Part shown: in pieces, positions 1 through 64,000 of the stretch
How the letters are laid out: each line of letters opens with the position of its first letter
Position numbering within the stretch: position 1 is the first letter of the stretch
Assembly: GCA_902621725.1 (NCBI GenBank)
Contig: CACNND010000002.1
Coordinates: 49 to 64,048, forward strand
Direction of reading: 5' to 3'
DNA: 64,000 bases
From: an uncultured Alphaproteobacteria bacterium
Lineage (GTDB): Bacteria > Pseudomonadota > Alphaproteobacteria > HIMB59 > GCA-002718135
Program-made: the position numbers and the translations under genes
The notes under the pieces: model-generated
What the model saw: only the letters and a program-made list of their open reading frames with translations
What the model was told of the DNA's origin: nothing
Database searches by the model: none

Positions 1-1365
1 ATCTACAACAACATCGACTTTAAATTTATTTCTAAATTCTGTTGCAAGTCTACAAACATGAACTACTGCTTCTGGGTCATCACCATTAACATGAAATATT
101 GGTGCCTGAACCATTTTTGCAATTTCTGTACAATAAGGGGCTGATCGTCCATACTGTGGCATTGTAGTAAAACCTATCTGATTGTTAATTACAAAGTGAA
201 TAGTACCACCAGTTTTAAACCCTCTTAATTGTGACATAGCAAATGTTTCAGCTACTACTCCTTGTCCAGCTATTGCTGCATCTCCATGAATTAATAAACC
301 TATCACTTTATCTGTTGTTTTATCTTTAGCTAAAGTTTGTTTAGCTCTTACTTTTCCTGCCACAACTGGGTTAACTGCTTCTAAATGAGAGGGGTTAGAA
401 GTGAGCGATAAATGAATTTTCTTGTTTTCAAACTCACGATCAGCAGAAACACCTAAATGATATTTTACATCACCCGAACCAAGTACCTCATTTGGGTCAT
501 TTAAAGAACCTTGGAATTTTGATAATATTTTTTTGTAAGGCATTTCTAAAACACTTGATAAAAGTGTTAGTCGACCTCGATGAGCTGTTCCAATAATAAT
601 ATCTTCAATTCCAGATAAACATGCCTGTTTAACAATTTGCTCTATACCTGGTATCATCGCTTCACCGCCTTCGATACCGTATCTCTTTGTACCTAAAAAC
701 TTTTTATCTAAAAACTGTTCAAATAGTTCTGATTCAACTAATCTTTTGTAGATTGCTTTTTTTCCTTCATTTGTAAAATTTGTTTTATTTCTTACTTCTT
801 CAATTCTTTCTTGCACCCATTGTTTTTGATCAGCTTGTTGTATATGTAAAAATTCAACACCAATTGAAGCAGAATAGGTTTCTTTTAATATTTTAATAAT
901 ATTTTTTAATTTACCCTTTTCTAAACCCAAACTTCCATCAATGAATATCTCTTTTTCTAAATCTGATTCATTGAAACCATAACTTTTATAATCTAATTCT
1001 TGAGAATACTCTCTTTCAGATATTCCTAGGGGGTCAAGATCTGCAATTAAATGTCCGTTAATTCTAAAAGCTCTAATTAATCTTAATGCTCTAATTGAAT
1101 CTAAAGTTGATATTCTAAATTCTTTAGAATTGTAATTCGCATTTGATTTTATAACCTTAGTTATGTAATTTTTATCAATTATACTTGATGGACGTTCTTT
1201 CCATTCTGGTCCTCCAAAATCTTTAAGAACAGAGTGGTCATCTTCATTTAAATTATTAAAAAAATCTTTCCAGGTTGTATCCACACTTTCAGGGTCATTT
1301 CTAAATTTAGAATACAGTTCGGCCACATATGGCGCATTGGCACTATTTAAGAAAGTATCATTCAT
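1..1365 (-). CDS. sucA: 2-oxoglutarate dehydrogenase E1 component, N-terminal 455 codons (3' end lies beyond the window start)
   Basis: My own minus-strand translation from the ATG at 1363-1365 reads MNDTFLNSANAPYVAELYSKFRNDPESVDTTW... and continues open to position 1. It contains AHRGRL and GDVKYHLG-type E1o motifs. It is absent from the ORF track because the window edge truncates it. It lies directly downstream of sucCD. Confidence 0.85.
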   Translation of the reverse strand, partial: MNDTFLNSANAPYVAELYSKFRNDPESVDTTWKDFFNNLNEDDHSVLKDFGGPEWKERPSSIIDKNYITKVIKSNANYNSKEFRISTLDSIRALRLIRAFRINGHLIADLDPLGISEREYSQELDYKSYGFNESDLEKEIFIDGSLGLEKGKLKNIIKILKETYSASIGVEFLHIQQADQKQWVQERIEEVRNKTNFTNEGKKAIYKRLVESELFEQFLDKKFLGTKRYGIEGGEAMIPGIEQIVKQACLSGIEDIIIGTAHRGRLTLLSSVLEMPYKKILSKFQGSLNDPNEVLGSGDVKYHLGVSADREFENKKIHLSLTSNPSHLEAVNPVVAGKVRAKQTLAKDKTTDKVIGLLIHGDAAIAGQGVVAETFAMSQLRGFKTGGTIHFVINNQIGFTTMPQYGRSAPYCTEIAKMVQAPIFHVNGDDPEAVVHVCRLATEFRNKFKVDVVVD

Positions 1366-1416
1366 AGATTTCTATTAAACTAAAACCATTTCGCATAACA
1401 ATCATACAAATGGAAA

Positions 1417-2301
1417 CTAATTATTCCCATTTTGCATTGCTAATTTCATAGTTTTTCCCAACGATGCTGGGGATTTTGACACCAAAACTCCAGCATTTTC
1501 TAAAGATTTAATTTTGGAATGTGCTGTACCTTTTGAGCCTGAAACGATAGCACCTGCATGACCCATACGTTTTCCTTTTGGTGCCGATTGTCCAGCTATA
1601 AATGCTGAAACTGGTTTTTTTCTTTTTGAATTTGAAATAAATTCTGCTGCGTTTTCTTCTTCCTCGCCACCAATTTCGCCAATCATTAAAATTCCCTCAG
1701 TCTCATCGTCTTCTAAAAATAACTTTAAACAATCTACAAAATCCATACCATGTATTGGATCTCCACCAATACCAACGCATGTTGATTGACCTAATCCTAC
1801 CTCTGTTGTCTGTGCAACAGCTTCATAAGTTAATGTTCCTGATCTACTTACTATTCCTATTTTGCCTTTTTTATGGATGAAGCCAGGCATGATTCCAATC
1901 TTGCATTCGGAAGGTGTGATTAACCCTGGACAGTTTGGTCCAATTAAATATGTTTTATTTTTAATAATTCTTTTTTTTATATCAATCATATCTAAGACTG
2001 GAATACCTTCTGTAATACACACAATTAATTCAATATTTGCATCTAAAGCCTCGTGGATTGCTTTGGCCGCAAACTTTGCAGGTACATAAATTACAGTTGC
2101 ATTTGCTTCAGTTTGTTTAACTGCATCAGCAACGGTATTAAACACAGGTAAATTTAAATGAGTTTGTCCTCCCTTTCCAGGTGTGACACCACCAACAAGA
2201 TTTGTCCCATATGCTATTGCTTGTTCAGAATGATAAGTTCCTTGTGAACCAGTAAAGCCTTGGCAAATAAGTCTTGTATTTTTATTAACTAAAATTGACA
2301 C
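1417..2301 (-). CDS. sucD: succinyl-CoA ligase alpha subunit
   Basis: 294 aa with [16 protein letters not shown], the SRSGTLTYE motif and the phospho-His region MGHAGAI. Overlaps the sucC stop by 1 nt. Confidence 0.95.
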
Positions 2302-3485
2302 TATTCTGATAACTCCACAGCTTTCTGAGCTGCATTTGAAAAATCATCAATTGAAATTAATCCTAATGATGAATTATTTATAATATCTCTTCCTTCTTTG
2401 GAATTTGTTCCTTGAAAACGCACAACAACAGGAAGTTTAAAATCTAATTCTTTAATTGCATCAATGATGCCATTAGCAATCATATCACAATGGATAATTC
2501 CTCCAAAAATATTTATGAAGACTGATTTCACGTTTTTATCTGATTGAATGATCTTGAAAGCTTTAATGGCTCTTTCCTTATTTGCTGTACCCCCTAAATC
2601 TAAAAAGTTAGCTGGCTCCATTCCAAATTGTTTAATAATATCCATAGTTGCCATAGCTAGCCCAGCTCCGTTAACCATACAACCTATTTTTCCGTCCAGC
2701 TTTATGTAAACCATATCGTTTTCAGAAGCTTCAAGTTCTAATTCATTTTCTTCTGAAGTATCTTTTAATTTTTCAATGTCGACCTGTCTATACAGAGCAT
2801 TATCATCAATATTAATTTTAGCATCTAAAAGAATTAGTTTTTCATCTTTTGTCACAACAAGAGGATTAATTTCAATTAAAGAAGCATCTATTTCGACATA
2901 GGCCTTACATATATTTGAAACAATTTCTTTAAATTGGTTAAACTCATTGATAGAAAAGTTTAATTTATTTTGAAGACTATCACTAATTGTAAAATCTTCT
3001 AAGTTATCAAAATAAACATATTGAATTCTTTCTGGTGTTTTCTCAGCTACATCTTCTATGTCTACACCACCAGCATCAGATACCATCATCATTAATTTTG
3101 ATTGATTCCTATCAAGAAGAATACTTAAATAATATTCCCTATCAATTTCACACCCAGCTTCTAAATAAATTCTATTTACTAACTTTCCTTCATTACCTGT
3201 TTGTTTTGTAATCAATATGTTACCCATCATTCCTTTTGCAATTTCTTGTGCATCATCTATTGATTCTGTTATTTGCACTCCACCTTTTGTATTAAATGGT
3301 TTTAGAAATGTCCCTGCTCCTCTTCCTCCAGCATGTATCTGTGATTTAATAACCCAAGGTGGTCCTTTTATATTTTGTAGATCTTTTTCTAAATCATCAA
3401 CATTTTCTATGTAACTCCTTCCTTCAAGTATAGGTAGGTTGTACTTTCTTAGTAGATCTTTAGCTTGGTATTCATGCAAATTCAT
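2301..3485 (-). CDS. sucC: succinyl-CoA ligase beta subunit
   Basis: 394 aa with the [13 protein letters not shown]-terminus and an ATP-grasp domain, typical of SucC. Confidence 0.95.
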
Positions 3486-3526
3486 TTTGATAAAAAGGTA
3501 ATAGTTAGATTAGATGAAAAATACAA

Positions 3527-4489
<963 letters not shown>

Positions 4490-4507
4490 TTAAGTTTTAT
4501 ACTTTAA

Positions 4508-5296
4508 TTACAATTCTGTAACAATAGCCTTTTTAAGTCCAGCAATTTCTTTGGCTGGATTAAGACCTTTAGGACAAGACCTAGTACAATTCATTATTGA
4601 ATGACATCTATAAAGTTTTAATGAATCATTTATTGCTTTTAATCTCTCTTTTCTTTCTGAATCTCTAGAGTCACTTACCCATCTTGCTGCTTGTAAAAGG
4701 ACTGCAGGTCCCAAATATTCATCTCCATTCCACCAATAACTTGGACAAGAAGTAGTACAACAAAAACATAATACACACTCCCATTTACCATCTAGTTTTT
4801 CTCTATCTTTTGGTGATTGTTTTTTTTCGTCTTCTGAGTTTTTTTCTTCATTTGTTTTTTCACGCTGCAACCAAGGTTTAATGGAAGCCAGTTGCTCATA
4901 AGCCTTACTAAGATCTGGAACTAAATCTTTTACTACACGCATATGTGGAAGAGGGTAAATTTTTATTTCATTCTTAACATCTGACATACTTTTCAAACAT
5001 GCTAATGTGTTGACACCATCAATATTCATAGCACAGGAACCACAAACTCCTTCTCTACAAGATCTTCTAAATGTTAAAGTTGGATCAATTTCGTTTTTTA
5101 TTTTCATAAGTGCGTCTAATACCATTGGTCCACACTTTTCTTGATCTATCTCATAATTATCTATCCTAGGATTTTTATCATCTTCGGGATCCCATCTGTA
5201 GATTGCAAGTTTCTTTGGATTGTTTGCAGGTTCTTTTAGTTGGTGAGTTTTCCCTTTAGTTATTTTTGAATTTGCAGGAAGTGTAAACTGAGCCAT
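4508..5296 (-). CDS. sdhB: succinate dehydrogenase iron-sulfur subunit
   Basis: 262 aa with [12 protein letters not shown], CxxCxxCxxxCP-like and CxxxxxCxxxCP cysteine clusters. Confidence 0.95.
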
Positions 5297-7089
5297 TAGT
5301 AAACTCTTTTTTTAGGTGGTATTGGTTGAACATGATTAGTTAGGGTATTCATATGAACACCTCTGGAACCCATTCTCACATCTCCGTTATCGTTTAACCA
5401 GGCTAAAGAGTGAACTAACCAATTATTATCATCTCTTTCTTTATAATCTTCTCTTGCATGTGCGCCTCTACTTTCAGTTCGATTTAACGCAGAATGAAGA
5501 GTAACTTTTGATTGTACCATTAAATTGTGTAACTCTAAAGCTTCGACCAAGTCCGTATTAAAAATTAATGATTTGTCTTTAATATCTATGTCATCCATTG
5601 AGCTTTCAACTTTTGAATATTCTTCAATACCTTTTGATATGAGATCATGTGTTCTAAATACTGCGCATTTTTGCTGCATTATATGTTGCATGGAAGTACG
5701 AAGCTCTCCAGTTGTAGAGTTTCCTTTGCTGTTTCTAATCTTATCAAATCGCTCAATAATATTATCTGTTTTTGATTGATTAATTTCAATTTTTTTAGAA
5801 TTTGGTTTTACTTTTTCTTTACATGTTAGACTAGCTGCTTTGCCAAAAACAACAAGATCGATTAATGAATTTGTTCCTAATCTATTAGCACCGTGTACAG
5901 AAACACATGCAGCTTCACCAACAGCCATTAAACCTTCACATACATTATCTGGATTTTCATTTGTTGGCCTTAGAACTTCTGTTCTATAATTTGTCGGTAT
6001 ACCACCCATATTATAATGAACTGTTGGAAGAACTGGTATTGGATCTTTAGTTAGATCAACTCCAGCAAATATTTTTGCAGTTTCTGAAATACCAGGTAAT
6101 CTTTTATGTAATGTATCAGCATCAATGTGCTCAAGATGAAGGAGCACATGATCGGCATTATCTCCACAACCTCTATTTTCACTAATTTCAATAGTCATTG
6201 CTCGACTTACTACATCCCTTGATGCTAGATCTTTTGCATTTGGAGCATATCTTTCCATAAATCTTTCACCATCACTATTAGTTAAATATCCACCTTCTCC
6301 TCTTGCTCCCTCAGTGATTAACACTCCTGCACCGTAAACACCAGTTGGATGAAACTGAATAAATTCCATATCAGAAAGAGGCAAGTTCTGTCTTAAAGCC
6401 ATTGCACTACCGTCACCAGTACAAATGTGAGCGCTCGTGGATGAAAAATAAGCTCTTCCATATCCACCAGTAGCTAGAATTGTTTGATGAGATAAAAACC
6501 GATGGATTGATCCATCCTCTAAGCACCATGTTACCACACCAATGCAATTACCTTGATCATCAGAAATTAAATCTAAAACAAAATATTCAATATAAAATTC
6601 TACATTATTTTTAAGTGATTGCTGATAAAGTGTATGGAGTAAAGCATGTCCCGTTCTATCAGCTGCTGCACAAGCTCTCATAGCAGGAGCTCCCTCGCCA
6701 TTATTGGTTAAGTGTCCACCAAAAGGTCTTTGATAGATCTTGCCATCATCTGTTCTACTAAAAGGCATGCCATATTCTTCAAGTTCAATTACTGCTTCAG
6801 GGGCTTTAGAACATAAGTATTCAATTGCATCTTGATCACCAAGCCAGTCGGAACCCTTAACTGTATCATACATGTGCCACTTCCAATTATCTTCACCCAT
6901 ATTACCTAAAGCTGCTCCAATTCCACCTTGTGCTGCAACAGTATGACTTCTTGTCGGAAACACTTTTGATATACAGGCTGTTTTTAATCCAGCTTCAGCA
7001 CACCCAAGCGTAGCTCTCAGTCCTGATCCTCCAGCTCCAACAACTACAACGTCATAGTGGTGATCAATAATTTTGTACGAATTAGTCAT
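5296..7089 (-). CDS. sdhA: succinate dehydrogenase flavoprotein subunit
   Basis: 597 aa with the [12 protein letters not shown] fold and [10 protein letters not shown] (covalent FAD histidine). Confidence 0.95.
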
Positions 7090-7419
7090 CTAAAAAACCA
7101 TTCTCACTAAATTAAAAGTAATTAAAATCATGATAGAATATATAAGATAATTTATTGATACTTTAATGAATTTGGCTGTTTTTTTCGATGTGACATAATC
7201 TTCAATAATTGTTTGCAGTCCTAATTTTGAATGAAGAAGCATAGATTGCATCATCACAAAAAATAAGAATGCATTAAAATAGGATTGAAAAAAAATTTCT
7301 ATTTCAGAATACGTCATCTTTGATAATGATATTGCAGAATATATAAACCAAAACGTCAATGGTATTAAAATTGAAGCAGTAATTCTTTGGGTTAACCATT
7401 TAAGAGCATAATTTTTCAT
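7090..7419 (-). CDS. sdhD: succinate dehydrogenase membrane anchor subunit
   Basis: 109 aa with three hydrophobic helices. It sits between sdhC and sdhA and overlaps sdhC by 4 nt. Confidence 0.8.
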   Translation of the reverse strand: MKNYALKWLTQRITASILIPLTFWFIYSAISLSKMTYSEIEIFFQSYFNAFLFFVMMQSMLLHSKLGLQTIIEDYVTSKKTAKFIKVSINYLIYSIMILITFNLVRMVF

Positions 7420-7796
7420 GCAAAATACCAGACAACTAAACTAGAAATTAAAGTTAAACATATAACAGCATAACCAGATTTATATACTTGAGATAATTCC
7501 ATTCCAATACCGAATGACCAATATAATTTTCTGCATCCATTAAATAAATGGTAAAAAATACCGACAGTCCAAATCATTAGAGCTAGTTTAAACAAAATAC
7601 TCTTAGAAAGACTTTCAAAATAAATATAAAATTCAGGACCAAAACTAATCAAAAAAAACCAAATTGAAATTAATAGTGCGCCCACACTTAATCCTATTCC
7701 AGATATCCTGTGAAAAATTGAAAATACTGCTGTCAGTACTCTTTTGTGAATAGATAGGTGAGGTGATAATGGTCTATTATCAGTCATTTTTTTCAT
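7416..7796 (-). CDS. sdhC: succinate dehydrogenase cytochrome b556 subunit
   Basis: 126 aa with RPLSPHLSIHK, the typical SdhC N-terminus, and three TM helices. Confidence 0.85.
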   Translation of the reverse strand: MKKMTDNRPLSPHLSIHKRVLTAVFSIFHRISGIGLSVGALLISIWFFLISFGPEFYIYFESLSKSILFKLALMIWTVGIFYHLFNGCRKLYWSFGIGMELSQVYKSGYAVICLTLISSLVVWYFA

Positions 7797-7984
7797 ATTT
7801 TTTATGTTTCATAAGTAAGTATTTTTCCTTAAATTTCAAAATATTAATGGTTTAGTTATTTTTTCTTACTATCATGGAAGTTTGTAAAATGTTGATAAAA
7901 AGTGCTAAATTTTATGAAAATGGACGAAATTTTATGCCAAATTTAACTAAAAATCTTGAATTTTAATTTGATAGATATTACTCT

Positions 7985-8131
7985 TCATAAGCCGGATAAT
8001 ACTCGTTTCTTAGCTTCGGAGGAACGCCAAGAATTTTTAATTATCTTACCCGCCGTTTGATAATTAGTTGAGTTTCTTATTCTAGAGAGGTGTCTGCCAA
8101 GGTACAAACTAGTTTTAGAGTCCGGCCTACC
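7985..8131 (-). ncRNA. candidate structured RNA, unclassified, between the hydrolase stop codon and sdhC
   Basis: A GC-enriched island in an otherwise very AT-rich 330-bp spacer. A closing helix pairs 7989-7996 with 8121-8128. A hairpin pairs 8007-8014 with 8026-8033 around an 11-nt loop. Each helix has one G-U pair when read on the minus strand, which becomes an A-C mismatch on the plus strand, so the minus strand is the likelier transcript. Confidence 0.35.
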
Positions 8132-9116
8132 TTAAATTTTTATTAAAAAATTCTTCCATCTTTTTAGAATATAGTTCTGGAAATTTAAACATAGCATCAA
8201 CATGATAAGAGTTTTCAACTAACCAAAACTCAGCATTAATTTTATTTTGATTTGTATATTCTTTAAAATAATTAAAATGTCTTGTTAAGATTCTTGTATC
8301 AGAGTCTCCATGAGTAAAAAAATAGTATTGTTTCTTTGATAATTTTTTAGCTGGAGATAATTCTCTCGGATCTATTCCAGTTAAGATTTTTCCAGCTAAA
8401 CTTACAGCCGGTCCAAATTCAATGGCTAGACCATATCTTGCTATTTCATCTTTTAAAATCATATTAAATTCAGCAAGTGAACTATCGGCCCATACAGCCA
8501 GTATTTCTGGTTCTGCATTAGCTGCAAAAATAGATGTACTTGCACCAAGAGATATTCCATGTAATCCAATACTATTAGACTTGAAACCAATTTCTTTTAA
8601 AAAGTCAAACGCACCAAGAATATCATTATACGACTTTAATCCTAAATCATCGTAACTACTCACAGTATCACTTTGGCCATAATTTCTTAAATCTATAGTA
8701 AGCACATTAAATTTTTTATTAACTAAAAAACTTGCAATTAGATTAGGTTCAGACTTACATTTACCATTTGGACTTATGCCATGCGTTACAATTATAATTG
8801 GTCTATTTGGAAAATAGTTAAACAGCCATCCATTAATCTTGATGTCAGAGTCACGAGATTGAAAATATACATCTTGCCATTCATTTAAATAATAGTCTTT
8901 AAAGTTAAAATTTTCTCTTACTTTTTGTCGTGCAAGAATTAAATATTCATGAGAGTCAACTGTTGTGCTCCATGAATTAGGAAGAGATCCTTCGTGCAAA
9001 CCACAAGTTGGATCTATTTTTAAAATTTGATAAGCAACATAAAAACCTGCAGTAAAATAAACTACTATTAATAAAACTACTGTACTTACTAAAAACCTGA
9101 TTATGTATTTCATCAA
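8127..9116 (-). CDS. membrane-anchored alpha/beta-fold hydrolase
   Basis: 329 aa with an N-terminal TM helix, the nucleophile elbow GISLGAS (GxSxG), an HG oxyanion motif (VTHGISPNG) and a C-terminal D...H. Confidence 0.7.
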   Translation of the reverse strand: MMKYIIRFLVSTVVLLIVVYFTAGFYVAYQILKIDPTCGLHEGSLPNSWSTTVDSHEYLILARQKVRENFNFKDYYLNEWQDVYFQSRDSDIKINGWLFNYFPNRPIIIVTHGISPNGKCKSEPNLIASFLVNKKFNVLTIDLRNYGQSDTVSSYDDLGLKSYNDILGAFDFLKEIGFKSNSIGLHGISLGASTSIFAANAEPEILAVWADSSLAEFNMILKDEIARYGLAIEFGPAVSLAGKILTGIDPRELSPAKKLSKKQYYFFTHGDSDTRILTRHFNYFKEYTNQNKINAEFWLVENSYHVDAMFKFPELYSKKMEEFFNKNLR

Positions 9117-10147
9117 TCTGGTTTTACTATAGTCATTTCATACAATCTGCTAGCAGTTCTTTTAAATTCTTCTTCTAGAGTAATAATATTATTTAAAGAA
9201 TTTATAGGTTTTGAAGCTAAAATTACAATTGAACAATTATTTTCATATAACATATCAATTAATCCAATAAATCTTCTGCATGAGTCTTTTTTTTGATTAT
9301 CAAATTCAGGAACATTTTTTAAAAATACCAACTTAAATTTATCTGCAATATTTTTGTAATCTTCATTACCTAGATTTACCTCACAAAGATTTTGAAAATC
9401 TATCATCATTAGATTTGATGTACATTTATCAAACTCTATTTCACGACTTTTAGATTTAATTTTTATAGTTGTTAAATGAGAGGGATCAACAAAACGATTA
9501 AATAATTTTTCAAATTCACTTGTTGTATCAGTTGTTATAGGTGTGAAATATGTCTTTGATTGATTTAACGTTTGTCGACGAAAATCAGTTTTAATACTAA
9601 TATCATAAAGGAAAAAATTTTCTTTAATTAAATCAATAAATGGTAGAAAATCATTTCTTTGTAAACCATCTTTATATAAATCATCTGGATGAAAATTTGA
9701 TGAAAGTAATATAAATATTTTATACTTTGAAAAATAATTAAATATTTTTTTAATGATCAATGCGTCAACAATATTAAAAATATGTAACTCATCAATAAAT
9801 ATTATTTTGAAATCTCTGCTTAAATTCTTAACATAATTTTCAATTGCAAGCTCTTTATTATCTGAAGTTTTTACCTGATCATGAATTTCATTCATCAAGT
9901 TGTTAAAATGAATTTTTTTTCCAATTTTGCTATTTTGATAAAACAAATTTAATAAAAATGTTTTTCCCGTTCCTACTTGGCCATAAAGATAAATTCCTTC
10001 AAAAATTTTATCTTTAAAAAAAAGCTTAGTTTTACTAAAAGAAGACCATACATTATTAGCTTTTTTTAAAAATTCAATTTGATCAACATTCTTTTTAATA
10101 AAATTATTTTCTACAAAACTATTGTATTGGTCGATAACATTAAACAT
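9113..10147 (-). CDS. zapE: AFG1/ZapE-family ATPase
   Basis: 344 aa with Walker A GQVGTGKTFL and Walker B IIFIDELH. The length and layout match AFG1-like ATPases. Confidence 0.85.
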   Translation of the reverse strand: MFNVIDQYNSFVENNFIKKNVDQIEFLKKANNVWSSFSKTKLFFKDKIFEGIYLYGQVGTGKTFLLNLFYQNSKIGKKIHFNNLMNEIHDQVKTSDNKELAIENYVKNLSRDFKIIFIDELHIFNIVDALIIKKIFNYFSKYKIFILLSSNFHPDDLYKDGLQRNDFLPFIDLIKENFFLYDISIKTDFRRQTLNQSKTYFTPITTDTTSEFEKLFNRFVDPSHLTTIKIKSKSREIEFDKCTSNLMMIDFQNLCEVNLGNEDYKNIADKFKLVFLKNVPEFDNQKKDSCRRFIGLIDMLYENNCSIVILASKPINSLNNIITLEEEFKRTASRLYEMTIVKPD

Positions 10148-10272
10148 TATTTTTTACCTAAATATTGTTCTAATTTTTTGAATGTCTCAAGTTCAGCGCT
10201 TGTAAGTTTATTTTTTTCTTTTTTCTTTTTCAAACGCTTATATTCTTCTATAAGATAATTTAAACTTTCCAT
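10147..10272 (-). CDS. 41-aa charged micro-ORF (MESLNYLIEEYKRLKKKKEKNKLTSAELETFKKLEQYLGKK)
   Basis: My own translation; it falls below the ORF-track length cutoff. It fills the spacer between the MFS gene and zapE. Its TAA stop overlaps the zapE ATG as TAATG, which suggests translational coupling. Confidence 0.3.
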   Translation of the reverse strand: MESLNYLIEEYKRLKKKKEKNKLTSAELETFKKLEQYLGKK

Positions 10273-10279
10273 TATTTTT

Positions 10280-11473
10280 TTACTCATGCTTATAAACTAT
10301 AGGTAAAACTGCAGATACAATAATCATAATTGAGCTAATTAAAAAGATTGCTACTATTCCAAAGCCCCAATCTATTGCATATCCAAAAATTACTGGAGAT
10401 AAAGCACTAGCAAATACTCCAACCCCATGAAGTAATGCCTTCGCAGTACCAATACTTTTTACTCCATAAATTTCTGCCCAAAGAGAACCCATAAAGGGGG
10501 CAGATAAACCAAGGTTAAAACCAAAAAGTGACATATAAATTACAAATGCAAAATAACTATCAAAAAAGAAGAGAATAAAAACACTAATAAGTAAAGGTAC
10601 TAAAACAAATGGTATTGCTCTTTTAGTATTTATTTTGTCAATCAAAGGGCCGCCAATTATCAATCCAAAAATTGAACACAAACCAAATATTAAATATCCA
10701 TCTCCAAGCATTTCTATTGACCATCCTTTAGAGTCAAAAATAAAAATCTGATGAAAAATTAAACCAGTTCCAATAAATGGAGAACTTAAAGCTAAAGGAA
10801 AATAAATGAAAAAAATTCTATCAGTAAGGATTTGAGTAATTGTCCAGTGCTTGTGTACTTGTTTATCTTTTATATTTTTTAGAAGAGTCAAATCTCTTTT
10901 CTTTTGATCAAAAAGTAAAATAGACACGAAAGGTATTAACAAAAGCAAGCTTAAAGCTGAATAGAACCATATACTTTTGAAATCTAAAAAAGTTTGTAAA
11001 CTAACCACTAATTTAGGTATAAGCATTATTCCTAACATTCCCCCTAAAGTAGCTACAGATATTGCTTTACCTCTATCAAGAGAAAAATATCTCGCCATAG
11101 ATGTAGAACCTGCATGTGTCATTGCACCCTGCCCGAAAAATCTCAGTAAAAATATAATTATAAAAAGATGAATAATATTATCAAAAATAAAATTAAAACC
11201 AATGCATGCTAAAGCTAAACCAATTATTATCAAAGTGGAATAAATTCTTAATTCAATTTTATCTATTAGTTTAGCAAAATTAATAAATAAAAATGAACTA
11301 ACCAGTGTTGCTAAAGCATATACAAATCCAAATTGACCATCAGTTAAATTATAAAAATTACGGATGTCTTCATTGAATAGCGCGATATAAAAAGTTTGCC
11401 CATAACTTCCAAAAAATACAATTACAAAACCATAAATTAATAGATAAGGGTCATGAAAAAAAAATCTTTTCAT
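10280..11473 (-). CDS. MFS-type transporter
   Basis: 397 aa with about 12 predicted hydrophobic helices split by a central charged loop (QKKRDLTLLKNIKDKQ). Confidence 0.75.
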   Translation of the reverse strand: MKRFFFHDPYLLIYGFVIVFFGSYGQTFYIALFNEDIRNFYNLTDGQFGFVYALATLVSSFLFINFAKLIDKIELRIYSTLIIIGLALACIGFNFIFDNIIHLFIIIFLLRFFGQGAMTHAGSTSMARYFSLDRGKAISVATLGGMLGIMLIPKLVVSLQTFLDFKSIWFYSALSLLLLIPFVSILLFDQKKRDLTLLKNIKDKQVHKHWTITQILTDRIFFIYFPLALSSPFIGTGLIFHQIFIFDSKGWSIEMLGDGYLIFGLCSIFGLIIGGPLIDKINTKRAIPFVLVPLLISVFILFFFDSYFAFVIYMSLFGFNLGLSAPFMGSLWAEIYGVKSIGTAKALLHGVGVFASALSPVIFGYAIDWGFGIVAIFLISSIMIIVSAVLPIVYKHE

Positions 11474-11479
11474 ATATTC

Positions 11480-12151
11480 TCAAAGGATTTCTTTTATATT
11501 ATTTAAAAGTTTCACCATTTTATTTTGATTTATTCGTCCAGTATTAACATTTCTTGGACTTGGGTGATAACTTCCAACTAGAAACTTATTGTCTGGTAAA
11601 ATATTTTTTGAACCATGAGAGAAAATAAAATCTTTGTTTTTAATTTGATAGTATTGTTTATAATAATTTAGACAAGCATCATAACCAATTTTTCCTAGAG
11701 CAACTATAACCCGAACATTCTTTAAATAACCTATTTCTTTATTAAAATAATTAAAACAAGTTTTTAATTCTTTTGAAGTAGGCTTGTCTCCAGGTGGCAC
11801 GCACTTAAGTGCAGTTGTTAAATACATATTTCTTAATCTTAAACCATCATCTTTATTTATAGAATTTGGTTGATTTGCAAATCCAGTTTTATATAAACAA
11901 GAAAATAAGAAATCTGCAGATTTATCACCTGTAAATACACGACCCGTTCTATTTCCTCCATGAGCAGCAGGGGCAAGACCTACCATTAATAATTTTGCAT
12001 TTTGATCTCCGTAACCAGTAATAGGCTTACCCCAATATATTTGATCAATGTATTGTTTTCTTTTCTCTTTGGCAATTTTTTCACGGAAATTAACTAAGCG
12101 TTCACACTTAGTGCAATGAATTATTGTTTTATTTAAATTACTTAATGTCAT
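11480..12151 (-). CDS. uracil-DNA glycosylase superfamily protein (family 4/5 type)
   Basis: 223 aa with CxxC near the N-terminus, motif A GLAPAAHGGNRTGRVFTGD and motif B HPSPRN. Confidence 0.8.
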   Translation of the reverse strand: MTLSNLNKTIIHCTKCERLVNFREKIAKEKRKQYIDQIYWGKPITGYGDQNAKLLMVGLAPAAHGGNRTGRVFTGDKSADFLFSCLYKTGFANQPNSINKDDGLRLRNMYLTTALKCVPPGDKPTSKELKTCFNYFNKEIGYLKNVRVIVALGKIGYDACLNYYKQYYQIKNKDFIFSHGSKNILPDNKFLVGSYHPSPRNVNTGRINQNKMVKLLNNIKEIL

Positions 12152-12184
12152 TTGGAAAATATATATTTATATTACAGCTACGTG

Positions 12185-12745
12185 ATGAATGAAAGAGCTA
12201 AAGCCATCTTAGATTTTTGTTTTGTTGAAACAAAAATTGATCAATGGTTTCAGAAAAATAATGATTTTGATAACATTTTAAAAGATAACTTTATGAATGA
12301 TTATTTAAAAGCAATAAACAATGATTATGATAATTGGATTGATAGCGCAGAAGAGTGTGTTGCTCTTGTAATACTACTTGACCAATTATCGAGAAATTTT
12401 TTTAGAAATAGTTTCAAGGCATATTCACATGATACAAAATGTATAATGATTGTTAAGGAAGCAATTAAAAAAAAATATTTGGAAAATTTAAGTCATGACA
12501 AAATTCATTTTTTATTATTACCTTTAATACATAGTGAAAATATAGTTGATCATAATCTTGGACATAAACTAGTAGATAAATATTTAAAAGAGCACCCAGA
12601 ATATCCAAAAATAAAAAAAGCTTGGAATGATCATTCTGTTGCAATTAAGAAATTTGGAAGATATCCCCATAGAAACAAAATATTGAAAAGAAAATCAACT
12701 TCTATGGAAGAAAATTTTTTAAAACAACCAAATAGCTCTTGGTAA
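12185..12745 (+). CDS. DUF924-family protein
   Basis: The LDQLSRNFFRNS core and overall pattern are typical of DUF924. The track ORF starts at a TTG at 12152, abutting the divergent gene. The first ATG (12185, MNERAK...) is the more plausible start. Confidence 0.7.
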   Translation: MNERAKAILDFCFVETKIDQWFQKNNDFDNILKDNFMNDYLKAINNDYDNWIDSAEECVALVILLDQLSRNFFRNSFKAYSHDTKCIMIVKEAIKKKYLENLSHDKIHFLLLPLIHSENIVDHNLGHKLVDKYLKEHPEYPKIKKAWNDHSVAIKKFGRYPHRNKILKRKSTSMEENFLKQPNSSW

Positions 12746-14755
12746 TTACCTAAGGCTAGCTTCTATATTACCACCATCTACAGTTATAATATTGGCAGTT
12801 GTTTTTTTTAATAATGTTTGTGCAAAAAAAGCTTGAGCAACATCTTCTGCCAAAACTTGAGTTTCAAGTAAATTATTTGAAAGATATTTCTGTTCACTTA
12901 GACCTCTTGCATTTGCTCGTTGAGAAATTAGTTTTTTTGTTAATAAACCACTTACAATTCTATCAGCGTTTATACCATTGACTCTTATATTGTATTTTCC
13001 ACATTCAAGCGCATATTGTTTCATTAAAAAAAGAGTGCTCGATTTTGCAAGCCCATATGGACCAAAGTTTTTTCCAGGATTTATAGCTTGTTTTGATAAA
13101 TTATATAAAATCAATCCCCCAATATTTTGCTTCTTCATGGCTTGTACAACTAATTGTGAAATATTTTGATGGGATAAAAAATTTATATCATAACTATTTT
13201 TGATTATTTTTGAGTTTACACTTTCAATTGCACCTTGAAATGCCATACCAGCATTTGAAATTAGAATATCTATGCCACCAAAATTTAAAATAATTTTTTC
13301 AAATTCTTTTTTTAGTTTTTTAATATTTGTAAGATCAACATTGATTGAGTAACAATCTTTAAGATTATTCTCTTCTAAAAGTTTTTTGTTATATTTTTTA
13401 TCAATTAGAATTATGTTAGCTCCTTCGTGCTTAAATTTTTTTGCTATGGCCATTCCAATAGTGCCTCCACCGCCAGTAATAATGACATTATTGCCTTCTA
13501 AAGATTGAGGTTTTGCAATATTTAATTTAGCTCTCTCTAGTGGCCAATACTCCATCTTGAAAATATCATTCTCTTTAATTGATCTAAATTTACCAATTTT
13601 TTCAGCATCTAGAATCGATGATGCCATAGACTTAAATACATCATACGAAATTTTTTGATCTTTTAATTTTTTACCAATTGATATTATTGCCAATCCTTCT
13701 AATACAATAATTCTAGGTAGTGGATCAGTGGTTTTACAATTTTTTACTAAATTTTTATTTTTTAAAAAATATTTTTTATATTCTTTACAATATTTATTAA
13801 TTTCATGATTTATTTTATACAAATTATTTTTATCGATGACTAAAATTTTTGATTTTATTCTAATCACATGATCCGGTGTAACTGGTCCTTTATTTAATAG
13901 AGTTTTAATATTTTTTGTAGAAGCGATACTTGTATCATCATATTTGCTATGAAATTTGATAATCCATTTATCATTTGAATGATAAGAAAAACTTCTTCTT
14001 ATAGAAAGAATTAAATCTGAAATATTGAAATTTAATTTACTATTATATTTCTTTAATTGAATTTTATTTTTAGAGATATATTTTTCTACATCACTTACAA
14101 ATTTAATCATTCTTTCGTAGCTTTCTTTTGCATTATTACCAAAGGTGAATATACCGTGATTGATTAGAGCTAGTCCTTCGATATTTTGATTTTTATTGAA
14201 AACTTTTAAACATTCTTTTGCTAATGAAAAACCTGGCATAATATAAGGTACAATTCCAATTTTATTTCCAAATATCTTTTTTATTAAAGCTTTAGAATTT
14301 GGCTGATTTAATATACTTAAAAAAGCATTGGAATGGGTATGATCTACAAATTTAAACGGTAAGTAAGCATGTAAAAGAGTTTCAACCGATGGATTAGGTG
14401 AACCAGAATTAATTAGATTTGATCTAAGGCAATTAACCATATCATTATCATTTAATTTTGTTAATTTTGCTGTTTCTAAAAGGGGGTCTAGGTATAAACC
14501 AGGCATACCATTTTCATTTAAGTTAGACATATCCCATCCACTTCCTTTAACATAAATAAGTTTTACATTTTTATTAAATAAATCTTTTCCTTCTGATTTT
14601 ACTGATGAATTTCCACCACCATGTAAGACGAGTTTAGTGTTATTCCCTAACAAATGTGTTGTATAAATTCTTAAAGCAAGATCCCTACTGACATTTTTCT
14701 TTTTATAATGATTTACATATTTTTGTGCAGTCTTATTGTTCCATAGACTTTTCAT
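12746..14755 (-). CDS. bifunctional class II aldolase / short-chain dehydrogenase (YuxG/RhaEW-like fusion)
   Basis: 669 aa. The N-terminal half has LHGGGNSS, the Zn-ligand motifs VDHTHS and INHGIFTFG. The C-terminal 250 aa form a classical SDR with TGGGGTIGMAIA, NAG and the catalytic YGLAK. Confidence 0.8.
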   Translation of the reverse strand: MKSLWNNKTAQKYVNHYKKKNVSRDLALRIYTTHLLGNNTKLVLHGGGNSSVKSEGKDLFNKNVKLIYVKGSGWDMSNLNENGMPGLYLDPLLETAKLTKLNDNDMVNCLRSNLINSGSPNPSVETLLHAYLPFKFVDHTHSNAFLSILNQPNSKALIKKIFGNKIGIVPYIMPGFSLAKECLKVFNKNQNIEGLALINHGIFTFGNNAKESYERMIKFVSDVEKYISKNKIQLKKYNSKLNFNISDLILSIRRSFSYHSNDKWIIKFHSKYDDTSIASTKNIKTLLNKGPVTPDHVIRIKSKILVIDKNNLYKINHEINKYCKEYKKYFLKNKNLVKNCKTTDPLPRIIVLEGLAIISIGKKLKDQKISYDVFKSMASSILDAEKIGKFRSIKENDIFKMEYWPLERAKLNIAKPQSLEGNNVIITGGGGTIGMAIAKKFKHEGANIILIDKKYNKKLLEENNLKDCYSINVDLTNIKKLKKEFEKIILNFGGIDILISNAGMAFQGAIESVNSKIIKNSYDINFLSHQNISQLVVQAMKKQNIGGLILYNLSKQAINPGKNFGPYGLAKSSTLFLMKQYALECGKYNIRVNGINADRIVSGLLTKKLISQRANARGLSEQKYLSNNLLETQVLAEDVAQAFFAQTLLKKTTANIITVDGGNIEASLR

Positions 14756-15834
14756 ATCTCTTTTAAACCTTTTATTGATTTTTCATTAGCATCAATAACA
14801 CCTTTTTCAGTAATTAACTTAGAAATATATTTTGATGGAGTAACATCAAAAGCATAATTGACTGATTTAGAATTTTCAGGCACAATTTTTATAGTACTAA
14901 TTTTTTTGTTTTCATCAATACCTGTCACTTGACTTACTTCTTTAGGATCTCTTTCTTCAATAGGAATATCAGAGATACCATTACGAACATTAAAATCTAT
15001 ACTTGATGTTGGAGCTGCTACATAAAATGGAATATTGTTATCAGCAGCCGCTAAAGCTTTCAAATAAGTTCCAATTTTATTACATACATCACCAGTTAGA
15101 GTTGTTCTATCTGTTCCAACTATACACATGTCTACTAAATTATGTTGCATAAGATGACCGCCCACATTATCAACAACAAGTGAGCAGTCAATGTTCTCAT
15201 TAATTAGCTCCCAAGCAGTTAAATTAAATCCTTGATTCCTTGGTCTGGTTTCATCTACCCATACATGTATTGGTATTTTATTATTATTCGCTTTAAAAAT
15301 TGGTGCTAGAGCCGTACCCCATTCCACTGCTGCTAACCAACCAGCATTACAATGAGTTAAAATATTTATTTTGGATTTTTTTTTATCATAAATTTTTTTT
15401 ATCAATTCCAGTCCATAATCTCCTATATTACTACAAGCTTCAATTTCATCCTGCCTTATCTTTTTAGCCATATTTAGGATGTGGTTAGCACGATCTTCTT
15501 TATTAATATCTTTTATTTCCAAATTAATTTTATTAATTGCCCAACTAAGATTTACTGCAGTAGGTCTTGATTTTAAAAGAAAGTCCGATGATTTACTTAG
15601 ATACTCTAATGAGGGGTCCTCTAATGCGGCAATATACATACCGAAAGCAGCAGCGACACCAATTAAAGGCGCACCTCTAACTTGCATCTCTTTAATAGCA
15701 AATTCAACATCATTAACTGTATTTAATGTAACTATTTTTAATTCATGAGGAAGGAGTCTTTGATCTATAATTTTTACTTTCTGATTGTCTGATTCTATCC
15801 AAATGGTTGTAAAGTTTGAACCATTAACAAGCAT
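14752..15834 (-). CDS. mtnA: S-methyl-5-thioribose-1-phosphate isomerase family (MtnA/DrdI-like)
   Basis: 360 aa with VRGAPLIGVAAAFG, THCNAG and VGTDRT...GD motifs of the eIF-2B-like MtnA family. Overlaps the aldolase-SDR start by 4 nt. Confidence 0.85.
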   Translation of the reverse strand: MLVNGSNFTTIWIESDNQKVKIIDQRLLPHELKIVTLNTVNDVEFAIKEMQVRGAPLIGVAAAFGMYIAALEDPSLEYLSKSSDFLLKSRPTAVNLSWAINKINLEIKDINKEDRANHILNMAKKIRQDEIEACSNIGDYGLELIKKIYDKKKSKINILTHCNAGWLAAVEWGTALAPIFKANNNKIPIHVWVDETRPRNQGFNLTAWELINENIDCSLVVDNVGGHLMQHNLVDMCIVGTDRTTLTGDVCNKIGTYLKALAAADNNIPFYVAAPTSSIDFNVRNGISDIPIEERDPKEVSQVTGIDENKKISTIKIVPENSKSVNYAFDVTPSKYISKLITEKGVIDANEKSIKGLKEI

Positions 15835-16673
15835 TACTTCTGCTCAACGCCAGTTAGAGCGCTAACAAACTGTTTTTGAAACATGTAAATAAATACTAAA
15901 GGTAAGAATCCTGCAATAGAAGATGCAGCAAACTGTTGATTCCATACCATTTCATATTCCGTTGAAAATCTTCCAAGTGTTACCTGTATTAAATGAAGTT
16001 CGGGTGATGGTGCTGCTATCAAGGGCCATAGGTAAGATTCCCATTGGAAAACAAAAAGTAGTAATCCAGCACCAAGAGTAACTGGTACAGAAAGAGGAAG
16101 ACAAATTCTCCAAAAAACACCAAACCAACTTAATCCATCAACTCTAGCTGCTTCTATCAGTTCTTTTGGGATACCTAAAAAAAATTGCCGATAAAGAAAA
16201 ATAATCAACCCATTTGCTAACATAGGAATTATTAATGCATAAAAAGTATCAAACCATCCTATTTGTCTCATCATTTTAAATAAAGGAATTGCAATTGCAT
16301 CGGCAGGAACAGCAAAAGAAAGAAGAACAAAACCAAAAATGATATTATCTCCCTTAAATCTAAATTGAGCAAATGCAAAACCAGCCATCGAATTTATTAG
16401 TAACCCTCCAGCAACAGAGGTTATGGAAACAAAGAATGTGTTTAACATCGAACGACCAAAATCATTTTCAAAAATTGCAAAATACGACTCTAATGAAAAA
16501 CCAGGCAAAAAAGCTCTAATATTTATTGGAGCAAGATCTCTAAAAATATCAGAGTTACTTTTGAATGAAGCAGCTACACCCCACCAAAAAGGAAGAATTG
16601 TTATAATTAAACCAATAAAAATAACCAGGTACCATAAATAAACTGACCATTGTCTTTTAAAATGCATGATCAT
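15834..16673 (-). CDS. carbohydrate ABC transporter permease
   Basis: 279 aa, 6 TM helices, EAA loop EAARVDGLSWFGVFWRICLP (MalG-like). Confidence 0.85.
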   Translation of the reverse strand: MIMHFKRQWSVYLWYLVIFIGLIITILPFWWGVAASFKSNSDIFRDLAPINIRAFLPGFSLESYFAIFENDFGRSMLNTFFVSITSVAGGLLINSMAGFAFAQFRFKGDNIIFGFVLLSFAVPADAIAIPLFKMMRQIGWFDTFYALIIPMLANGLIIFLYRQFFLGIPKELIEAARVDGLSWFGVFWRICLPLSVPVTLGAGLLLFVFQWESYLWPLIAAPSPELHLIQVTLGRFSTEYEMVWNQQFAASSIAGFLPLVFIYMFQKQFVSALTGVEQK

Positions 16674-17569
16674 TTAACTTTTATACCTTCGTTTTTTTCG
16701 CTTAAAAATAATAACTGCAAACCTATAACAATTAGTGTTATTACAGTAAGGATAGTAATTATTGAAAGTGACCTTCCCCAATCCTGATAATAAAAACCAC
16801 TTCTATAACCTTCATAAATTAAAACATTCGTAGATTGTAATGGGCCACCTTTAGTTAAAATAATCATAGGCACCATTAAAACAAAATTTGCTGCTGTATC
16901 TGCTACGAAAACAAAAAGTATTGTTCTTTTTAATTGTGGGATCGTAACATATCTAAATTTTTGAAAAGGTGTTGCACCATCAATCTCTGCAGCCTCGTAG
17001 TATTGTTTAGGAATATCCTCCAGTCCTGCCAATAAGAACAGCATCCAAAATGCTACACCTTTCCAAGTAGCAATTGCAATTATGCACCATAAGGCTTGAT
17101 TTTCACTAACCAAGAAAGGTTGTGGAGGAATTCCAAAAAATCCAATTAGACCATTAATTAATCCTTGGTTTGGATCTAACATTAGACCCCAGATAATTGT
17201 AGCAATAGGAAGTGCAATCCCAATTGGTAGTAGATAAAGTGATCTAATAATTCTTATAAATTTTGACTTCCTCATCAATAATAATGCTAATCCCAATGAC
17301 ATAGCGATTTGAAGAGGGTTGATAATAATTGTTAAAAAAGCAGTTATTTCAAGAGATTTCCAAAATATTTTATCATCAAATAAATATTGATAATTTTCAA
17401 ACCAAACAAAAATTCTTTTTTCAGCACCACCACTAAAACTGGTGTAGATAAGGCTTTCCCAAAAGCCAATAAAAATAGGGTAAAGTTTAAAAGCAATAGT
17501 TCCAATAAGAGCTGGTGCTAAAAAAAGGTATGGAACCATCCATTGTCTTTTAAAAAAATTCATACTCAA
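16670..17569 (-). CDS. carbohydrate ABC transporter permease
   Basis: 299 aa, EAA loop EAAEIDGATPFQKFRYVTIPQL (MalF-like). Confidence 0.85.
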   Translation of the reverse strand: MSMNFFKRQWMVPYLFLAPALIGTIAFKLYPIFIGFWESLIYTSFSGGAEKRIFVWFENYQYLFDDKIFWKSLEITAFLTIIINPLQIAMSLGLALLLMRKSKFIRIIRSLYLLPIGIALPIATIIWGLMLDPNQGLINGLIGFFGIPPQPFLVSENQALWCIIAIATWKGVAFWMLFLLAGLEDIPKQYYEAAEIDGATPFQKFRYVTIPQLKRTILFVFVADTAANFVLMVPMIILTKGGPLQSTNVLIYEGYRSGFYYQDWGRSLSIITILTVITLIVIGLQLLFLSEKNEGIKVK

Positions 17570-17613
17570 TTAAAAGATATCACGCGGTAATAACCGCGTG
17601 ATAAAAATATTTA

Positions 17614-18873
17614 TTATTTATAACGTCTCATAGAAGATTCAATTCTAGACTCAGCATCTGCTAAAACAGAAGCTGGGTCTCCACCATTTCTTATATCTTC
17701 AAAACTAGTGTTAACTATTTCTTCAAATTCTAAGAAACCAGGTGTTCTTCCTCTAGTAGCACAATGGTTTGCTGACTCATATGTTGCAAGATTCATAACA
17801 ATTCCTGGGAAGTTGTTAAATTTCGGATCTTCAGCAACATGGAGTATTGCAGAGTTGTGTGCTGGTAAAGAATTGTGCTCTTCAACATAATGAATTGCTA
17901 CTTCTGGACTTGCAGTTAAATATCTAACAAGTTTAGCAGCATCATCTTTTTGTTTTGAATAATTCCAAACACCAATGTGCCAGCTATTACAACCAGTAAC
18001 AACTTTTCCACCTTCAAAATAAGGGTGAAGAGCTACACCATAATTAAGATCTGTATCAGCCCATCTTCCATTATTCCAAGATCCACCAACAAATATTCCA
18101 ATTTTACCTAAACCAAATAACTCATGAGTTTGGTCAGGTCCTACTCCTTTTGGAGAAATATTAGAAGTGTTGTGGATGTCATAATAAAACTGACCAGCTT
18201 TCATCCATCCATCATTTGTTAAGCAGCCCTTAACAGATAGTCCGCCCTCACAAACTCCAGATCCACCACCAGCAGATTCAGGTAGTGCTTGTAACTGATA
18301 ATATCTACTAATTTGATCAAAAATGAATCCATGGATACCATTTGCTTCATCAGTTATTTTTTTTGCACAATCAACTATTTCTTCCCAAGTTACTCTTTCT
18401 GCTTCAATCATTGAAGGCTCAGCGCAACCTGCTTTAGCAAGTAAATCTTTATTATAATAAGTTAGCTGACCAGAGTTATTTAGTGGAGGAGCATACATTT
18501 CTCCATTCCATGAAGCTGCAGCGATACCAGCAGGAGCGAATATTGCATTAACACTAGTGTCTGCAAAATATTGATCCATTGGACCTATCATACCTCTTAC
18601 TGCATATGATGGAACTAAAGGTGCATCAACAAATATGACATCAACATCATCAGCTTGTGCATTTCCTCTTACTTCAATAGTTGCCAGTAAATCTCTAAAT
18701 GGAAATGTTTGGATGTTTACCTCAATGCCTGTTTCTTTTTCAAACGCTTCAACAAAAGGTGTAAGAGGTTCCTCTGCCCACGTTCCAATAAGAAAGTTTA
18801 TTTCAGCTTTTGCACTAGTAACTATGTTACTAAATAAAAAAATAGTGCAAAGGCTTGCTAATATTTTTTTCAT
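17614..18873 (-). CDS. ABC transporter periplasmic substrate-binding protein (family 1, sugar type)
   Basis: 419 aa with a signal peptide (MKKILASLCTIFLFSNIVTSAKA). The size and composition fit CUT1-type binding proteins. It is the first gene of the importer operon. Confidence 0.85.
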   Translation of the reverse strand: MKKILASLCTIFLFSNIVTSAKAEINFLIGTWAEEPLTPFVEAFEKETGIEVNIQTFPFRDLLATIEVRGNAQADDVDVIFVDAPLVPSYAVRGMIGPMDQYFADTSVNAIFAPAGIAAASWNGEMYAPPLNNSGQLTYYNKDLLAKAGCAEPSMIEAERVTWEEIVDCAKKITDEANGIHGFIFDQISRYYQLQALPESAGGGSGVCEGGLSVKGCLTNDGWMKAGQFYYDIHNTSNISPKGVGPDQTHELFGLGKIGIFVGGSWNNGRWADTDLNYGVALHPYFEGGKVVTGCNSWHIGVWNYSKQKDDAAKLVRYLTASPEVAIHYVEEHNSLPAHNSAILHVAEDPKFNNFPGIVMNLATYESANHCATRGRTPGFLEFEEIVNTSFEDIRNGGDPASVLADAESRIESSMRRYK

Positions 18874-18952
18874 TTTATCCTCCCAGATAATTTATTTAAT
18901 TATTATTAACAAATTATAGAACAACAAGGATAATAATTTTATCAACTTTGTG

Positions 18953-18974
18953 ATGACTATTAGTCATATGACTA
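18953..18974. promoter_or_regulatory. candidate operator: ATGACTA-T-TAGTCAT-ATGACTA (three alternating half-sites)
   Basis: Read directly. 18953-18967 is a perfect 7-1-7 inverted repeat and 18961-18974 is a perfect 14-nt palindrome. It is centred in the 199-bp divergent spacer between the SBP gene and the nucleoside hydrolase gene. Confidence 0.35.
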
Positions 18975-19072
18975 AATAATTTATTCTATTAGATGTGTGT
19001 ATAAATATGAAAATATTAGATTTTTTATAAATATTGATATTAATAATTATCAAATGCTGGTAATAATTAATA

Positions 19073-20017
19073 ATGGGACATTTTGAAAAATCATTCTACC
19101 ATGAAAGAGATGACACTAATATTTTGAACCTACTAAAGCCTAGAAAAGGTAAGGTAAGGGCTGTATTAGATACAGACACTTATAATGAAATAGACGATCA
19201 GTTTGCACTTGTGCAAATGATGCTTTCAAAGGATAGAATTAAAGTTGAAGCTATATATCCAGCTCCCTTCTCAATGAATGATAGATCAGATCATCCAGGT
19301 AAAGGTATGGAATTAAGCTATGATGAAATACTAAGATGCCTTGAACGAATAAATATATCACCGGAAGGATTAGTCCATAAAGGTGTAACAGAGTATATTG
19401 GTGCAAAAAAAGAATCCATAGATGCACCTGCTGTTGATGACCTAATTAATAAAGCTAATGCAGGAAGTAAAGAAAATCCACTCTATGTAATTGCTATAGG
19501 AGCAATTAGTAATGTATCGTCAGCTTTATTAAAAGCCCCAGAGATAAAAGATAAAATTGTTGTTGTTTGGCTTGGTGGTAATGCATTGTACTGGCCTCAT
19601 TCCTATGACTATAATTTAAAACAAGATGTAGGTGGCACTCAAGTTTTATTTGATTGTGGTGTGCCTCTTGTAATGGTTCCATGTGCAGGTGTTACTACAC
19701 ATCTAACCTCTACTGTACCTGAAGTTGAAAAGTATATTGAGCCTCATGGTGAAATAGGAAAGTTTTTAGCAATGAGATTTAAAGAGTATAGTAATGATCA
19801 TAAATGTTGGTCAAAAGAATTATGGGATATGGCTGCAGTAGCTTGGGTTTTAGATGAAAAATGGACTCCAACAAATCTAATACCCTCTCCTGTACTATCT
19901 GATAACATGACATGGAGCGTTGATCAAAGAAGACATCCAATCAAAATTGTATCCATGTTAAACCGAGATGCAATTTTAAAAGATTTTGTAGAGAAGTTAG
20001 AAAAATTTAATAGCTAA
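19073..20017 (+). CDS. nucleoside hydrolase-like protein (IUNH fold)
   Basis: 314 aa with the N-terminal Asp cluster LDTDTYNEIDDQFAL, which resembles the DxDxxxDD motif of inosine-uridine-preferring nucleoside hydrolases with a 2-residue insertion. No signal peptide. Confidence 0.65.
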   Translation: MGHFEKSFYHERDDTNILNLLKPRKGKVRAVLDTDTYNEIDDQFALVQMMLSKDRIKVEAIYPAPFSMNDRSDHPGKGMELSYDEILRCLERINISPEGLVHKGVTEYIGAKKESIDAPAVDDLINKANAGSKENPLYVIAIGAISNVSSALLKAPEIKDKIVVVWLGGNALYWPHSYDYNLKQDVGGTQVLFDCGVPLVMVPCAGVTTHLTSTVPEVEKYIEPHGEIGKFLAMRFKEYSNDHKCWSKELWDMAAVAWVLDEKWTPTNLIPSPVLSDNMTWSVDQRRHPIKIVSMLNRDAILKDFVEKLEKFNS

Positions 20018-21292
20018 TTATAATTTTGCTTTCATATTTTCATTTATCTTTGCTGCTTTGATTAAATCATTAATAGATTTGAAAGAATTTGTGTTCTTCA
20101 GCATTTCAATTGCAAGATTAGATGCTTGATATTCGCAATTTGCTCTTACTTTTGTATTTTCTATCCATTCAAAATCTATGTTGTGAGCAAAACCATAAAT
20201 TCTTCGAATTATTTTAGCACCTGCATATGAAATTGTTTCTTCAAAAAGATTTTGCATATACAGTTTTTTTTCTAAAATCATTTTTTTGCTATTTTTTTTA
20301 AAAAGTACTTTTGGGTATGCATCACCATAATTTTCAGTTTCCCACAATTTTATAAATTTCTTTTCAAATTTAATCCAAATAGCTTTAATTATTTCAAGTA
20401 ACCATTTCTTATATTTTTTTCTTTCACCAAATTTTTTTTCGTGACCAGTTTGAGAAAAAAAACTCATTAATAGGTTTGCAATTAGTGCACCAATATCAAA
20501 TCCCATTGGGCCATAAAAAGCAAATTCTGGATCAATTACCTTTGTGTCATTTTTTGTTACCATAATTGAACCTGTATGAAGATCTCCATGTAAAAGAGCA
20601 TCAGTGTTTTTCATAAATTTCAATTTCAGACGACTTATAGAAATTTTTAGTTTTTCATCTCTTTCTATCTTATCCTTCATTTTATTTAAGTAAGGTTTAG
20701 TCCACCTGTTGTTCTTGTTCACTGAATATGGATCGGTAAATATTAAATCCTCAGTAATTTTACAAAGCTCAGTATTTGAAATAAATTTTGTAATTATATT
20801 TTTTTTTGATGCTGCATTTAAATAAAGGTCAGATGTGTAAAACAAAGTTTTTGCTAAATAAGTTGAGATTGATTCTGCAAAACTATTATATTTTATTCCT
20901 TTTATTAATCCATGTCTCATAATTATATGTGGAGATAATTTTTCCATTGTTATAGTACGTAAAACTTCGTCATAATCATAAATTTTTGGAAAATGATTTT
21001 TTGCATATTTTTTGTGAGTATTAAAATATTCATACTCATAATATGAGCGTTTTAGAGTGAGTGGCCAATCTTTCAAAACCCTTAAATAAGGTAAAGGCTG
21101 TTTTAGGCAAATAGAATTATATTTATTTTCAATAAAAAAAACTAGATTTAAATTGCCATCACCTACTTCTTTAACTTCTAACTTTGAAGTATTCTTAAAA
21201 AGTTTTTTTAAATTCCTTTTAGAAATGATAAATTTTTTTAATTCATTTAATTTTAATGGTTTATATTTATTTGGTTTGAATTTGGTTACCAT
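20018..21292 (-). CDS. mtnK: S-methyl-5-thioribose kinase family (MtnK/DrdK-like)
   Basis: 424 aa with EVGDGNLNLVF and HGDLHTGSIM, both hallmark MtnK motifs. Confidence 0.85.
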   Translation of the reverse strand: MVTKFKPNKYKPLKLNELKKFIISKRNLKKLFKNTSKLEVKEVGDGNLNLVFFIENKYNSICLKQPLPYLRVLKDWPLTLKRSYYEYEYFNTHKKYAKNHFPKIYDYDEVLRTITMEKLSPHIIMRHGLIKGIKYNSFAESISTYLAKTLFYTSDLYLNAASKKNIITKFISNTELCKITEDLIFTDPYSVNKNNRWTKPYLNKMKDKIERDEKLKISISRLKLKFMKNTDALLHGDLHTGSIMVTKNDTKVIDPEFAFYGPMGFDIGALIANLLMSFFSQTGHEKKFGERKKYKKWLLEIIKAIWIKFEKKFIKLWETENYGDAYPKVLFKKNSKKMILEKKLYMQNLFEETISYAGAKIIRRIYGFAHNIDFEWIENTKVRANCEYQASNLAIEMLKNTNSFKSINDLIKAAKINENMKAKL

Positions 21293-21345
21293 AGTGATTT
21301 ATATCAACAAAAGACTTAAAATAGAATAAATAGTCAAAATTAATA

Positions 21346-21420
21346 GGTCTCGTGGTGAAATGGATATCACACGTGTCTTCGGAACATGGATTTGGGGTTC
21401 GAGTCCCTACGAGACCGCCA
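21346..21420 (+). tRNA. tRNA-Arg (anticodon UCG), CCA encoded
   Basis: Hand-folded cloverleaf. Acceptor stem GGUCUCG/CGAGACC, D stem GUGA/UCAC with a GG loop, anticodon stem CGUGU/ACAUG with loop CUUCGGA, 4-nt variable loop, T arm UGGGG-UUCGAGU-CCCUA, discriminator G plus CCA. 75 nt. Confidence 0.9.
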
Positions 21421-21421
21421 A

Positions 21422-22465
21422 TTAAATAGTTATTTTTTCAGAGTATTTTGAAATTACTAGCTCAGCAATTTGAACAGCATTAAGTGCTGCTCCTTTTCGT
21501 AAATTATCTGAAACCACCCATAGACTCAAACCATTATCTATAGATTGATCATTTCTTATTCTGCTAATATAAACTTTATCTTCTCCTGCAATTTCTACTG
21601 GAGTCACATAACCTTCATCTTTTCGATGATCAATTACTGAAATACCTTCAGAGTTAGATAATATTTCGTTAGCTTCTTTTTCATCTAATGGTGAGTCAAA
21701 CTCTATATTTACTGCTTCTGAATGACCAATAAATACAGCTGTTCTAACACAAGTTGCTGAAACATTAATGCCTTCATCTAGAATTTTTTTTGTTTCATCA
21801 ATCATTTTTTGCTCTTCTTCTGTATTACCATTTTCTAAAAAAGCTCCAATGTGTGGAATTACATTAAAAGCAATTTGTTTTGTAAACTTTTCTTTTTTCA
21901 ATTCTTGGTTTGCATAAACATTTTGAGTCTGATTAAATAATTCATCCATACCTGTTTTACCTGCTCCAGAAACAGCTTGGTATGTAGATACAACAACTCT
22001 GTTGATAATTGCTTTTTCATGAAGTGGTTTTAATGCAACAACCATTTGTATTGTTGAACAATTAGGGTTTGAAATAATATTAGTTCTGTTTTCATCATCA
22101 AAAAATTCATCAAGTGCATTAGCGTTTACTTCAGGCACGATTAAAGGAATATTTTGGTGCATTCGAAAATGAGAGGTATTGTCTATAACAATACATCCTG
22201 CTTTAGCTGCTTTTGGTGCATATTCCGCAGAAATTTTACCTCCGGGTGAAAATAAACCTATGTGAGCTTTTGAAAAATCAAATTCTGATAAGTCTTCTAC
22301 AACAATTTCTTTATCTTTAAACTCTACTTTTTTGCCTTTTGATTTTGATGATGCGAGTAAATATAAATTGTCTATTGGAAAATCCCTTTGCTCTAATATT
22401 TGGACTATTTCCGTTCCTACCGCACCTGTTGCTCCTGCTACTGCTATATTATATTTTTGAGTCAT
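21422..22465 (-). CDS. asd: aspartate-semialdehyde dehydrogenase
   Basis: 347 aa with GATGAVG and the active-site SNPNCSTI. Confidence 0.95.
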   Translation of the reverse strand: MTQKYNIAVAGATGAVGTEIVQILEQRDFPIDNLYLLASSKSKGKKVEFKDKEIVVEDLSEFDFSKAHIGLFSPGGKISAEYAPKAAKAGCIVIDNTSHFRMHQNIPLIVPEVNANALDEFFDDENRTNIISNPNCSTIQMVVALKPLHEKAIINRVVVSTYQAVSGAGKTGMDELFNQTQNVYANQELKKEKFTKQIAFNVIPHIGAFLENGNTEEEQKMIDETKKILDEGINVSATCVRTAVFIGHSEAVNIEFDSPLDEKEANEILSNSEGISVIDHRKDEGYVTPVEIAGEDKVYISRIRNDQSIDNGLSLWVVSDNLRKGAALNAVQIAELVISKYSEKITI

Positions 22466-23578
22466 TTAATTTCCTGATAGAATTTTTAATTCTTCAATAA
22501 CAGCATTTCCCATTTCTTGAGTAGAGATAATTTTTTCTGCTCCATCTTTAATATCAGCTGTTCTTAAACCTTTTAGTAATACATTTTGTACAGCTTTCTC
22601 AACCATTTGACTATCTTCTTGCATATCAAAACTATATTTCAACATCATAGCAAAGCTCATGATCATTGCTAAAGGATTTGCTTTAGATTGACCAGCTATG
22701 TCTGGTGCACTACCATGAACTGGCTCATACATTGCTGCTCTTGTTCCATTTTCTTTAACTGGTCCAAGAGCTGCTGAAGGGAGCATTCCTAAAGATCCTG
22801 TTAGCATAGCTGCAGTATCACTTAAAAGATCACCAAATAAGTTATCTGTAAGTATGACATCAAATTGTTTTGGATAACGAACTAATTGCATAGCACAATT
22901 ATCTGCAAGCATATGTTCTAAATTAACATCAGAATATTCCTTATTGTGTAAATCTGTTACAGTTTGTTTCCAAAATAAACCTGTTTCCATTACATTTGAT
23001 TTTTCTACTGATGTAACTTTATTATTACGCAACTTTGCTAAATCAAATGCCACTCGTGAAACTCTATTAACTTCTGAAGTTGTATAAAGTTGAGTATCAA
23101 TTGCCTTACTTTCAGTCTCACTAATTTTTGATATTCCTCTTGGTTGTCCAAAATATACACCGCTTGTTAATTCTCTAATTATCAAAATATCTAATCCTTT
23201 AACAAGATCAGATTTTAAAGATGATGAATCTGAAAGAGCATCTAAAACAACAGCTGGTCTTAGATTAGCAAAGAGGTCTAGGTCTTTTCTTAATCTTAAT
23301 AAGGCTGCTTCAGGTCTTTTATCTCTTTCTACGTTATCCCATTTAGCACCTCCTACCGCACCAAATAATACTGCATCACAATCCATAGCTACTTGCATTG
23401 TTTCATCACTTATAGAATTACCTTCTTTATCGTATGCCGTACCACCAACTAATCTTTCAGAAATATCAAAAGATAAAGATTTAGTTTTTTCCATCCAATC
23501 TATGATTTTTAATACCTCAGCCATAACTTCATTACCAATTCCATCACCAGGTAAAATTAAAATTTTTTTATTACTCAT
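22466..23578 (-). CDS. leuB: 3-isopropylmalate dehydrogenase
   Basis: 370 aa with the [12 protein letters not shown]-terminus and NLFGDLLSD motif. Confidence 0.95.
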
Positions 23579-23585
23579 TTATTGA

Positions 23586-24188
23586 CTACACTATCCAAGG
23601 TTGGATACTGTGTATTTTTTCTTCGTGAACATCAATTTTTTTATTTTTTTGGAGCGTCAAACCAATATCATCCAAACCCTCTAGCAAACATTTTTTTCGA
23701 AATGCATCAATTTCAAATTCTATTGTTTTATCATTTTGATAAGTGATTTTTTGATTTTCTAAATCAACTGAAACATCATTTTTATTATCTGCTTCGTTCA
23801 TTAATATATCTACCTTTTGTTGATCTAACTTAATTGGCAGTATTCCATTTTTAAAACAATTATTATAGAAAATATCTGCGAAGCTTGGTGCAATTATTGA
23901 CTTAAAACCAAAATCTAAAAGTGACCATGGTGCATGCTCTCTACTTGATCCACAACCAAAATTTGCCCCAGCAATTAAAATTTTTGAAGTTTTATAAGGG
24001 TCCCAGTTTAGAACAAAATCATTCTTTATGTTACCTTGAATATCGTATCTTAATTCATGAAATAAGTTTTTTCCTAAACCAGATCTCTTTATTGTTTTCA
24101 AAAATTGTTTTGGAATAATCATATCAGTATCGACATTAATCATTGGTAGTGGTGCAGGGATACCAATTATTGTTTTAAATGATTCCAT
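23586..24188 (-). CDS. leuD: 3-isopropylmalate dehydratase small subunit
   Basis: 200 aa with the GANFGCGSSREHA motif. Confidence 0.95.
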   Translation of the reverse strand: MESFKTIIGIPAPLPMINVDTDMIIPKQFLKTIKRSGLGKNLFHELRYDIQGNIKNDFVLNWDPYKTSKILIAGANFGCGSSREHAPWSLLDFGFKSIIAPSFADIFYNNCFKNGILPIKLDQQKVDILMNEADNKNDVSVDLENQKITYQNDKTIEFEIDAFRKKCLLEGLDDIGLTLQKNKKIDVHEEKIHSIQPWIV

Positions 24189-25592
24189 TTATAAATCCTC
24201 TGCTGTTGCAAAAGAACCTTTGATTGCAGAGGCAGCAGCTATTGCAGGACTAACAAGATGTGTTCTACCTTCTCTACCTTGTCTGCCTTCAAAATTTCTA
24301 TTTGATGTTGATGCACATCTTTCTTGCGGTTTTAATTGATCTGGATTCATAGCTAAACACATGGAACAACCTGGCTCTCTCCAATCAAATCCTGCTTCAA
24401 TAAAAATTTTATCTAAACCTTCTTCTTCAGCTTGTTTTTTAACTAGACCTGAACCAGGAACGATCATTGAGTCTACAGAAACTTTTTTGCCTTCTACAAC
24501 TTTAGCAACTTCTCTTAAATCCTCAATTCTTCCATTAGTGCAAGAGCCAATAAACACTTTATCAATTTTAATTTTTTGTATTTCTTGTTTGGGTTCTAAA
24601 CCCATATATTCAAGAGAACGCTCCATAGCCTTCTTTCTATTTGGATTACTCTCTTCTTGAGGATTTGGTACTATACCATTTATAGCAACAACGTCTTGTG
24701 GGCTTGTGCCCCAAGTAATTTGTGGTGAAATATCTTCAGCATTAATTAAAATTTCTTCATTATATTTTGCACCCTCATCAGAAGGAAGAGATTTCCAAAA
24801 TTCTACCGCTTTGTCCCAATTATCTCCTGATGGAGCGTACGGTCTACCTTTAATATATTCAAAAGTTTTTTCGTCAGGAGCGATTAAACCAGCTCTAGCA
24901 CCTGCTTCAATACTCATATTACAGATTGTCATTCTTCCTTCCATAGAAAGAGAGGAAATTGCACTACCACCATATTCAATAACATAACCAGTTCCACCAG
25001 CTGTTCCTATCTTTCCTATGATATGAAGGATAATATCTTTTGCTGTAACACCTAAGTTTAATTTACCTTCAACAGAAATTCGCATATTCTTTGCAGGTTT
25101 TTGAATCAAGGTCTGAGTAGCTAATACATGTTCAACTTCACTTGTGCCGATACCAAAAGCTAAGGCACCAAATGCTCCGTGTGTTGCTGTATGACTATCA
25201 CCACACACTATTGTCATACCTGGCTGAGTAATACCCTGTTCTGGTCCGACTATATGGACTATACCTTGTCTACTATCTAATAATGGAAAAAGTGTAACAT
25301 CAAAATCTTTGCAATTTTTTTCTAGTGTTTCAACCTGAATTCTACTTTCTTTATTTTCTATACCTTTAGATCTATCTGAGGTTGGGACATTGTGATCGGC
25401 TACAGCAAAAGTACTTTCGGGTCTTCTAACTTTACGATTATTATTTCTCAAACCTTCAAATGCTTGAGGACTTGTAACTTCATGAACAAGGTGTCTATCA
25501 ATATATATAAGACAAGTTCCATCTTCTTGTCTATCGACAAGATGATGTTCCCAAATTTTATCAAAAAGTGTTTTAGGATTATTTATTGTCAT
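24189..25592 (-). CDS. leuC: 3-isopropylmalate dehydratase large subunit
   Basis: Aconitase-family Cys ligands ([15 protein letters not shown]). The conserved N-terminus begins at [14 protein letters not shown] (ATG at 25590-25592). The 15 upstream codons in the track ORF lie inside rplS and are probably not translated. Confidence 0.93.
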
Positions 25593-26184
25593 CCGATTTA
25601 TTTTCGGCTGCTTTTTCCTCTTCTTTACTAGATTCATCTGCAGCTTCTGCTTTAGATTCTTCTGCTGGTTTGGCTTCTGCTTCTTCTACTTTTGTCTCTG
25701 CTTGTTTTGCTTCTGCCTCTTCAGCTTTTGGTTCCTCTGCAGCATTTGTATCTGTATCTGCAGTTTTTGTTTCTTCTACCGGAGGAGCCTCCTCTATATA
25801 TTCATATTGATCAGCTTCATCGCCCCTATCTTTATCTGCGATCCTTGCTTTCTTTCCAGATAATTCTCTTAGATAATATAGCTTAGCTCTTCTTACATCG
25901 CCTTTTCTAACAACTTCAATTTTTTCTACTAATGGACTGAATAAAGGGAATACTCTTTCAACACCCTCTCCATGAGATATTTTTCTCACAGTAAAGTTAG
26001 AGTTTAATGAATTATTTTTTCTTGCAATACAAATACCTTCAAATGCTTGAAGTCTCGACTTACTTCCCTCTGTAATTCTTACAGTAACTTTTAAAGTATC
26101 ACCTGGACGAAAAGCAGGAACTCTTTTTTTTGAAGTTAACTTTTCAATCTGTTGTTTTTCAAATGTCTCTAATAAATTACTCAT
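25579..26184 (-). CDS. rplS: 50S ribosomal protein L19 with an ~85-aa acidic A/E/K/P-rich C-terminal extension
   Basis: The N-terminal ~116 aa are canonical L19 (FRPGDTLKV..., [10 protein letters not shown]). The tail contains [12 protein letters not shown]. The stop lies 14 nt inside leuC. Confidence 0.9.
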
Positions 26185-26185
26185 T

Positions 26186-26893
26186 TTATATTTCCTTTTT
26201 ATAAAGATCTGGTCTTAATTCTTTAGTTTTTTCAACCGATTTTTCTTTTCTCCATTTATCAATTTTTTCATGATGACCTGATGTTAAAACATCTGGAACT
26301 TCATGTTTATTTCCATGAATATCTTCCCAGGTTTGTGGTCTGGTATAATGAGGATATTCAAGCAGATTATTAGAAAAAGATTCTTCTAATAAACTTTGTG
26401 GCTGCCCTAATACTCCAGGAATGAGACGAATACAACCTTCAACTAACACCTGGGCAGCAATCTCACCACCAGAAAGGACGTAATCACCGATACTTATTTC
26501 CTGAAAATCAAGAATTTCTATAGCTCTTTGGTCAACCCCTTCAAATCTACCGCATAAAATAAGCATTTCATCATGTTTTGATAGATTATTAAGTTTAGCT
26601 TGAGATAATTTCTGGCCTGACGGTGTTAGAAAAATTTTGCAGTAATTATCGGTTTTGAAAGTGATTGAATTTAATGCTTTTTCTATCACATCTGGACGAA
26701 TAACCATTCCAGGGCCTCCCCCAAAAGGTTCATCATCAACACTTCCTCTTTTGTCAATTCCAAAATTATGTAGATTGACTATCTCGAGAGAAAATTTTTT
26801 ATTGTTTAATGCATTTCCGATTACAGAATATCCTAGTGAACCAGGGAACATCTCAGGATAACAGGTTAAAATTACTACTCTCATTTTAATCAA
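26186..26893 (-). CDS. trmD: tRNA (guanine37-N1)-methyltransferase
   Basis: 235 aa with the CYPEMFPG and GRFEGVDQR motifs. The start could be the internal MRVV, 3 codons downstream. Confidence 0.9.
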
Positions 26894-27392
26894 GAATACC
26901 AGGTATTGGATCAGCTATAATTTCTTTTTTATTAATATTAATTGATAAAATATTTGTTTTATCAAAAGGTATAAGAGTAAGTTTGGTATTATATTTGACT
27001 TCTAATAAATCACCTGCTCCAAAATTTTGGACACTTAAAACTTTTCCAATACTAGTATTGTCTTTCAAGAAAATCATGCATTCGATTAGATCGTTTATGT
27101 AAAACTCATTATCTTTTGTTTTTGGAAAAAATTTCTTATTTGAAAAAATTTTTTGACCTTTAAGCTCTAAAACATCTTCTCTAGAAAAGTATTTTTCAAC
27201 TTGAACAACACACTTATTATTTTTGAATAAAATTTTTTTAAAATTCCAAGCAACTGAACCATCAAAATTATAATAGTTTTTTAAATTTTTAAAAACTTCA
27301 AAAGAGGTAGTCATCATATTAACTTTTATTTCACCTTTTAATCCTAAAGGAGATCCAAACTGACCAACAAAAATAATATCTTTATTACTCAA
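26886..27392 (-). CDS. rimM: 16S rRNA processing protein RimM
   Basis: 168 aa with GxxGSPLGLKGEIKV at the N-terminus, located between rpsP and trmD. Confidence 0.85.
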   Translation of the reverse strand: MSNKDIIFVGQFGSPLGLKGEIKVNMMTTSFEVFKNLKNYYNFDGSVAWNFKKILFKNNKCVVQVEKYFSREDVLELKGQKIFSNKKFFPKTKDNEFYINDLIECMIFLKDNTSIGKVLSVQNFGAGDLLEVKYNTKLTLIPFDKTNILSININKKEIIADPIPGILD

Positions 27393-27406
27393 AGCAAAAA
27401 TTGATT

Positions 27407-27976
27407 TTATTCTTTTTTAGCTTCTGCTTCTTCTGCTTTTGGTTCTTCAGCAGGTTGTGCATCTTCAGCTGGTTTAACTTCTGCTTCTTCTGCTTTTGGT
27501 TCTTCAGCAGGTTGTGCATCTTCAGCTGGTTTAGCTTCTGCTTCTTCTGCTTTTGGTTCTTCAGCAGGTTGTGCATCTTCAGCTGGTTTAGCTTCTGCTT
27601 CTTCTGCTTTTGGTTCTTCTGCTGCAGCTTTCGCAGCTTCTTCTTTTTCTTTAGCAGCAGCTAAACGTTCCTGTGCTTTTTTCTTAGGTAGATGTTTTTT
27701 TGTTTTTTCAGTAATAACTGGTTTTTCCATCACACCAAGATTGCTAAGAAAAATAGAAATTCTATCTGATGGTTTTGCTCCTTTTGCAATCCATTCCTTA
27801 GCTTTATCTAAATCCATTTTAACTCTATCAGCGCTATCCTTTGGAAGCATTGGGTTATAAGTTCCAATTTGATCTATAAATTTTCCATCTCTAGCTCTTC
27901 TAGAATCAGCAACTACTATTCTATAAAATGGTCTTTTCTTTGCACCACCTCTTGATAATCTTATTCTTACTGGCAT
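27407..27976 (-). CDS. rpsP: 30S ribosomal protein S16 with a ~100-aa repeat-containing C-terminal extension
   Basis: The N-terminus [26 protein letters not shown] is canonical S16. The tail carries 3.5 copies of [19 protein letters not shown]. Confidence 0.9.
27421..27619. repeat. 57-bp direct tandem repeat, about 3.5 copies, inside the rpsP tail
   Basis: Units are 27421-27477, 27478-27534, 27535-27591 and a partial unit at 27592-27619. Units 2 and 3 are identical and unit 1 differs at 1 nt. The period of 57 nt equals 19 codons, so the reading frame is preserved. Confidence 0.9.
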
Positions 27977-27988
27977 TTTATTTCCTTT

Positions 27989-29353
27989 CTAATTTATGTT
28001 TGGAGGAAGATTTCCTTGTAATTTTTGCATTAAATCACTGGGAATTCCTCCTTTGCCCATTGATTTCATTCTCTTCATCATTTTTTGTGATTGGAGAAAC
28101 TGTTTTAATAACCTGTTAACGTCTTGAACTTTTGTTCCAGATCCTTTTGAAATTCTAATTTTACGTGAAGCCTTTATAATATCTGGATCAGCCCTTTCTT
28201 TTTTTGTCATTGAACTGATTATAGCTATTTGTTTATCAATCATTGAATTAGAAATTTTATTTTCTGCTATTAACTTCTGTGCCTTTGAAACACCTGGCAT
28301 CATAGAAAGTAAACCTGAGACTCCACCCATTTTACCCATTTGCTTTAATTGATTGGCAAAATCTTCAAGATCAAATTTTCCTTTAGCGATCTTTTTTGCC
28401 ATATCTTCCATTTCTTCTTTATTAATATTTTCAGCAGCTTTTTCGACAAGAGATACAATATCTCCCATACCTAAAATTCTTTGTGCAATTCTTTCAGGAT
28501 GGAAAGGTTCAAAATTTTCTACTTTTTCACCTAGTCCTATAAATTTTATAGGAGAGTTTGTTATCGATTTAATTGATAGTGCTGCACCACCTCTGCTATC
28601 ACCATCTATTCGAGTTAAAATTGATCCAGTGATATTTATTGCATCACTAAAACTTTTAGCTACATTTGCAGCGTCTTGTCCTGTTAGAGCATCTGCTACT
28701 AATAATGTTTCGTCAGGTTTAAACTTATTTTCAATTTCAATTAATTCACTCATTAACTTTTTATCTACAACTTGTCGTCCAGCAGTATCTAAAATAAGAA
28801 TATCAAATAAATTTTTTTGAGCATAGTCTATAGAATCATCAACAATATTACTGACTGATGATAGATTATGACTAAAGAAATCTGAGCCGGTTTCTTCAGC
28901 TAATACTTTTAATTGTTCTTGTGCTGCTGGTCGATAAATGTCTGCTGATGCTAATAAAATTTTTTTCTTTGAAGACTTCTTTAACAAATAGGAAAGTTTG
29001 GCAATTGATGTTGTTTTACCAGATCCTTGTAATCCACAAAATAATATTTTAGTTAATTGAGAAGAAGATAAATTTAGAGATTTATTTTCTGATCCAAGAA
29101 TTTTTACAAGCTCATCTTGCACAAGCTTTATGATCATTTGATCTGGCTTGACAGATTTGAGAATTTCTTTTCCTAAAATGTTTGACTTGATGGAATTTAT
29201 AAATTCTTTTACTACAACTAATGAAACATCTGCCTCTAAGAGAGCAATTCTAATTTCACGTAATGTAATTTCAAGATCTGTTTCTGATATAACAGCCTTA
29301 CCCCGAATACTTTGAACAATTTTTTCAAATTTTGTGTTCAGTGTATCAAACAT
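27989..29353 (-). CDS. ffh: signal recognition particle protein Ffh
   Basis: GLQGSGKTTS, DTAGR and a Met-rich M domain. The conserved N-terminus begins at MFDTLNTKFEKIV (ATG at 29351-29353, preceded by GGAG). The track ORF carries 20 extra upstream codons. Confidence 0.93.
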   Translation of the reverse strand: MFDTLNTKFEKIVQSIRGKAVISETDLEITLREIRIALLEADVSLVVVKEFINSIKSNILGKEILKSVKPDQMIIKLVQDELVKILGSENKSLNLSSSQLTKILFCGLQGSGKTTSIAKLSYLLKKSSKKKILLASADIYRPAAQEQLKVLAEETGSDFFSHNLSSVSNIVDDSIDYAQKNLFDILILDTAGRQVVDKKLMSELIEIENKFKPDETLLVADALTGQDAANVAKSFSDAINITGSILTRIDGDSRGGAALSIKSITNSPIKFIGLGEKVENFEPFHPERIAQRILGMGDIVSLVEKAAENINKEEMEDMAKKIAKGKFDLEDFANQLKQMGKMGGVSGLLSMMPGVSKAQKLIAENKISNSMIDKQIAIISSMTKKERADPDIIKASRKIRISKGSGTKVQDVNRLLKQFLQSQKMMKRMKSMGKGGIPSDLMQKLQGNLPPNIN

Positions 29354-29550
29354 AAATCTCCAATAGCCTTTTAACTCCAGGGCACGAAACTCGTGGGCTA
29401 GAGTACCTATCACAATTGTAACAAGCTCAATTCGTTTACAAATATAGGATTTGTTCGTGACCCTCTATTAGCTGAATAATTGAAAGTCAAGTATTCTTAA
29501 ATTTCCCATATTTACTGAGATTTATCGATAAATTAGGTTATAAAACAAAT

Positions 29551-30369
29551 ATGCAAAAAATAGACTTTATAAAGATGCATGGGCTTGGGAACGATTTTGT
29601 TATTATAGATAAAAGGTCTAACAATATCGCAATTACTGATGATCTTATCAAAAGACTCAGTGACAGAAGAGCTGGAGCAGGATGTGATCAATTAATCACA
29701 ATTAATAAAACAAGTAATCAAAGTGCTGATGCTGAAATTGAAATTTTTAATCCTGGTGGTGATAGAGCCGAAGCTTGTGGTAATGGAACACGCTGTGTAG
29801 CAAAAATACTATTTGATCAAGATTCAAATAAAGAAATTTTAAAAATTAAATCTGATGCAGGAATATTAGAATCAAAAAAAATAGATAACAATATAAGTGT
29901 CAACATGGGTTCAATGAAAAATACTTGGGATAAAATTCCTTTAAGTAAAGAAGTCGATACAATGAATATACCAATTTCCATTGATGGATATAGTAATGGA
30001 GTTGCTGTTAATGTAGGTAATCCACATGTAGTTTTTTTTGGGAAATCGATCAAAGATACAGATCTTGAAAGCATAGGTCCTAGAATAGAAAATCATGAAC
30101 TCTTTCCAAAAAAAACTAATGTTGAAATAGTTGAAGTTATTAATTCAAATTTAGTTGAAATGAGAGTTTGGGAACGTGGAGTTGGTATCACGTTAGCTTG
30201 TGGTAGTGGTGCCTGTGCAGCTGTATATGCAGCGTGGAAAAAAGGGTTAATTGAAAATAATGCTGAAGTGAAACTTGAAAGAGGGTCACTGCATATAAAT
30301 ATAGTTAATAATGAAGCTATTATGACAGGACCTGCAGAAATAAGTTATCGGGGTAGTTTAGAAATATAA
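29551..30369 (+). CDS. dapF: diaminopimelate epimerase
   Basis: 272 aa with MHGLGNDF and the catalytic Cys motifs GNGTRC and ACGSGACA. Confidence 0.95.
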   Translation: MQKIDFIKMHGLGNDFVIIDKRSNNIAITDDLIKRLSDRRAGAGCDQLITINKTSNQSADAEIEIFNPGGDRAEACGNGTRCVAKILFDQDSNKEILKIKSDAGILESKKIDNNISVNMGSMKNTWDKIPLSKEVDTMNIPISIDGYSNGVAVNVGNPHVVFFGKSIKDTDLESIGPRIENHELFPKKTNVEIVEVINSNLVEMRVWERGVGITLACGSGACAAVYAAWKKGLIENNAEVKLERGSLHINIVNNEAIMTGPAEISYRGSLEI

Positions 30370-30372
30370 TTT

Positions 30373-31632
30373 ATGAAAAATAAAAACCATGTAGTCAATC
30401 TAGGTTGTAGATTAAATATTTATGAAGGTGAAATTATTAAAAACCATCTTAAAACAAATAATTTAAATAATGTTACAGTCATAAACTCATGTGCAGTAAC
30501 TGAAGAAGCTGAGAAAAAAGTTTCCTATGAAATTAGAAAGGCAAAAAAAAATTTTCCTAATAATAAAATAGTAGTTACAGGATGTGCGGCTCAAATCAAT
30601 CCATTAAAATATAAAGATTTAAAAGACGTAGACTCAGTAATTGGGAACACAGAAAAATTAGAAGCTTTAATTTGGAAAAATATCAATCATTCTAAAAATT
30701 TTAAAGTAGGAAATATATTAGAAGAAAGTAAAACAGTACCTAATTCAATTGAAAAATTTGAAGGAAAATCTAGAGCTTATATTGAAATACAACAAGGTTG
30801 TAACCATCGCTGTACTTTTTGTATTATTCCATTTGGCAGGGGCAATAATAGAAGTGTACCTGCTGGAGAGATAGTAAATAAAATAAAAAAAATTGTTAGC
30901 AATGGATATAATGAAGTAGTCTTAACAGGAGTAGATATAACTGATTATGGAAAAGATCTTCCAGCAAAACCGACTTTTTCTAACTTAATTAAAAGAATTC
31001 TAAAATTAGTACCTGAATTAAGACAGCTGCGTTTGTCTTCAATTGACTGCGCTGAAATAGACGAAGATTTTTGGGATGTTTTAAAGGACGAAAGATTGAT
31101 GCCACATTTTCACATAAGTTTACAGGCAGGAAACGATTTAATTTTGAAAAGAATGAAAAGAAGACATTCAAGGGAAATGGCAATTAATTTTTGTAAGAAA
31201 GTTTTATCTATTAGGAAAGATGCAACATTTGGTGCTGATATAATTGCCGGTTTTCCAACAGAGACAGAAACAATGTTTCAAGATTCAATTAAACTAGTTG
31301 ATGAATGTAATTTAACTCATCTTCATATTTTTCCATATTCACCAAGAGAAAACACTCCTGCATCTAGAATGCCACAAGTTCAAAAAAATATTATCAAAGA
31401 TAGGGCAAAGAGACTTAGAGCAAAAGGTATGGAAAGATTAAAACAACATTTAAGAAAAAATATTGGAAAGAAGGATAAAATTTTAGTTGAAAGTAGAAAA
31501 GAAAATTTTTCACTTGGAAAAGATCAGCATTTTTTAAAAGTAAAACTTGAAGAAGAGTTTAAAGAAGGAAATATAATTTCATGCATATACACAGGTGTAG
31601 AAAATGATACTTTATTAGCAAGAATAGCATGA
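30373..31632 (+). CDS. mtaB: radical SAM methylthiotransferase (MtaB-like)
   Basis: 419 aa with N-terminal UPF0004 cysteines (GCRLN, NSCAVT, TGCAAQ) and the radical SAM motif CNHRCTFC. Confidence 0.8.
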   Translation: MKNKNHVVNLGCRLNIYEGEIIKNHLKTNNLNNVTVINSCAVTEEAEKKVSYEIRKAKKNFPNNKIVVTGCAAQINPLKYKDLKDVDSVIGNTEKLEALIWKNINHSKNFKVGNILEESKTVPNSIEKFEGKSRAYIEIQQGCNHRCTFCIIPFGRGNNRSVPAGEIVNKIKKIVSNGYNEVVLTGVDITDYGKDLPAKPTFSNLIKRILKLVPELRQLRLSSIDCAEIDEDFWDVLKDERLMPHFHISLQAGNDLILKRMKRRHSREMAINFCKKVLSIRKDATFGADIIAGFPTETETMFQDSIKLVDECNLTHLHIFPYSPRENTPASRMPQVQKNIIKDRAKRLRAKGMERLKQHLRKNIGKKDKILVESRKENFSLGKDQHFLKVKLEEEFKEGNIISCIYTGVENDTLLARIA

Positions 31633-32549
31633 GTTTATTCTCAATATTTAAAGATAAGTTAAGTAAAACTTCAAATATTCTTTCATTTAATATTTTAGAA
31701 ATTTTAAAAAACAAAAAAATAGACGATTTAACTTTAGAAGAATTAGAAAATGTTCTTATTTCATCTGATATTAGTTTGGATGTTGTAAATCAGCTAATAG
31801 ATTCTATAAAAAAAATAAAAATTTCGAATGACGATGGAATAAAAAATGTACTTGAAATCTTAGCTCAAAATATAGAAAGTATATTACTTCCAAGAGAACA
31901 TGTTCTGATAAATGATAAAAATGATGAAAAAAAAATATTAATATTTGTTGGAGTAAACGGAAGTGGAAAGACAACCACTATTGGTAAAATTGCAAATAAA
32001 ATTTTATCAAATAAAAAAATTCTAATTGCAGCTTGTGATACATTTAGGGCAGCAGCTGTTGAGCAGTTAGAAAATTGGGCGAAAAAAAATAATAATGGTT
32101 TTATCGCTGGAAAAAGTAATCAAGATCCAGCAAGCATAGCGTATCAGGCAACTGAAAAATTTGGAAAAGAAAATTATGATTTTTTACTTATAGATACTGC
32201 TGGAAGATTATCAAATAATACTAACCTCATTAATCAGCTAATTAAATTGAAGAATGTTATATCAAAAGTTAATTCCTCTTTTAATATTGAAACTGTGTTA
32301 GTTTTAGATGGAACGAATGGTTCGAACATGATTAAGCAAGTGGAAATCTTTGGAAATGAACTTAATGTATCAAGTCTTATAATAACTAAATTGGATGGAA
32401 CTGCAAAAGGCGGAGCATTAATTTCAATTGCAAATAAATTTGAAATCCCTATAAGTTATGTTGGCCTTGGAGAAAGTATTGAGGATCTTGTAAACTTTAA
32501 TTCTCAAAACTTTGCTAGGTCTATTTTAAATCTAGAAGAACAAAAATGA
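31629..32549 (+). CDS. ftsY: SRP receptor FtsY
   Basis: 306 aa with GVNGSGKTTT, DTAGR and TKLDGTAKGG. Confidence 0.92.
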   Translation: MSLFSIFKDKLSKTSNILSFNILEILKNKKIDDLTLEELENVLISSDISLDVVNQLIDSIKKIKISNDDGIKNVLEILAQNIESILLPREHVLINDKNDEKKILIFVGVNGSGKTTTIGKIANKILSNKKILIAACDTFRAAAVEQLENWAKKNNNGFIAGKSNQDPASIAYQATEKFGKENYDFLLIDTAGRLSNNTNLINQLIKLKNVISKVNSSFNIETVLVLDGTNGSNMIKQVEIFGNELNVSSLIITKLDGTAKGGALISIANKFEIPISYVGLGESIEDLVNFNSQNFARSILNLEEQK

Positions 32550-33085
32550 AGTCAGTTTATAAATTATTAATTGATATAGGACCGCTTGCTGTATTCTTTA
32601 TTTTTTATACAAGAAGTGGTCTTCAAGAAGCAATACTTCCTCTTATGATTGCAACTGTAATTTCAGTAATCATTTCATATATACTTGAGAAAAAAATACC
32701 AATTATGCCAACTCTTGGGGCTGCAATTGTATTGATATTTGGAGGTCTAACAATTTATTTTGACAATGAAATTTTTATTAAAATGAAACCAACAATAATA
32801 AATATGGTCTTTGCGTTAATTTTATATGGGGGAGTGATTGTTAAAAAACCTCTTTTAAAATATCTTTTAGGTGCTGCACTCAAACTAGAAGAGGATGGAT
32901 GGAGAATATTAACTCAAAGGTGGATTGCTTTTTTTGTTGCACTTGCTGTTTTAAATGAAATTGTGTGGAGAACACAAAGTACTGATGTTTGGGTAAATTT
33001 TAAAGTTTTTGGTATCTTGCCAATTACGTTTATTTTTACAATGACGCAATTCCCTTTAATTAAAAAATATCAAATTGAAGATTAA
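32546..33085 (+). CDS. yciB: intracellular septation protein A (YciB/IspZ family)
   Basis: 179 aa, 5 TM helices, with the family-typical size and N-terminus (LLIDIGPLAVFF). Confidence 0.8.
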   Translation: MKSVYKLLIDIGPLAVFFIFYTRSGLQEAILPLMIATVISVIISYILEKKIPIMPTLGAAIVLIFGGLTIYFDNEIFIKMKPTIINMVFALILYGGVIVKKPLLKYLLGAALKLEEDGWRILTQRWIAFFVALAVLNEIVWRTQSTDVWVNFKVFGILPITFIFTMTQFPLIKKYQIED

Positions 33086-33086
33086 A

Positions 33087-34283
33087 TTAAAAATCGTTTT
33101 CTCTTAATGCTATAAATCCTGGTGATTTATTTCCCTCAAGCCACTCTAAAAATGCACCCCCAGCTGTAGATAAATATTTAAATGCATCATTAGCTTTAGC
33201 TTTTTTTATTGCTGCAAGTGTATCTCCTCCTCCTGCTAGGGCTTCTAATTTAGACTTACTTGAATATTTCTGTATAATATTTGCAACTGAAATTGTACTT
33301 TTATCAAATGGACTATACTCAAATGCACCTAAAGGCCCATTCCATAATAGTGATTTAGATTTTAATATTTCATCTGAAATCAATTTTGTAGTTTGTTCAC
33401 CAACATCTAATATCATTTTATCATTTGGAATATTATTGATTGAACAAGTCTCAACATTTACTCTATCTTCTATATTTTTTGAGCAAACAACATCAATTGG
33501 TAAAAGTATTTTGCAATTTTTTGATTCTGCTTTTTTTTGTATCTCTTTTGATAAATCAATAAAATCATTTTCTACTAAAGAAGAACCAACGTTATATTTA
33601 TTTGATAGCAAGAATGTATTAGCCATTGCACCACCGATTACTAAAGAGTCAAAAATTTCAACTAAATTTTCTAAAACTTTTATTTTTGTTGAAACCTTTG
33701 AACCACCTATAATTGCTAGATTTGGTTTGTTTGAATTTTCTAAAAATTTATCTAAATTTTCAATTTCTTTTGAAAAACTTAATCCTGCGTAAGAAGGTAA
33801 GTACTTAGTAATACCTGTTATAGATGCATGATTGCGATGAGATGCAGAAAAGGCATCATTAATATATATGTCAAAATTAGATGCTAATAATTTTGAAAAA
33901 TTAAGATCATTTTTTTCTTCTTCAGCATTAAAACGAATATTTTCTAATATACATATTTCGCCTAGATCCATTTCAGAAATTTTTCTCTCTATTATTTTTT
34001 TTTCACAGTGAGCTAAAAAATGAACTGTGTTTAGATTTAAAAATTTTTTTAATTCTAAACATAAAAACTTAATAGAATTTTTTTTATTAACTTCACCTTT
34101 AGGTCTGCCAAAATGAGCAATTAAAAATACCTTATTTTTATTTTTAATTAGTTTTTCTAGTGTTGGTAAAATTGCATGAATTCGTGAATGATCTGTAATT
34201 GTCCCTTCCAAAACTGGTACGTTTAAATCAACGCGAACAATTATTTTTTTATTTTTACAGTCTAAATCTCTTAACTCTTTCAT
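33087..34283 (-). CDS. pgk: phosphoglycerate kinase
   Basis: 398 aa with RVDLNVP, AHFGRPKG and STAGGAFLE motifs. Confidence 0.95.
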   Translation of the reverse strand: MKELRDLDCKNKKIIVRVDLNVPVLEGTITDHSRIHAILPTLEKLIKNKNKVFLIAHFGRPKGEVNKKNSIKFLCLELKKFLNLNTVHFLAHCEKKIIERKISEMDLGEICILENIRFNAEEEKNDLNFSKLLASNFDIYINDAFSASHRNHASITGITKYLPSYAGLSFSKEIENLDKFLENSNKPNLAIIGGSKVSTKIKVLENLVEIFDSLVIGGAMANTFLLSNKYNVGSSLVENDFIDLSKEIQKKAESKNCKILLPIDVVCSKNIEDRVNVETCSINNIPNDKMILDVGEQTTKLISDEILKSKSLLWNGPLGAFEYSPFDKSTISVANIIQKYSSKSKLEALAGGGDTLAAIKKAKANDAFKYLSTAGGAFLEWLEGNKSPGFIALRENDF

Positions 34284-34415
34284 TTCTATTCACATGTATA
34301 TAAAAAAAATGCTGGAAATCATTGATTTTTTTTAAAAATTTGCAGTTTTATCTTTTTTAATACATATATTTAGTATATTAAACCTTTTTTAAGCTACTAA
34401 ATGTAGTAATGGAGA

Positions 34416-34892
34416 TTGATAATGCCTTGGGATGATAATAACGTAGCAAAACTTAGAGATTTGTGGGATCAAGGTCTGCCAACGGCACAAATTGGAAAAT
34501 TACTAGGTTTTACTAAAAACGCGGTTGTTGGAAAAGCTCATAGAATTGGACTCGAAAGGAGACCATCTCCTATAAGAAGAACAGCTATTAAGCCTGATAG
34601 AAAAAAAGCGAGATCTCCGGTCATGCCAAAATTGAATTTTGAAAGCACCAAACAAACAGAGAGTATTTCAACAGAGCCTACTGTTTTTCAACCTGTCGTT
34701 AAAAATTTATTTGGTACCGCTCAAAAGAGAGGTTGTGAGTGGCCAAAAGGGCATCCTGATGAATCTGATTTTCATTTTTGTGGAAAAGATAGATTTGAAG
34801 ATAAACCTTATTGTTTAGAACATTGTGCGGTTGCATATGTTGTTCCAGAAAAAGAAGAAAACGAGAAGACAGAGTTAAATAATAGAATTTAA
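34416..34892 (+). CDS. gcrA: GcrA cell-cycle regulator family protein
   Basis: 158 aa. The N-terminus W..NNVAKLRDLWDQGLPTAQIGKLLGFTKNAVVGKAHRIGL matches the GcrA signature, and there is a C-terminal Cys/His-containing block. Confidence 0.8.
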   Translation: MIMPWDDNNVAKLRDLWDQGLPTAQIGKLLGFTKNAVVGKAHRIGLERRPSPIRRTAIKPDRKKARSPVMPKLNFESTKQTESISTEPTVFQPVVKNLFGTAQKRGCEWPKGHPDESDFHFCGKDRFEDKPYCLEHCAVAYVVPEKEENEKTELNNRI

Positions 34893-34927
34893 TAGCAATA
34901 AAAAATCTTCCTGTTATTTATTTAATT

Positions 34928-36181
34928 ATGAAAGGTGAGATAAATCATTCCGTATTTACTCCAATTTTAATTGGAGGAAGTTTAATCCTCTTAATAAGTT
35001 TTGCAATCCGATCAACCTTTGGTCTTTTTCAAATTCCCATAGCCTCTGATTTTTTATGGAACCGATCAGAATTCTCACTTGCAATCGCTATTCAAAATTT
35101 AGCTTGGGGTGTAGGCACTCCTTTGTTTAGTGCTTTTGCTGAAAAGTATGGTGATAGAAAAGCAGTTGCACTAGGCTTAATTCTTTATGCAATTGGAATT
35201 TTCATAAGTAGTACTGCTACAACTCCAGAGGCGCATCAAACTTTAAACCTATTAATTGGTTTTGGTATAGCTGGTAGTGGTTTTGGTCCAATTTTAGCAG
35301 TAGTTGGAAGAGCCACATCTCCAGAAAAAAGATCTTTAGCACTAGGTATTACAACTGCTGCAGGATCGGCTGGACAAGTAGTTGGTCCACCACTTGCTTC
35401 TATTCTATTATCATTTTTGCCTTGGTCTTCAGTGTTTGAAATCTTTTCAATTATATTATTAATAACACTGATACTTGTTCCAATTTTAAAAACAGAATTA
35501 TCAAATACTAATATTAATAATGAAAATGAAAAAATTACTGATGCTGTATTTGTTGCATTAAAAGATCCAACATACTCAATGTTGTTCTTTGGTTTTTTTT
35601 CTTGTGGCTTTCAGTTAGCATTTATTACTGCACATTTTCCTGCATTTATTGTTGAATCTAGTAGTCCAATTATAGAAGGAAGCTTAATAAGTTTAGTCTG
35701 TAATTCTGTAGAAGGTTTAGGGGCATTATCTATGGCGCTTATAGGATTGTTTAATATAATTGGTTGTTTGATTGCTGGAGCCTTAGGAAAGGGACATTAT
35801 AAGAAATATCTTTTATCTTTAATTTATACCGGAAGGACTATTGCAGCAATTTTATTTATCTTACTCCCTATTACACCAAGTTCTATTGCTATATTTTCAA
35901 TAGTTATGGGTGCTTTATGGTTAGCAACAGTTCCTTTAACTTCAGGAATTATAAGCCATATTTATGGATTAAAATTTATGGGTACATTATATGGCATTGT
36001 ATTTTTTTCTCATCAGTTAGGATCTTTTGTAGGTGTTTGGTTAGGCGGTCTATTTTATGATATCTATGGAAGTTATGATATTGTATGGTGGGTGGGTATA
36101 GGTGTTGGTGCATTTTCTGCAATAATCCATTTACCAATTAGAGAAAAACCATTATCTAATACAAAAATACAAACAGCGTAA
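34928..36181 (+). CDS. MFS-type transporter
   Basis: 417 aa, about 12 TM helices with a central loop. Confidence 0.75.
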   Translation: MKGEINHSVFTPILIGGSLILLISFAIRSTFGLFQIPIASDFLWNRSEFSLAIAIQNLAWGVGTPLFSAFAEKYGDRKAVALGLILYAIGIFISSTATTPEAHQTLNLLIGFGIAGSGFGPILAVVGRATSPEKRSLALGITTAAGSAGQVVGPPLASILLSFLPWSSVFEIFSIILLITLILVPILKTELSNTNINNENEKITDAVFVALKDPTYSMLFFGFFSCGFQLAFITAHFPAFIVESSSPIIEGSLISLVCNSVEGLGALSMALIGLFNIIGCLIAGALGKGHYKKYLLSLIYTGRTIAAILFILLPITPSSIAIFSIVMGALWLATVPLTSGIISHIYGLKFMGTLYGIVFFSHQLGSFVGVWLGGLFYDIYGSYDIVWWVGIGVGAFSAIIHLPIREKPLSNTKIQTA

Positions 36182-36185
36182 TTTT

Positions 36186-36308
36186 ATGGATGAAAAAAAA
36201 ATTATACGAAACTTAATTATAGTAATTTTTTTCTTAGTTATTATTTATTCTTTAGCTAGAGTTGGTGTAGGTTTAGATCTTAGCTTTGGGCCTTATTTAA
36301 AAGAATAG
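36186..36308 (+). CDS. 40-aa single-TM micro-ORF (MDEKKIIRNLIIVIFFLVIIYSLARVGVGLDLSFGPYLKE)
   Basis: My own translation. The ATG lies 5 nt after the MFS stop and the ORF fills the spacer before the convergent aminopeptidase gene. There is no other support. Confidence 0.25.
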   Translation: MDEKKIIRNLIIVIFFLVIIYSLARVGVGLDLSFGPYLKE

Positions 36309-36313
36309 TAGAA

Positions 36314-37552
36314 TTAATTACACCATTCTCCTTGTTTAAATATTGGCGTTACAACTCCATCCTTATCAACACCGTCGACATCAATTTTGCCTGAACCAAT
36401 CATCCAATCAATGTGTATCATACTTGAATTACCACCTCTTTGAGTAATTTCATCTTTCGATAAGTCTTTTTTAGATTTGAAACATTTTGAGTAACACTGT
36501 CCTAGAGCTATATGAGAAGCAGCATTTTCATCAAATAGAGTGTTATAAAAAGTTATTCCTAATTGCGATATAGGTGAACTATTAGGAACTAAGGCTACTT
36601 CACCAAGTCTTCTTGAGCCTTCATCTGAATCAAGAACTTTTAATAAAACATCTTGTCCTTTAGATGATTTTGCATCAACAATTTTACCTTCTTCAAAACG
36701 AACATTAATGTCTTCTATTAATGTTCCTTGGTAAGATAGAGGTTTAGTTGAGCAAACTTCTCCACTTACTCGACTAGCATGAGGGGTTGTAAACACTTCT
36801 TCAGATGGAATGTTTGGATTACAAATGATACCATTTTGAGCTTCTGAAGCACCTCCCATCCACTCATGGTCATCAGCAAGACCTACAGTTAAAGATGTTC
36901 CAGGACCAGAGTATTTTAAAGAATGAAAATTTTTAGTATTTAACCAATCTGTTTTATCTCTTAAATTTTTGTTATGTTGATCCCATTCAGCTACAGGATC
37001 ATCTTTGATAACTCTTGAAGCATGAAATATTGCATCTCCTAATTTTTTAATTGCTTCACTATCATCAAGATCTGGGAAGACTCTTTTTGCCCATGCTTTT
37101 CCTGGCCACGAAATTATATTCCAATTAATTTTAAATTCAGTGATCCTTTCTCTTGCTGGTTTATATGCAACAGCATTAGCTTTATTTGCACGAGAAACTT
37201 TATCAGGATCAATTTCAGATAATAGCATGGGATCATCACCAGCAATAGCCATTCTAGCTGTATTGTTATCAAAAGCTTCACCCATCCCATTATAAAGCCA
37301 ATTTGCTGCAATATTGAAAGATTCATCATTTCCATACTTAAATCTAGATAATGTAATGTCAGAATCATTGAAAAGTGGGGTTACAAGTCCGGCCCCTTCC
37401 TTGTAAGCATGTTCAGCTATTTTTCTAACTAAGGGTAAAGACTCTAACGGTGCTGTTATTAAAAGGTTTTGACCCTTTTGAAGTGCAACTCCTCTTTTAA
37501 TAGATAGATGTGCAAGTTTATCAATATTTTTTGTATTTACATCATAAAACAT
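36314..37552 (-). CDS. M29-family aminopeptidase (AmpS/PepS-like)
   Basis: 412 aa with family-typical blocks (EEVFTTP, GEVALVP, IHIALG-like HIALGQ). Confidence 0.85.
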   Translation of the reverse strand: MFYDVNTKNIDKLAHLSIKRGVALQKGQNLLITAPLESLPLVRKIAEHAYKEGAGLVTPLFNDSDITLSRFKYGNDESFNIAANWLYNGMGEAFDNNTARMAIAGDDPMLLSEIDPDKVSRANKANAVAYKPARERITEFKINWNIISWPGKAWAKRVFPDLDDSEAIKKLGDAIFHASRVIKDDPVAEWDQHNKNLRDKTDWLNTKNFHSLKYSGPGTSLTVGLADDHEWMGGASEAQNGIICNPNIPSEEVFTTPHASRVSGEVCSTKPLSYQGTLIEDINVRFEEGKIVDAKSSKGQDVLLKVLDSDEGSRRLGEVALVPNSSPISQLGITFYNTLFDENAASHIALGQCYSKCFKSKKDLSKDEITQRGGNSSMIHIDWMIGSGKIDVDGVDKDGVVTPIFKQGEWCN

Positions 37553-37735
37553 GAATAATATAATTAGTTTTTATATTCTAAAAAGTCTAGAGATTTTAAC
37601 TTTAAAATTTATCTTTAATAATTTTAGAAAAAAGAACTTAAGTATTTCAAATTCTTTAATAAAATCTTTCCACAAACTCTTGTTTTTTTGCAGATATAAA
37701 AATATCAAATCTAGGCAAAAATAGTAAAATAAATT

Positions 37736-39652
37736 ATGGATTATGAGCTTTTAGATAAAATTAATTTTCCATCTGATCTTAGAGAATTTCAAAAAAAGGA
37801 TTTAAAAAAAATCTCAGAAGAATTAAGAGCCAAAACAATTGAGACTGTTTCAAAAACAGGTGGTCATCTTGGTGCAGGGCTTGGTGTCGTTGAATTAACT
37901 ATAGCAATTCACTACGTCTTTAATACTCCACATGATAAATTAATTTGGGATGTAGGGCATCAAGCATATCCTCATAAAATTATTACAGGAAGAAAAAAAA
38001 ATATTGAGACACTTAGAAAAAAAGATGGCGTGTATGGTTTTGTAAGAAGATCAGAAAGTGAATATGATCCTTTTGGTACAGCTCATAGCTCAACAGCAGT
38101 CTCAGCAGGATTAGGAATTAAGGCTGCAAAAGATATAAACAAAGACAAATCAAAAGTTATATGTGTTGTTGGAGATGGTGCATTAAGTGCAGGTCTAGCC
38201 TATGAAGGATTAAATAACGCAGGTGCACAAAAAAAAGGTTTAATTGTAATTTTAAATGATAACAAAATGTCGATAGATAAACCAGTGGGTGCTATGAGCA
38301 CATACCTTACTAGATTGCTATCATCTAAATCATATTCAAGCTTAAGAAACATAATTAAAAAAATTTCTAAAACCCTACCATCAAATCTCTCAAAGACTCT
38401 TTATAGAACTGAAGAATATTCTAAAGGTCTTATCTCTGGTGGTACTTTATTTGAGGAATTAGGTTTTTACTATCTTGGTCCAATAGATGGACACAACATA
38501 GATCATATGGTGTCAGTTCTGGAAAACATTAGAGATAATAAATTTGATAAACCTGTGTTTCTTCATTGTATTACTAAAAAAGGAAAGGGATATACTCCTG
38601 CAGAAAAATCAGAAGATAAATTTCACGGTGTAGAAAAATTTGATATTAATACTGGCAACTCTGTTAAGAAAACAAATTTAAAATCCTATTCAAATGTTTT
38701 TGGTGAAACATTAACAAAACTTGCTGAAAATGATGAGAAAATTGTTGCTATCACTGCAGCCATGATGTCAGGAACAGGATTGAAATTATTTCAAAAAAAT
38801 TTTGAAAAAAGATTTTTTGACGTAGGTATCGCTGAGCAACATGCTGTTACAATGGCAGCGGGGCTAGCTACTGAGGGTTTTAAACCATTTGTTGCAATTT
38901 ACTCAACTTTTTTACAAAGAGCTTATGATCAGATCGTGCATGATGTAGCTATTCAAAAATTACCTGTTAGATTTGCGATTGATAGAGCAGGATTAGTTGG
39001 ATCAGATGGTCCTACTCATGCTGGTTCTTTTGATATTACTTATTTAGCCACACTACCAAATTTTATAATCATGGCACCAAGCAATCAGAAAGAATTATCG
39101 AGTATGATAGAGTTATCTTGTGAAATAAATGACACACCATCTGCTTTTAGATTTCCTAGAGGAACAGGCTCTGATGAATTATTTGATAACCAACCTAAAA
39201 ATATCAACATAGGGAAAGGTTATATATTAATTGAAGGCAATGAGGTTGCTATCTTAAATTTAGGAACGAGATTGGAAAAATGTATTGAAGCGAAAAAATT
39301 TTTGAATCAAAACAATATTTATCCCACTATAGCAGATGCTAGATTTGCAAAACCATTAGATACTCAATTAATAGATAATTTATTAAATAATCATAAGTAT
39401 ATTTTAACAATCGAAGAAGGTTCTATTGGTGGTTTTTCATCTCACGTTTTACATTATATCCATAATATAAGGTCAAAAGAAAATAATGTTGTAATAAGAA
39501 ACTTAATTTTTCCAGATAGGTTTGTAGAACATATGACTCCAGATCAACAATATGAAGATATTAAAATGGATACAGAATCAATAATAAGAGAAATTAATAA
39601 TTTTTATGAAAATAAAATAATAGATATTAAGAATTTTAAATTAAAAGTTTAA
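37736..39652 (+). CDS. dxs: 1-deoxy-D-xylulose-5-phosphate synthase
   Basis: 638 aa with GGHLGAGLGVVELT, the TPP motif GDGALSAG...NDN and IAEQHAVT. Confidence 0.95.
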   Translation: MDYELLDKINFPSDLREFQKKDLKKISEELRAKTIETVSKTGGHLGAGLGVVELTIAIHYVFNTPHDKLIWDVGHQAYPHKIITGRKKNIETLRKKDGVYGFVRRSESEYDPFGTAHSSTAVSAGLGIKAAKDINKDKSKVICVVGDGALSAGLAYEGLNNAGAQKKGLIVILNDNKMSIDKPVGAMSTYLTRLLSSKSYSSLRNIIKKISKTLPSNLSKTLYRTEEYSKGLISGGTLFEELGFYYLGPIDGHNIDHMVSVLENIRDNKFDKPVFLHCITKKGKGYTPAEKSEDKFHGVEKFDINTGNSVKKTNLKSYSNVFGETLTKLAENDEKIVAITAAMMSGTGLKLFQKNFEKRFFDVGIAEQHAVTMAAGLATEGFKPFVAIYSTFLQRAYDQIVHDVAIQKLPVRFAIDRAGLVGSDGPTHAGSFDITYLATLPNFIIMAPSNQKELSSMIELSCEINDTPSAFRFPRGTGSDELFDNQPKNINIGKGYILIEGNEVAILNLGTRLEKCIEAKKFLNQNNIYPTIADARFAKPLDTQLIDNLLNNHKYILTIEEGSIGGFSSHVLHYIHNIRSKENNVVIRNLIFPDRFVEHMTPDQQYEDIKMDTESIIREINNFYENKIIDIKNFKLKV

Positions 39653-39682
39653 ATCTAAATATATATTTAATTAAGTTGAGTA

Positions 39683-40468
39683 ATGAAGAAAATTAAAGTT
39701 TTACATAAAAGTTTTTCTAAACCCATAAGTTGTTTGACTGCATATTCTCCTTCAATTGCCAATATATTAGACGGAGTGATTGATTTAATTTTGGTAGGAG
39801 ATTCTTTGGGCTCCACTCTCTATGGAATGAAAAATACTCAAGGAGTAACGATGGATATGATGAAAAGACATGGAGCTGCAGTAAATAAAGAAATTAAGAA
39901 AAGCTTAAAGGTTTTAGACATGCCCTATAAGACATATGAAAATAAAGTAGATGCATACAAAAATGCTAAAATATTATTAGATAGCTGTAAGCCTGATTTA
40001 TTAAAATTAGAAATAAACAAAAAAAAATTAGTTATTTTAAGACATTTAGTAAGTAAAAAAATAAATGTTATTTCTCATATAGGTGTAACACCTCAAAGCT
40101 ATAAAAACTTTAGTAAAATTAAAATTTTAGGTAGAACTAATAAAGAAAAAAATAAGTTATTAAACTTAGCAAAAGAATCTGAAAATGTTGGAGCTAAAGC
40201 TGTGTTATTAGAATGCATTACTGCAGATACCGCTAAACTTATTACAGAAAATATTTCAATACCTACTATAGGTATAGGAGCTTCAAAATATTGTGATGGT
40301 CAGGTTTTAGTATTTGATGATCTAATAAATTTAAGTACAAAAAATAAAAAACCAAAATTTGTTAAAAATTATTTGAATTTCGCTAAAATAGCAAATATTG
40401 CTGTAAAAAAATATAATAGAGAGGTAAAGCTTAAAAAGTTCCCTAGTGTAAAATTTACATATAATTAA
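39683..40468 (+). CDS. panB: 3-methyl-2-oxobutanoate hydroxymethyltransferase
   Basis: 261 aa with LTAYSP...LILVGDSLG and KLE motifs. Confidence 0.85.
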   Translation: MKKIKVLHKSFSKPISCLTAYSPSIANILDGVIDLILVGDSLGSTLYGMKNTQGVTMDMMKRHGAAVNKEIKKSLKVLDMPYKTYENKVDAYKNAKILLDSCKPDLLKLEINKKKLVILRHLVSKKINVISHIGVTPQSYKNFSKIKILGRTNKEKNKLLNLAKESENVGAKAVLLECITADTAKLITENISIPTIGIGASKYCDGQVLVFDDLINLSTKNKKPKFVKNYLNFAKIANIAVKKYNREVKLKKFPSVKFTYN

Positions 40469-41097
40469 TCTAAATCTGTAAAAATATTTTTTTTATTTAA
40501 AAACTTTATTAAACCTGTATCGATTTGGTACCACAAACCAATAATATTAAGTTTATTTTCATCAATTAATTTGCCAATAAATTCGTATTCAAGTAAATTT
40601 TTAATTGATTCTTTTATATTTTCCTGCTCAAAAACAGTTATTTTTTTGCTTTCAGAAATATCATTTGGAATTTTTTTGTAAGAGTTCTCTAAACAGGTTA
40701 CCCATTTATTTATATATTCAAAATTATTTTTATTTTTATTATCTTTCATTGATTTGTAAAAATACTCAACTCCACCACAATTTGAGTGACCAAGAATAAT
40801 TAAATTAGGAATTTTTAATACTTTTAAGGCGTACTCAATTGCAGACAATGTTTGTATATTTTGTTTCTTGTCATTTTTGGAAGGTACTATATTTGCAATA
40901 TTTCTATGTATAAAAAAATCACCTACACTTCCACAGAAAATTGTATTTTCAAGAATTCTAGAATCACAGCATGTAATGATCATAGCAATTGGTTTTTGTT
41001 GAGTTTCAGTAGCCTGTTGGTAAATATTTTTATAATTCTGAAAAGTGTTCTTTTTCCAGAATTGATATCTTTCAACTAAAAATTTTGGTATTTCCAT
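40465..41097 (-). CDS. beta-class carbonic anhydrase
   Basis: 210 aa with the zinc ligand motifs CCDSR and GHSNCGG. Confidence 0.85.
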   Translation of the reverse strand: MEIPKFLVERYQFWKKNTFQNYKNIYQQATETQQKPIAMIITCCDSRILENTIFCGSVGDFFIHRNIANIVPSKNDKKQNIQTLSAIEYALKVLKIPNLIILGHSNCGGVEYFYKSMKDNKNKNNFEYINKWVTCLENSYKKIPNDISESKKITVFEQENIKESIKNLLEYEFIGKLIDENKLNIIGLWYQIDTGLIKFLNKKNIFTDLD

Positions 41098-41133
41098 ACT
41101 ATTATTTATTAAATTATTTATATATCAAAATAA

Positions 41134-42117
41134 ATGAAAAAAGAAATTAGCAGAAAATTCTGTGTAGCACCAATGATGGGTTATACAACACCATATGCAA
41201 GAAAACTTTATAGAATATTATCTAAGCATACATTTCTTTTTAGTGAAATGATAGCTACTAAATCACTAATTTATTCTAAAAATAGAAGCAATATAATCGA
41301 TAATGATTCTAATAATCCAGTTGCACTTCAAGTTGGAGGATCTGAAATTAATGATCTAAAGAAAGCGTCAATAATTGCTTTAGAGCATAATTATGATGAG
41401 ATAAATCTAAACGTCGGTTGTCCAAGTAAAGCTGTCCAGAAGGGTAGTTTTGGTGCATGTTTAATGAACGACAAAACTTTAGTTAGGAACTGTATCGAGG
41501 CTTTACAACATGATAAAATTGAAGCTACTTTAAAATGTAGGCTTGGTTTAGGTAAAGAATTAAATTACGAATTTTTTGAGGAATTTATTGATGAAATATC
41601 AAAAAGTGGGATTAAAGTTATCTATGTTCATGCAAGAAATGCAATATTAACTGGTATTAGTCCTCAAGCTAATAGAACTGTTCCACCCTTAAATTATAAT
41701 TATGTGAATAGAATTAAAAAAAAATATCCTCAAATAAATTTTATTTTAAATGGTGGAATAGATAGTTTAGATAAAGCTTCTTTTCTAATTAATCAATTCG
41801 ATGGTGTGATGATAGGTAGATTGATTAAAAATAATCCATTCATTCTAAATAAAATCGATAAAGAAATTTTTGGTGCAAGTTTTGAAAAAACTGATGGTGA
41901 AGAAATAATTAATAATTATTTTAATTATATAAGACCAATTTTAGGAAAAGATTCTATATTTCGATTATTAAGTCCAATAATAGGTATTTTTTTTGGAGTT
42001 CCAGAAAGTAAATTTATTAAAAAAAAAATTAATGAAATTCTTCATAATAAAGAACTAGATTTGATGCAGAAAATTCTTATTGATTTTATAAAAGAAAAAA
42101 AATACCTATTTAACTAG
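41134..42117 (+). CDS. dusA: tRNA-dihydrouridine synthase A
   Basis: 327 aa with CVAPMMGYT, NLNVGCPS and HARNA motifs. Confidence 0.85.
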   Translation: MKKEISRKFCVAPMMGYTTPYARKLYRILSKHTFLFSEMIATKSLIYSKNRSNIIDNDSNNPVALQVGGSEINDLKKASIIALEHNYDEINLNVGCPSKAVQKGSFGACLMNDKTLVRNCIEALQHDKIEATLKCRLGLGKELNYEFFEEFIDEISKSGIKVIYVHARNAILTGISPQANRTVPPLNYNYVNRIKKKYPQINFILNGGIDSLDKASFLINQFDGVMIGRLIKNNPFILNKIDKEIFGASFEKTDGEEIINNYFNYIRPILGKDSIFRLLSPIIGIFFGVPESKFIKKKINEILHNKELDLMQKILIDFIKEKKYLFN

Positions 42118-42644
42118 AAAGGAATTTGATAAGATAAAGTGATTATTTCAGCTCCAGGATTTTTTTCACCAGTATTTGCATTGGAAATATGTCCTAAGGA
42201 GATTCCAATTCTATTTTCATTTTTCAAAGTTCGACTTACTTCAAAAGTTGTTCTAAATTGAATACAGCTACCTAATTTTTTTCCTTGTCCTTCATCAAAA
42301 TAACCTATGTTAAAACTGGGGGTAAAATTATATTTGTTTTTGCTACCTGTAAAAAGTTTACCCAAATTATCTTCTAAATAAATTCCAGCTGAGAGATATG
42401 ATGCGGAGTCAGAAGTATACTCAATTCCAAACGTTGGTTTTAAGTAAAAAAAATTATCCTGTTCTGGTCCAATTTTATAAATTACATCATCTAATCTTAA
42501 TTCATACTTATAGTCAGTTGCAAGATTATTGCCTTGTAAATCTTCATCCAGCTCGAAATCAAAAAAACCTATTCCAAATACATGATAGTTATTTGCATTT
42601 ACTGAAGATGAAATTAATAAAATAATAGCTAAAAATTTCAACAT
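42114..42644 (-). CDS. outer-membrane acyloxyacyl hydrolase / lipid A 3-O-deacylase (PagL-like)
   Basis: 176 aa with a signal peptide, beta-barrel-like alternation and GHISNA (the H-x-S-N catalytic motif of PagL). Confidence 0.6.
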   Translation of the reverse strand: MLKFLAIILLISSSVNANNYHVFGIGFFDFELDEDLQGNNLATDYKYELRLDDVIYKIGPEQDNFFYLKPTFGIEYTSDSASYLSAGIYLEDNLGKLFTGSKNKYNFTPSFNIGYFDEGQGKKLGSCIQFRTTFEVSRTLKNENRIGISLGHISNANTGEKNPGAEIITLSYQIPF

Positions 42645-42674
42645 AGTTAATTTTATTAAAAAATAAATATATTA

Positions 42675-43541
42675 TCAAACAAAAAATTCTTTATTTTGAT
42701 TTGAAATCTCAATTAATGATTTTTTTAGCTTTGCTAGGGCTTTGGTTTCTATTTGCCGAACTCTTTCCTTACTAATCTTTAACATCTTTCCTAGCTCATC
42801 AAGAGTAATACTTTTCTCTTTAAGTTTCCTCAGCTTAATAATTGTTTTTTCTCTATCATTGAGTGTATCAATTGCGCTTTCTATATAATTTTTTTTAATT
42901 TGATTATCATTTAACTCTTCAAATATTTCTTCTGGATTATCTCTTTCATCAGCAAGAAGATCCATTAAGTCATTCTCATTTTCAGCATCAACACGCTGAT
43001 TTAAGTGCAAATCTCCGCCAGTTAATCTTGATTCCATATTTTGTACTTCAATAGACTTAACTCTAAGCATTTCTGAGACTTTGTTAATTTCATTTTGACC
43101 CATGAATTCCCTTGAAACATCATTTATTTGTTGTTTTATTTTTTTTAGATTAAAAAATAGAGCCTTTTGAGAGGCTGTGGATCCTGTTCTGACTACTGAC
43201 CAGTTTTTAAGAATATAGTCTTGTATGGAAGCTCTTATCCACCATGAAGCATATGTGGAGAGCCTAAAATCTTTAGATGTATCAAACTTATCTAAGGAAT
43301 GCATAATACCTAAAACACCTTCATGTATTAAATCGTCAGTTGGTAAGCCATAGCTAGAATATTTTCTAGCGTAAGAAACGGCTAATCTTAAATATGAGTT
43401 TAGTATTTTTTGGAGTGATTTAGGATTTCTATTATTTCTCCAATCGTCAATTAGGTAAAATTCTTCATTTTTTTCAAGGATAGCTGCTTTTTTTGCAACA
43501 TCTATAAGATTACTTTTAAAAAATTGATAATTTGTGTTCAT
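42675..43541 (-). CDS. rpoH: RNA polymerase sigma-32 factor
   Basis: 288 aa with the RpoH box QKALFFNLKK and sigma-70 regions 2-4. Confidence 0.9.
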   Translation of the reverse strand: MNTNYQFFKSNLIDVAKKAAILEKNEEFYLIDDWRNNRNPKSLQKILNSYLRLAVSYARKYSSYGLPTDDLIHEGVLGIMHSLDKFDTSKDFRLSTYASWWIRASIQDYILKNWSVVRTGSTASQKALFFNLKKIKQQINDVSREFMGQNEINKVSEMLRVKSIEVQNMESRLTGGDLHLNQRVDAENENDLMDLLADERDNPEEIFEELNDNQIKKNYIESAIDTLNDREKTIIKLRKLKEKSITLDELGKMLKISKERVRQIETKALAKLKKSLIEISNQNKEFFV

Positions 43542-43572
43542 ATATATTTATACGTATAAAAAGTAATTTAGA

Positions 43573-44388
43573 TCATTTTGATTCAAAAATTTCTAAAATA
43601 TCCCCGTTTTCATTAAATAAACCAGCTTTAATTTTGTTGTTACTAAGAGGTTGCTCAAATAATGTGCAAACTAACTTATCTTTTGGAGAAACATTTTCAT
43701 CTTTATTGTGTTTTGATTCATAACCCCTGACAATTCTTATAAAACTGTAATATGGTTTATTAATTTTAGAAAAATTTTGGTACCCCCACCAAAAACAATC
43801 ATTTTGAGCGGATAATGGCCTACTTATATCAACTCCTCTATTCACAAATAGTATTTTTTTGTTCGAAGAATAAGCAGCATGTTTTAAGTTTGAAAAATAT
43901 TCTTTATGACCTGGAGTATTTATAATCTTTTGATTTAATTTTGATGTCCACTTTGAAATTGAGACAGTCCCAGAAGATGCAATGTTTATTACTTCATTTT
44001 TTTGAAAACCATATGACCTCAAAGTTTCATCCACACCATGTTCAAACATCCAATGGATTATTTCGCTAGGATTTGGAGCTATTTGCAACTGAAGTAACTT
44101 ATTAAACATTTCTTCTTGGGCACCTCTTAAAAAAATTATCTCGTCCGGTTTAAGTTTAAATTTTGCCATTAATGAGAATCTAAAACTTATAATGCTTGAT
44201 AAAGTTTTCTTTGAATTATTTCCTAATCCAATTACATTACCGAGAAAGATTAATTTATCATTCTTTGTAAAATTATTTAGAATATATTTACTAACTGAAT
44301 CGAATGCCTGTAAATTTGAGTGAATAGAACCTATGGCCCATATTCTAGAAGAGTTTTTTATTTCAATAAATTGGCTTTCTTTTTCCAA
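43573..44388 (-). CDS. metallophosphatase-fold homolog with degenerate metal-binding motifs
   Basis: 271 aa. Motif positions align to the PPP/ApaH-type GDxHG, GDxxDRG and GNHE motifs but read GSIHS, GNVIGLG and RGAQE. Confidence 0.5.
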   Translation of the reverse strand: MEKESQFIEIKNSSRIWAIGSIHSNLQAFDSVSKYILNNFTKNDKLIFLGNVIGLGNNSKKTLSSIISFRFSLMAKFKLKPDEIIFLRGAQEEMFNKLLQLQIAPNPSEIIHWMFEHGVDETLRSYGFQKNEVINIASSGTVSISKWTSKLNQKIINTPGHKEYFSNLKHAAYSSNKKILFVNRGVDISRPLSAQNDCFWWGYQNFSKINKPYYSFIRIVRGYESKHNKDENVSPKDKLVCTLFEQPLSNNKIKAGLFNENGDILEIFESK

Positions 44389-44390
44389 AA

Positions 44391-44894
44391 CTATTTTTTG
44401 TTAAGTATCTGTTCTATCTTTTCTGTAGATTGAAAATAATCTGTTTTTTCTACAGCAGCAACTTCTCTTGCTAGTCTCTCTATTGCTACTTGAAACATTT
44501 GTCTTTCACTATATGATTGCTCAGATTGACTATTTTTTCTAAACAAATCTCTAACAACTTCAGCTATTTTAATTGGGTCTCCTGAGAAAATTTTTGAATC
44601 ATATTCTTGTGCTCTCCTACTCCACATTATTCTCCTAATTTTTGGCTTTAACTTTAATGTAGAAAATACTTCTTCAATTATCTTCTTAGAAGAGATCTTC
44701 CTTAATCCAACTTCTTCTTGCTTGTCTAAAGGCACTCTAATTGTTAACTTTGATTGTTCCATTTTTACAACATAAAATTGAGTTTTTATACTTCCAATAA
44801 CCATATTCTCGATTTTTATAATTTCACCAACACCATGTTTTGGATAAACAACAATTTCACCTATTTTAAATGCTAAATTTTTTTTATTACTCAT
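44391..44894 (-). CDS. carD: CarD/CdnL-family transcriptional regulator
   Basis: 167 aa with a Tudor-like N-terminus (GEIVVYPKHGVGEI) and a CarD C-terminal domain. Confidence 0.85.
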   Translation of the reverse strand: MSNKKNLAFKIGEIVVYPKHGVGEIIKIENMVIGSIKTQFYVVKMEQSKLTIRVPLDKQEEVGLRKISSKKIIEEVFSTLKLKPKIRRIMWSRRAQEYDSKIFSGDPIKIAEVVRDLFRKNSQSEQSYSERQMFQVAIERLAREVAAVEKTDYFQSTEKIEQILNKK

Positions 44895-45226
44895 TAACTT
44901 CCGGGTTTTTCACTAAAATGGTTTTTGAGTTTATTTGGAACATCTTGCCATTTACTTGCATCAATTGGTGGATCTTTTTTTTGATTAATATTTGGCCATA
45001 TTTCAGCATATTTTCTATTTAATTGAGCCCATTTCTCAGCTCCATCTTCAGTGTCAGAAAAAATAGCCTCTACAGGACATTCTGGTTCACACACTCCACA
45101 ATCTATGCATTCGTCAGGATGAATAACAAGCATATTTTCTCCTTCATAAAAACAATCAACTGGGCAGACTTCTACACAGTCCATATGCTTACACTTTATA
45201 CATTTTTCATCTACTACATACGTCAT
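44894..45226 (-). CDS. fdxA: 7Fe ferredoxin
   Basis: 110 aa with [14 protein letters not shown] and [12 protein letters not shown] clusters. Confidence 0.9.
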
Positions 45227-45678
45227 TGGTTTATACCTAAATTACTTAGTGCTCTTTTTTTTGCATTTCCAGAATTAACATCCGATATGTATAACAAACC
45301 AGATATCCTTCTAATTAAGCTGGATTCATATTCATGTACATTTCCATCTGAAAGGATGATTTCCCAAAGTGTTTCAACTAATAGAATTTTTTTGCTTTCA
45401 GAATAGTTTTTGTTTATTTTAGACGTATAAAAATAAAGTGAATTAGTATTATTTTTATTTTTCACACATTTATCTAAAACAGCAATAACATTCATTTCAT
45501 CCTCTTGAAAAATATTTACTAGAATTGACTTAATTCTATCCTCTTCTAACTTTTCTAGTACTCCATCGGAATATGCTGCTTCAACCATTAAACCACATAT
45601 GATTTCAAGATTTTCATTATCATTTTTTGAAATAGATTTATCATCTTTTTCAAAAAATTTTTTAAGTAAATTAATCAC
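45223..45678 (-). CDS. TerB-like (tellurite-resistance TerB family) protein
   Basis: 151 aa with two helical repeats carrying SDG motifs ([13 protein letters not shown] and [11 protein letters not shown]). Confidence 0.5.
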
Positions 45679-45698
45679 TTTAATATCTCACAATTTTA

Positions 45699-48245
45699 TC
45701 AAAGAAGTTTTTCTAAAACCGCAAAAGGAGAATTAGGATCTTTTTTGATAGTTTTTTTCTTATTAGATGCTTTTAATAAATTTAATTTGTTCTTTTTATT
45801 TATTTTTTTATTTTTTTCAATCTTTCTAGAAAAATATAAATATTTGTCATCTTTTAATTTAAATGAAGAATATCCACAAAAACTTAGTATTTCATTTAAT
45901 TGCTGACTATTACAACCTATTGGATTCATTAAGTCAGAGGTTTCTAGAAATGGTCCATATTTTATTTTTTTTCTTGCTAAAAAGAAAATTTTTTCAAAAA
46001 CATCAACTCTAAAGGCAAATTTTTTAATGCACAAATATCCAATGGCATACCAGTAATTAGTAGGTAAATTTAACTCTGTGGTAAACGAAACTCTTCCATT
46101 ATTAGGAATAGGTAAAAACTGATCAGATTTTATATTATTTGATATGACCCATAAAGCAGCATTTAATTCTATTGCTTTTTTTTTCAAGAAATTTGGAATA
46201 TAGAAAAACTTTGCTCCAGTACGAATACCCAATGAAGACAATTTATTTTTATCTATTTGATTCATATTTTTTATATATTTTGTAAATTCTTCAACAGGAA
46301 ACATGCCCTGATTTTCATAGCAATTATATGCAATCGCTCTAATCTCAGGACTTATGTCACTTTCAATTTCATCTAATTTAGGATTTAAATGATCTGAAAT
46401 TTCTTTTTCAATCCACTTTTGTAATTTAGATGAAACCAATAACCTTTGCTCAGATGATAAAAGTTCTGTGTTAAAGGCATCAGCAGTTGGTAAATAAATT
46501 TTTGATCCCTTAAGAAGTTTTCCTATAGGTTCTTCACCCCAATAAATTATAACATTACCATTTAGTTTGATTTTGGAAATATCACCTAAATTTAATGAAT
46601 CAAAAGGTGCATTTAAAAAATTTTCAATTTTTTTATCAATCATTTTTTTTATAGATTTTTTAACATGGCTAATAGAAAAAAGTGAGTAAGAAATATCTTT
46701 TTTATAAATTTTTAAATCAAAACCTTCAATATTTCCATATTTTTTTCCATCTAATATTACCTCATTTTGAGGATTAATTTCTATATCTTTTACATTTTCA
46801 CCTATTGATGAATTTATAAAATGTTTTGAGGATGTATCTATAAATTTATTTGTCAAACTAATATGAAGATTGTCAGACAAATCGTTTTCGATTTGTTGGG
46901 TTTTTTCTTTCCAATAATTAGAATTATTTAACCAATTATGATTATTCGAGATGTATGTCCACGTTCTTATTTGAGATATTTTAATTGTTAATTCTGGAAT
47001 ACCGCCACCAAAATCCTGGAGCTTCATAACTTTTTTATTTATCCAATCTTCAGGGATTTTATAATTATTCTTTATTAAGGTAAGAAAAGTTTCTTTTAAA
47101 AGTAAGAGATAATTATCATTAAATAGTTTTTCAAAATCTGGTATTTGACAAATACTCCATAATAGCTCTAAATTTTTTTTTGATGTAAGAAAGATTTTTA
47201 TCTCATTATCGTTAATCAAATTTCTAAAATTTATTTCGTCTAAAGCATTTTTTTTATGTATTAGATAATTGTGTATAGGATATTTCTTCAATGAAGATAG
47301 TAGTAAATCAATAGAGTTAAAATCTAAATCGCTATTCCTCCAATAAATTTTTTGAATATTATCAAAATTGTGCGTTTCTATTTGTTGTATTATCAAAGGA
47401 TCTAAGCTACCAGCCTCTTTAGTGTAACTAAAGGTACCATCTTTTTTATATCTACCTGCTCTTCCTGCAATTTGACCTATTTCATTTGGCGCAAGATTAC
47501 GATTATACCTACCATCAAATTTCTCTAATGATGAAAAACTTACATGATTAATATTCAAATTTAAACCCATACCAATAGCATCCGTTGCTACAAGATAATC
47601 AACATTTTTACTTTCATATACTTCAACTTGAGCATTTCTTGTTCTTGGGCTAAGCGATCCTAAAACAACTGCAGTACCACCTTTATGAGTTCTAATATTT
47701 TCAGCAATTTCGTAAACTTTATTAATATTGAATGCAATTATTGCAGATCTTGGTTCAAGTTTTGAGAAGTTTTGTTTTCTAAGAAATGTAAGTTGAGAGA
47801 ATCTTTTTTTTTTTTCTATTTTGATTTTTGGATATATTTTTTTTAATACATGTTCTATATTTAAAGAACCTAAAAAAATTGTTTGAAAATTACCTTTAAA
47901 ATTTAAAATTCTATCTGTAAAAATATATCCTCTTTCATAGTCAGCTGCTAATTGAATTTCATCAATTATTACACAGTCTACAGAAATATTCTTAGGCATT
48001 GATTCAACGGTACAAAAAAAATATTTTGCTTCTTTTGGAAGAATTTTTTCCTCTCCAGTAATTAATGCAACATTACTAAGCCCAATTTTTTTTACAGCTT
48101 TGTCGTAATTCTCTCTAGCAAGTAATCTTAAAGGAAAGCCAAAGATTCCTGAAGAATATGATAACAATTTTTCAAATGCTGAATAAGTCTTTCCTGTGTT
48201 GGTAGGTCCAAGTATGGCTAATAAATTTTCATCATTATTAGACAT
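45699..48245 (-). CDS. Suv3-like superfamily-2 helicase
   Basis: 848 aa with Walker A GPTNTGKT, DEIQ and GRAGR, plus a long C-terminal extension as in alphaproteobacterial Suv3 homologs. Confidence 0.75.
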   Translation of the reverse strand: MSNNDENLLAILGPTNTGKTYSAFEKLLSYSSGIFGFPLRLLARENYDKAVKKIGLSNVALITGEEKILPKEAKYFFCTVESMPKNISVDCVIIDEIQLAADYERGYIFTDRILNFKGNFQTIFLGSLNIEHVLKKIYPKIKIEKKKRFSQLTFLRKQNFSKLEPRSAIIAFNINKVYEIAENIRTHKGGTAVVLGSLSPRTRNAQVEVYESKNVDYLVATDAIGMGLNLNINHVSFSSLEKFDGRYNRNLAPNEIGQIAGRAGRYKKDGTFSYTKEAGSLDPLIIQQIETHNFDNIQKIYWRNSDLDFNSIDLLLSSLKKYPIHNYLIHKKNALDEINFRNLINDNEIKIFLTSKKNLELLWSICQIPDFEKLFNDNYLLLLKETFLTLIKNNYKIPEDWINKKVMKLQDFGGGIPELTIKISQIRTWTYISNNHNWLNNSNYWKEKTQQIENDLSDNLHISLTNKFIDTSSKHFINSSIGENVKDIEINPQNEVILDGKKYGNIEGFDLKIYKKDISYSLFSISHVKKSIKKMIDKKIENFLNAPFDSLNLGDISKIKLNGNVIIYWGEEPIGKLLKGSKIYLPTADAFNTELLSSEQRLLVSSKLQKWIEKEISDHLNPKLDEIESDISPEIRAIAYNCYENQGMFPVEEFTKYIKNMNQIDKNKLSSLGIRTGAKFFYIPNFLKKKAIELNAALWVISNNIKSDQFLPIPNNGRVSFTTELNLPTNYWYAIGYLCIKKFAFRVDVFEKIFFLARKKIKYGPFLETSDLMNPIGCNSQQLNEILSFCGYSSFKLKDDKYLYFSRKIEKNKKINKKNKLNLLKASNKKKTIKKDPNSPFAVLEKLL

Positions 48246-48249
48246 TAAA

Positions 48250-50892
48250 TTATGCAGCTTCTGATATTATTTCATTTAATACGTAGTTTAAAATTCCTCC
48301 AGCTTTGTAATATTCCAGCTCTTTATTTGTATCTATTCTACACTTCAAATTTATACTTTTATTTTCTTTAGATTTAATTTCACAATTAAGTACAATGCCT
48401 GGTTTAAGTTTATCAAAACCAAATATAGATATAGATTCATCGCCTTGAATATTGAGGCTTGTTTTATTTTCATCATTCATAAATTCAAGTGGCAAAACTC
48501 CCATACCAATTAAGTTTGATCTATGAATTCTCTCAAAACTCTCAGCAATTACAGCTCTGACACCTAGAAGTCTTGTTCCTTTAGCAGCCCAATCTCTTGA
48601 TGAGCCTGTGCCATATTCTTTACCAGCAATTACAACTGTATCAATATTGCTATTTATGTATTCTTGAGCAGCATCATATATTGACATTCGTTTATTTGAT
48701 ATGAAAGATTTTGTGTAACCCCCTTCAACATTATCTAAAATTTGATTTTTAATTCTTATGTTTGCAAAGGTGCCTCTCATCATTATCTCATGATTACCAC
48801 GCCTTGATCCGTAGGAATTAAAATTCCTAGAATTAATTTGTCTATCAGTTAAGTAAGCTCCAGCAGGACTATCTTCTTTGATGCTTCCTGCAGGAGAAAT
48901 GTGATCTGTAGTTACACTATCTCCCAGTAAGGCCAATATTCTTGCATCTTTAATATCTTTTAATTCAAACTTATTTTTTGTATCAAAAAAAGGTGGGTGT
49001 TTTATATAAGTACTAGTATCATTCCAATCGTATGTGGTATTTTTATTACTTTTAATTGATTTCCAATTTTCATCACCTTTGTATATTTGTTTATATCTTT
49101 CTTTAAACATTTCTGGAGTAAGGCAAATACTAAGAGTTTGATTAATTTCGTTATTTGTTGGCCATAAATCCTTTAAAAAAATTTTTTTTCCAGATTTAGA
49201 TTTAGCTAATGGATCAGTTGTGAGATTAATATTGATATTGCCTGCAATAGCGTAAGCTACTACAAGGGGAGGTGAGGCAAGAAAATTTGCTTTTACATCT
49301 TGATGTACCCTACCTTCAAAATTTCTATTTCCAGATAGAACTGAGCAAACTGTCAAATTGTTTGATTTTATTTCACTAGAAACCCAATCATCTAAAGGAC
49401 CGGAATTACCAATACAAGTTGTACATCCATATCCAACTGTATTGAAACCAAGTTTGTCTAGATGTTTAGTTAAACCAGCTTTATCAAGATAATCACTAAC
49501 AACTTTGCTGCCTGGTGCCAAACTTGTCTTAACCCAGGGTTTAACCTCCAAACCTAAATCAATTGCCTTTTTAGCAAGTAGCCCAGCAGAAATCATTACG
49601 TTTGGATTGGAGGTATTTGTACAACTGGTAATCGCTGCTATTACTATATCTCCAGTATTTAATCTGTCCTCATTAATATTTAAATTATTATCCATTTTAT
49701 TAAATACTGTTGGAACATCTTTTAAAAGAATTTTATCTTGAGGTCTTTTAGGTCCAGCAAGAGAAGGTTCAATTGAATCTAGTTCTAATATTATTTTATC
49801 AAAAAATTCTGGAGCGTAATTTTCATCTACCCAAAGAGTTTGTGCTTTTGAATATTCTTTTACAATATTTAGATGTTCATCATCTTTCCCAGTCAATTTA
49901 AGATAGTTAATTGTTTCTTGGTCTGTTGGAAAAAATCCACAAGTTGCACCATATTCTGGAGCCATATTTGAAATTGTTGCTCGATCAGCCAATGATAAAT
50001 TTTTAAGGCCAGTTCCATAAAATTCTACAAATTTTCCAACTACTCCCTTATCCCTAAGAATTTTAGTTATTGATAAAACTAAATCAGTTGCTGTAATGCC
50101 TTCCTTCAGTGATCCTTTAAGCTCAAAACCAACTACATCTGGGATATTCATTGAGATGGCTTGTCCTAACATTGCTGCTTCAGCTTCAATTCCTCCTACA
50201 CCCCAACCAAGAACAGATAGAGAATTAACCATTGTTGTATGACTGTCTGTACCTACTACAGAGTCTGGAAATAAATAGTTTTTATTTTCTATCTTTTTTA
50301 ACCATATTGTTTTTGCAATATTTTCTAAATTCACCTGATGACAAATTCCAGCACCAGGAGGCACTAAATAAAAGTTATTAAATGAACTTTGACCCCATTT
50401 TAAAAATTCGTACCTTTCTTTATTTCTATTAAATTCCTTCTTAACGTTTTCTTTTAATGAGTTTTTATTTTTATAGTTATCAACCATAACAGAGTGATCT
50501 ATAACTAGATCTACTCTAGAAAGTGGATTTATCTTTTTTGGCTCTATTCCTCTTGATTTAAGAGCATTTCTCATTGCTGCCAAGTCTGCAACAGCTGGTA
50601 CACCAGTAAAATCTTGCATTAGTACACGTGTAGGGAAGAAAGCTATTTCAATCTTTTCATCTTCTTTTTCAGTATCTTTTAAAGAAGAAAAAATTTTTGA
50701 AATCATGTCTTTACTAATATTTTCTCCATCTTCATTTCTAAGTAGGTTTTCTATTATAATCTTTATTGAAATTGGAATTTTTTTTAGGTCAACATCAAAA
50801 TGTTTAGCTGCCTTGTTTAAATCAAAATAGCTAAATCTTTGGTTATTTATTTCAATTTTATGTTCTGAATTAAATGAATTTATATTTTTCAT
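48250..50892 (-). CDS. acnA: aconitate hydratase A
   Basis: 880 aa with aconitase Fe-S ligand cysteines (ITSCTNTSNP, GCTTCIGNSG). Confidence 0.95.
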   Translation of the reverse strand: MKNINSFNSEHKIEINNQRFSYFDLNKAAKHFDVDLKKIPISIKIIIENLLRNEDGENISKDMISKIFSSLKDTEKEDEKIEIAFFPTRVLMQDFTGVPAVADLAAMRNALKSRGIEPKKINPLSRVDLVIDHSVMVDNYKNKNSLKENVKKEFNRNKERYEFLKWGQSSFNNFYLVPPGAGICHQVNLENIAKTIWLKKIENKNYLFPDSVVGTDSHTTMVNSLSVLGWGVGGIEAEAAMLGQAISMNIPDVVGFELKGSLKEGITATDLVLSITKILRDKGVVGKFVEFYGTGLKNLSLADRATISNMAPEYGATCGFFPTDQETINYLKLTGKDDEHLNIVKEYSKAQTLWVDENYAPEFFDKIILELDSIEPSLAGPKRPQDKILLKDVPTVFNKMDNNLNINEDRLNTGDIVIAAITSCTNTSNPNVMISAGLLAKKAIDLGLEVKPWVKTSLAPGSKVVSDYLDKAGLTKHLDKLGFNTVGYGCTTCIGNSGPLDDWVSSEIKSNNLTVCSVLSGNRNFEGRVHQDVKANFLASPPLVVAYAIAGNININLTTDPLAKSKSGKKIFLKDLWPTNNEINQTLSICLTPEMFKERYKQIYKGDENWKSIKSNKNTTYDWNDTSTYIKHPPFFDTKNKFELKDIKDARILALLGDSVTTDHISPAGSIKEDSPAGAYLTDRQINSRNFNSYGSRRGNHEIMMRGTFANIRIKNQILDNVEGGYTKSFISNKRMSIYDAAQEYINSNIDTVVIAGKEYGTGSSRDWAAKGTRLLGVRAVIAESFERIHRSNLIGMGVLPLEFMNDENKTSLNIQGDESISIFGFDKLKPGIVLNCEIKSKENKSINLKCRIDTNKELEYYKAGGILNYVLNEIISEAA

Positions 50893-51097
50893 AATAATTT
50901 TAATTAATAATTATAATAAATAAATAGTATGAAGATAATTTTTTGTATAGCAAAATGTTAATTTATTATTAGAAATCTGCCAAAAAATATTAAAATTTCA
51001 AAATAAGTTTTTTAAAATTTATTTTTTTAAAGATAATATTTTGTATGTTTATAAATATTTTAAAATACTGCTATATTGTTGACTTTAAGCGTAAGTT

Positions 51098-51126
51098 TTG
51101 GGAATAAAAGACTAGCCTTTTATAAT
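51098..51126 (+). promoter_or_regulatory. candidate sigma-70 promoter TTGGGA-17 nt-TATAAT
   Basis: Read directly. The -35-like hexamer is at 51098-51103, followed by a 17-nt spacer and a perfect TATAAT at 51121-51126, about 60 nt upstream of the lysine-rich ORF. In AT-rich DNA a TATAAT alone is weak evidence. Confidence 0.3.
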
Positions 51127-51143
51127 TATCACTTTGTGATAAT

Positions 51144-51159
51144 GGAGGGAGGTTCCTCC
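51144..51159 (+). promoter_or_regulatory. 5' UTR hairpin GGAGG-GAGGUU-CCUCC
   Basis: A GC-rich 5-bp stem in an AT-rich leader. Its CCUCC arm is complementary to the downstream SD AAGGAG (51175-51180). Confidence 0.3.
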
Positions 51160-51186
51160 GGGGTAACAAAATACAAGGAGTATTTT

Positions 51187-51363
51187 ATGGCTAAGAAGAA
51201 AAAGAAAGCTGCTCCAAAAAAGAAGAAAAAAGCAGCGCCTAAGAAAAAGAAAAAAGCAGCTCCTAAAAAGAAAAAGAAAAAAGCTGCTCCTAAGAAAAAG
51301 AAAAAAGCAGCTCCTAAAAAGAAAAAGAAAAAAGCTGCTAAAAAGAAGAAAAAGAGAAGATAG
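51187..51363 (+). CDS. 58-aa poly-lysine protein with KKAAP repeats (histone H1-like composition)
   Basis: The sequence is MAKKKKKAAPKKKKKAAPKKKKKAAPKKKKKKAAPKKKKKAAPKKKKKKAAKKKKKRR. The ATG at 51187 has an AAGGAG SD 6 nt upstream. The gene is followed by two hairpin terminators. The track ORF's upstream extension starts at a TTG with no SD. Confidence 0.6.
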   Translation: MAKKKKKAAPKKKKKAAPKKKKKAAPKKKKKKAAPKKKKKAAPKKKKKKAAKKKKKRR

Positions 51364-51381
51364 AAATACTTCAATTTTTCA

Positions 51382-51406
51382 AGAAAACTTTAAATTAAAG
51401 TTTTCT
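51382..51406 (+). terminator. 12-bp AT-rich perfect hairpin followed by a T-rich tract
   Basis: agaaaactttaa-a-ttaaagttttct, then ttttcttatcttttt. Confidence 0.4.
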
Positions 51407-51430
51407 TTTTCTTATCTTTTTCAAAAAAAT

Positions 51431-51457
51431 AAAACGGGGTTCTGCCCCGTTTTTTTA
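51431..51457 (+). terminator. rho-independent terminator
   Basis: aaaaCGGGGttctgCCCCGttttttt: a GC stem plus a T7 run. Confidence 0.8.
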
Positions 51458-51491
51458 TTGTTTTATATCAAAAAGTAATTAGATTTTAATA

Positions 51492-52097
51492 ATGTTAATT
51501 GTTAAAGATTTATCAGTAGAAAGACTGAATAAAAAGATATTTGAAAATATTAGTTTATCTCTTACTCCTGGAAATATTACTATTTTAAAAGGTAAAAATG
51601 GTGCTGGTAAAACTACTCTACTAAAAGCAATATTAAATATAATTGAGCCTTCCTTTGGATCAATATATTGGAAAGGAAAATTATTGAAAAAGAATTTATA
51701 TGATTTCTATAATAATGTTACTTACATTCCTGATACAACATCGAGTTTAAAAAAATTAACTATCAAAGATAATGTAAATATTTGGAAAAGGTTTTTTATT
51801 TCAAATATTAATAATGCTCAAATTGAAAAAGCACTTAAAACTTTAAAATTAGATAATTATTTAAATAAAAAAGTAGGAACATTGTCTTTTGGTGAAACTA
51901 AAAAATTAGAATTTTTAAGATTAATTATAGAAAATAAAAATGTTTGGATTTTAGATGAGCCTCTCTCAAATTTAGATGAAGATTCAATTGAGTTAGTGAA
52001 ACAAACTTTTGAAGATCATTGTGCTAAAGAAGGTTCTATAATTTTTAGCTCACACCAAAATCCAGGAATATATGTGACAGAAGAAATGCAATTATAA
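51492..52097 (+). CDS. ccmA: heme exporter ATP-binding protein CcmA
   Basis: 201 aa with Walker A GKNGAGKTT, signature LSFGETKK and Walker B WILDEP. Confidence 0.85.
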   Translation: MLIVKDLSVERLNKKIFENISLSLTPGNITILKGKNGAGKTTLLKAILNIIEPSFGSIYWKGKLLKKNLYDFYNNVTYIPDTTSSLKKLTIKDNVNIWKRFFISNINNAQIEKALKTLKLDNYLNKKVGTLSFGETKKLEFLRLIIENKNVWILDEPLSNLDEDSIELVKQTFEDHCAKEGSIIFSSHQNPGIYVTEEMQL

Positions 52098-52102
52098 ATA
52101 TA

Positions 52103-52774
52103 ATGAAATTTTTAAATAAAATAATTTTCTTTTATTACAGAGAATACAAATTAAACATTAGTGGCATTCAAGATATTTTAACAAATATCATTTTCTTTTT
52201 CATATCAATATTTATTTTTATTTTCTCTATTGGGCCAGATAAAGAAACAATTTCTCAGATAGGAGTAGGTATAGTTTGGGCATTATTACTATTAAGCTCA
52301 ACTTTATCTCTAAGAAAATTTTATCAAGATGACTTTGAGAATGGCAATTTGTTGATTATACATTTAAATGGCTTTAGTTTTGGGTTTATTGCAATTTTAA
52401 AAACTTTTTCACATTTTTTATTTGTTCAGGTACCTTTCCTATTATCATTACCGATTGCTTGCATCCTACTAAATATTGCAAATGATAAACTCTTATACTT
52501 ATTTGCAAGTTTTGGCATAGGATCTCTTACTCTATCCTGTTTAGGCTCAATTTCATCCTCAATGAACCTAATGAATCAACGAAACTTTCTGCTAGGTAGT
52601 GTTATAGTTATGATATTTAGTGTTCCAATAATTATTTTTTCAGTAGGTATCATTAATATGGAAGAAAACTTTAATTCTCTTATAAATATATTATTTGGAA
52701 TATTATTGATAGTTTTTGCTATAAATCCCTGGGCAAGCGGACTGTGTCTCAAACTTTCATTAGAAAATAATTAA
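52103..52774 (+). CDS. ccmB: heme exporter permease CcmB
   Basis: 223 aa, 6 TM helices, located between ccmA and ccmC. Confidence 0.85.
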   Translation: MKFLNKIIFFYYREYKLNISGIQDILTNIIFFFISIFIFIFSIGPDKETISQIGVGIVWALLLLSSTLSLRKFYQDDFENGNLLIIHLNGFSFGFIAILKTFSHFLFVQVPFLLSLPIACILLNIANDKLLYLFASFGIGSLTLSCLGSISSSMNLMNQRNFLLGSVIVMIFSVPIIIFSVGIINMEENFNSLINILFGILLIVFAINPWASGLCLKLSLENN

Positions 52775-52775
52775 T

Positions 52776-53474
52776 ATGAAGTTCTTAGTTAATCCAAGTA
52801 AATTTAATGAAGTAGCTGATTATATATTTAAACCAGTACTTATATTATCTATTGTTTTGTTTGCTTTAGGATTATTATTTTCTTTTTATCTATCACCAGA
52901 TGATTATCAGCAAGGATCTACTGTAAGAATAATGTATGTACATGTTCCAAGTGCATGGTTAGCTTTACTAACTTATGCAATAATGACTCTTTATAGTATT
53001 TTGGCACTTGCTTTTAGAATACCCTTTGGTTTTATTTTTAATACATCAGTAGCTCCAATAGGAGCGATTTTTACTTTAATATGTATAATAAGTGGGTCTT
53101 TATGGGGGAGGCCAATGTGGGGTACTTGGTGGGTATGGGATGCACGTTTAACTTCTGTTGCAATACTTTTTATTATTTATTTGATTATTATTTTTATGAA
53201 TTTATCTTTTGAAAACAGGATTGTAAGAGAAAAGGTTGTTGCTATTTTTATTCTTGTTGGGTCAATAAATCTGCCAATAGTTAAATTTTCTGTGGATTGG
53301 TGGAATACCCTACATCAACCTGCAACAATAAGTAAATTATCAAAACCCAGCATTGATCCTTCAATGTTGACACCTTTAATAATTATGACATTTGCATTTA
53401 TGATGATTGGAGTAGCAATAGCTATATTAAGAATAAAAACAGAGATAATTTCGAGAAAATCTAGTCTAAGTTAA
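52776..53474 (+). CDS. ccmC: heme exporter protein CcmC
   Basis: 232 aa with the tryptophan-rich WWD motif WGTWWVWDARLTS. Confidence 0.9.
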   Translation: MKFLVNPSKFNEVADYIFKPVLILSIVLFALGLLFSFYLSPDDYQQGSTVRIMYVHVPSAWLALLTYAIMTLYSILALAFRIPFGFIFNTSVAPIGAIFTLICIISGSLWGRPMWGTWWVWDARLTSVAILFIIYLIIIFMNLSFENRIVREKVVAIFILVGSINLPIVKFSVDWWNTLHQPATISKLSKPSIDPSMLTPLIIMTFAFMMIGVAIAILRIKTEIISRKSSLS

Positions 53475-53535
53475 TTTGTGACTTTTAGTCCATTGGATTA
53501 AGTATCATTCATAAATATTTTTGTTATTAGACACT

Positions 53536-53640
53536 ATGTATTTTTGGTATATTTTTGGATCTTATATTACAGCCCTTATATTAATTTTTTTGTTACTATT
53601 ATTTAGTTACTTAAAATTTAGAAGAACAAAAAATAAATGA
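53536..53640 (+). CDS. ccmD: heme exporter protein CcmD (34 aa)
   Basis: My own translation gives MYFWYIFGSYITALILIFLLLLFSYLKFRRTKNK: one TM helix plus a basic tail, typical of CcmD. Its stop overlaps the ccmE start as ATGA. Confidence 0.6.
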   Translation: MYFWYIFGSYITALILIFLLLLFSYLKFRRTKNK

Positions 53641-54077
53641 GTTTACGCTTTCAAAGATTGCTCCTAATATTGTTTACTCTGATTATAATATTTAGTGCGG
53701 TTTTACTAATTTTATATAACACTAGAGAAAACGTATCATATTTTTATACACCATCTGAAATTAATAAATCAGATATCAAAATAAATAAAATAATAAGAAT
53801 AGGTGGCTTTGTAGAAAATGACAGTTTTAAAAAAATTTCTTCAAGTTCATTTGAATTTAGAATTACAGATGAAAAAGCATCTATTCTTGTTACTTTTAAT
53901 GGAATTCTTCCTGATTTATTTAGAGAGGGGCAAGGTGCAGTGATAGAAGGTATGTTTGTAAATAATGATGTTTTCAATGCAAACGATGTTTTTGCAAAAC
54001 ATGATGAAAATTATATGCCTGCTTCAATAAAAGAGGGTCTGAAAGATACAGGATATTGGAATAAAAAATATAAATGA
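53637..54077 (+). CDS. ccmE: cytochrome c-type biogenesis heme chaperone CcmE
   Basis: 146 aa with an N-terminal TM helix and the heme-binding motif AKHDENYMP. Confidence 0.9.
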   Translation: MSLRFQRLLLILFTLIIIFSAVLLILYNTRENVSYFYTPSEINKSDIKINKIIRIGGFVENDSFKKISSSSFEFRITDEKASILVTFNGILPDLFREGQGAVIEGMFVNNDVFNANDVFAKHDENYMPASIKEGLKDTGYWNKKYK

Positions 54078-55936
54078 TTTCATTAATTGGTTTTTTAAGC
54101 TTAGTTTTTGCAATAGGTATTAATTTTTACTTATTATTATCAAGATATATATTTAAATTTAAAAAGCAGAGATTTAATTTTTTTATTCGTCTCTCATCTT
54201 TATTAACCTTATTATCTTTTTTTTCATTAATGTATGCTTATGTAACATCAGATTTTTCGAATTATAATGTTTTTCAAAACTCTCATTCTGATAAACCATT
54301 AATTTATAAAATATCAGGCACCTGGGGGAATCATGAAGGATCAATGCTTTTGTGGCTTTGTATATTGTCTATCTTTAGCTTCTTTTTTTCTTTCACCAAA
54401 AATATAGAGGATAATTTTCAGAAATTAACTTTGATTATTCAAGCTTTTCTTCATATTTTGTTTGGTCTCTTTATAGTACTTACCTCTAATCCTTTTCTCG
54501 TTAACTCAATATTAGTTAATGAAGGTTTAGGTTTAAATCCTATTTTACAAGATCCTGGATTAGCTATTCATCCTCCAGTTTTATATGCAGGTTATGTTGG
54601 TTATTCTATAGTTTTCAGTATTGCAATCGCTGGTTTGTTTCAAAATGCAGATGATGAATGGCTGTATGTCGCAAAGAAATGGTCATTAATTAGTTGGACT
54701 TTTTTAACTGGTGGAATAGCTCTGGGTTCATACTGGGCATATTATGAATTAGGGTGGGGTGGTTGGTGGTTTTGGGATCCAGTAGAAAATATCTCACTTA
54801 TGCCTTGGATTGCTGGACTTGCATTAGTTCACTCTCTAATTATGGTGAGAGGTGAACAAGCTATTAAAAAGTGGATAGTTTTTTTATCAATTCTGTGCTT
54901 TTCATTAAGTGTGTTTGGAACATTTTTGGTAAGATCTGGAATTTTAACAAGTGTACATTCATTCGCTGCAGATTCTTCTAGAGGTGTATTTATATTGCTA
55001 ATTTTTTTTATTATAACAGGATTTGGTTTTTTAGTTTTCTTATTGAAAGAACCAAAAAAATCAAACTCTTTAAACTTATTATTTATCAATAAAGTTTCAG
55101 CCCTGGTGATAAATAATATTTTAATGATTATAGCAACATTAACTATTCTTTTGGGAACTATTTATCCGATTATAATTGAAGTATTATATAACAAAAGAAT
55201 ATCAGTTGGGGGTCCTTATTTTAATTCAACAGTAATCCCAATCATGATCCCAGGTTTCTTATTAATGAGCATAGCACCAATTTTATCTTGGCAAACAAGT
55301 AAAATAAAAAGTTCAAAAAAATATGCTCTAAGTTTTATTATTTTAAGTATAGTGGTTCTATTGCAATCCTACTTTCTAAATTTTAATACATGGGGTTTTG
55401 TTGGTTTACTTTTAGGTCTTTGGATAATATTAGCATCAATTATTGCAATATTAACTTCTTATAAAATTAAATTTACTATTAAATTTTTCCAAATAATTAA
55501 TCCTCATATAGCACATATTGGTGTTGGTATTGCTATTATTGGGATAACTTGCTCTAGTGTTTTTCAAAATGAACTTGATTTTAATCTTAGTGAAGGAGAT
55601 GAATTTAATGTTAATGGAAAAAAAGTTTTGTTTGAAAAAATTGAAACTACTAATGAGACTAATTTCCAAGCACTGAGAGGAAAGTTTTTATTTAATATTG
55701 AAAGTAACAAAATAAATGAAATTAAGGCTGGAAAAAATTATTATCCTGTATCTAAAATTATTACGTCTGAAGCTGGTATTTTACATCAATGGAACAGAGA
55801 TATTTATTTCATTCTTGGTGATCAAAAAAATAATGAATGGTTTGTGAGAGTTTTAATTAATCCTTTTGTTAGCTTTATATGGCTTGGAGTGATACTAATG
55901 GTGTATTCAGGTTTAATAGCAGTTACGAGAAGATGA
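54074..55936 (+). CDS. ccmF: cytochrome c heme lyase subunit CcmF
   Basis: 620 aa, polytopic, with the WWD motif WGGWWFWDPVEN. Confidence 0.9.
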   Translation: MISLIGFLSLVFAIGINFYLLLSRYIFKFKKQRFNFFIRLSSLLTLLSFFSLMYAYVTSDFSNYNVFQNSHSDKPLIYKISGTWGNHEGSMLLWLCILSIFSFFFSFTKNIEDNFQKLTLIIQAFLHILFGLFIVLTSNPFLVNSILVNEGLGLNPILQDPGLAIHPPVLYAGYVGYSIVFSIAIAGLFQNADDEWLYVAKKWSLISWTFLTGGIALGSYWAYYELGWGGWWFWDPVENISLMPWIAGLALVHSLIMVRGEQAIKKWIVFLSILCFSLSVFGTFLVRSGILTSVHSFAADSSRGVFILLIFFIITGFGFLVFLLKEPKKSNSLNLLFINKVSALVINNILMIIATLTILLGTIYPIIIEVLYNKRISVGGPYFNSTVIPIMIPGFLLMSIAPILSWQTSKIKSSKKYALSFIILSIVVLLQSYFLNFNTWGFVGLLLGLWIILASIIAILTSYKIKFTIKFFQIINPHIAHIGVGIAIIGITCSSVFQNELDFNLSEGDEFNVNGKKVLFEKIETTNETNFQALRGKFLFNIESNKINEIKAGKNYYPVSKIITSEAGILHQWNRDIYFILGDQKNNEWFVRVLINPFVSFIWLGVILMVYSGLIAVTRR

Positions 55937-56457
55937 ATAGAATATTTCTTTTAACACCATTAATTGTACTTTTAATAGTATGTATTTTTTCATTAATATA
56001 TCTATTAACAGGTAAAGATCCTAATAAACCTCCAAGTGCACTTTTAAACAAAAGCGTTCCTATCTTTGAAAGTAGTTCTCTTTACAATTCAAATGAAATA
56101 ATAAAAACAAAAGACTTACAAAATAAGAAGACCTTAATTAATTTTTTTGCTTCTTGGTGTAGTCCTTGCAAAGTTGAACATCCATTATTTTTTGAAATAC
56201 GAAAAAATTATCCAGAATTATATTTGTTAGGATTTAATCACAAAGATCCTACGTTAGATGCAAAAAAATATTTAAAAGATGACGGCAATCCATATCATTT
56301 TGTTGGTGTAGACTCTGATGGACTAATTGCTTTGGAGTTTGGTGTTTTTGGCCTACCTGAAACTTATTTAATCAACGAAGAGGGTACAATTATTTACAAA
56401 TTTATGGGGCCATTAACAAAGGACATTCTAAAAAATGAAATTGCACCACTACTTTAA
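55933..56457 (+). CDS. ccmG: thiol:disulfide interchange protein CcmG/DsbE
   Basis: Thioredoxin motif WCSPC. The likely start is MNRIFLL (ATG at 55933), which overlaps the ccmF stop as ATGA. The track ORF extends 18 codons further into ccmF. Confidence 0.85.
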   Translation: MNRIFLLTPLIVLLIVCIFSLIYLLTGKDPNKPPSALLNKSVPIFESSSLYNSNEIIKTKDLQNKKTLINFFASWCSPCKVEHPLFFEIRKNYPELYLLGFNHKDPTLDAKKYLKDDGNPYHFVGVDSDGLIALEFGVFGLPETYLINEEGTIIYKFMGPLTKDILKNEIAPLL

Positions 56458-56821
56458 AATTATATTCATAAAATTTTTTAGTTTAATTTTTTTTACTTTA
56501 AACGTCTATGCAATTGAAAATATTGATGAAAAAGTAAAGAGTTTAACTCTTGAGTTACGATGTATGACTTGTCAAAACCAAAGTATTTATGACTCAGATG
56601 CTGAATTTTCTAATGATATAAAAAAAATAGTCAAACAAAAGTTGCAACAAGGTAAAAGTGAAAGAGAGATAAAGAAATTTTTAGTTGAAAGATATGGTGA
56701 ATATATTCTTTTTAGGCCACTAATAAATTTAAATAATATCTTTCTATGGAGTTTTCCTTTTATATTGCTAATATTTGGCTTATTTTTTCTCCTAATAAAG
56801 ACCAAAAAAAAGAGTGTCTGA
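56435..56821 (+). CDS. ccmH: cytochrome c-type biogenesis protein CcmH
   Basis: 128 aa with the motif LRCMTCQNQSIYDS. Confidence 0.85.
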   Translation: MKLHHYFKIIFIKFFSLIFFTLNVYAIENIDEKVKSLTLELRCMTCQNQSIYDSDAEFSNDIKKIVKQKLQQGKSEREIKKFLVERYGEYILFRPLINLNNIFLWSFPFILLIFGLFFLLIKTKKKSV

Positions 56822-56897
56822 AACAATTTATTTTGTTTTTTTTTATTTAGATTATAAGATCTTTCTATAATTTAGAAATACTCTTCAAGGAGGAAAA

Positions 56898-57731
56898 GTG
56901 AAAAAAATTTTAATATACATTTTATCAGTTGGTATTGTAGGAATTGCTTCAGTTGCAAATTCACAAACAATAAGAATTGGTACAGAAGGTGCATATCCAC
57001 CATGGAATAATCTTAATTCAGCAGGCGAACTTGAAGGAGCTGAAATTGATTTTGGTAATGAAGCTTGTGAAAGAATGGGTGTAACATGTGAATGGGTAAC
57101 TCAAGATTGGGATGGAATAATTCCAGCTCTTCTTCAAGGTAAGTATGACATCATAATTGCTGGTATGTCAATTACAGAGGAAAGAAAAGAAAAAGTTAAT
57201 TTTACTACTGGTTACATGACTGATGGCGCAAGATTTGCAGTTCTGAAAGACAGTGGTCTAGCAAATTTAAATATCGCTGGAATGGCAAAAGTTAATCTTA
57301 ACAATGCCGGAGGCAAAGAACAAGCAGCTATTGGACAATTAATTGCAGCAATGGACGGTAAAACTGTTTGTGTACAATCTTCTACTATTCATCAGAACTT
57401 TTTAGAAAAACATATGTCTGGAGCTGTAGATGTTAAACTATATCAAGCTGTTGATGATCACAATTTGGATTTAGCTGCAGGTAGATGTGATGCTGTTTTA
57501 GCAGATGTAGGATCCATTATTGATTTTATGGAATCTGATGGTGGAGTTGATGTTGCTTTTACAGGTCCAACCTTCTCAGGAGGTGTATTCGGTGATGGTG
57601 TTGGAGGTGCTGTACGTAAAGAAGATACAAATATTTTAGAAATGTGGAATGCTGCGATTTCTGAAATGTCAAAAGACGGCACAACTGCTGAAATTACAAA
57701 AAAATGGTTTGGAAGAGATATTTCAATGTAA
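56898..57731 (+). CDS. amino-acid ABC transporter substrate-binding protein (family 3, LAO/octopine type)
   Basis: 277 aa with a signal peptide and the blocks IRIGTEGAYPPW...DIIIAGMSIT. GTG start with a strong AAGGAGG SD. No permease or ATPase gene is adjacent. Confidence 0.85.
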   Translation: MKKILIYILSVGIVGIASVANSQTIRIGTEGAYPPWNNLNSAGELEGAEIDFGNEACERMGVTCEWVTQDWDGIIPALLQGKYDIIIAGMSITEERKEKVNFTTGYMTDGARFAVLKDSGLANLNIAGMAKVNLNNAGGKEQAAIGQLIAAMDGKTVCVQSSTIHQNFLEKHMSGAVDVKLYQAVDDHNLDLAAGRCDAVLADVGSIIDFMESDGGVDVAFTGPTFSGGVFGDGVGGAVRKEDTNILEMWNAAISEMSKDGTTAEITKKWFGRDISM

Positions 57732-57750
57732 GTATTTTATTAATTAGATA

Positions 57751-57778
57751 AAAGCGGCCTTTAAAGGCCGCTTTTTTT
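57751..57778 (+). terminator. rho-independent terminator
   Basis: aaaGCGGCCtttaaaGGCCGCttttttt. Confidence 0.8.
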
Positions 57779-57849
57779 ATGTCAAATAATAAAAAGTAAT
57801 AATAAAATTGCAATACAGAATGAAATAAATTAATTAATTATAATACCCT

Positions 57850-58131
57850 ATGAATTCTCTTTTAGGCTTAATTATACAAATAATAAATTTATATCAGTTA
57901 ATTTTAATTGTTTATATCATCACAACATGGTTGTTAAATTTCAATATTATTAATGCATCAAATAGATTGGTATTTACTTTAATGGATGCCATGTATCGTT
58001 TATGTGAACCAAGTCTCAGATTGGTTAGAAGATATTTACCAGTATTTGGTACTTTAGATTTATCTCCAATTGTTGTCTATCTTGCTTTATGGTTTGTAAA
58101 AAGTCTTTTAATCGAATATTGGCCTAGATAA
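57850..58131 (+). CDS. yggT: YggT-family membrane protein
   Basis: 93 aa with two TM helices and a family-typical central motif (...EPSLRLVRRYLP...LDLSPIV). Confidence 0.75.
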   Translation: MNSLLGLIIQIINLYQLILIVYIITTWLLNFNIINASNRLVFTLMDAMYRLCEPSLRLVRRYLPVFGTLDLSPIVVYLALWFVKSLLIEYWPR

Positions 58132-58132
58132 A

Positions 58133-59020
58133 ATGACTAAAGTTATTGATGGAATAAATATTTCTCAAAATTTAAAAGATAATTTAAAAAAAGAAATTTC
58201 ATTTCTGCAAAGTAAGCATAACAAAGTACCAGGATTAGCAGTTGTACAGGTAGGTGATGTTGCGGCAAGTAGCGTATACGTAAAAGCTAAAACAAAAAGT
58301 GCGTTAGAAGTAGGAATTGAGGTAATAGATCATCATCTAAACAGCGAAACAAATCAAAATGATTTAATCAAATTGATATATAAATTAAATCATCAACAAA
58401 ATGTTAATGGGATTTTAGTGCAATTACCATTACCTGATCATATAAACGAACAAGTCATTCTTGATAGTATCGATCCTGAAAAAGATGCTGACGGTTTTCA
58501 TCCTTTGAATGTTGGTAAATTATCAATAAGTTCTAAAAATGATGAAAATTTGCTTTTACCTTGCACCCCCTTTGGTTGCCTTTTGATGCTTAAAGAACTT
58601 AATGTAAATTTAGAGGGAAAAAATGCAGTAATTGTTGGAAGATCAAATATTGTAGGTAAACCAATGGCTCAGTTATTGCTTAAAGAGTCTTGCACTGTTA
58701 CAATTGCTCATTCAAAAACTACTGAACTTAAGAAACTATGTATGAGTGCTGATATTTTGGTAGCTGCAATTGGTAAACCTGAATTTATAAAAGGTGATTG
58801 GATTAAAAAAAACGCAATAGTAATTGATGTAGGAATTAATAGAGTACAAAAAGAAATTAATGGTGAACTAAAAAATAAACTTGTAGGTGATATCGATTTT
58901 GAAGAAGTAAAAATTAAAGCCTCTGCAGTAACACCTGTACCTGGAGGAGTTGGCCCAATGACAATTGCGTGCCTTCTTAAAAATACTACGACATCTTTTA
59001 AAAAAAATTTACTTAAATAA
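58133..59020 (+). CDS. folD: bifunctional methylenetetrahydrofolate dehydrogenase/cyclohydrolase
   Basis: 295 aa with GILVQLPLP, the DGFHPLNVG motif and VPGGVGPMT. Confidence 0.95.
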   Translation: MTKVIDGINISQNLKDNLKKEISFLQSKHNKVPGLAVVQVGDVAASSVYVKAKTKSALEVGIEVIDHHLNSETNQNDLIKLIYKLNHQQNVNGILVQLPLPDHINEQVILDSIDPEKDADGFHPLNVGKLSISSKNDENLLLPCTPFGCLLMLKELNVNLEGKNAVIVGRSNIVGKPMAQLLLKESCTVTIAHSKTTELKKLCMSADILVAAIGKPEFIKGDWIKKNAIVIDVGINRVQKEINGELKNKLVGDIDFEEVKIKASAVTPVPGGVGPMTIACLLKNTTTSFKKNLLK

Positions 59021-59025
59021 ATTTT

Positions 59026-59766
59026 TTATTGCTCACCTTTTTTATGGATTAAATATTTGCTAATAAAAGGATCGTATTTCATAACATCCATATTTCTTTT
59101 AATTGACCAGTTTCCCAATTTTTTTTCATTGTAGTTTCCATGTTCATTTGTTTTCCTTTCTAAAAAAAGAAAACGCCATCTTGTTGCATCAAATGCATGG
59201 CAATCTGTAAATGCTGGAAGACTATAGATTAAATCATAAATATAATAATTTATATATTGTTGGAAAAAAATATCAGATATTCTTTCATTATTTTTGTTTT
59301 TAATTAAGTTATTGAAACCTATAAAACCAGTTTCTGAATAAAAACCTAACCTGTCATAAAAAGCGGTAAATATTTTATCTGGCAGACACTCATTAAACCA
59401 AGTATCTGGTATAAATTTTAAAAACTCAATGTCGCTATCAATATAAAATATATGATCGCCATATTTTCTTGCATCATTTTGAGCAAAAACTTTAAAAGAA
59501 AATCTTACTGCATCGAGTAAGTAAGAAATTTTAGATAATTTTTCATACTTTTTCAAATTTCTTTCTACAAATTTTTTTGATTCTGGTTGAGCATCATATA
59601 GATTAATAAATATTACATTTGGGTATTTCGGATAATAAGAGATATCATCTTCAACGTAACAATATAAAGGAAGTTTTTGGTTAGTATTTATATAACTATT
59701 CAACAATTTTTGGCCATTAATTTCAAATATTTTTTTATTAAATGTACAAACAAATATTTTATTCAT
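59026..59766 (-). CDS. hypothetical protein, possible GT-A-like nucleotide-sugar transferase
   Basis: 246 aa, cytoplasmic, with a DxD-like motif (FYIDSDIEF). I recognise no confident family. Confidence 0.45.
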   Translation of the reverse strand: MNKIFVCTFNKKIFEINGQKLLNSYINTNQKLPLYCYVEDDISYYPKYPNVIFINLYDAQPESKKFVERNLKKYEKLSKISYLLDAVRFSFKVFAQNDARKYGDHIFYIDSDIEFLKFIPDTWFNECLPDKIFTAFYDRLGFYSETGFIGFNNLIKNKNNERISDIFFQQYINYYIYDLIYSLPAFTDCHAFDATRWRFLFLERKTNEHGNYNEKKLGNWSIKRNMDVMKYDPFISKYLIHKKGEQ

Positions 59767-59788
59767 ATTTTTATTAGTGATAAGTAAA

Positions 59789-60970
59789 TTATTTTTTTAG
59801 TCTTAATGATTGAATTTTTATAAATCCTTCAGCATCTGCTTGATTATAATCCCCTTTTTCATCAAATGAAACTAGTGAATTATCATATTTGGAATTATTT
59901 GATCTTCTTCCTTTTATAATTACATTACCTTTAAAAATTTCAAGTCTTACATCTCCCGAAACATTAATTTGAGTTGAGTCAATAAGTTTTTGAAAAGCCC
60001 TTCTTTCAGAAGAAAACCAAAGGCCATTATATATAATTTCAGCATAATTGCTCATAATCTGATCTTTTAAATGAGCCTCACCCCTGTCTAGTGTAATACT
60101 TTCTATTGCTCTATGGGCTTTAATTAAAATAGTTCCTCCGGGTGTTTCATATACTCCTCTTGATTTCATTCCAATGAATCTATTTTCAACAATGTCTACC
60201 CTTCCAACACCATGTTTACTCGCTATATGATTCAATTCTTTTAATAATGTATGAGGTTTAAGTGATTTGTTATTTAACTTTATTGGATCACCATTTTTAT
60301 ATGTAATAATGATTGTTTCAGGAGTATCGGGTGTATCTTCTAAAGATACAGTTCTAGAAAAAACATATTCTGGTGGTTCCACCCATGGGTCTTCCAATAA
60401 CTTTCCTTCTGAAGAAGTATGTAAAAGATTTGCGTCAGTACTAAAAGGTGTTTCTCCTAATTTGTCTTTTGGCACATTAATCTGATTTTTTTCTGCAAAA
60501 TTAATTAAGTCCTCTCTGGACTGAAATTCCCAATCTCTCCATGGAGCTATTATATTTATGTCTGGATGATTACTATAATAACCTAACTCAAAACGCACTT
60601 GATCATTACCTTTTCCAGTAGCTCCGTGTGCTACAGCGTCAGCGCCAACCATTCTTGCGATTTCTACTTGTCTCTTTGCTATTAAAGGTCTTGCTATAGC
60701 AGTTCCAAGTAAGTACTCTCCTTCGTAAAGTGCATTTGCTCTAAACATAGGAAAAACATAATCCCTTACGAATTCTTCTTGCAGATCTTCTATAAAAATT
60801 TCTTCAACGCCTAAACTTTCAGCCTTAGTTTTGATTGGATCTAGTTCATCACCTTGACCAATATCTGCTGTAAATGTTACAACAGGACAATTATACTTAA
60901 TTTGTAACCATTTAAGAATTACACTTGTGTCTAATCCACCTGAATAAGCTAAAACAATTTTCTTAGGCAT
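59789..60970 (-). CDS. argG: argininosuccinate synthase
   Basis: 393 aa with AYSGGLDTS and [13 protein letters not shown]. Confidence 0.95.
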
Positions 60971-61444
60971 TTAACAATCGTTAATTAACTGATTATAAGC
61001 TAAAGTAAATCCATTAAGAGTATAGGAGTCATTGGTAATAGTGCCCCTTGAAGACTCGCCTGTAACCTTAAGCTCTAGCCCTTTTTTCATAGCAAAAATT
61101 ACTTTTGCGTCTTCTTCTGTCCAAGCAGCAGTTGGCAAATCTTCAGTTGTATAAAACTTGTACTCTCCCTTATCTATACTTATAATAATATCAGAAGAAA
61201 CCTTGTAGCTATAACCAGCCTCTATTTGAACTATTGTGTCTGGGTTACCTATGTTTTTGTAAACTAAGACGTAGAAGTCTCCTCTTTTCTTATCACTTGG
61301 TAAATCTGTTTCTGTTGCTAAACTGCCAATATAGCAATACTCATCAGCTTTCTCAAAAGACCATTTACCTACTTCTAAAGCAATAAGAGTACTAGGAAAT
61401 GCTACATATAGTACAAGTAATAACTTAAGAATAATTTTCATCAA
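60971..61444 (-). CDS. exported protein, possibly IalB-like
   Basis: 157 aa with a signal peptide and a C-terminal ...YTLNGFTLAYNQL block resembling invasion-associated locus B family ends. Zero-nt gap to argG. Confidence 0.5.
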   Translation of the reverse strand: MMKIILKLLLVLYVAFPSTLIALEVGKWSFEKADEYCYIGSLATETDLPSDKKRGDFYVLVYKNIGNPDTIVQIEAGYSYKVSSDIIISIDKGEYKFYTTEDLPTAAWTEEDAKVIFAMKKGLELKVTGESSRGTITNDSYTLNGFTLAYNQLINDC

Positions 61445-61513
61445 TTGCTTCTTTTAGTATATCTTATGCAATTAGTTAAGAGTGTTTAATCAATGTTAGA
61501 GTCTTTTTAAAAT

Positions 61514-62050
61514 ATGGAAAAAACAAACCTAAATAACTTGATGATAAAGATTCAAAAAGACCGCGACGAAATGGCTTTTTCTCAAATCTTCGATTTTTTT
61601 GCACCAAAAATAAATGCTTATTTTATTCAAAATAGAATCAAAATTGAGAGCTCTGAGGAATTAACTCAAGAGGTTTTAAGTACTGTTTGGGTAAAATCAA
61701 ACCTGTATAACTCAAAAAAATCAGCTCTTTCAACGTGGATATTTACTATTGCCAGAAACAAAAAAGTAGACTTTTTCAGGAAAAATTCCAAAATAAATTT
61801 TAAAGAAGAGGATATACGAGAATTTTTATACCAAGATAGAGAAGTTGACCTGATTGAGGAAAATGAAGCGAAAAAACAAATAGAGAGAATAAATAATGAG
61901 CTCGATGAACAGCAAAAAATAATGATAAAAATGAACTTTTTTGAAAATAAAAGTCATAAAAAAATTGCAGATGAACTTGAAATTCCTTTGGGGACAGTTA
62001 AATCAAGAATAAGGCATATTTTAACAAAAATGCAGGAATTTTTAAGATGA
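61514..62050 (+). CDS. ECF-type RNA polymerase sigma factor (RpoE family)
   Basis: 178 aa with region 2 (TWIFTIARNKKVDFFR) and region 4 (HKKIADELEIPLGTVKSRI). Confidence 0.85.
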   Translation: MEKTNLNNLMIKIQKDRDEMAFSQIFDFFAPKINAYFIQNRIKIESSEELTQEVLSTVWVKSNLYNSKKSALSTWIFTIARNKKVDFFRKNSKINFKEEDIREFLYQDREVDLIEENEAKKQIERINNELDEQQKIMIKMNFFENKSHKKIADELEIPLGTVKSRIRHILTKMQEFLR

Positions 62051-62676
62051 ACGGAACAGTAGTAAAAAACCAGCTTATATTTGATTTTGCATCAGGAATA
62101 CTAGGTCCAGCAAAGTCTCTATTTGCTTCAACATATTTACAATTAAATTCAAATGCTTCTAAAATTGGGACTACATTTGAAAATATGTTGGGTGAAAATC
62201 TAATGAACAACGAAAACATTAATCCTAAAAATTTGAAGTATACAGACTGCATTGATAGCCCAAATAATAAACCGACGTCAAATATTAAAGATCCAGTAAC
62301 TAGCTTCTTTGGAAACCTTAACAATTTAAAGTGGAAACAAGTTTATAAAGGTTTTAAAGAGTATACTGCATCGATTGACGATAAAGATGAATTAAAATTA
62401 ATAAAAATGGAACCTGGGGTTTCTGTACCACTTCACTCCCATGGTGGAAAAGAGTACATATTAGTTTTGGAAGGCAGTTTCTGTGATGAATATGGTGAAT
62501 ACTCTAAGGGTGATATTCAGATAAACGATCAAAAAATAAAACATACCCCAATCGCATCAAGAAATACTGGATGTGTGTGTTTAAGTATTACTGAAAAAGA
62601 TGTGATTTTCTTTGGTAAATACGGATCTTTCTTAAATTTATTTACATTTATTAAATCTTTTTTTAAGCCAAAATAA
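62047..62676 (+). CDS. chrR: ChrR-like anti-sigma factor with a C-terminal cupin domain
   Basis: 209 aa overlapping the sigma gene by 4 nt. The cupin block is PLHSHGGKEYILVLEGSFCDEYGEYSKGD. The N-terminal anti-sigma domain aligns to ChrR but lacks the H-x3-C-x2-C ligands. Confidence 0.7.
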   Translation: MNGTVVKNQLIFDFASGILGPAKSLFASTYLQLNSNASKIGTTFENMLGENLMNNENINPKNLKYTDCIDSPNNKPTSNIKDPVTSFFGNLNNLKWKQVYKGFKEYTASIDDKDELKLIKMEPGVSVPLHSHGGKEYILVLEGSFCDEYGEYSKGDIQINDQKIKHTPIASRNTGCVCLSITEKDVIFFGKYGSFLNLFTFIKSFFKPK

Positions 62677-62700
62677 ACCCATTATTGTATAACTCTACTC

Positions 62701-63696
62701 GTGAGCAAAATTCACGTTGATTTTATTAGAGGTAAAGATATTGAAAGTACCCATCAAGTTAAAGCGTTGGTAACAAATATTGATGGTAGAATTTTGTTAT
62801 CTACAAATAATGATGATGATTTTTTTTATCCTCGTTCTTCAATTAAAATATTTCAAGCTATTCCTTTCGCAATGTCAGGTGCAGCCAAAAAATATAAATT
62901 AAACGGTAAACAAATAGCTTTAGCTTGTGCTTCTCACAAAGGAGAGGGTTTTCATATAAATGAACTAAAAAAATGGATTTTAAAAATAAAATTAAAAACA
63001 AAAAATTTACAATGTGGTATTCATGGACCATTAGACAAAACAGCTTCAGAAAAAATAATATATTCTAGAAATAAATTTAACGAGTTACATAACAATTGTG
63101 CTGGTAAGCACTTAGCTATGTTAACAAGCTGTCTGTATAATAATCATAGCATTACAAATTATTTAGATTTCAATCATCCACATCAAAAAAATATTAGAAC
63201 AGTTTTGAATAAGTTCACAGAGACAGAATTATCAAAAAAAAATTTCTCTTTAGATGGTTGTAGTGCTCCACAATATTCATTCCAAATAAAATCAATATCT
63301 AAAGCGTTAAATAATTTAATTAAATGTTATAATAGTAATCTTGAATATTCGATAGCAGCAAAAGTACTGATTGATTCAACTTTAAAATATCCAAATTATA
63401 TTGGAGGAACAAAAAGCTTTGATACAAAATTAATTGATTCTTCACAAAGTAAAATATTTTGTAAACATGGGGCTGAAGGTGTTTTTTTGTTTGCTCATTT
63501 GACAAAGGGAGTAAGTGGAGTGGTTAAAGTAACAGATGGCAATGAAAGAGCAATACCAATCACTATAATGAATATTTTTAAAGAATTAAAAATAATGAAT
63601 AAAAGTGAATTAAGAAACTTACAAAGAAAGGAGGAATTTTATCTTAAGAACCATGCGGAAAAGAAGATTGGGTATATTAATTTTAGAATAATATAA
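62701..63696 (+). CDS. asparaginase II-family protein (rhizobial-type, PF06089-like)
   Basis: 331 aa, GTG start. The pattern RG..IES.H ... YPRSSIKIFQAIP ... LACASHKGE..H ... LQCGIH.P is typical of this family. Confidence 0.7.
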   Translation: MSKIHVDFIRGKDIESTHQVKALVTNIDGRILLSTNNDDDFFYPRSSIKIFQAIPFAMSGAAKKYKLNGKQIALACASHKGEGFHINELKKWILKIKLKTKNLQCGIHGPLDKTASEKIIYSRNKFNELHNNCAGKHLAMLTSCLYNNHSITNYLDFNHPHQKNIRTVLNKFTETELSKKNFSLDGCSAPQYSFQIKSISKALNNLIKCYNSNLEYSIAAKVLIDSTLKYPNYIGGTKSFDTKLIDSSQSKIFCKHGAEGVFLFAHLTKGVSGVVKVTDGNERAIPITIMNIFKELKIMNKSELRNLQRKEEFYLKNHAEKKIGYINFRII

Positions 63697-64000
63697 GTAA
63701 CAAAAATATAGCAATCAATATTGTTAATGGCAATCTTAGAAAATAAAAAGCGCTTTTATTTAATTCGTTAGAAAATATAATAATGTAGTCAAAAAATAAT
63801 TGTGTTAACAAAAGCAGAATTATTAAAATAATTATTATTAAAATATTAATATTATAAAGATTTAATATTATAATAATAACGGAGAACAGGCTTGGCAGAA
63901 AACCATAGACTACAATATGTATAGGTGGATTATTTTTTAAATTCCAGTTAATTGATCCGATAAAAACTATAATAATTAAACTGTAATAAGTTATAAAATT
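63683..64000 (-). CDS. C-terminal part of a polytopic membrane protein (5' end beyond the window)
   Basis: My own minus-strand translation is open from 64000 to the TAA at 63683-63685 (...NFITYYSLIIIVFIGSINWNLKNNPP...LRLPLTILIAIFLLLILF). It converges on the asparaginase-family gene and overlaps it by 14 nt. Confidence 0.4.
   Translation of the reverse strand, partial: NFITYYSLIIIVFIGSINWNLKNNPPIHIVVYGFLPSLFSVIIIILNLYNINILIIIILIILLLLTQLFFDYIIIFSNELNKSAFYFLRLPLTILIAIFLLLILF

Follow-up and report, generated by a model that had tools for sequence, protein, structure and literature searches.

A putative DHAP shunt variant coupled to the import of 5'-deoxynucleosides in an uncultured alphaproteobacterium

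Methylthioadenosine and 5'-deoxyadenosine are waste nucleosides of all cells. Does the cluster of seven genes at positions 12746-21292 of the window, the 64-kb stretch of DNA from an uncultured, marine, SAR11-like alphaproteobacterium analysed here, import and catabolize them? Prochlorococcus exudes methylthioadenosine (PMC11698098), and E. coli grows on it and on 5'-deoxyadenosine via an mtnK-mtnA-ald2-permease operon (PMC10986504, PMC12632272). The DHAP shunt, or 5-deoxyribose disposal (R. rubrum, R. palustris, B. thuringiensis, ExPEC E. coli), consists of MtnK/DrdK or MtnP, MtnA/DrdI and Ald2/DrdA; DrdK accepts 5-deoxyribose and methylthioribose, and not ribose (PMC6079011). The idea of coupling this shunt to import has already been published for other bacteria (PMC6079011, PMC12632272). 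Beyond the gene identities, we infer with moderate confidence that the cluster serves a catabolic form of the shunt, coupled to import and acting on 5'-deoxynucleosides.

Organization and conservation of the cluster

The seven genes listed in the sequence-only reading are all found in the ORF list at the positions it gave. The motifs it quoted also occur in the translated proteins: MtnK has GDGNLNLVF and HGDLHTGS, and the aldolase fusion has VDHTHS and NHG. Two of these genes are identified by NCBIfam equivalog profile scores far beyond the cut-offs: mtnK (20018-21292, minus strand), encoding an MtnK/DrdK-type 5-methylthioribose/5-deoxyribose kinase (479 bits against TIGR01767, cut-off 275), and mtnA (14752-15834, minus strand), encoding an MtnA/DrdI-type 5-methylthioribose-1-P (5-deoxyribose-1-P) isomerase (408 bits against TIGR00512, cut-off 279). 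Their PDB relatives include 2pyw (E 3e-112) and the B. subtilis MtnK, 2olc (E 1e-67), for the former, and 1t9k (E 1e-74) and 2yrf/2yvk for the latter. The cluster shares with the known DHAP shunt its first two enzymes, both over equivalog cut-offs. It also shares the predicted succession of kinase, isomerase and class II aldolase leading to DHAP and a C2 aldehyde, a neighbouring transporter gene (found likewise in E. coli and in some drd clusters), and the lack of mtnB, mtnC and mtnD.

The junctions of 0-4 nt reported earlier hold for four of the six, but not between the binding-protein and permease 1 genes (44 nt), nor between the former and the divergent gene for a nucleoside-hydrolase-fold (NH) enzyme, which lies across a 199-nt spacer. 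Since the latter pair diverges, and the NH gene converges with mtnK with a gap of zero, the cluster comprises three transcription units. The stop of permease 2 overlaps the start of mtnA by 1 nt; translation of mtnA and the fusion is coupled to that of the permease genes. The 44-nt gap holds a terminator-like hairpin (17578-17603, minus strand) with an 11-bp stem containing six G-C pairs and then a T-rich tail, recognised by its consensus match only; it is possibly an attenuator that holds the binding protein in excess, in a region with six sites of this type against 3.4 expected from shuffles. The description of the locus as an island finds no support: an integrase is absent, and the flanking tRNA-Arg(TCG) (21346-21420, plus strand; ARAGORN and Rfam), which lies outside the pathway, is found at this position in relatives whether or not they have the cluster.

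Comparative genomics supports the view that the cluster is one functional unit. Among SAR11-like genomes, linkage of the fusion to mtnA takes two forms, one with mtnK, NH and ABC genes and the other with a phosphorylase resembling MtnP, whose scores fall just short of the MTAP cut-offs. It is also mtnA-linked in a Burkholderiales MAG, and Sulfurimonas has the order mtnK-mtnA-x-fusion. A distant high-GC lineage (L132/L133) carries RpiR-mtnA-mtnK-NH-SBP-perm-perm-fusion as one co-directional block, with an NH of a different subfamily and a fusion of a different subfamily (NF006196); on this comparative evidence, it assembled the same set independently. The locus is also polymorphic, as near-identical marine contigs keep mtnK, the NH gene and the ABC genes and precisely lack the 3.1-kb mtnA-aldolase/SDR cassette.

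Such variation might suggest two modules lying side by side, one scavenging ribonucleosides for bases and ribose (ABC and NH), the other a housekeeping set (MtnK, MtnA and aldolase-SDR) that disposes of the cell's own methylthioadenosine and 5'-deoxyadenosine, so that imported material would not be the main substrate of the shunt. The two parts can work apart, since the NH and ABC genes occur without mtn genes in other SAR11-like genomes and widely elsewhere, usually with a PfkB kinase, and since in L085/L086 this chromosomal slot holds the NH gene by itself. Other variants have NH and ABC genes (with or without mtnK) but neither mtnA nor the fusion, in the SAR11-like genomes with the MtnP-like gene, mtnA and the fusion the transporter is not nearby, and the shunt of R. 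palustris behaves as a housekeeping function (PMC5893883). Yet mere juxtaposition fits poorly with the translational coupling of mtnA and the fusion to the permease genes, with the placement of all seven genes behind one regulator in the distant lineage, and with a substitution in the NH pocket (below) that tracks mtn linkage in two lineages. Profile searches of the cluster also found no ribokinase-type gene accompanying the NH and ABC genes, which would leave the ribose of ordinary nucleosides without a local outlet. We regard this alternative as rather unlikely, though the most serious of those considered.

An aldolase-dehydrogenase fusion

The third enzyme expected of a DHAP shunt is a point at which the cluster departs from precedent. 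The earlier proposal of kinase, isomerase and aldolase logic is supported at the level of comparative genomics, but the aldolase is not of the Ald2/DrdA type that it named (BLASTP against E. coli Ald2, E = 1.2). Instead of a FucA-like enzyme, the gene at 12746-14755 (minus strand; 669 aa; Aldolase_II and adh_short) encodes a RhaE-type aldolase domain of ~410 aa fused to a short-chain dehydrogenase (SDR). It scores 786 bits against NF006192 (cut-off 639) and 394 bits against the RhaEW model TIGR02632 (cut-off 568). By these profile scores it is a member of an orphan family, neither RhaEW nor FucA-like Ald2/DrdA, and its aldolase is paralogous to the RhaEW family. The enzyme looks active: residues E125, H139, H141, H200, D452, N525, S554, Y567 and K571, comprising the metal and acid-base residues, the SDR tetrad and the NAD-type Asp, are invariant in homologues at 29-64% identity.

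We predict that the fusion cleaves 5-(methylthio)ribulose-1-P or 5-deoxyribulose-1-P and processes the aldehyde with NAD, although its aldolase domain, whose sole PDB relative is 3m4r, is only remotely related to the proven aldolases for these substrates. The RhaE substrate has a different C4 configuration. Also counting against the prediction, ~65 of 80 fusion homologues lack mtnA within 10 kb.

Could the fusion rather be a rhamnulose-1-P aldolase/lactaldehyde dehydrogenase, in a cluster degrading a 6-deoxyhexose or its glycoside? It shares with RhaEW (YuxG) the two-domain architecture, the PRK08324 superfamily and the conserved catalytic residues, some sources name its homologues 'rhamnose utilization protein RhaD', and the RhaEW score is still sizeable. 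That score nevertheless lies under the equivalog cut-off while the one for the separate family passes its own, and rhaA, rhaB and rhaM were found neither in the cluster nor in the scanned part of the window. RhaEW orthologues were reported always inside rha loci (PMC3870299), whereas this fusion accompanies mtnA, with either mtnK or an MtnP-like phosphorylase, and is predicted to act on the 1-phosphate of a 5-deoxy or 5-methylthio pentulose. We therefore deem a rhamnose-type function very improbable.

We give just as little credence to the possibility that the aldolase-like domain acts as a dehydratase of the MtnB type in canonical methionine salvage, with the later enzymes encoded elsewhere. 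MtnB likewise has a class II aldolase fold, with the same metal ligands, and the 64-kb window is only part of the genome. But the isolated domain has no match to MtnB models at E <= 0.001, which E. coli Ald2 does match, all of its characterised relatives are aldolases (PMC3870299), and an NAD-type SDR fused after a dehydratase step would presumably have no role. Moreover, mtnC, mtnD and mtnE were not found in the annotated parts of the window, which do not include the 1.4-7.8 and 61.5-63.7 kb stretches or any ORF under 100 aa. Among the 30 ORFs scanned at 31.6-61.4 kb there was no class II aldolase, ARD, PNP_UDP_1 or MalK-type ATPase; the segments at 8.1-12.7 kb and 21.4-31.6 kb match syntenic loci bearing housekeeping Pfam labels. 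The suggestion that the cluster scavenges sulfur is likewise unsupported, as it lacks a gene for release or reuse of the methylthio group.

The nucleosidase and the cargo of the importer

The NH-like gene (19073-20017, plus strand) encodes a cytoplasmic protein with a partial match to IU_nuc_hydro (61.7 bits, cut-off 34.2). The top 50 PDB matches listed for its AlphaFold model (pLDDT 81.8) are all nucleoside/riboside hydrolases (TM 0.56-0.73), at only 14-20% identity to solved NHs. Together with the fold, it shares with Group I Ca2+-dependent enzymes (IU-NH, RihA/B/C) the Asp cluster and the equivalents of Asn166 and Asp241, all invariant, including the Ca2+-ligand residues D33, D35, D41, D42 and D252. 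It differs from them by a two-residue insertion in the Asp motif (DTDTYNEIDD) and by a Trp (W251), found throughout this NH subfamily, in place of the catalytic His.

Its O5' pocket also differs: RihA ligands Asn158 and Glu164 correspond to Tyr173 and Asp179. In E. coli RihA, Glu164 binds the ribose O5' (PMC2898832). Every mtn-linked NH of both lineages has Asp at the aligned position, and those standing alone, linked only to ABC genes or linked to PfkB have Glu; the 120 closest homologues comprise 106 with Glu and 14 with Asp. One Asp-type NH (L138) lies on a 5.3-kb contig that shows no mtn gene. The enzyme is predicted to be a nucleosidase for 5'-deoxynucleosides. It would take the place that Pfs/MtnN or MtnP has in the known shunt, a substitution already proposed for Pfs/MtnN and one that fits both the recurrence of the set in L132/L133 and the constant pairing of NH and transporter described next.

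The importer consists of a periplasmic CUT1-type binding protein with a signal peptide (17614-18873, minus strand; SBP_bac_1/8) and two BPD_transp_1 permeases, permease 1 of the UgpA/MalF type (16670-17569, minus strand) and permease 2 of the UgpE/MalG type (15834-16673, minus strand). The best PDB match of the binding protein is 5ci5 (only E 2e-23), the best NCBIfam matches of permease 2 (GlcU, UgpE) and permease 1 (UgpA) are under their cut-offs, and a search for a specificity-determining residue in the binding protein found none. In all 24 loci with enough flank, an NH-fold gene is found no more than 9 kb from a member of this family, whose usual partners elsewhere include a PfkB kinase, LacI and an ATPase of the MalK type; this points to a family of nucleoside importers. 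Operons of this kind are present in Alphaproteobacteria, Actinobacteria and other groups, one example being on the Devosia neptuniae plasmid NZ_CP104964.1; they are annotated, and our searches found no characterisation of them. The cluster has homologous binding-protein and permease genes (30-67% identity) and the same NH pairing, but MtnK, MtnA and the aldolase-SDR replace the PfkB kinase, the ATPase and regulator are missing, and the NH has Asp, not Glu, at the O5' ligand position. In place of the RhaT/GlcU-like permease of the known shunt, the cluster has a CUT1 ABC transporter that depends on a binding protein and belongs to a nucleoside-linked family. Its binding protein is predicted to be a receptor for nucleosides (5'-deoxynucleosides). 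On comparative evidence the proposed coupling to import stands, with a nucleoside a likelier cargo than the free methylthioribose also suggested earlier.

Import of free 5-methylthioribose or 5-deoxyribose, with the NH acting only on intracellular nucleosides, seems improbable to us. It would suit CUT1 systems, which are typically sugar carriers and whose best PDB relatives here bind sugars or glycosides, as well as MtnK, which requires the free sugar. Methylthioadenosine and 5'-deoxyadenosine are turned into these sugars, prior to excretion, by bacteria that have a nucleosidase of the Pfs type (PMC12632272). Clusters of drd genes with sugar transporters have been described, and import of this kind was proposed for them (PMC6079011), and a sugar-type ABC system adjoins mtnK-mtnA on S. 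meliloti pSymB. The invariable NH pairing is, however, hard to explain for a base-free cargo, and the PfkB and LacI partners elsewhere fit nucleoside catabolism.

A pathway from waste nucleosides to DHAP

In the import-coupled shunt that we favour, the binding protein and permeases would take up 5'-methylthioadenosine, 5'-deoxyadenosine or related 5'-modified nucleosides, energized by an ATPase encoded outside the window (no MalK-type ATPase was found in its scanned part). The NH-fold enzyme would strip the base in the cytoplasm, giving adenine and 5-methylthioribose or 5-deoxyribose; MtnK would phosphorylate the sugar at C1, MtnA would convert the sugar 1-phosphate into the ketose 1-phosphate, and the aldolase domain would cleave the latter into DHAP and 2-(methylthio)acetaldehyde or acetaldehyde, on which the fused NAD-type SDR would act on the spot. 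RhaEW provides a precedent for this last step, as its SDR domain oxidises the aldehyde released by the aldolase with NAD+ and has no activity with NADH (PMC3870299). By analogy, the C2 product may be an acid and not an alcohol: the SDR would most likely oxidise the aldehyde, yielding 2-(methylthio)acetate or acetate plus NADH, with reduction to the alcohol as the alternative.

The enzymes of the cluster differ from those in the known version of the DHAP shunt. If the pathway is true, the cell would gain carbon, purine and reducing power from imported nucleosides, and the same enzymes would also clear its own SAM by-products.

Gene identities and the aldolase-SDR fusion

The seven open reading frames between 12746 and 21292 (aldolase-SDR fusion, mtnA, permease 2, permease 1, substrate-binding protein or SBP, a nucleoside-hydrolase-fold gene or NH on the forward strand, and mtnK) lie where the sequence-only reading had placed them, and every motif it quoted is found in their translations. 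The junctions of 0-4 nt that it described hold with the exception of two, which are of 44 nt and 199 nt, and the cluster comprises three transcription units, with a tRNA-Arg gene adjoining mtnK. Profile searches make the identities of MtnK and MtnA firm. The former scores 479 bits on TIGR01767 (cut-off 275), and its closest PDB relatives are solved MtnK proteins (2pyw, 2olc); the latter scores 408 bits on TIGR00512 (cut-off 279) and is closest to solved MtnA structures. The cluster therefore includes both the MtnK/DrdK-type kinase and the MtnA/DrdI-type isomerase of the DHAP shunt. In contrast, MtnB, MtnC (or MtnW/X) and MtnD, which define canonical methionine salvage, are absent from the cluster and from the annotated ORFs of the window, where no candidate for MtnN or MtnP was found either. 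The annotated part covers 30 ORFs at 31.6-61.4 kb and the stretches 8.1-12.7 kb and 21.4-31.6 kb, which were judged by their correspondence to syntenic housekeeping loci.

The 669-aa fusion of a class II aldolase domain and an SDR domain scores 786 bits on NF006192 ('bifunctional aldolase/short-chain dehydrogenase', cut-off 639), with residues 1-669 covered, and an exact-sequence look-up found no identical record. We rejected its assignment to RhaEW: the score on TIGR02632 (394 bits) is below the equivalog cut-off of 567.75, and whereas RhaEW is expected in a rha locus, the neighbours of the fusion are mtnA, the ABC genes, the NH gene and mtnK, with neither rhaA nor rhaB among the scanned ORFs of the window. 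Orthology with Ald2/DrdA, the known aldolase of the DHAP shunt, is also excluded. In the mtnK-mtnA-ald2-permease locus of E. coli, which we recovered for comparison, Ald2 is a stand-alone, FucA-like protein (NF005984, 366 bits), whereas the aldolase domain of the window matches only the PRK08324 fusion models, and BLASTP between the two (E = 1.2) aligns the PSxE...HxH catalytic motif alone. Yet, the domain has retained the fold, with its catalytic Glu and His residues, so that the analogy to Ald2/DrdA holds even if orthology does not.

Both domains look active, judging by their conserved residues. Homologues sharing 29-64% identity are invariant at the aldolase's acid-base Glu and three His (E125, H139, H141, H200), at the SDR tetrad (N525, S554, Y567, K571) and at D452, where the second Rossmann strand ends. 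In SDR enzymes, an Asp at the end of this strand indicates the use of NAD, not NADP. The only solved relative of the aldolase domain is an uncharacterised protein (3m4r), and RhaEW is the sole characterised branch of the superfamily to which this domain belongs. RhaEW splits rhamnulose-1-P and uses NAD+ to oxidise the lactaldehyde that is set free; it is inactive with NADH, and the cleavage itself needs NAD+ (PMC3870299). By analogy, the fusion would cleave MTRu-1-P or 5-dRu-1-P to DHAP and an aldehyde.

Importer, predicted nucleosidase and probable cargo

The transporter genes encode two permeases of UgpA/E or MalF/G type and a family 1 binding protein that carries a signal peptide, together the composition of a CUT1 importer. 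There is no MalK/UgpC-type ATPase in the cluster, and the sole ABC ATPase found in the window adjoins ccmB; the cognate ATPase may be encoded elsewhere, because homologous operons carry one. Homologues of the SBP (30-67% identity) are encoded together with two permeases and an NH-fold protein, and these operons often also contain genes for a MalK-type ATPase, LacI and a PfkB kinase. An NH gene is present within 9 kb of the SBP-family gene in all 24 loci with enough flank (at least 1.3 kb upstream and 4.5 kb downstream), and a Devosia plasmid provides an annotated example of the association between NH and CUT1 genes. Since such SBP/permease/NH operons are a signature of nucleoside uptake and hydrolysis, the cargo of the window's transporter is more likely to be a nucleoside than a free pentose. 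The comparison of specificity-determining SBP positions between mtn-linked proteins and the others revealed nothing convincing.

Some related loci show other arrangements. On pSymB of the cultured bacterium S. meliloti (L152, 6201-12348), import is linked to mtnK-mtnA in another way, by a divergent CUT2-type sugar ABC system with no aldolase adjacent. A freshwater-type contig (L122, 6036-7954) has a tandem pair of NH-fold genes behind an ABC ATPase, and ORFs resembling ADP-ribosylglycohydrolases, by eye only, adjoin NH and CUT1 modules at two other loci (L138, 148-2156; L116, 9882-11966). A 4.76-Mb genome (L088, 1-9333) contains an SBP-permease-permease-NH-ATPase operon whose proteins are 67-68% identical to those of the window; it is preceded by a pile-up of IS110, Tn5 and IS4-type transposase genes, which suggests that this module moves horizontally.

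Only the central part of the divergent gene matches the NH profile (PF01156). The AlphaFold model of the protein (pLDDT 81.8, pTM 0.87) superposes over its full length on nucleoside or riboside hydrolases, which make up all the top 50 PDB matches listed (TM 0.56-0.73). The N-terminal DXDXXXDD motif is present with a 2-residue insertion, and the Ca2+ ligands D33, D35, D41, D42 and D252 do not vary in alignments including RihC. The position of the catalytic His of group I NHs is occupied by Trp251, and those of Asn158 and Glu164 of RihA by Tyr173 and Asp179. In E. coli RihA, Asn158 and Glu164 hold the ribose O5' (PMC2898832). The Glu164 position is an Asp in every mtn-linked NH that we aligned, within the motifs YDYN, YDFN and EDYN in the window and its relatives and DHN in the unrelated enzyme of L132 (a metagenome contig from a high-G+C organism), and it is a Glu in RihC and in stand-alone, ABC-only-linked and PfkB-linked NHs. 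The 120 closest homologues include 106 with Glu and 14 with Asp, and all but two of the latter are in the closest clade. One exception is the Asp-type NH of L138, a 5.3-kb contig where no mtn gene is visible. Asp179 and Tyr173 fit a pocket changed to accommodate a 5' substituent, an association that represents only two independent events and that concerns a loop region of low model confidence.

The intergenic regions contained no riboswitch or known RNA at gathering or E <= 1 thresholds, and the matches of a promoter scan were no more numerous than in shuffles. A strong terminator-like hairpin with an 11-bp stem (17578-17603, reverse strand) lies in the 44-nt gap between the SBP and permease 1 genes and may be an attenuator. 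The divergent SBP/NH spacer contains a perfect palindrome, ATGACTAtTAGTCAT (18955-18969), directly followed by a third half-site. We rejected it as an operator, because it is conserved neither in the closest relative (L003) nor in three other homologous loci (L001, L087, L102). The whole spacer is unlike even that of L003.

Recurrence and polymorphism of the locus

The window has a G+C content of about 30%. Its closest relative is a marine single-cell genome that bears no label beyond 'Alphaproteobacteria' and whose cluster proteins share 89-99% identity with those of the window. Syntenic contigs, where the housekeeping neighbours are 75-86% identical, carry proteins that NCBI names Pelagibacteraceae, which together with the label of the relative points to a SAR11-like host. 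Marine metagenomes, Tara among them, are rich in homologues, with hundreds of members in several 90%-identity clusters; the plasmid collection yielded no cultured organism with all seven genes.

The combination also occurs in L132 and L133, both metagenome contigs of high-G+C origin, where an RpiR regulator, mtnA, mtnK, NH, SBP, two permeases and an aldolase-SDR gene follow each other in the same direction. There, the NH is a canonical IU-NH, whereas that of the window belongs to another subfamily, the fusion is of the NF006196 family, as in Sulfurimonas, and the SBP shares 39% identity with that of the window. Different family members were thus brought together twice into one combination, which argues for one pathway and against chance adjacency.

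Across 80 fusion loci, taken from one genome per species, the fusion is always downstream of mtnA in SAR11-like genomes, either within the seven-gene set of the window or after an MtnP-like phosphorylase, whose score falls slightly short of the MTAP cut-offs. The order is mtnK-mtnA-(x)-fusion in two Sulfurimonas genomes and fusion-mtnA in a Burkholderiales MAG. The link between the fusion and mtnA is therefore recurrent, but it is not established family-wide, because about 65 other loci (from Nitrospina, Polyangia, sulfur-oxidising Gammaproteobacteria and others) lack mtnA within 10 kb. Outside SAR11 and Sulfurimonas the contexts are heterogeneous, with no conserved neighbours of the fusion.

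In seven homologous loci of the phosphorylase-containing form (L002, L004-L009, approximately 5389-14358), iolC-, iolB- and class II FBP-aldolase-like genes precede the MtnP-like gene, mtnA and the fusion, and a 139-aa ORF, a TauE-family gene and a cystathionine-beta-lyase-like gene follow them. In a Polyangium locus (L035, 8321-9880), the ORF immediately upstream of the fusion resembles S-adenosylhomocysteine hydrolase, by eye only; if real, it would further tie the fusion family to the metabolism of SAM by-products.

The cluster occupies a slot between asd/tRNA-Arg and DUF924/UDG whose content varies. The full set is found there in the window, L003, L001 and three further loci (L100-L102), and L087 has a variant in another flank with no mtnK visible. 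Five loci (L092, L096, L103, L106, L110) have the NH and ABC genes, with or without a visible mtnK, and lack mtnA and the fusion. The DNA of three of them (L092, L096, L106), at about 84-95% nucleotide identity across aligned segments, matches the window to base 15833 and resumes at 12744-12747, so that the missing segment is exactly mtnA and the fusion (about 3.09 kb, 12746-15832), whose two ends coincide with the stop codons of permease 2 and DUF924. A 97-aa remnant of the fusion survives in another locus (L097). In two Pelagibacteraceae-labelled loci (L085/L086, 281-3357), the slot holds only DUF924, an NH gene, tRNA-Arg and an acetyltransferase ahead of asd, showing that an NH homologue (64-66% identical) persists without mtn or ABC genes. 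In L096 (13-946 and 1090-2091), the NH gene is split into two ORFs and the SBP ORF is cut to 333 aa, which could reflect decay after the loss of mtnA and the fusion, or sequencing error.

The locus had been described as an island, a term that we do not retain. There is no integrase gene, and the tRNA-Arg is present in relatives with and without the cluster, which suggests modular gain and loss of a cassette and not a classical tRNA-linked island. The existence of cassette-less variants is also the best argument for the view that two independent modules lie side by side, one for scavenging ribonucleosides (ABC and NH) and the other for housekeeping disposal (MtnK, MtnA and the fusion), since it shows that the mtnA-fusion cassette and the import module can occur separately. 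However, cassette-less genomes may obtain mtnA and the fusion from an mtnP-type locus elsewhere, and we regard this separation of functions as unlikely.

Proposed pathway and significance

We favour an import-coupled DHAP shunt as the probable function of the cluster, a concept that is already published. The mtnK-mtnA-ald2-permease operon lets E. coli grow on MTA and 5'-deoxyadenosine (PMC10986504, PMC12632272), some drd clusters include sugar transporters, and DrdK does not accept ribose (PMC6079011). From the identified genes we infer, by linkage and analogy, every step of the following route: MTA and/or 5'-deoxyadenosine would be imported and then hydrolysed by the NH; MtnK, MtnA and aldol cleavage would lead to DHAP; and the NAD-type SDR would convert the released aldehyde, probably by oxidation, as in RhaEW. 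A source of substrate may be at hand in the ocean, as Prochlorococcus exudes MTA (PMC11698098). The scavenging of sulfur, also proposed from the sequence, is possible but unsupported by the cluster, which lacks any gene to release or reuse the methylthio group. In R. palustris, 2-(methylthio)ethanol is converted aerobically to methanethiol by a step that is unidentified (PMC5893883).

As far as the literature searched allows us to say, four elements are new: a RhaEW-family fusion in place of Ald2/DrdA, an NH-fold nucleosidase with a putatively altered O5' pocket, an NH-linked CUT1 importer family, and the occurrence and cassette polymorphism of the system in SAR11-like bacteria. We found no paper joining 'DHAP shunt' and SAR11, and none on an aldolase-SDR acting with methylthioribulose; an earlier mention of fused aldolases is possible.

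A broader reading is tempting, if speculative and in our opinion rather doubtful. NF006192 and NF006196 might be the missing MTRu-1-P/5-dRu-1-P aldolase-dehydrogenases of SAR11-like bacteria, Sulfurimonas, possibly Nitrospina, and others, and, together with a 5'-deoxynucleoside-specific NH class and a CUT1 nucleoside importer, they might allow streamlined heterotrophs of the ocean to feed on the MTA and 5'-deoxyadenosine that phytoplankton leak. The cells would then gain carbon, purine nitrogen and, by way of the methylthio-C2 product, reduced sulfur, which the SAR11-like lineage is reported to need. 

More generally, if the proposed pathway is right, two widespread orphan families annotated only as 'bifunctional aldolase/short-chain dehydrogenase' would acquire a function, and a CUT1 nucleoside importer family would be defined. 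Classical NH enzymes touch the 5'-OH directly, and an NH-fold nucleosidase would here be tuned to 5'-deoxynucleosides. SAM by-products would become cross-fed substrates of SAR11-like bacteria. Finally, the mtnA-fusion cassette, precisely present or absent in marine populations that are nearly identical, provides a natural experiment on the modular assembly of pathways in streamlined genomes.
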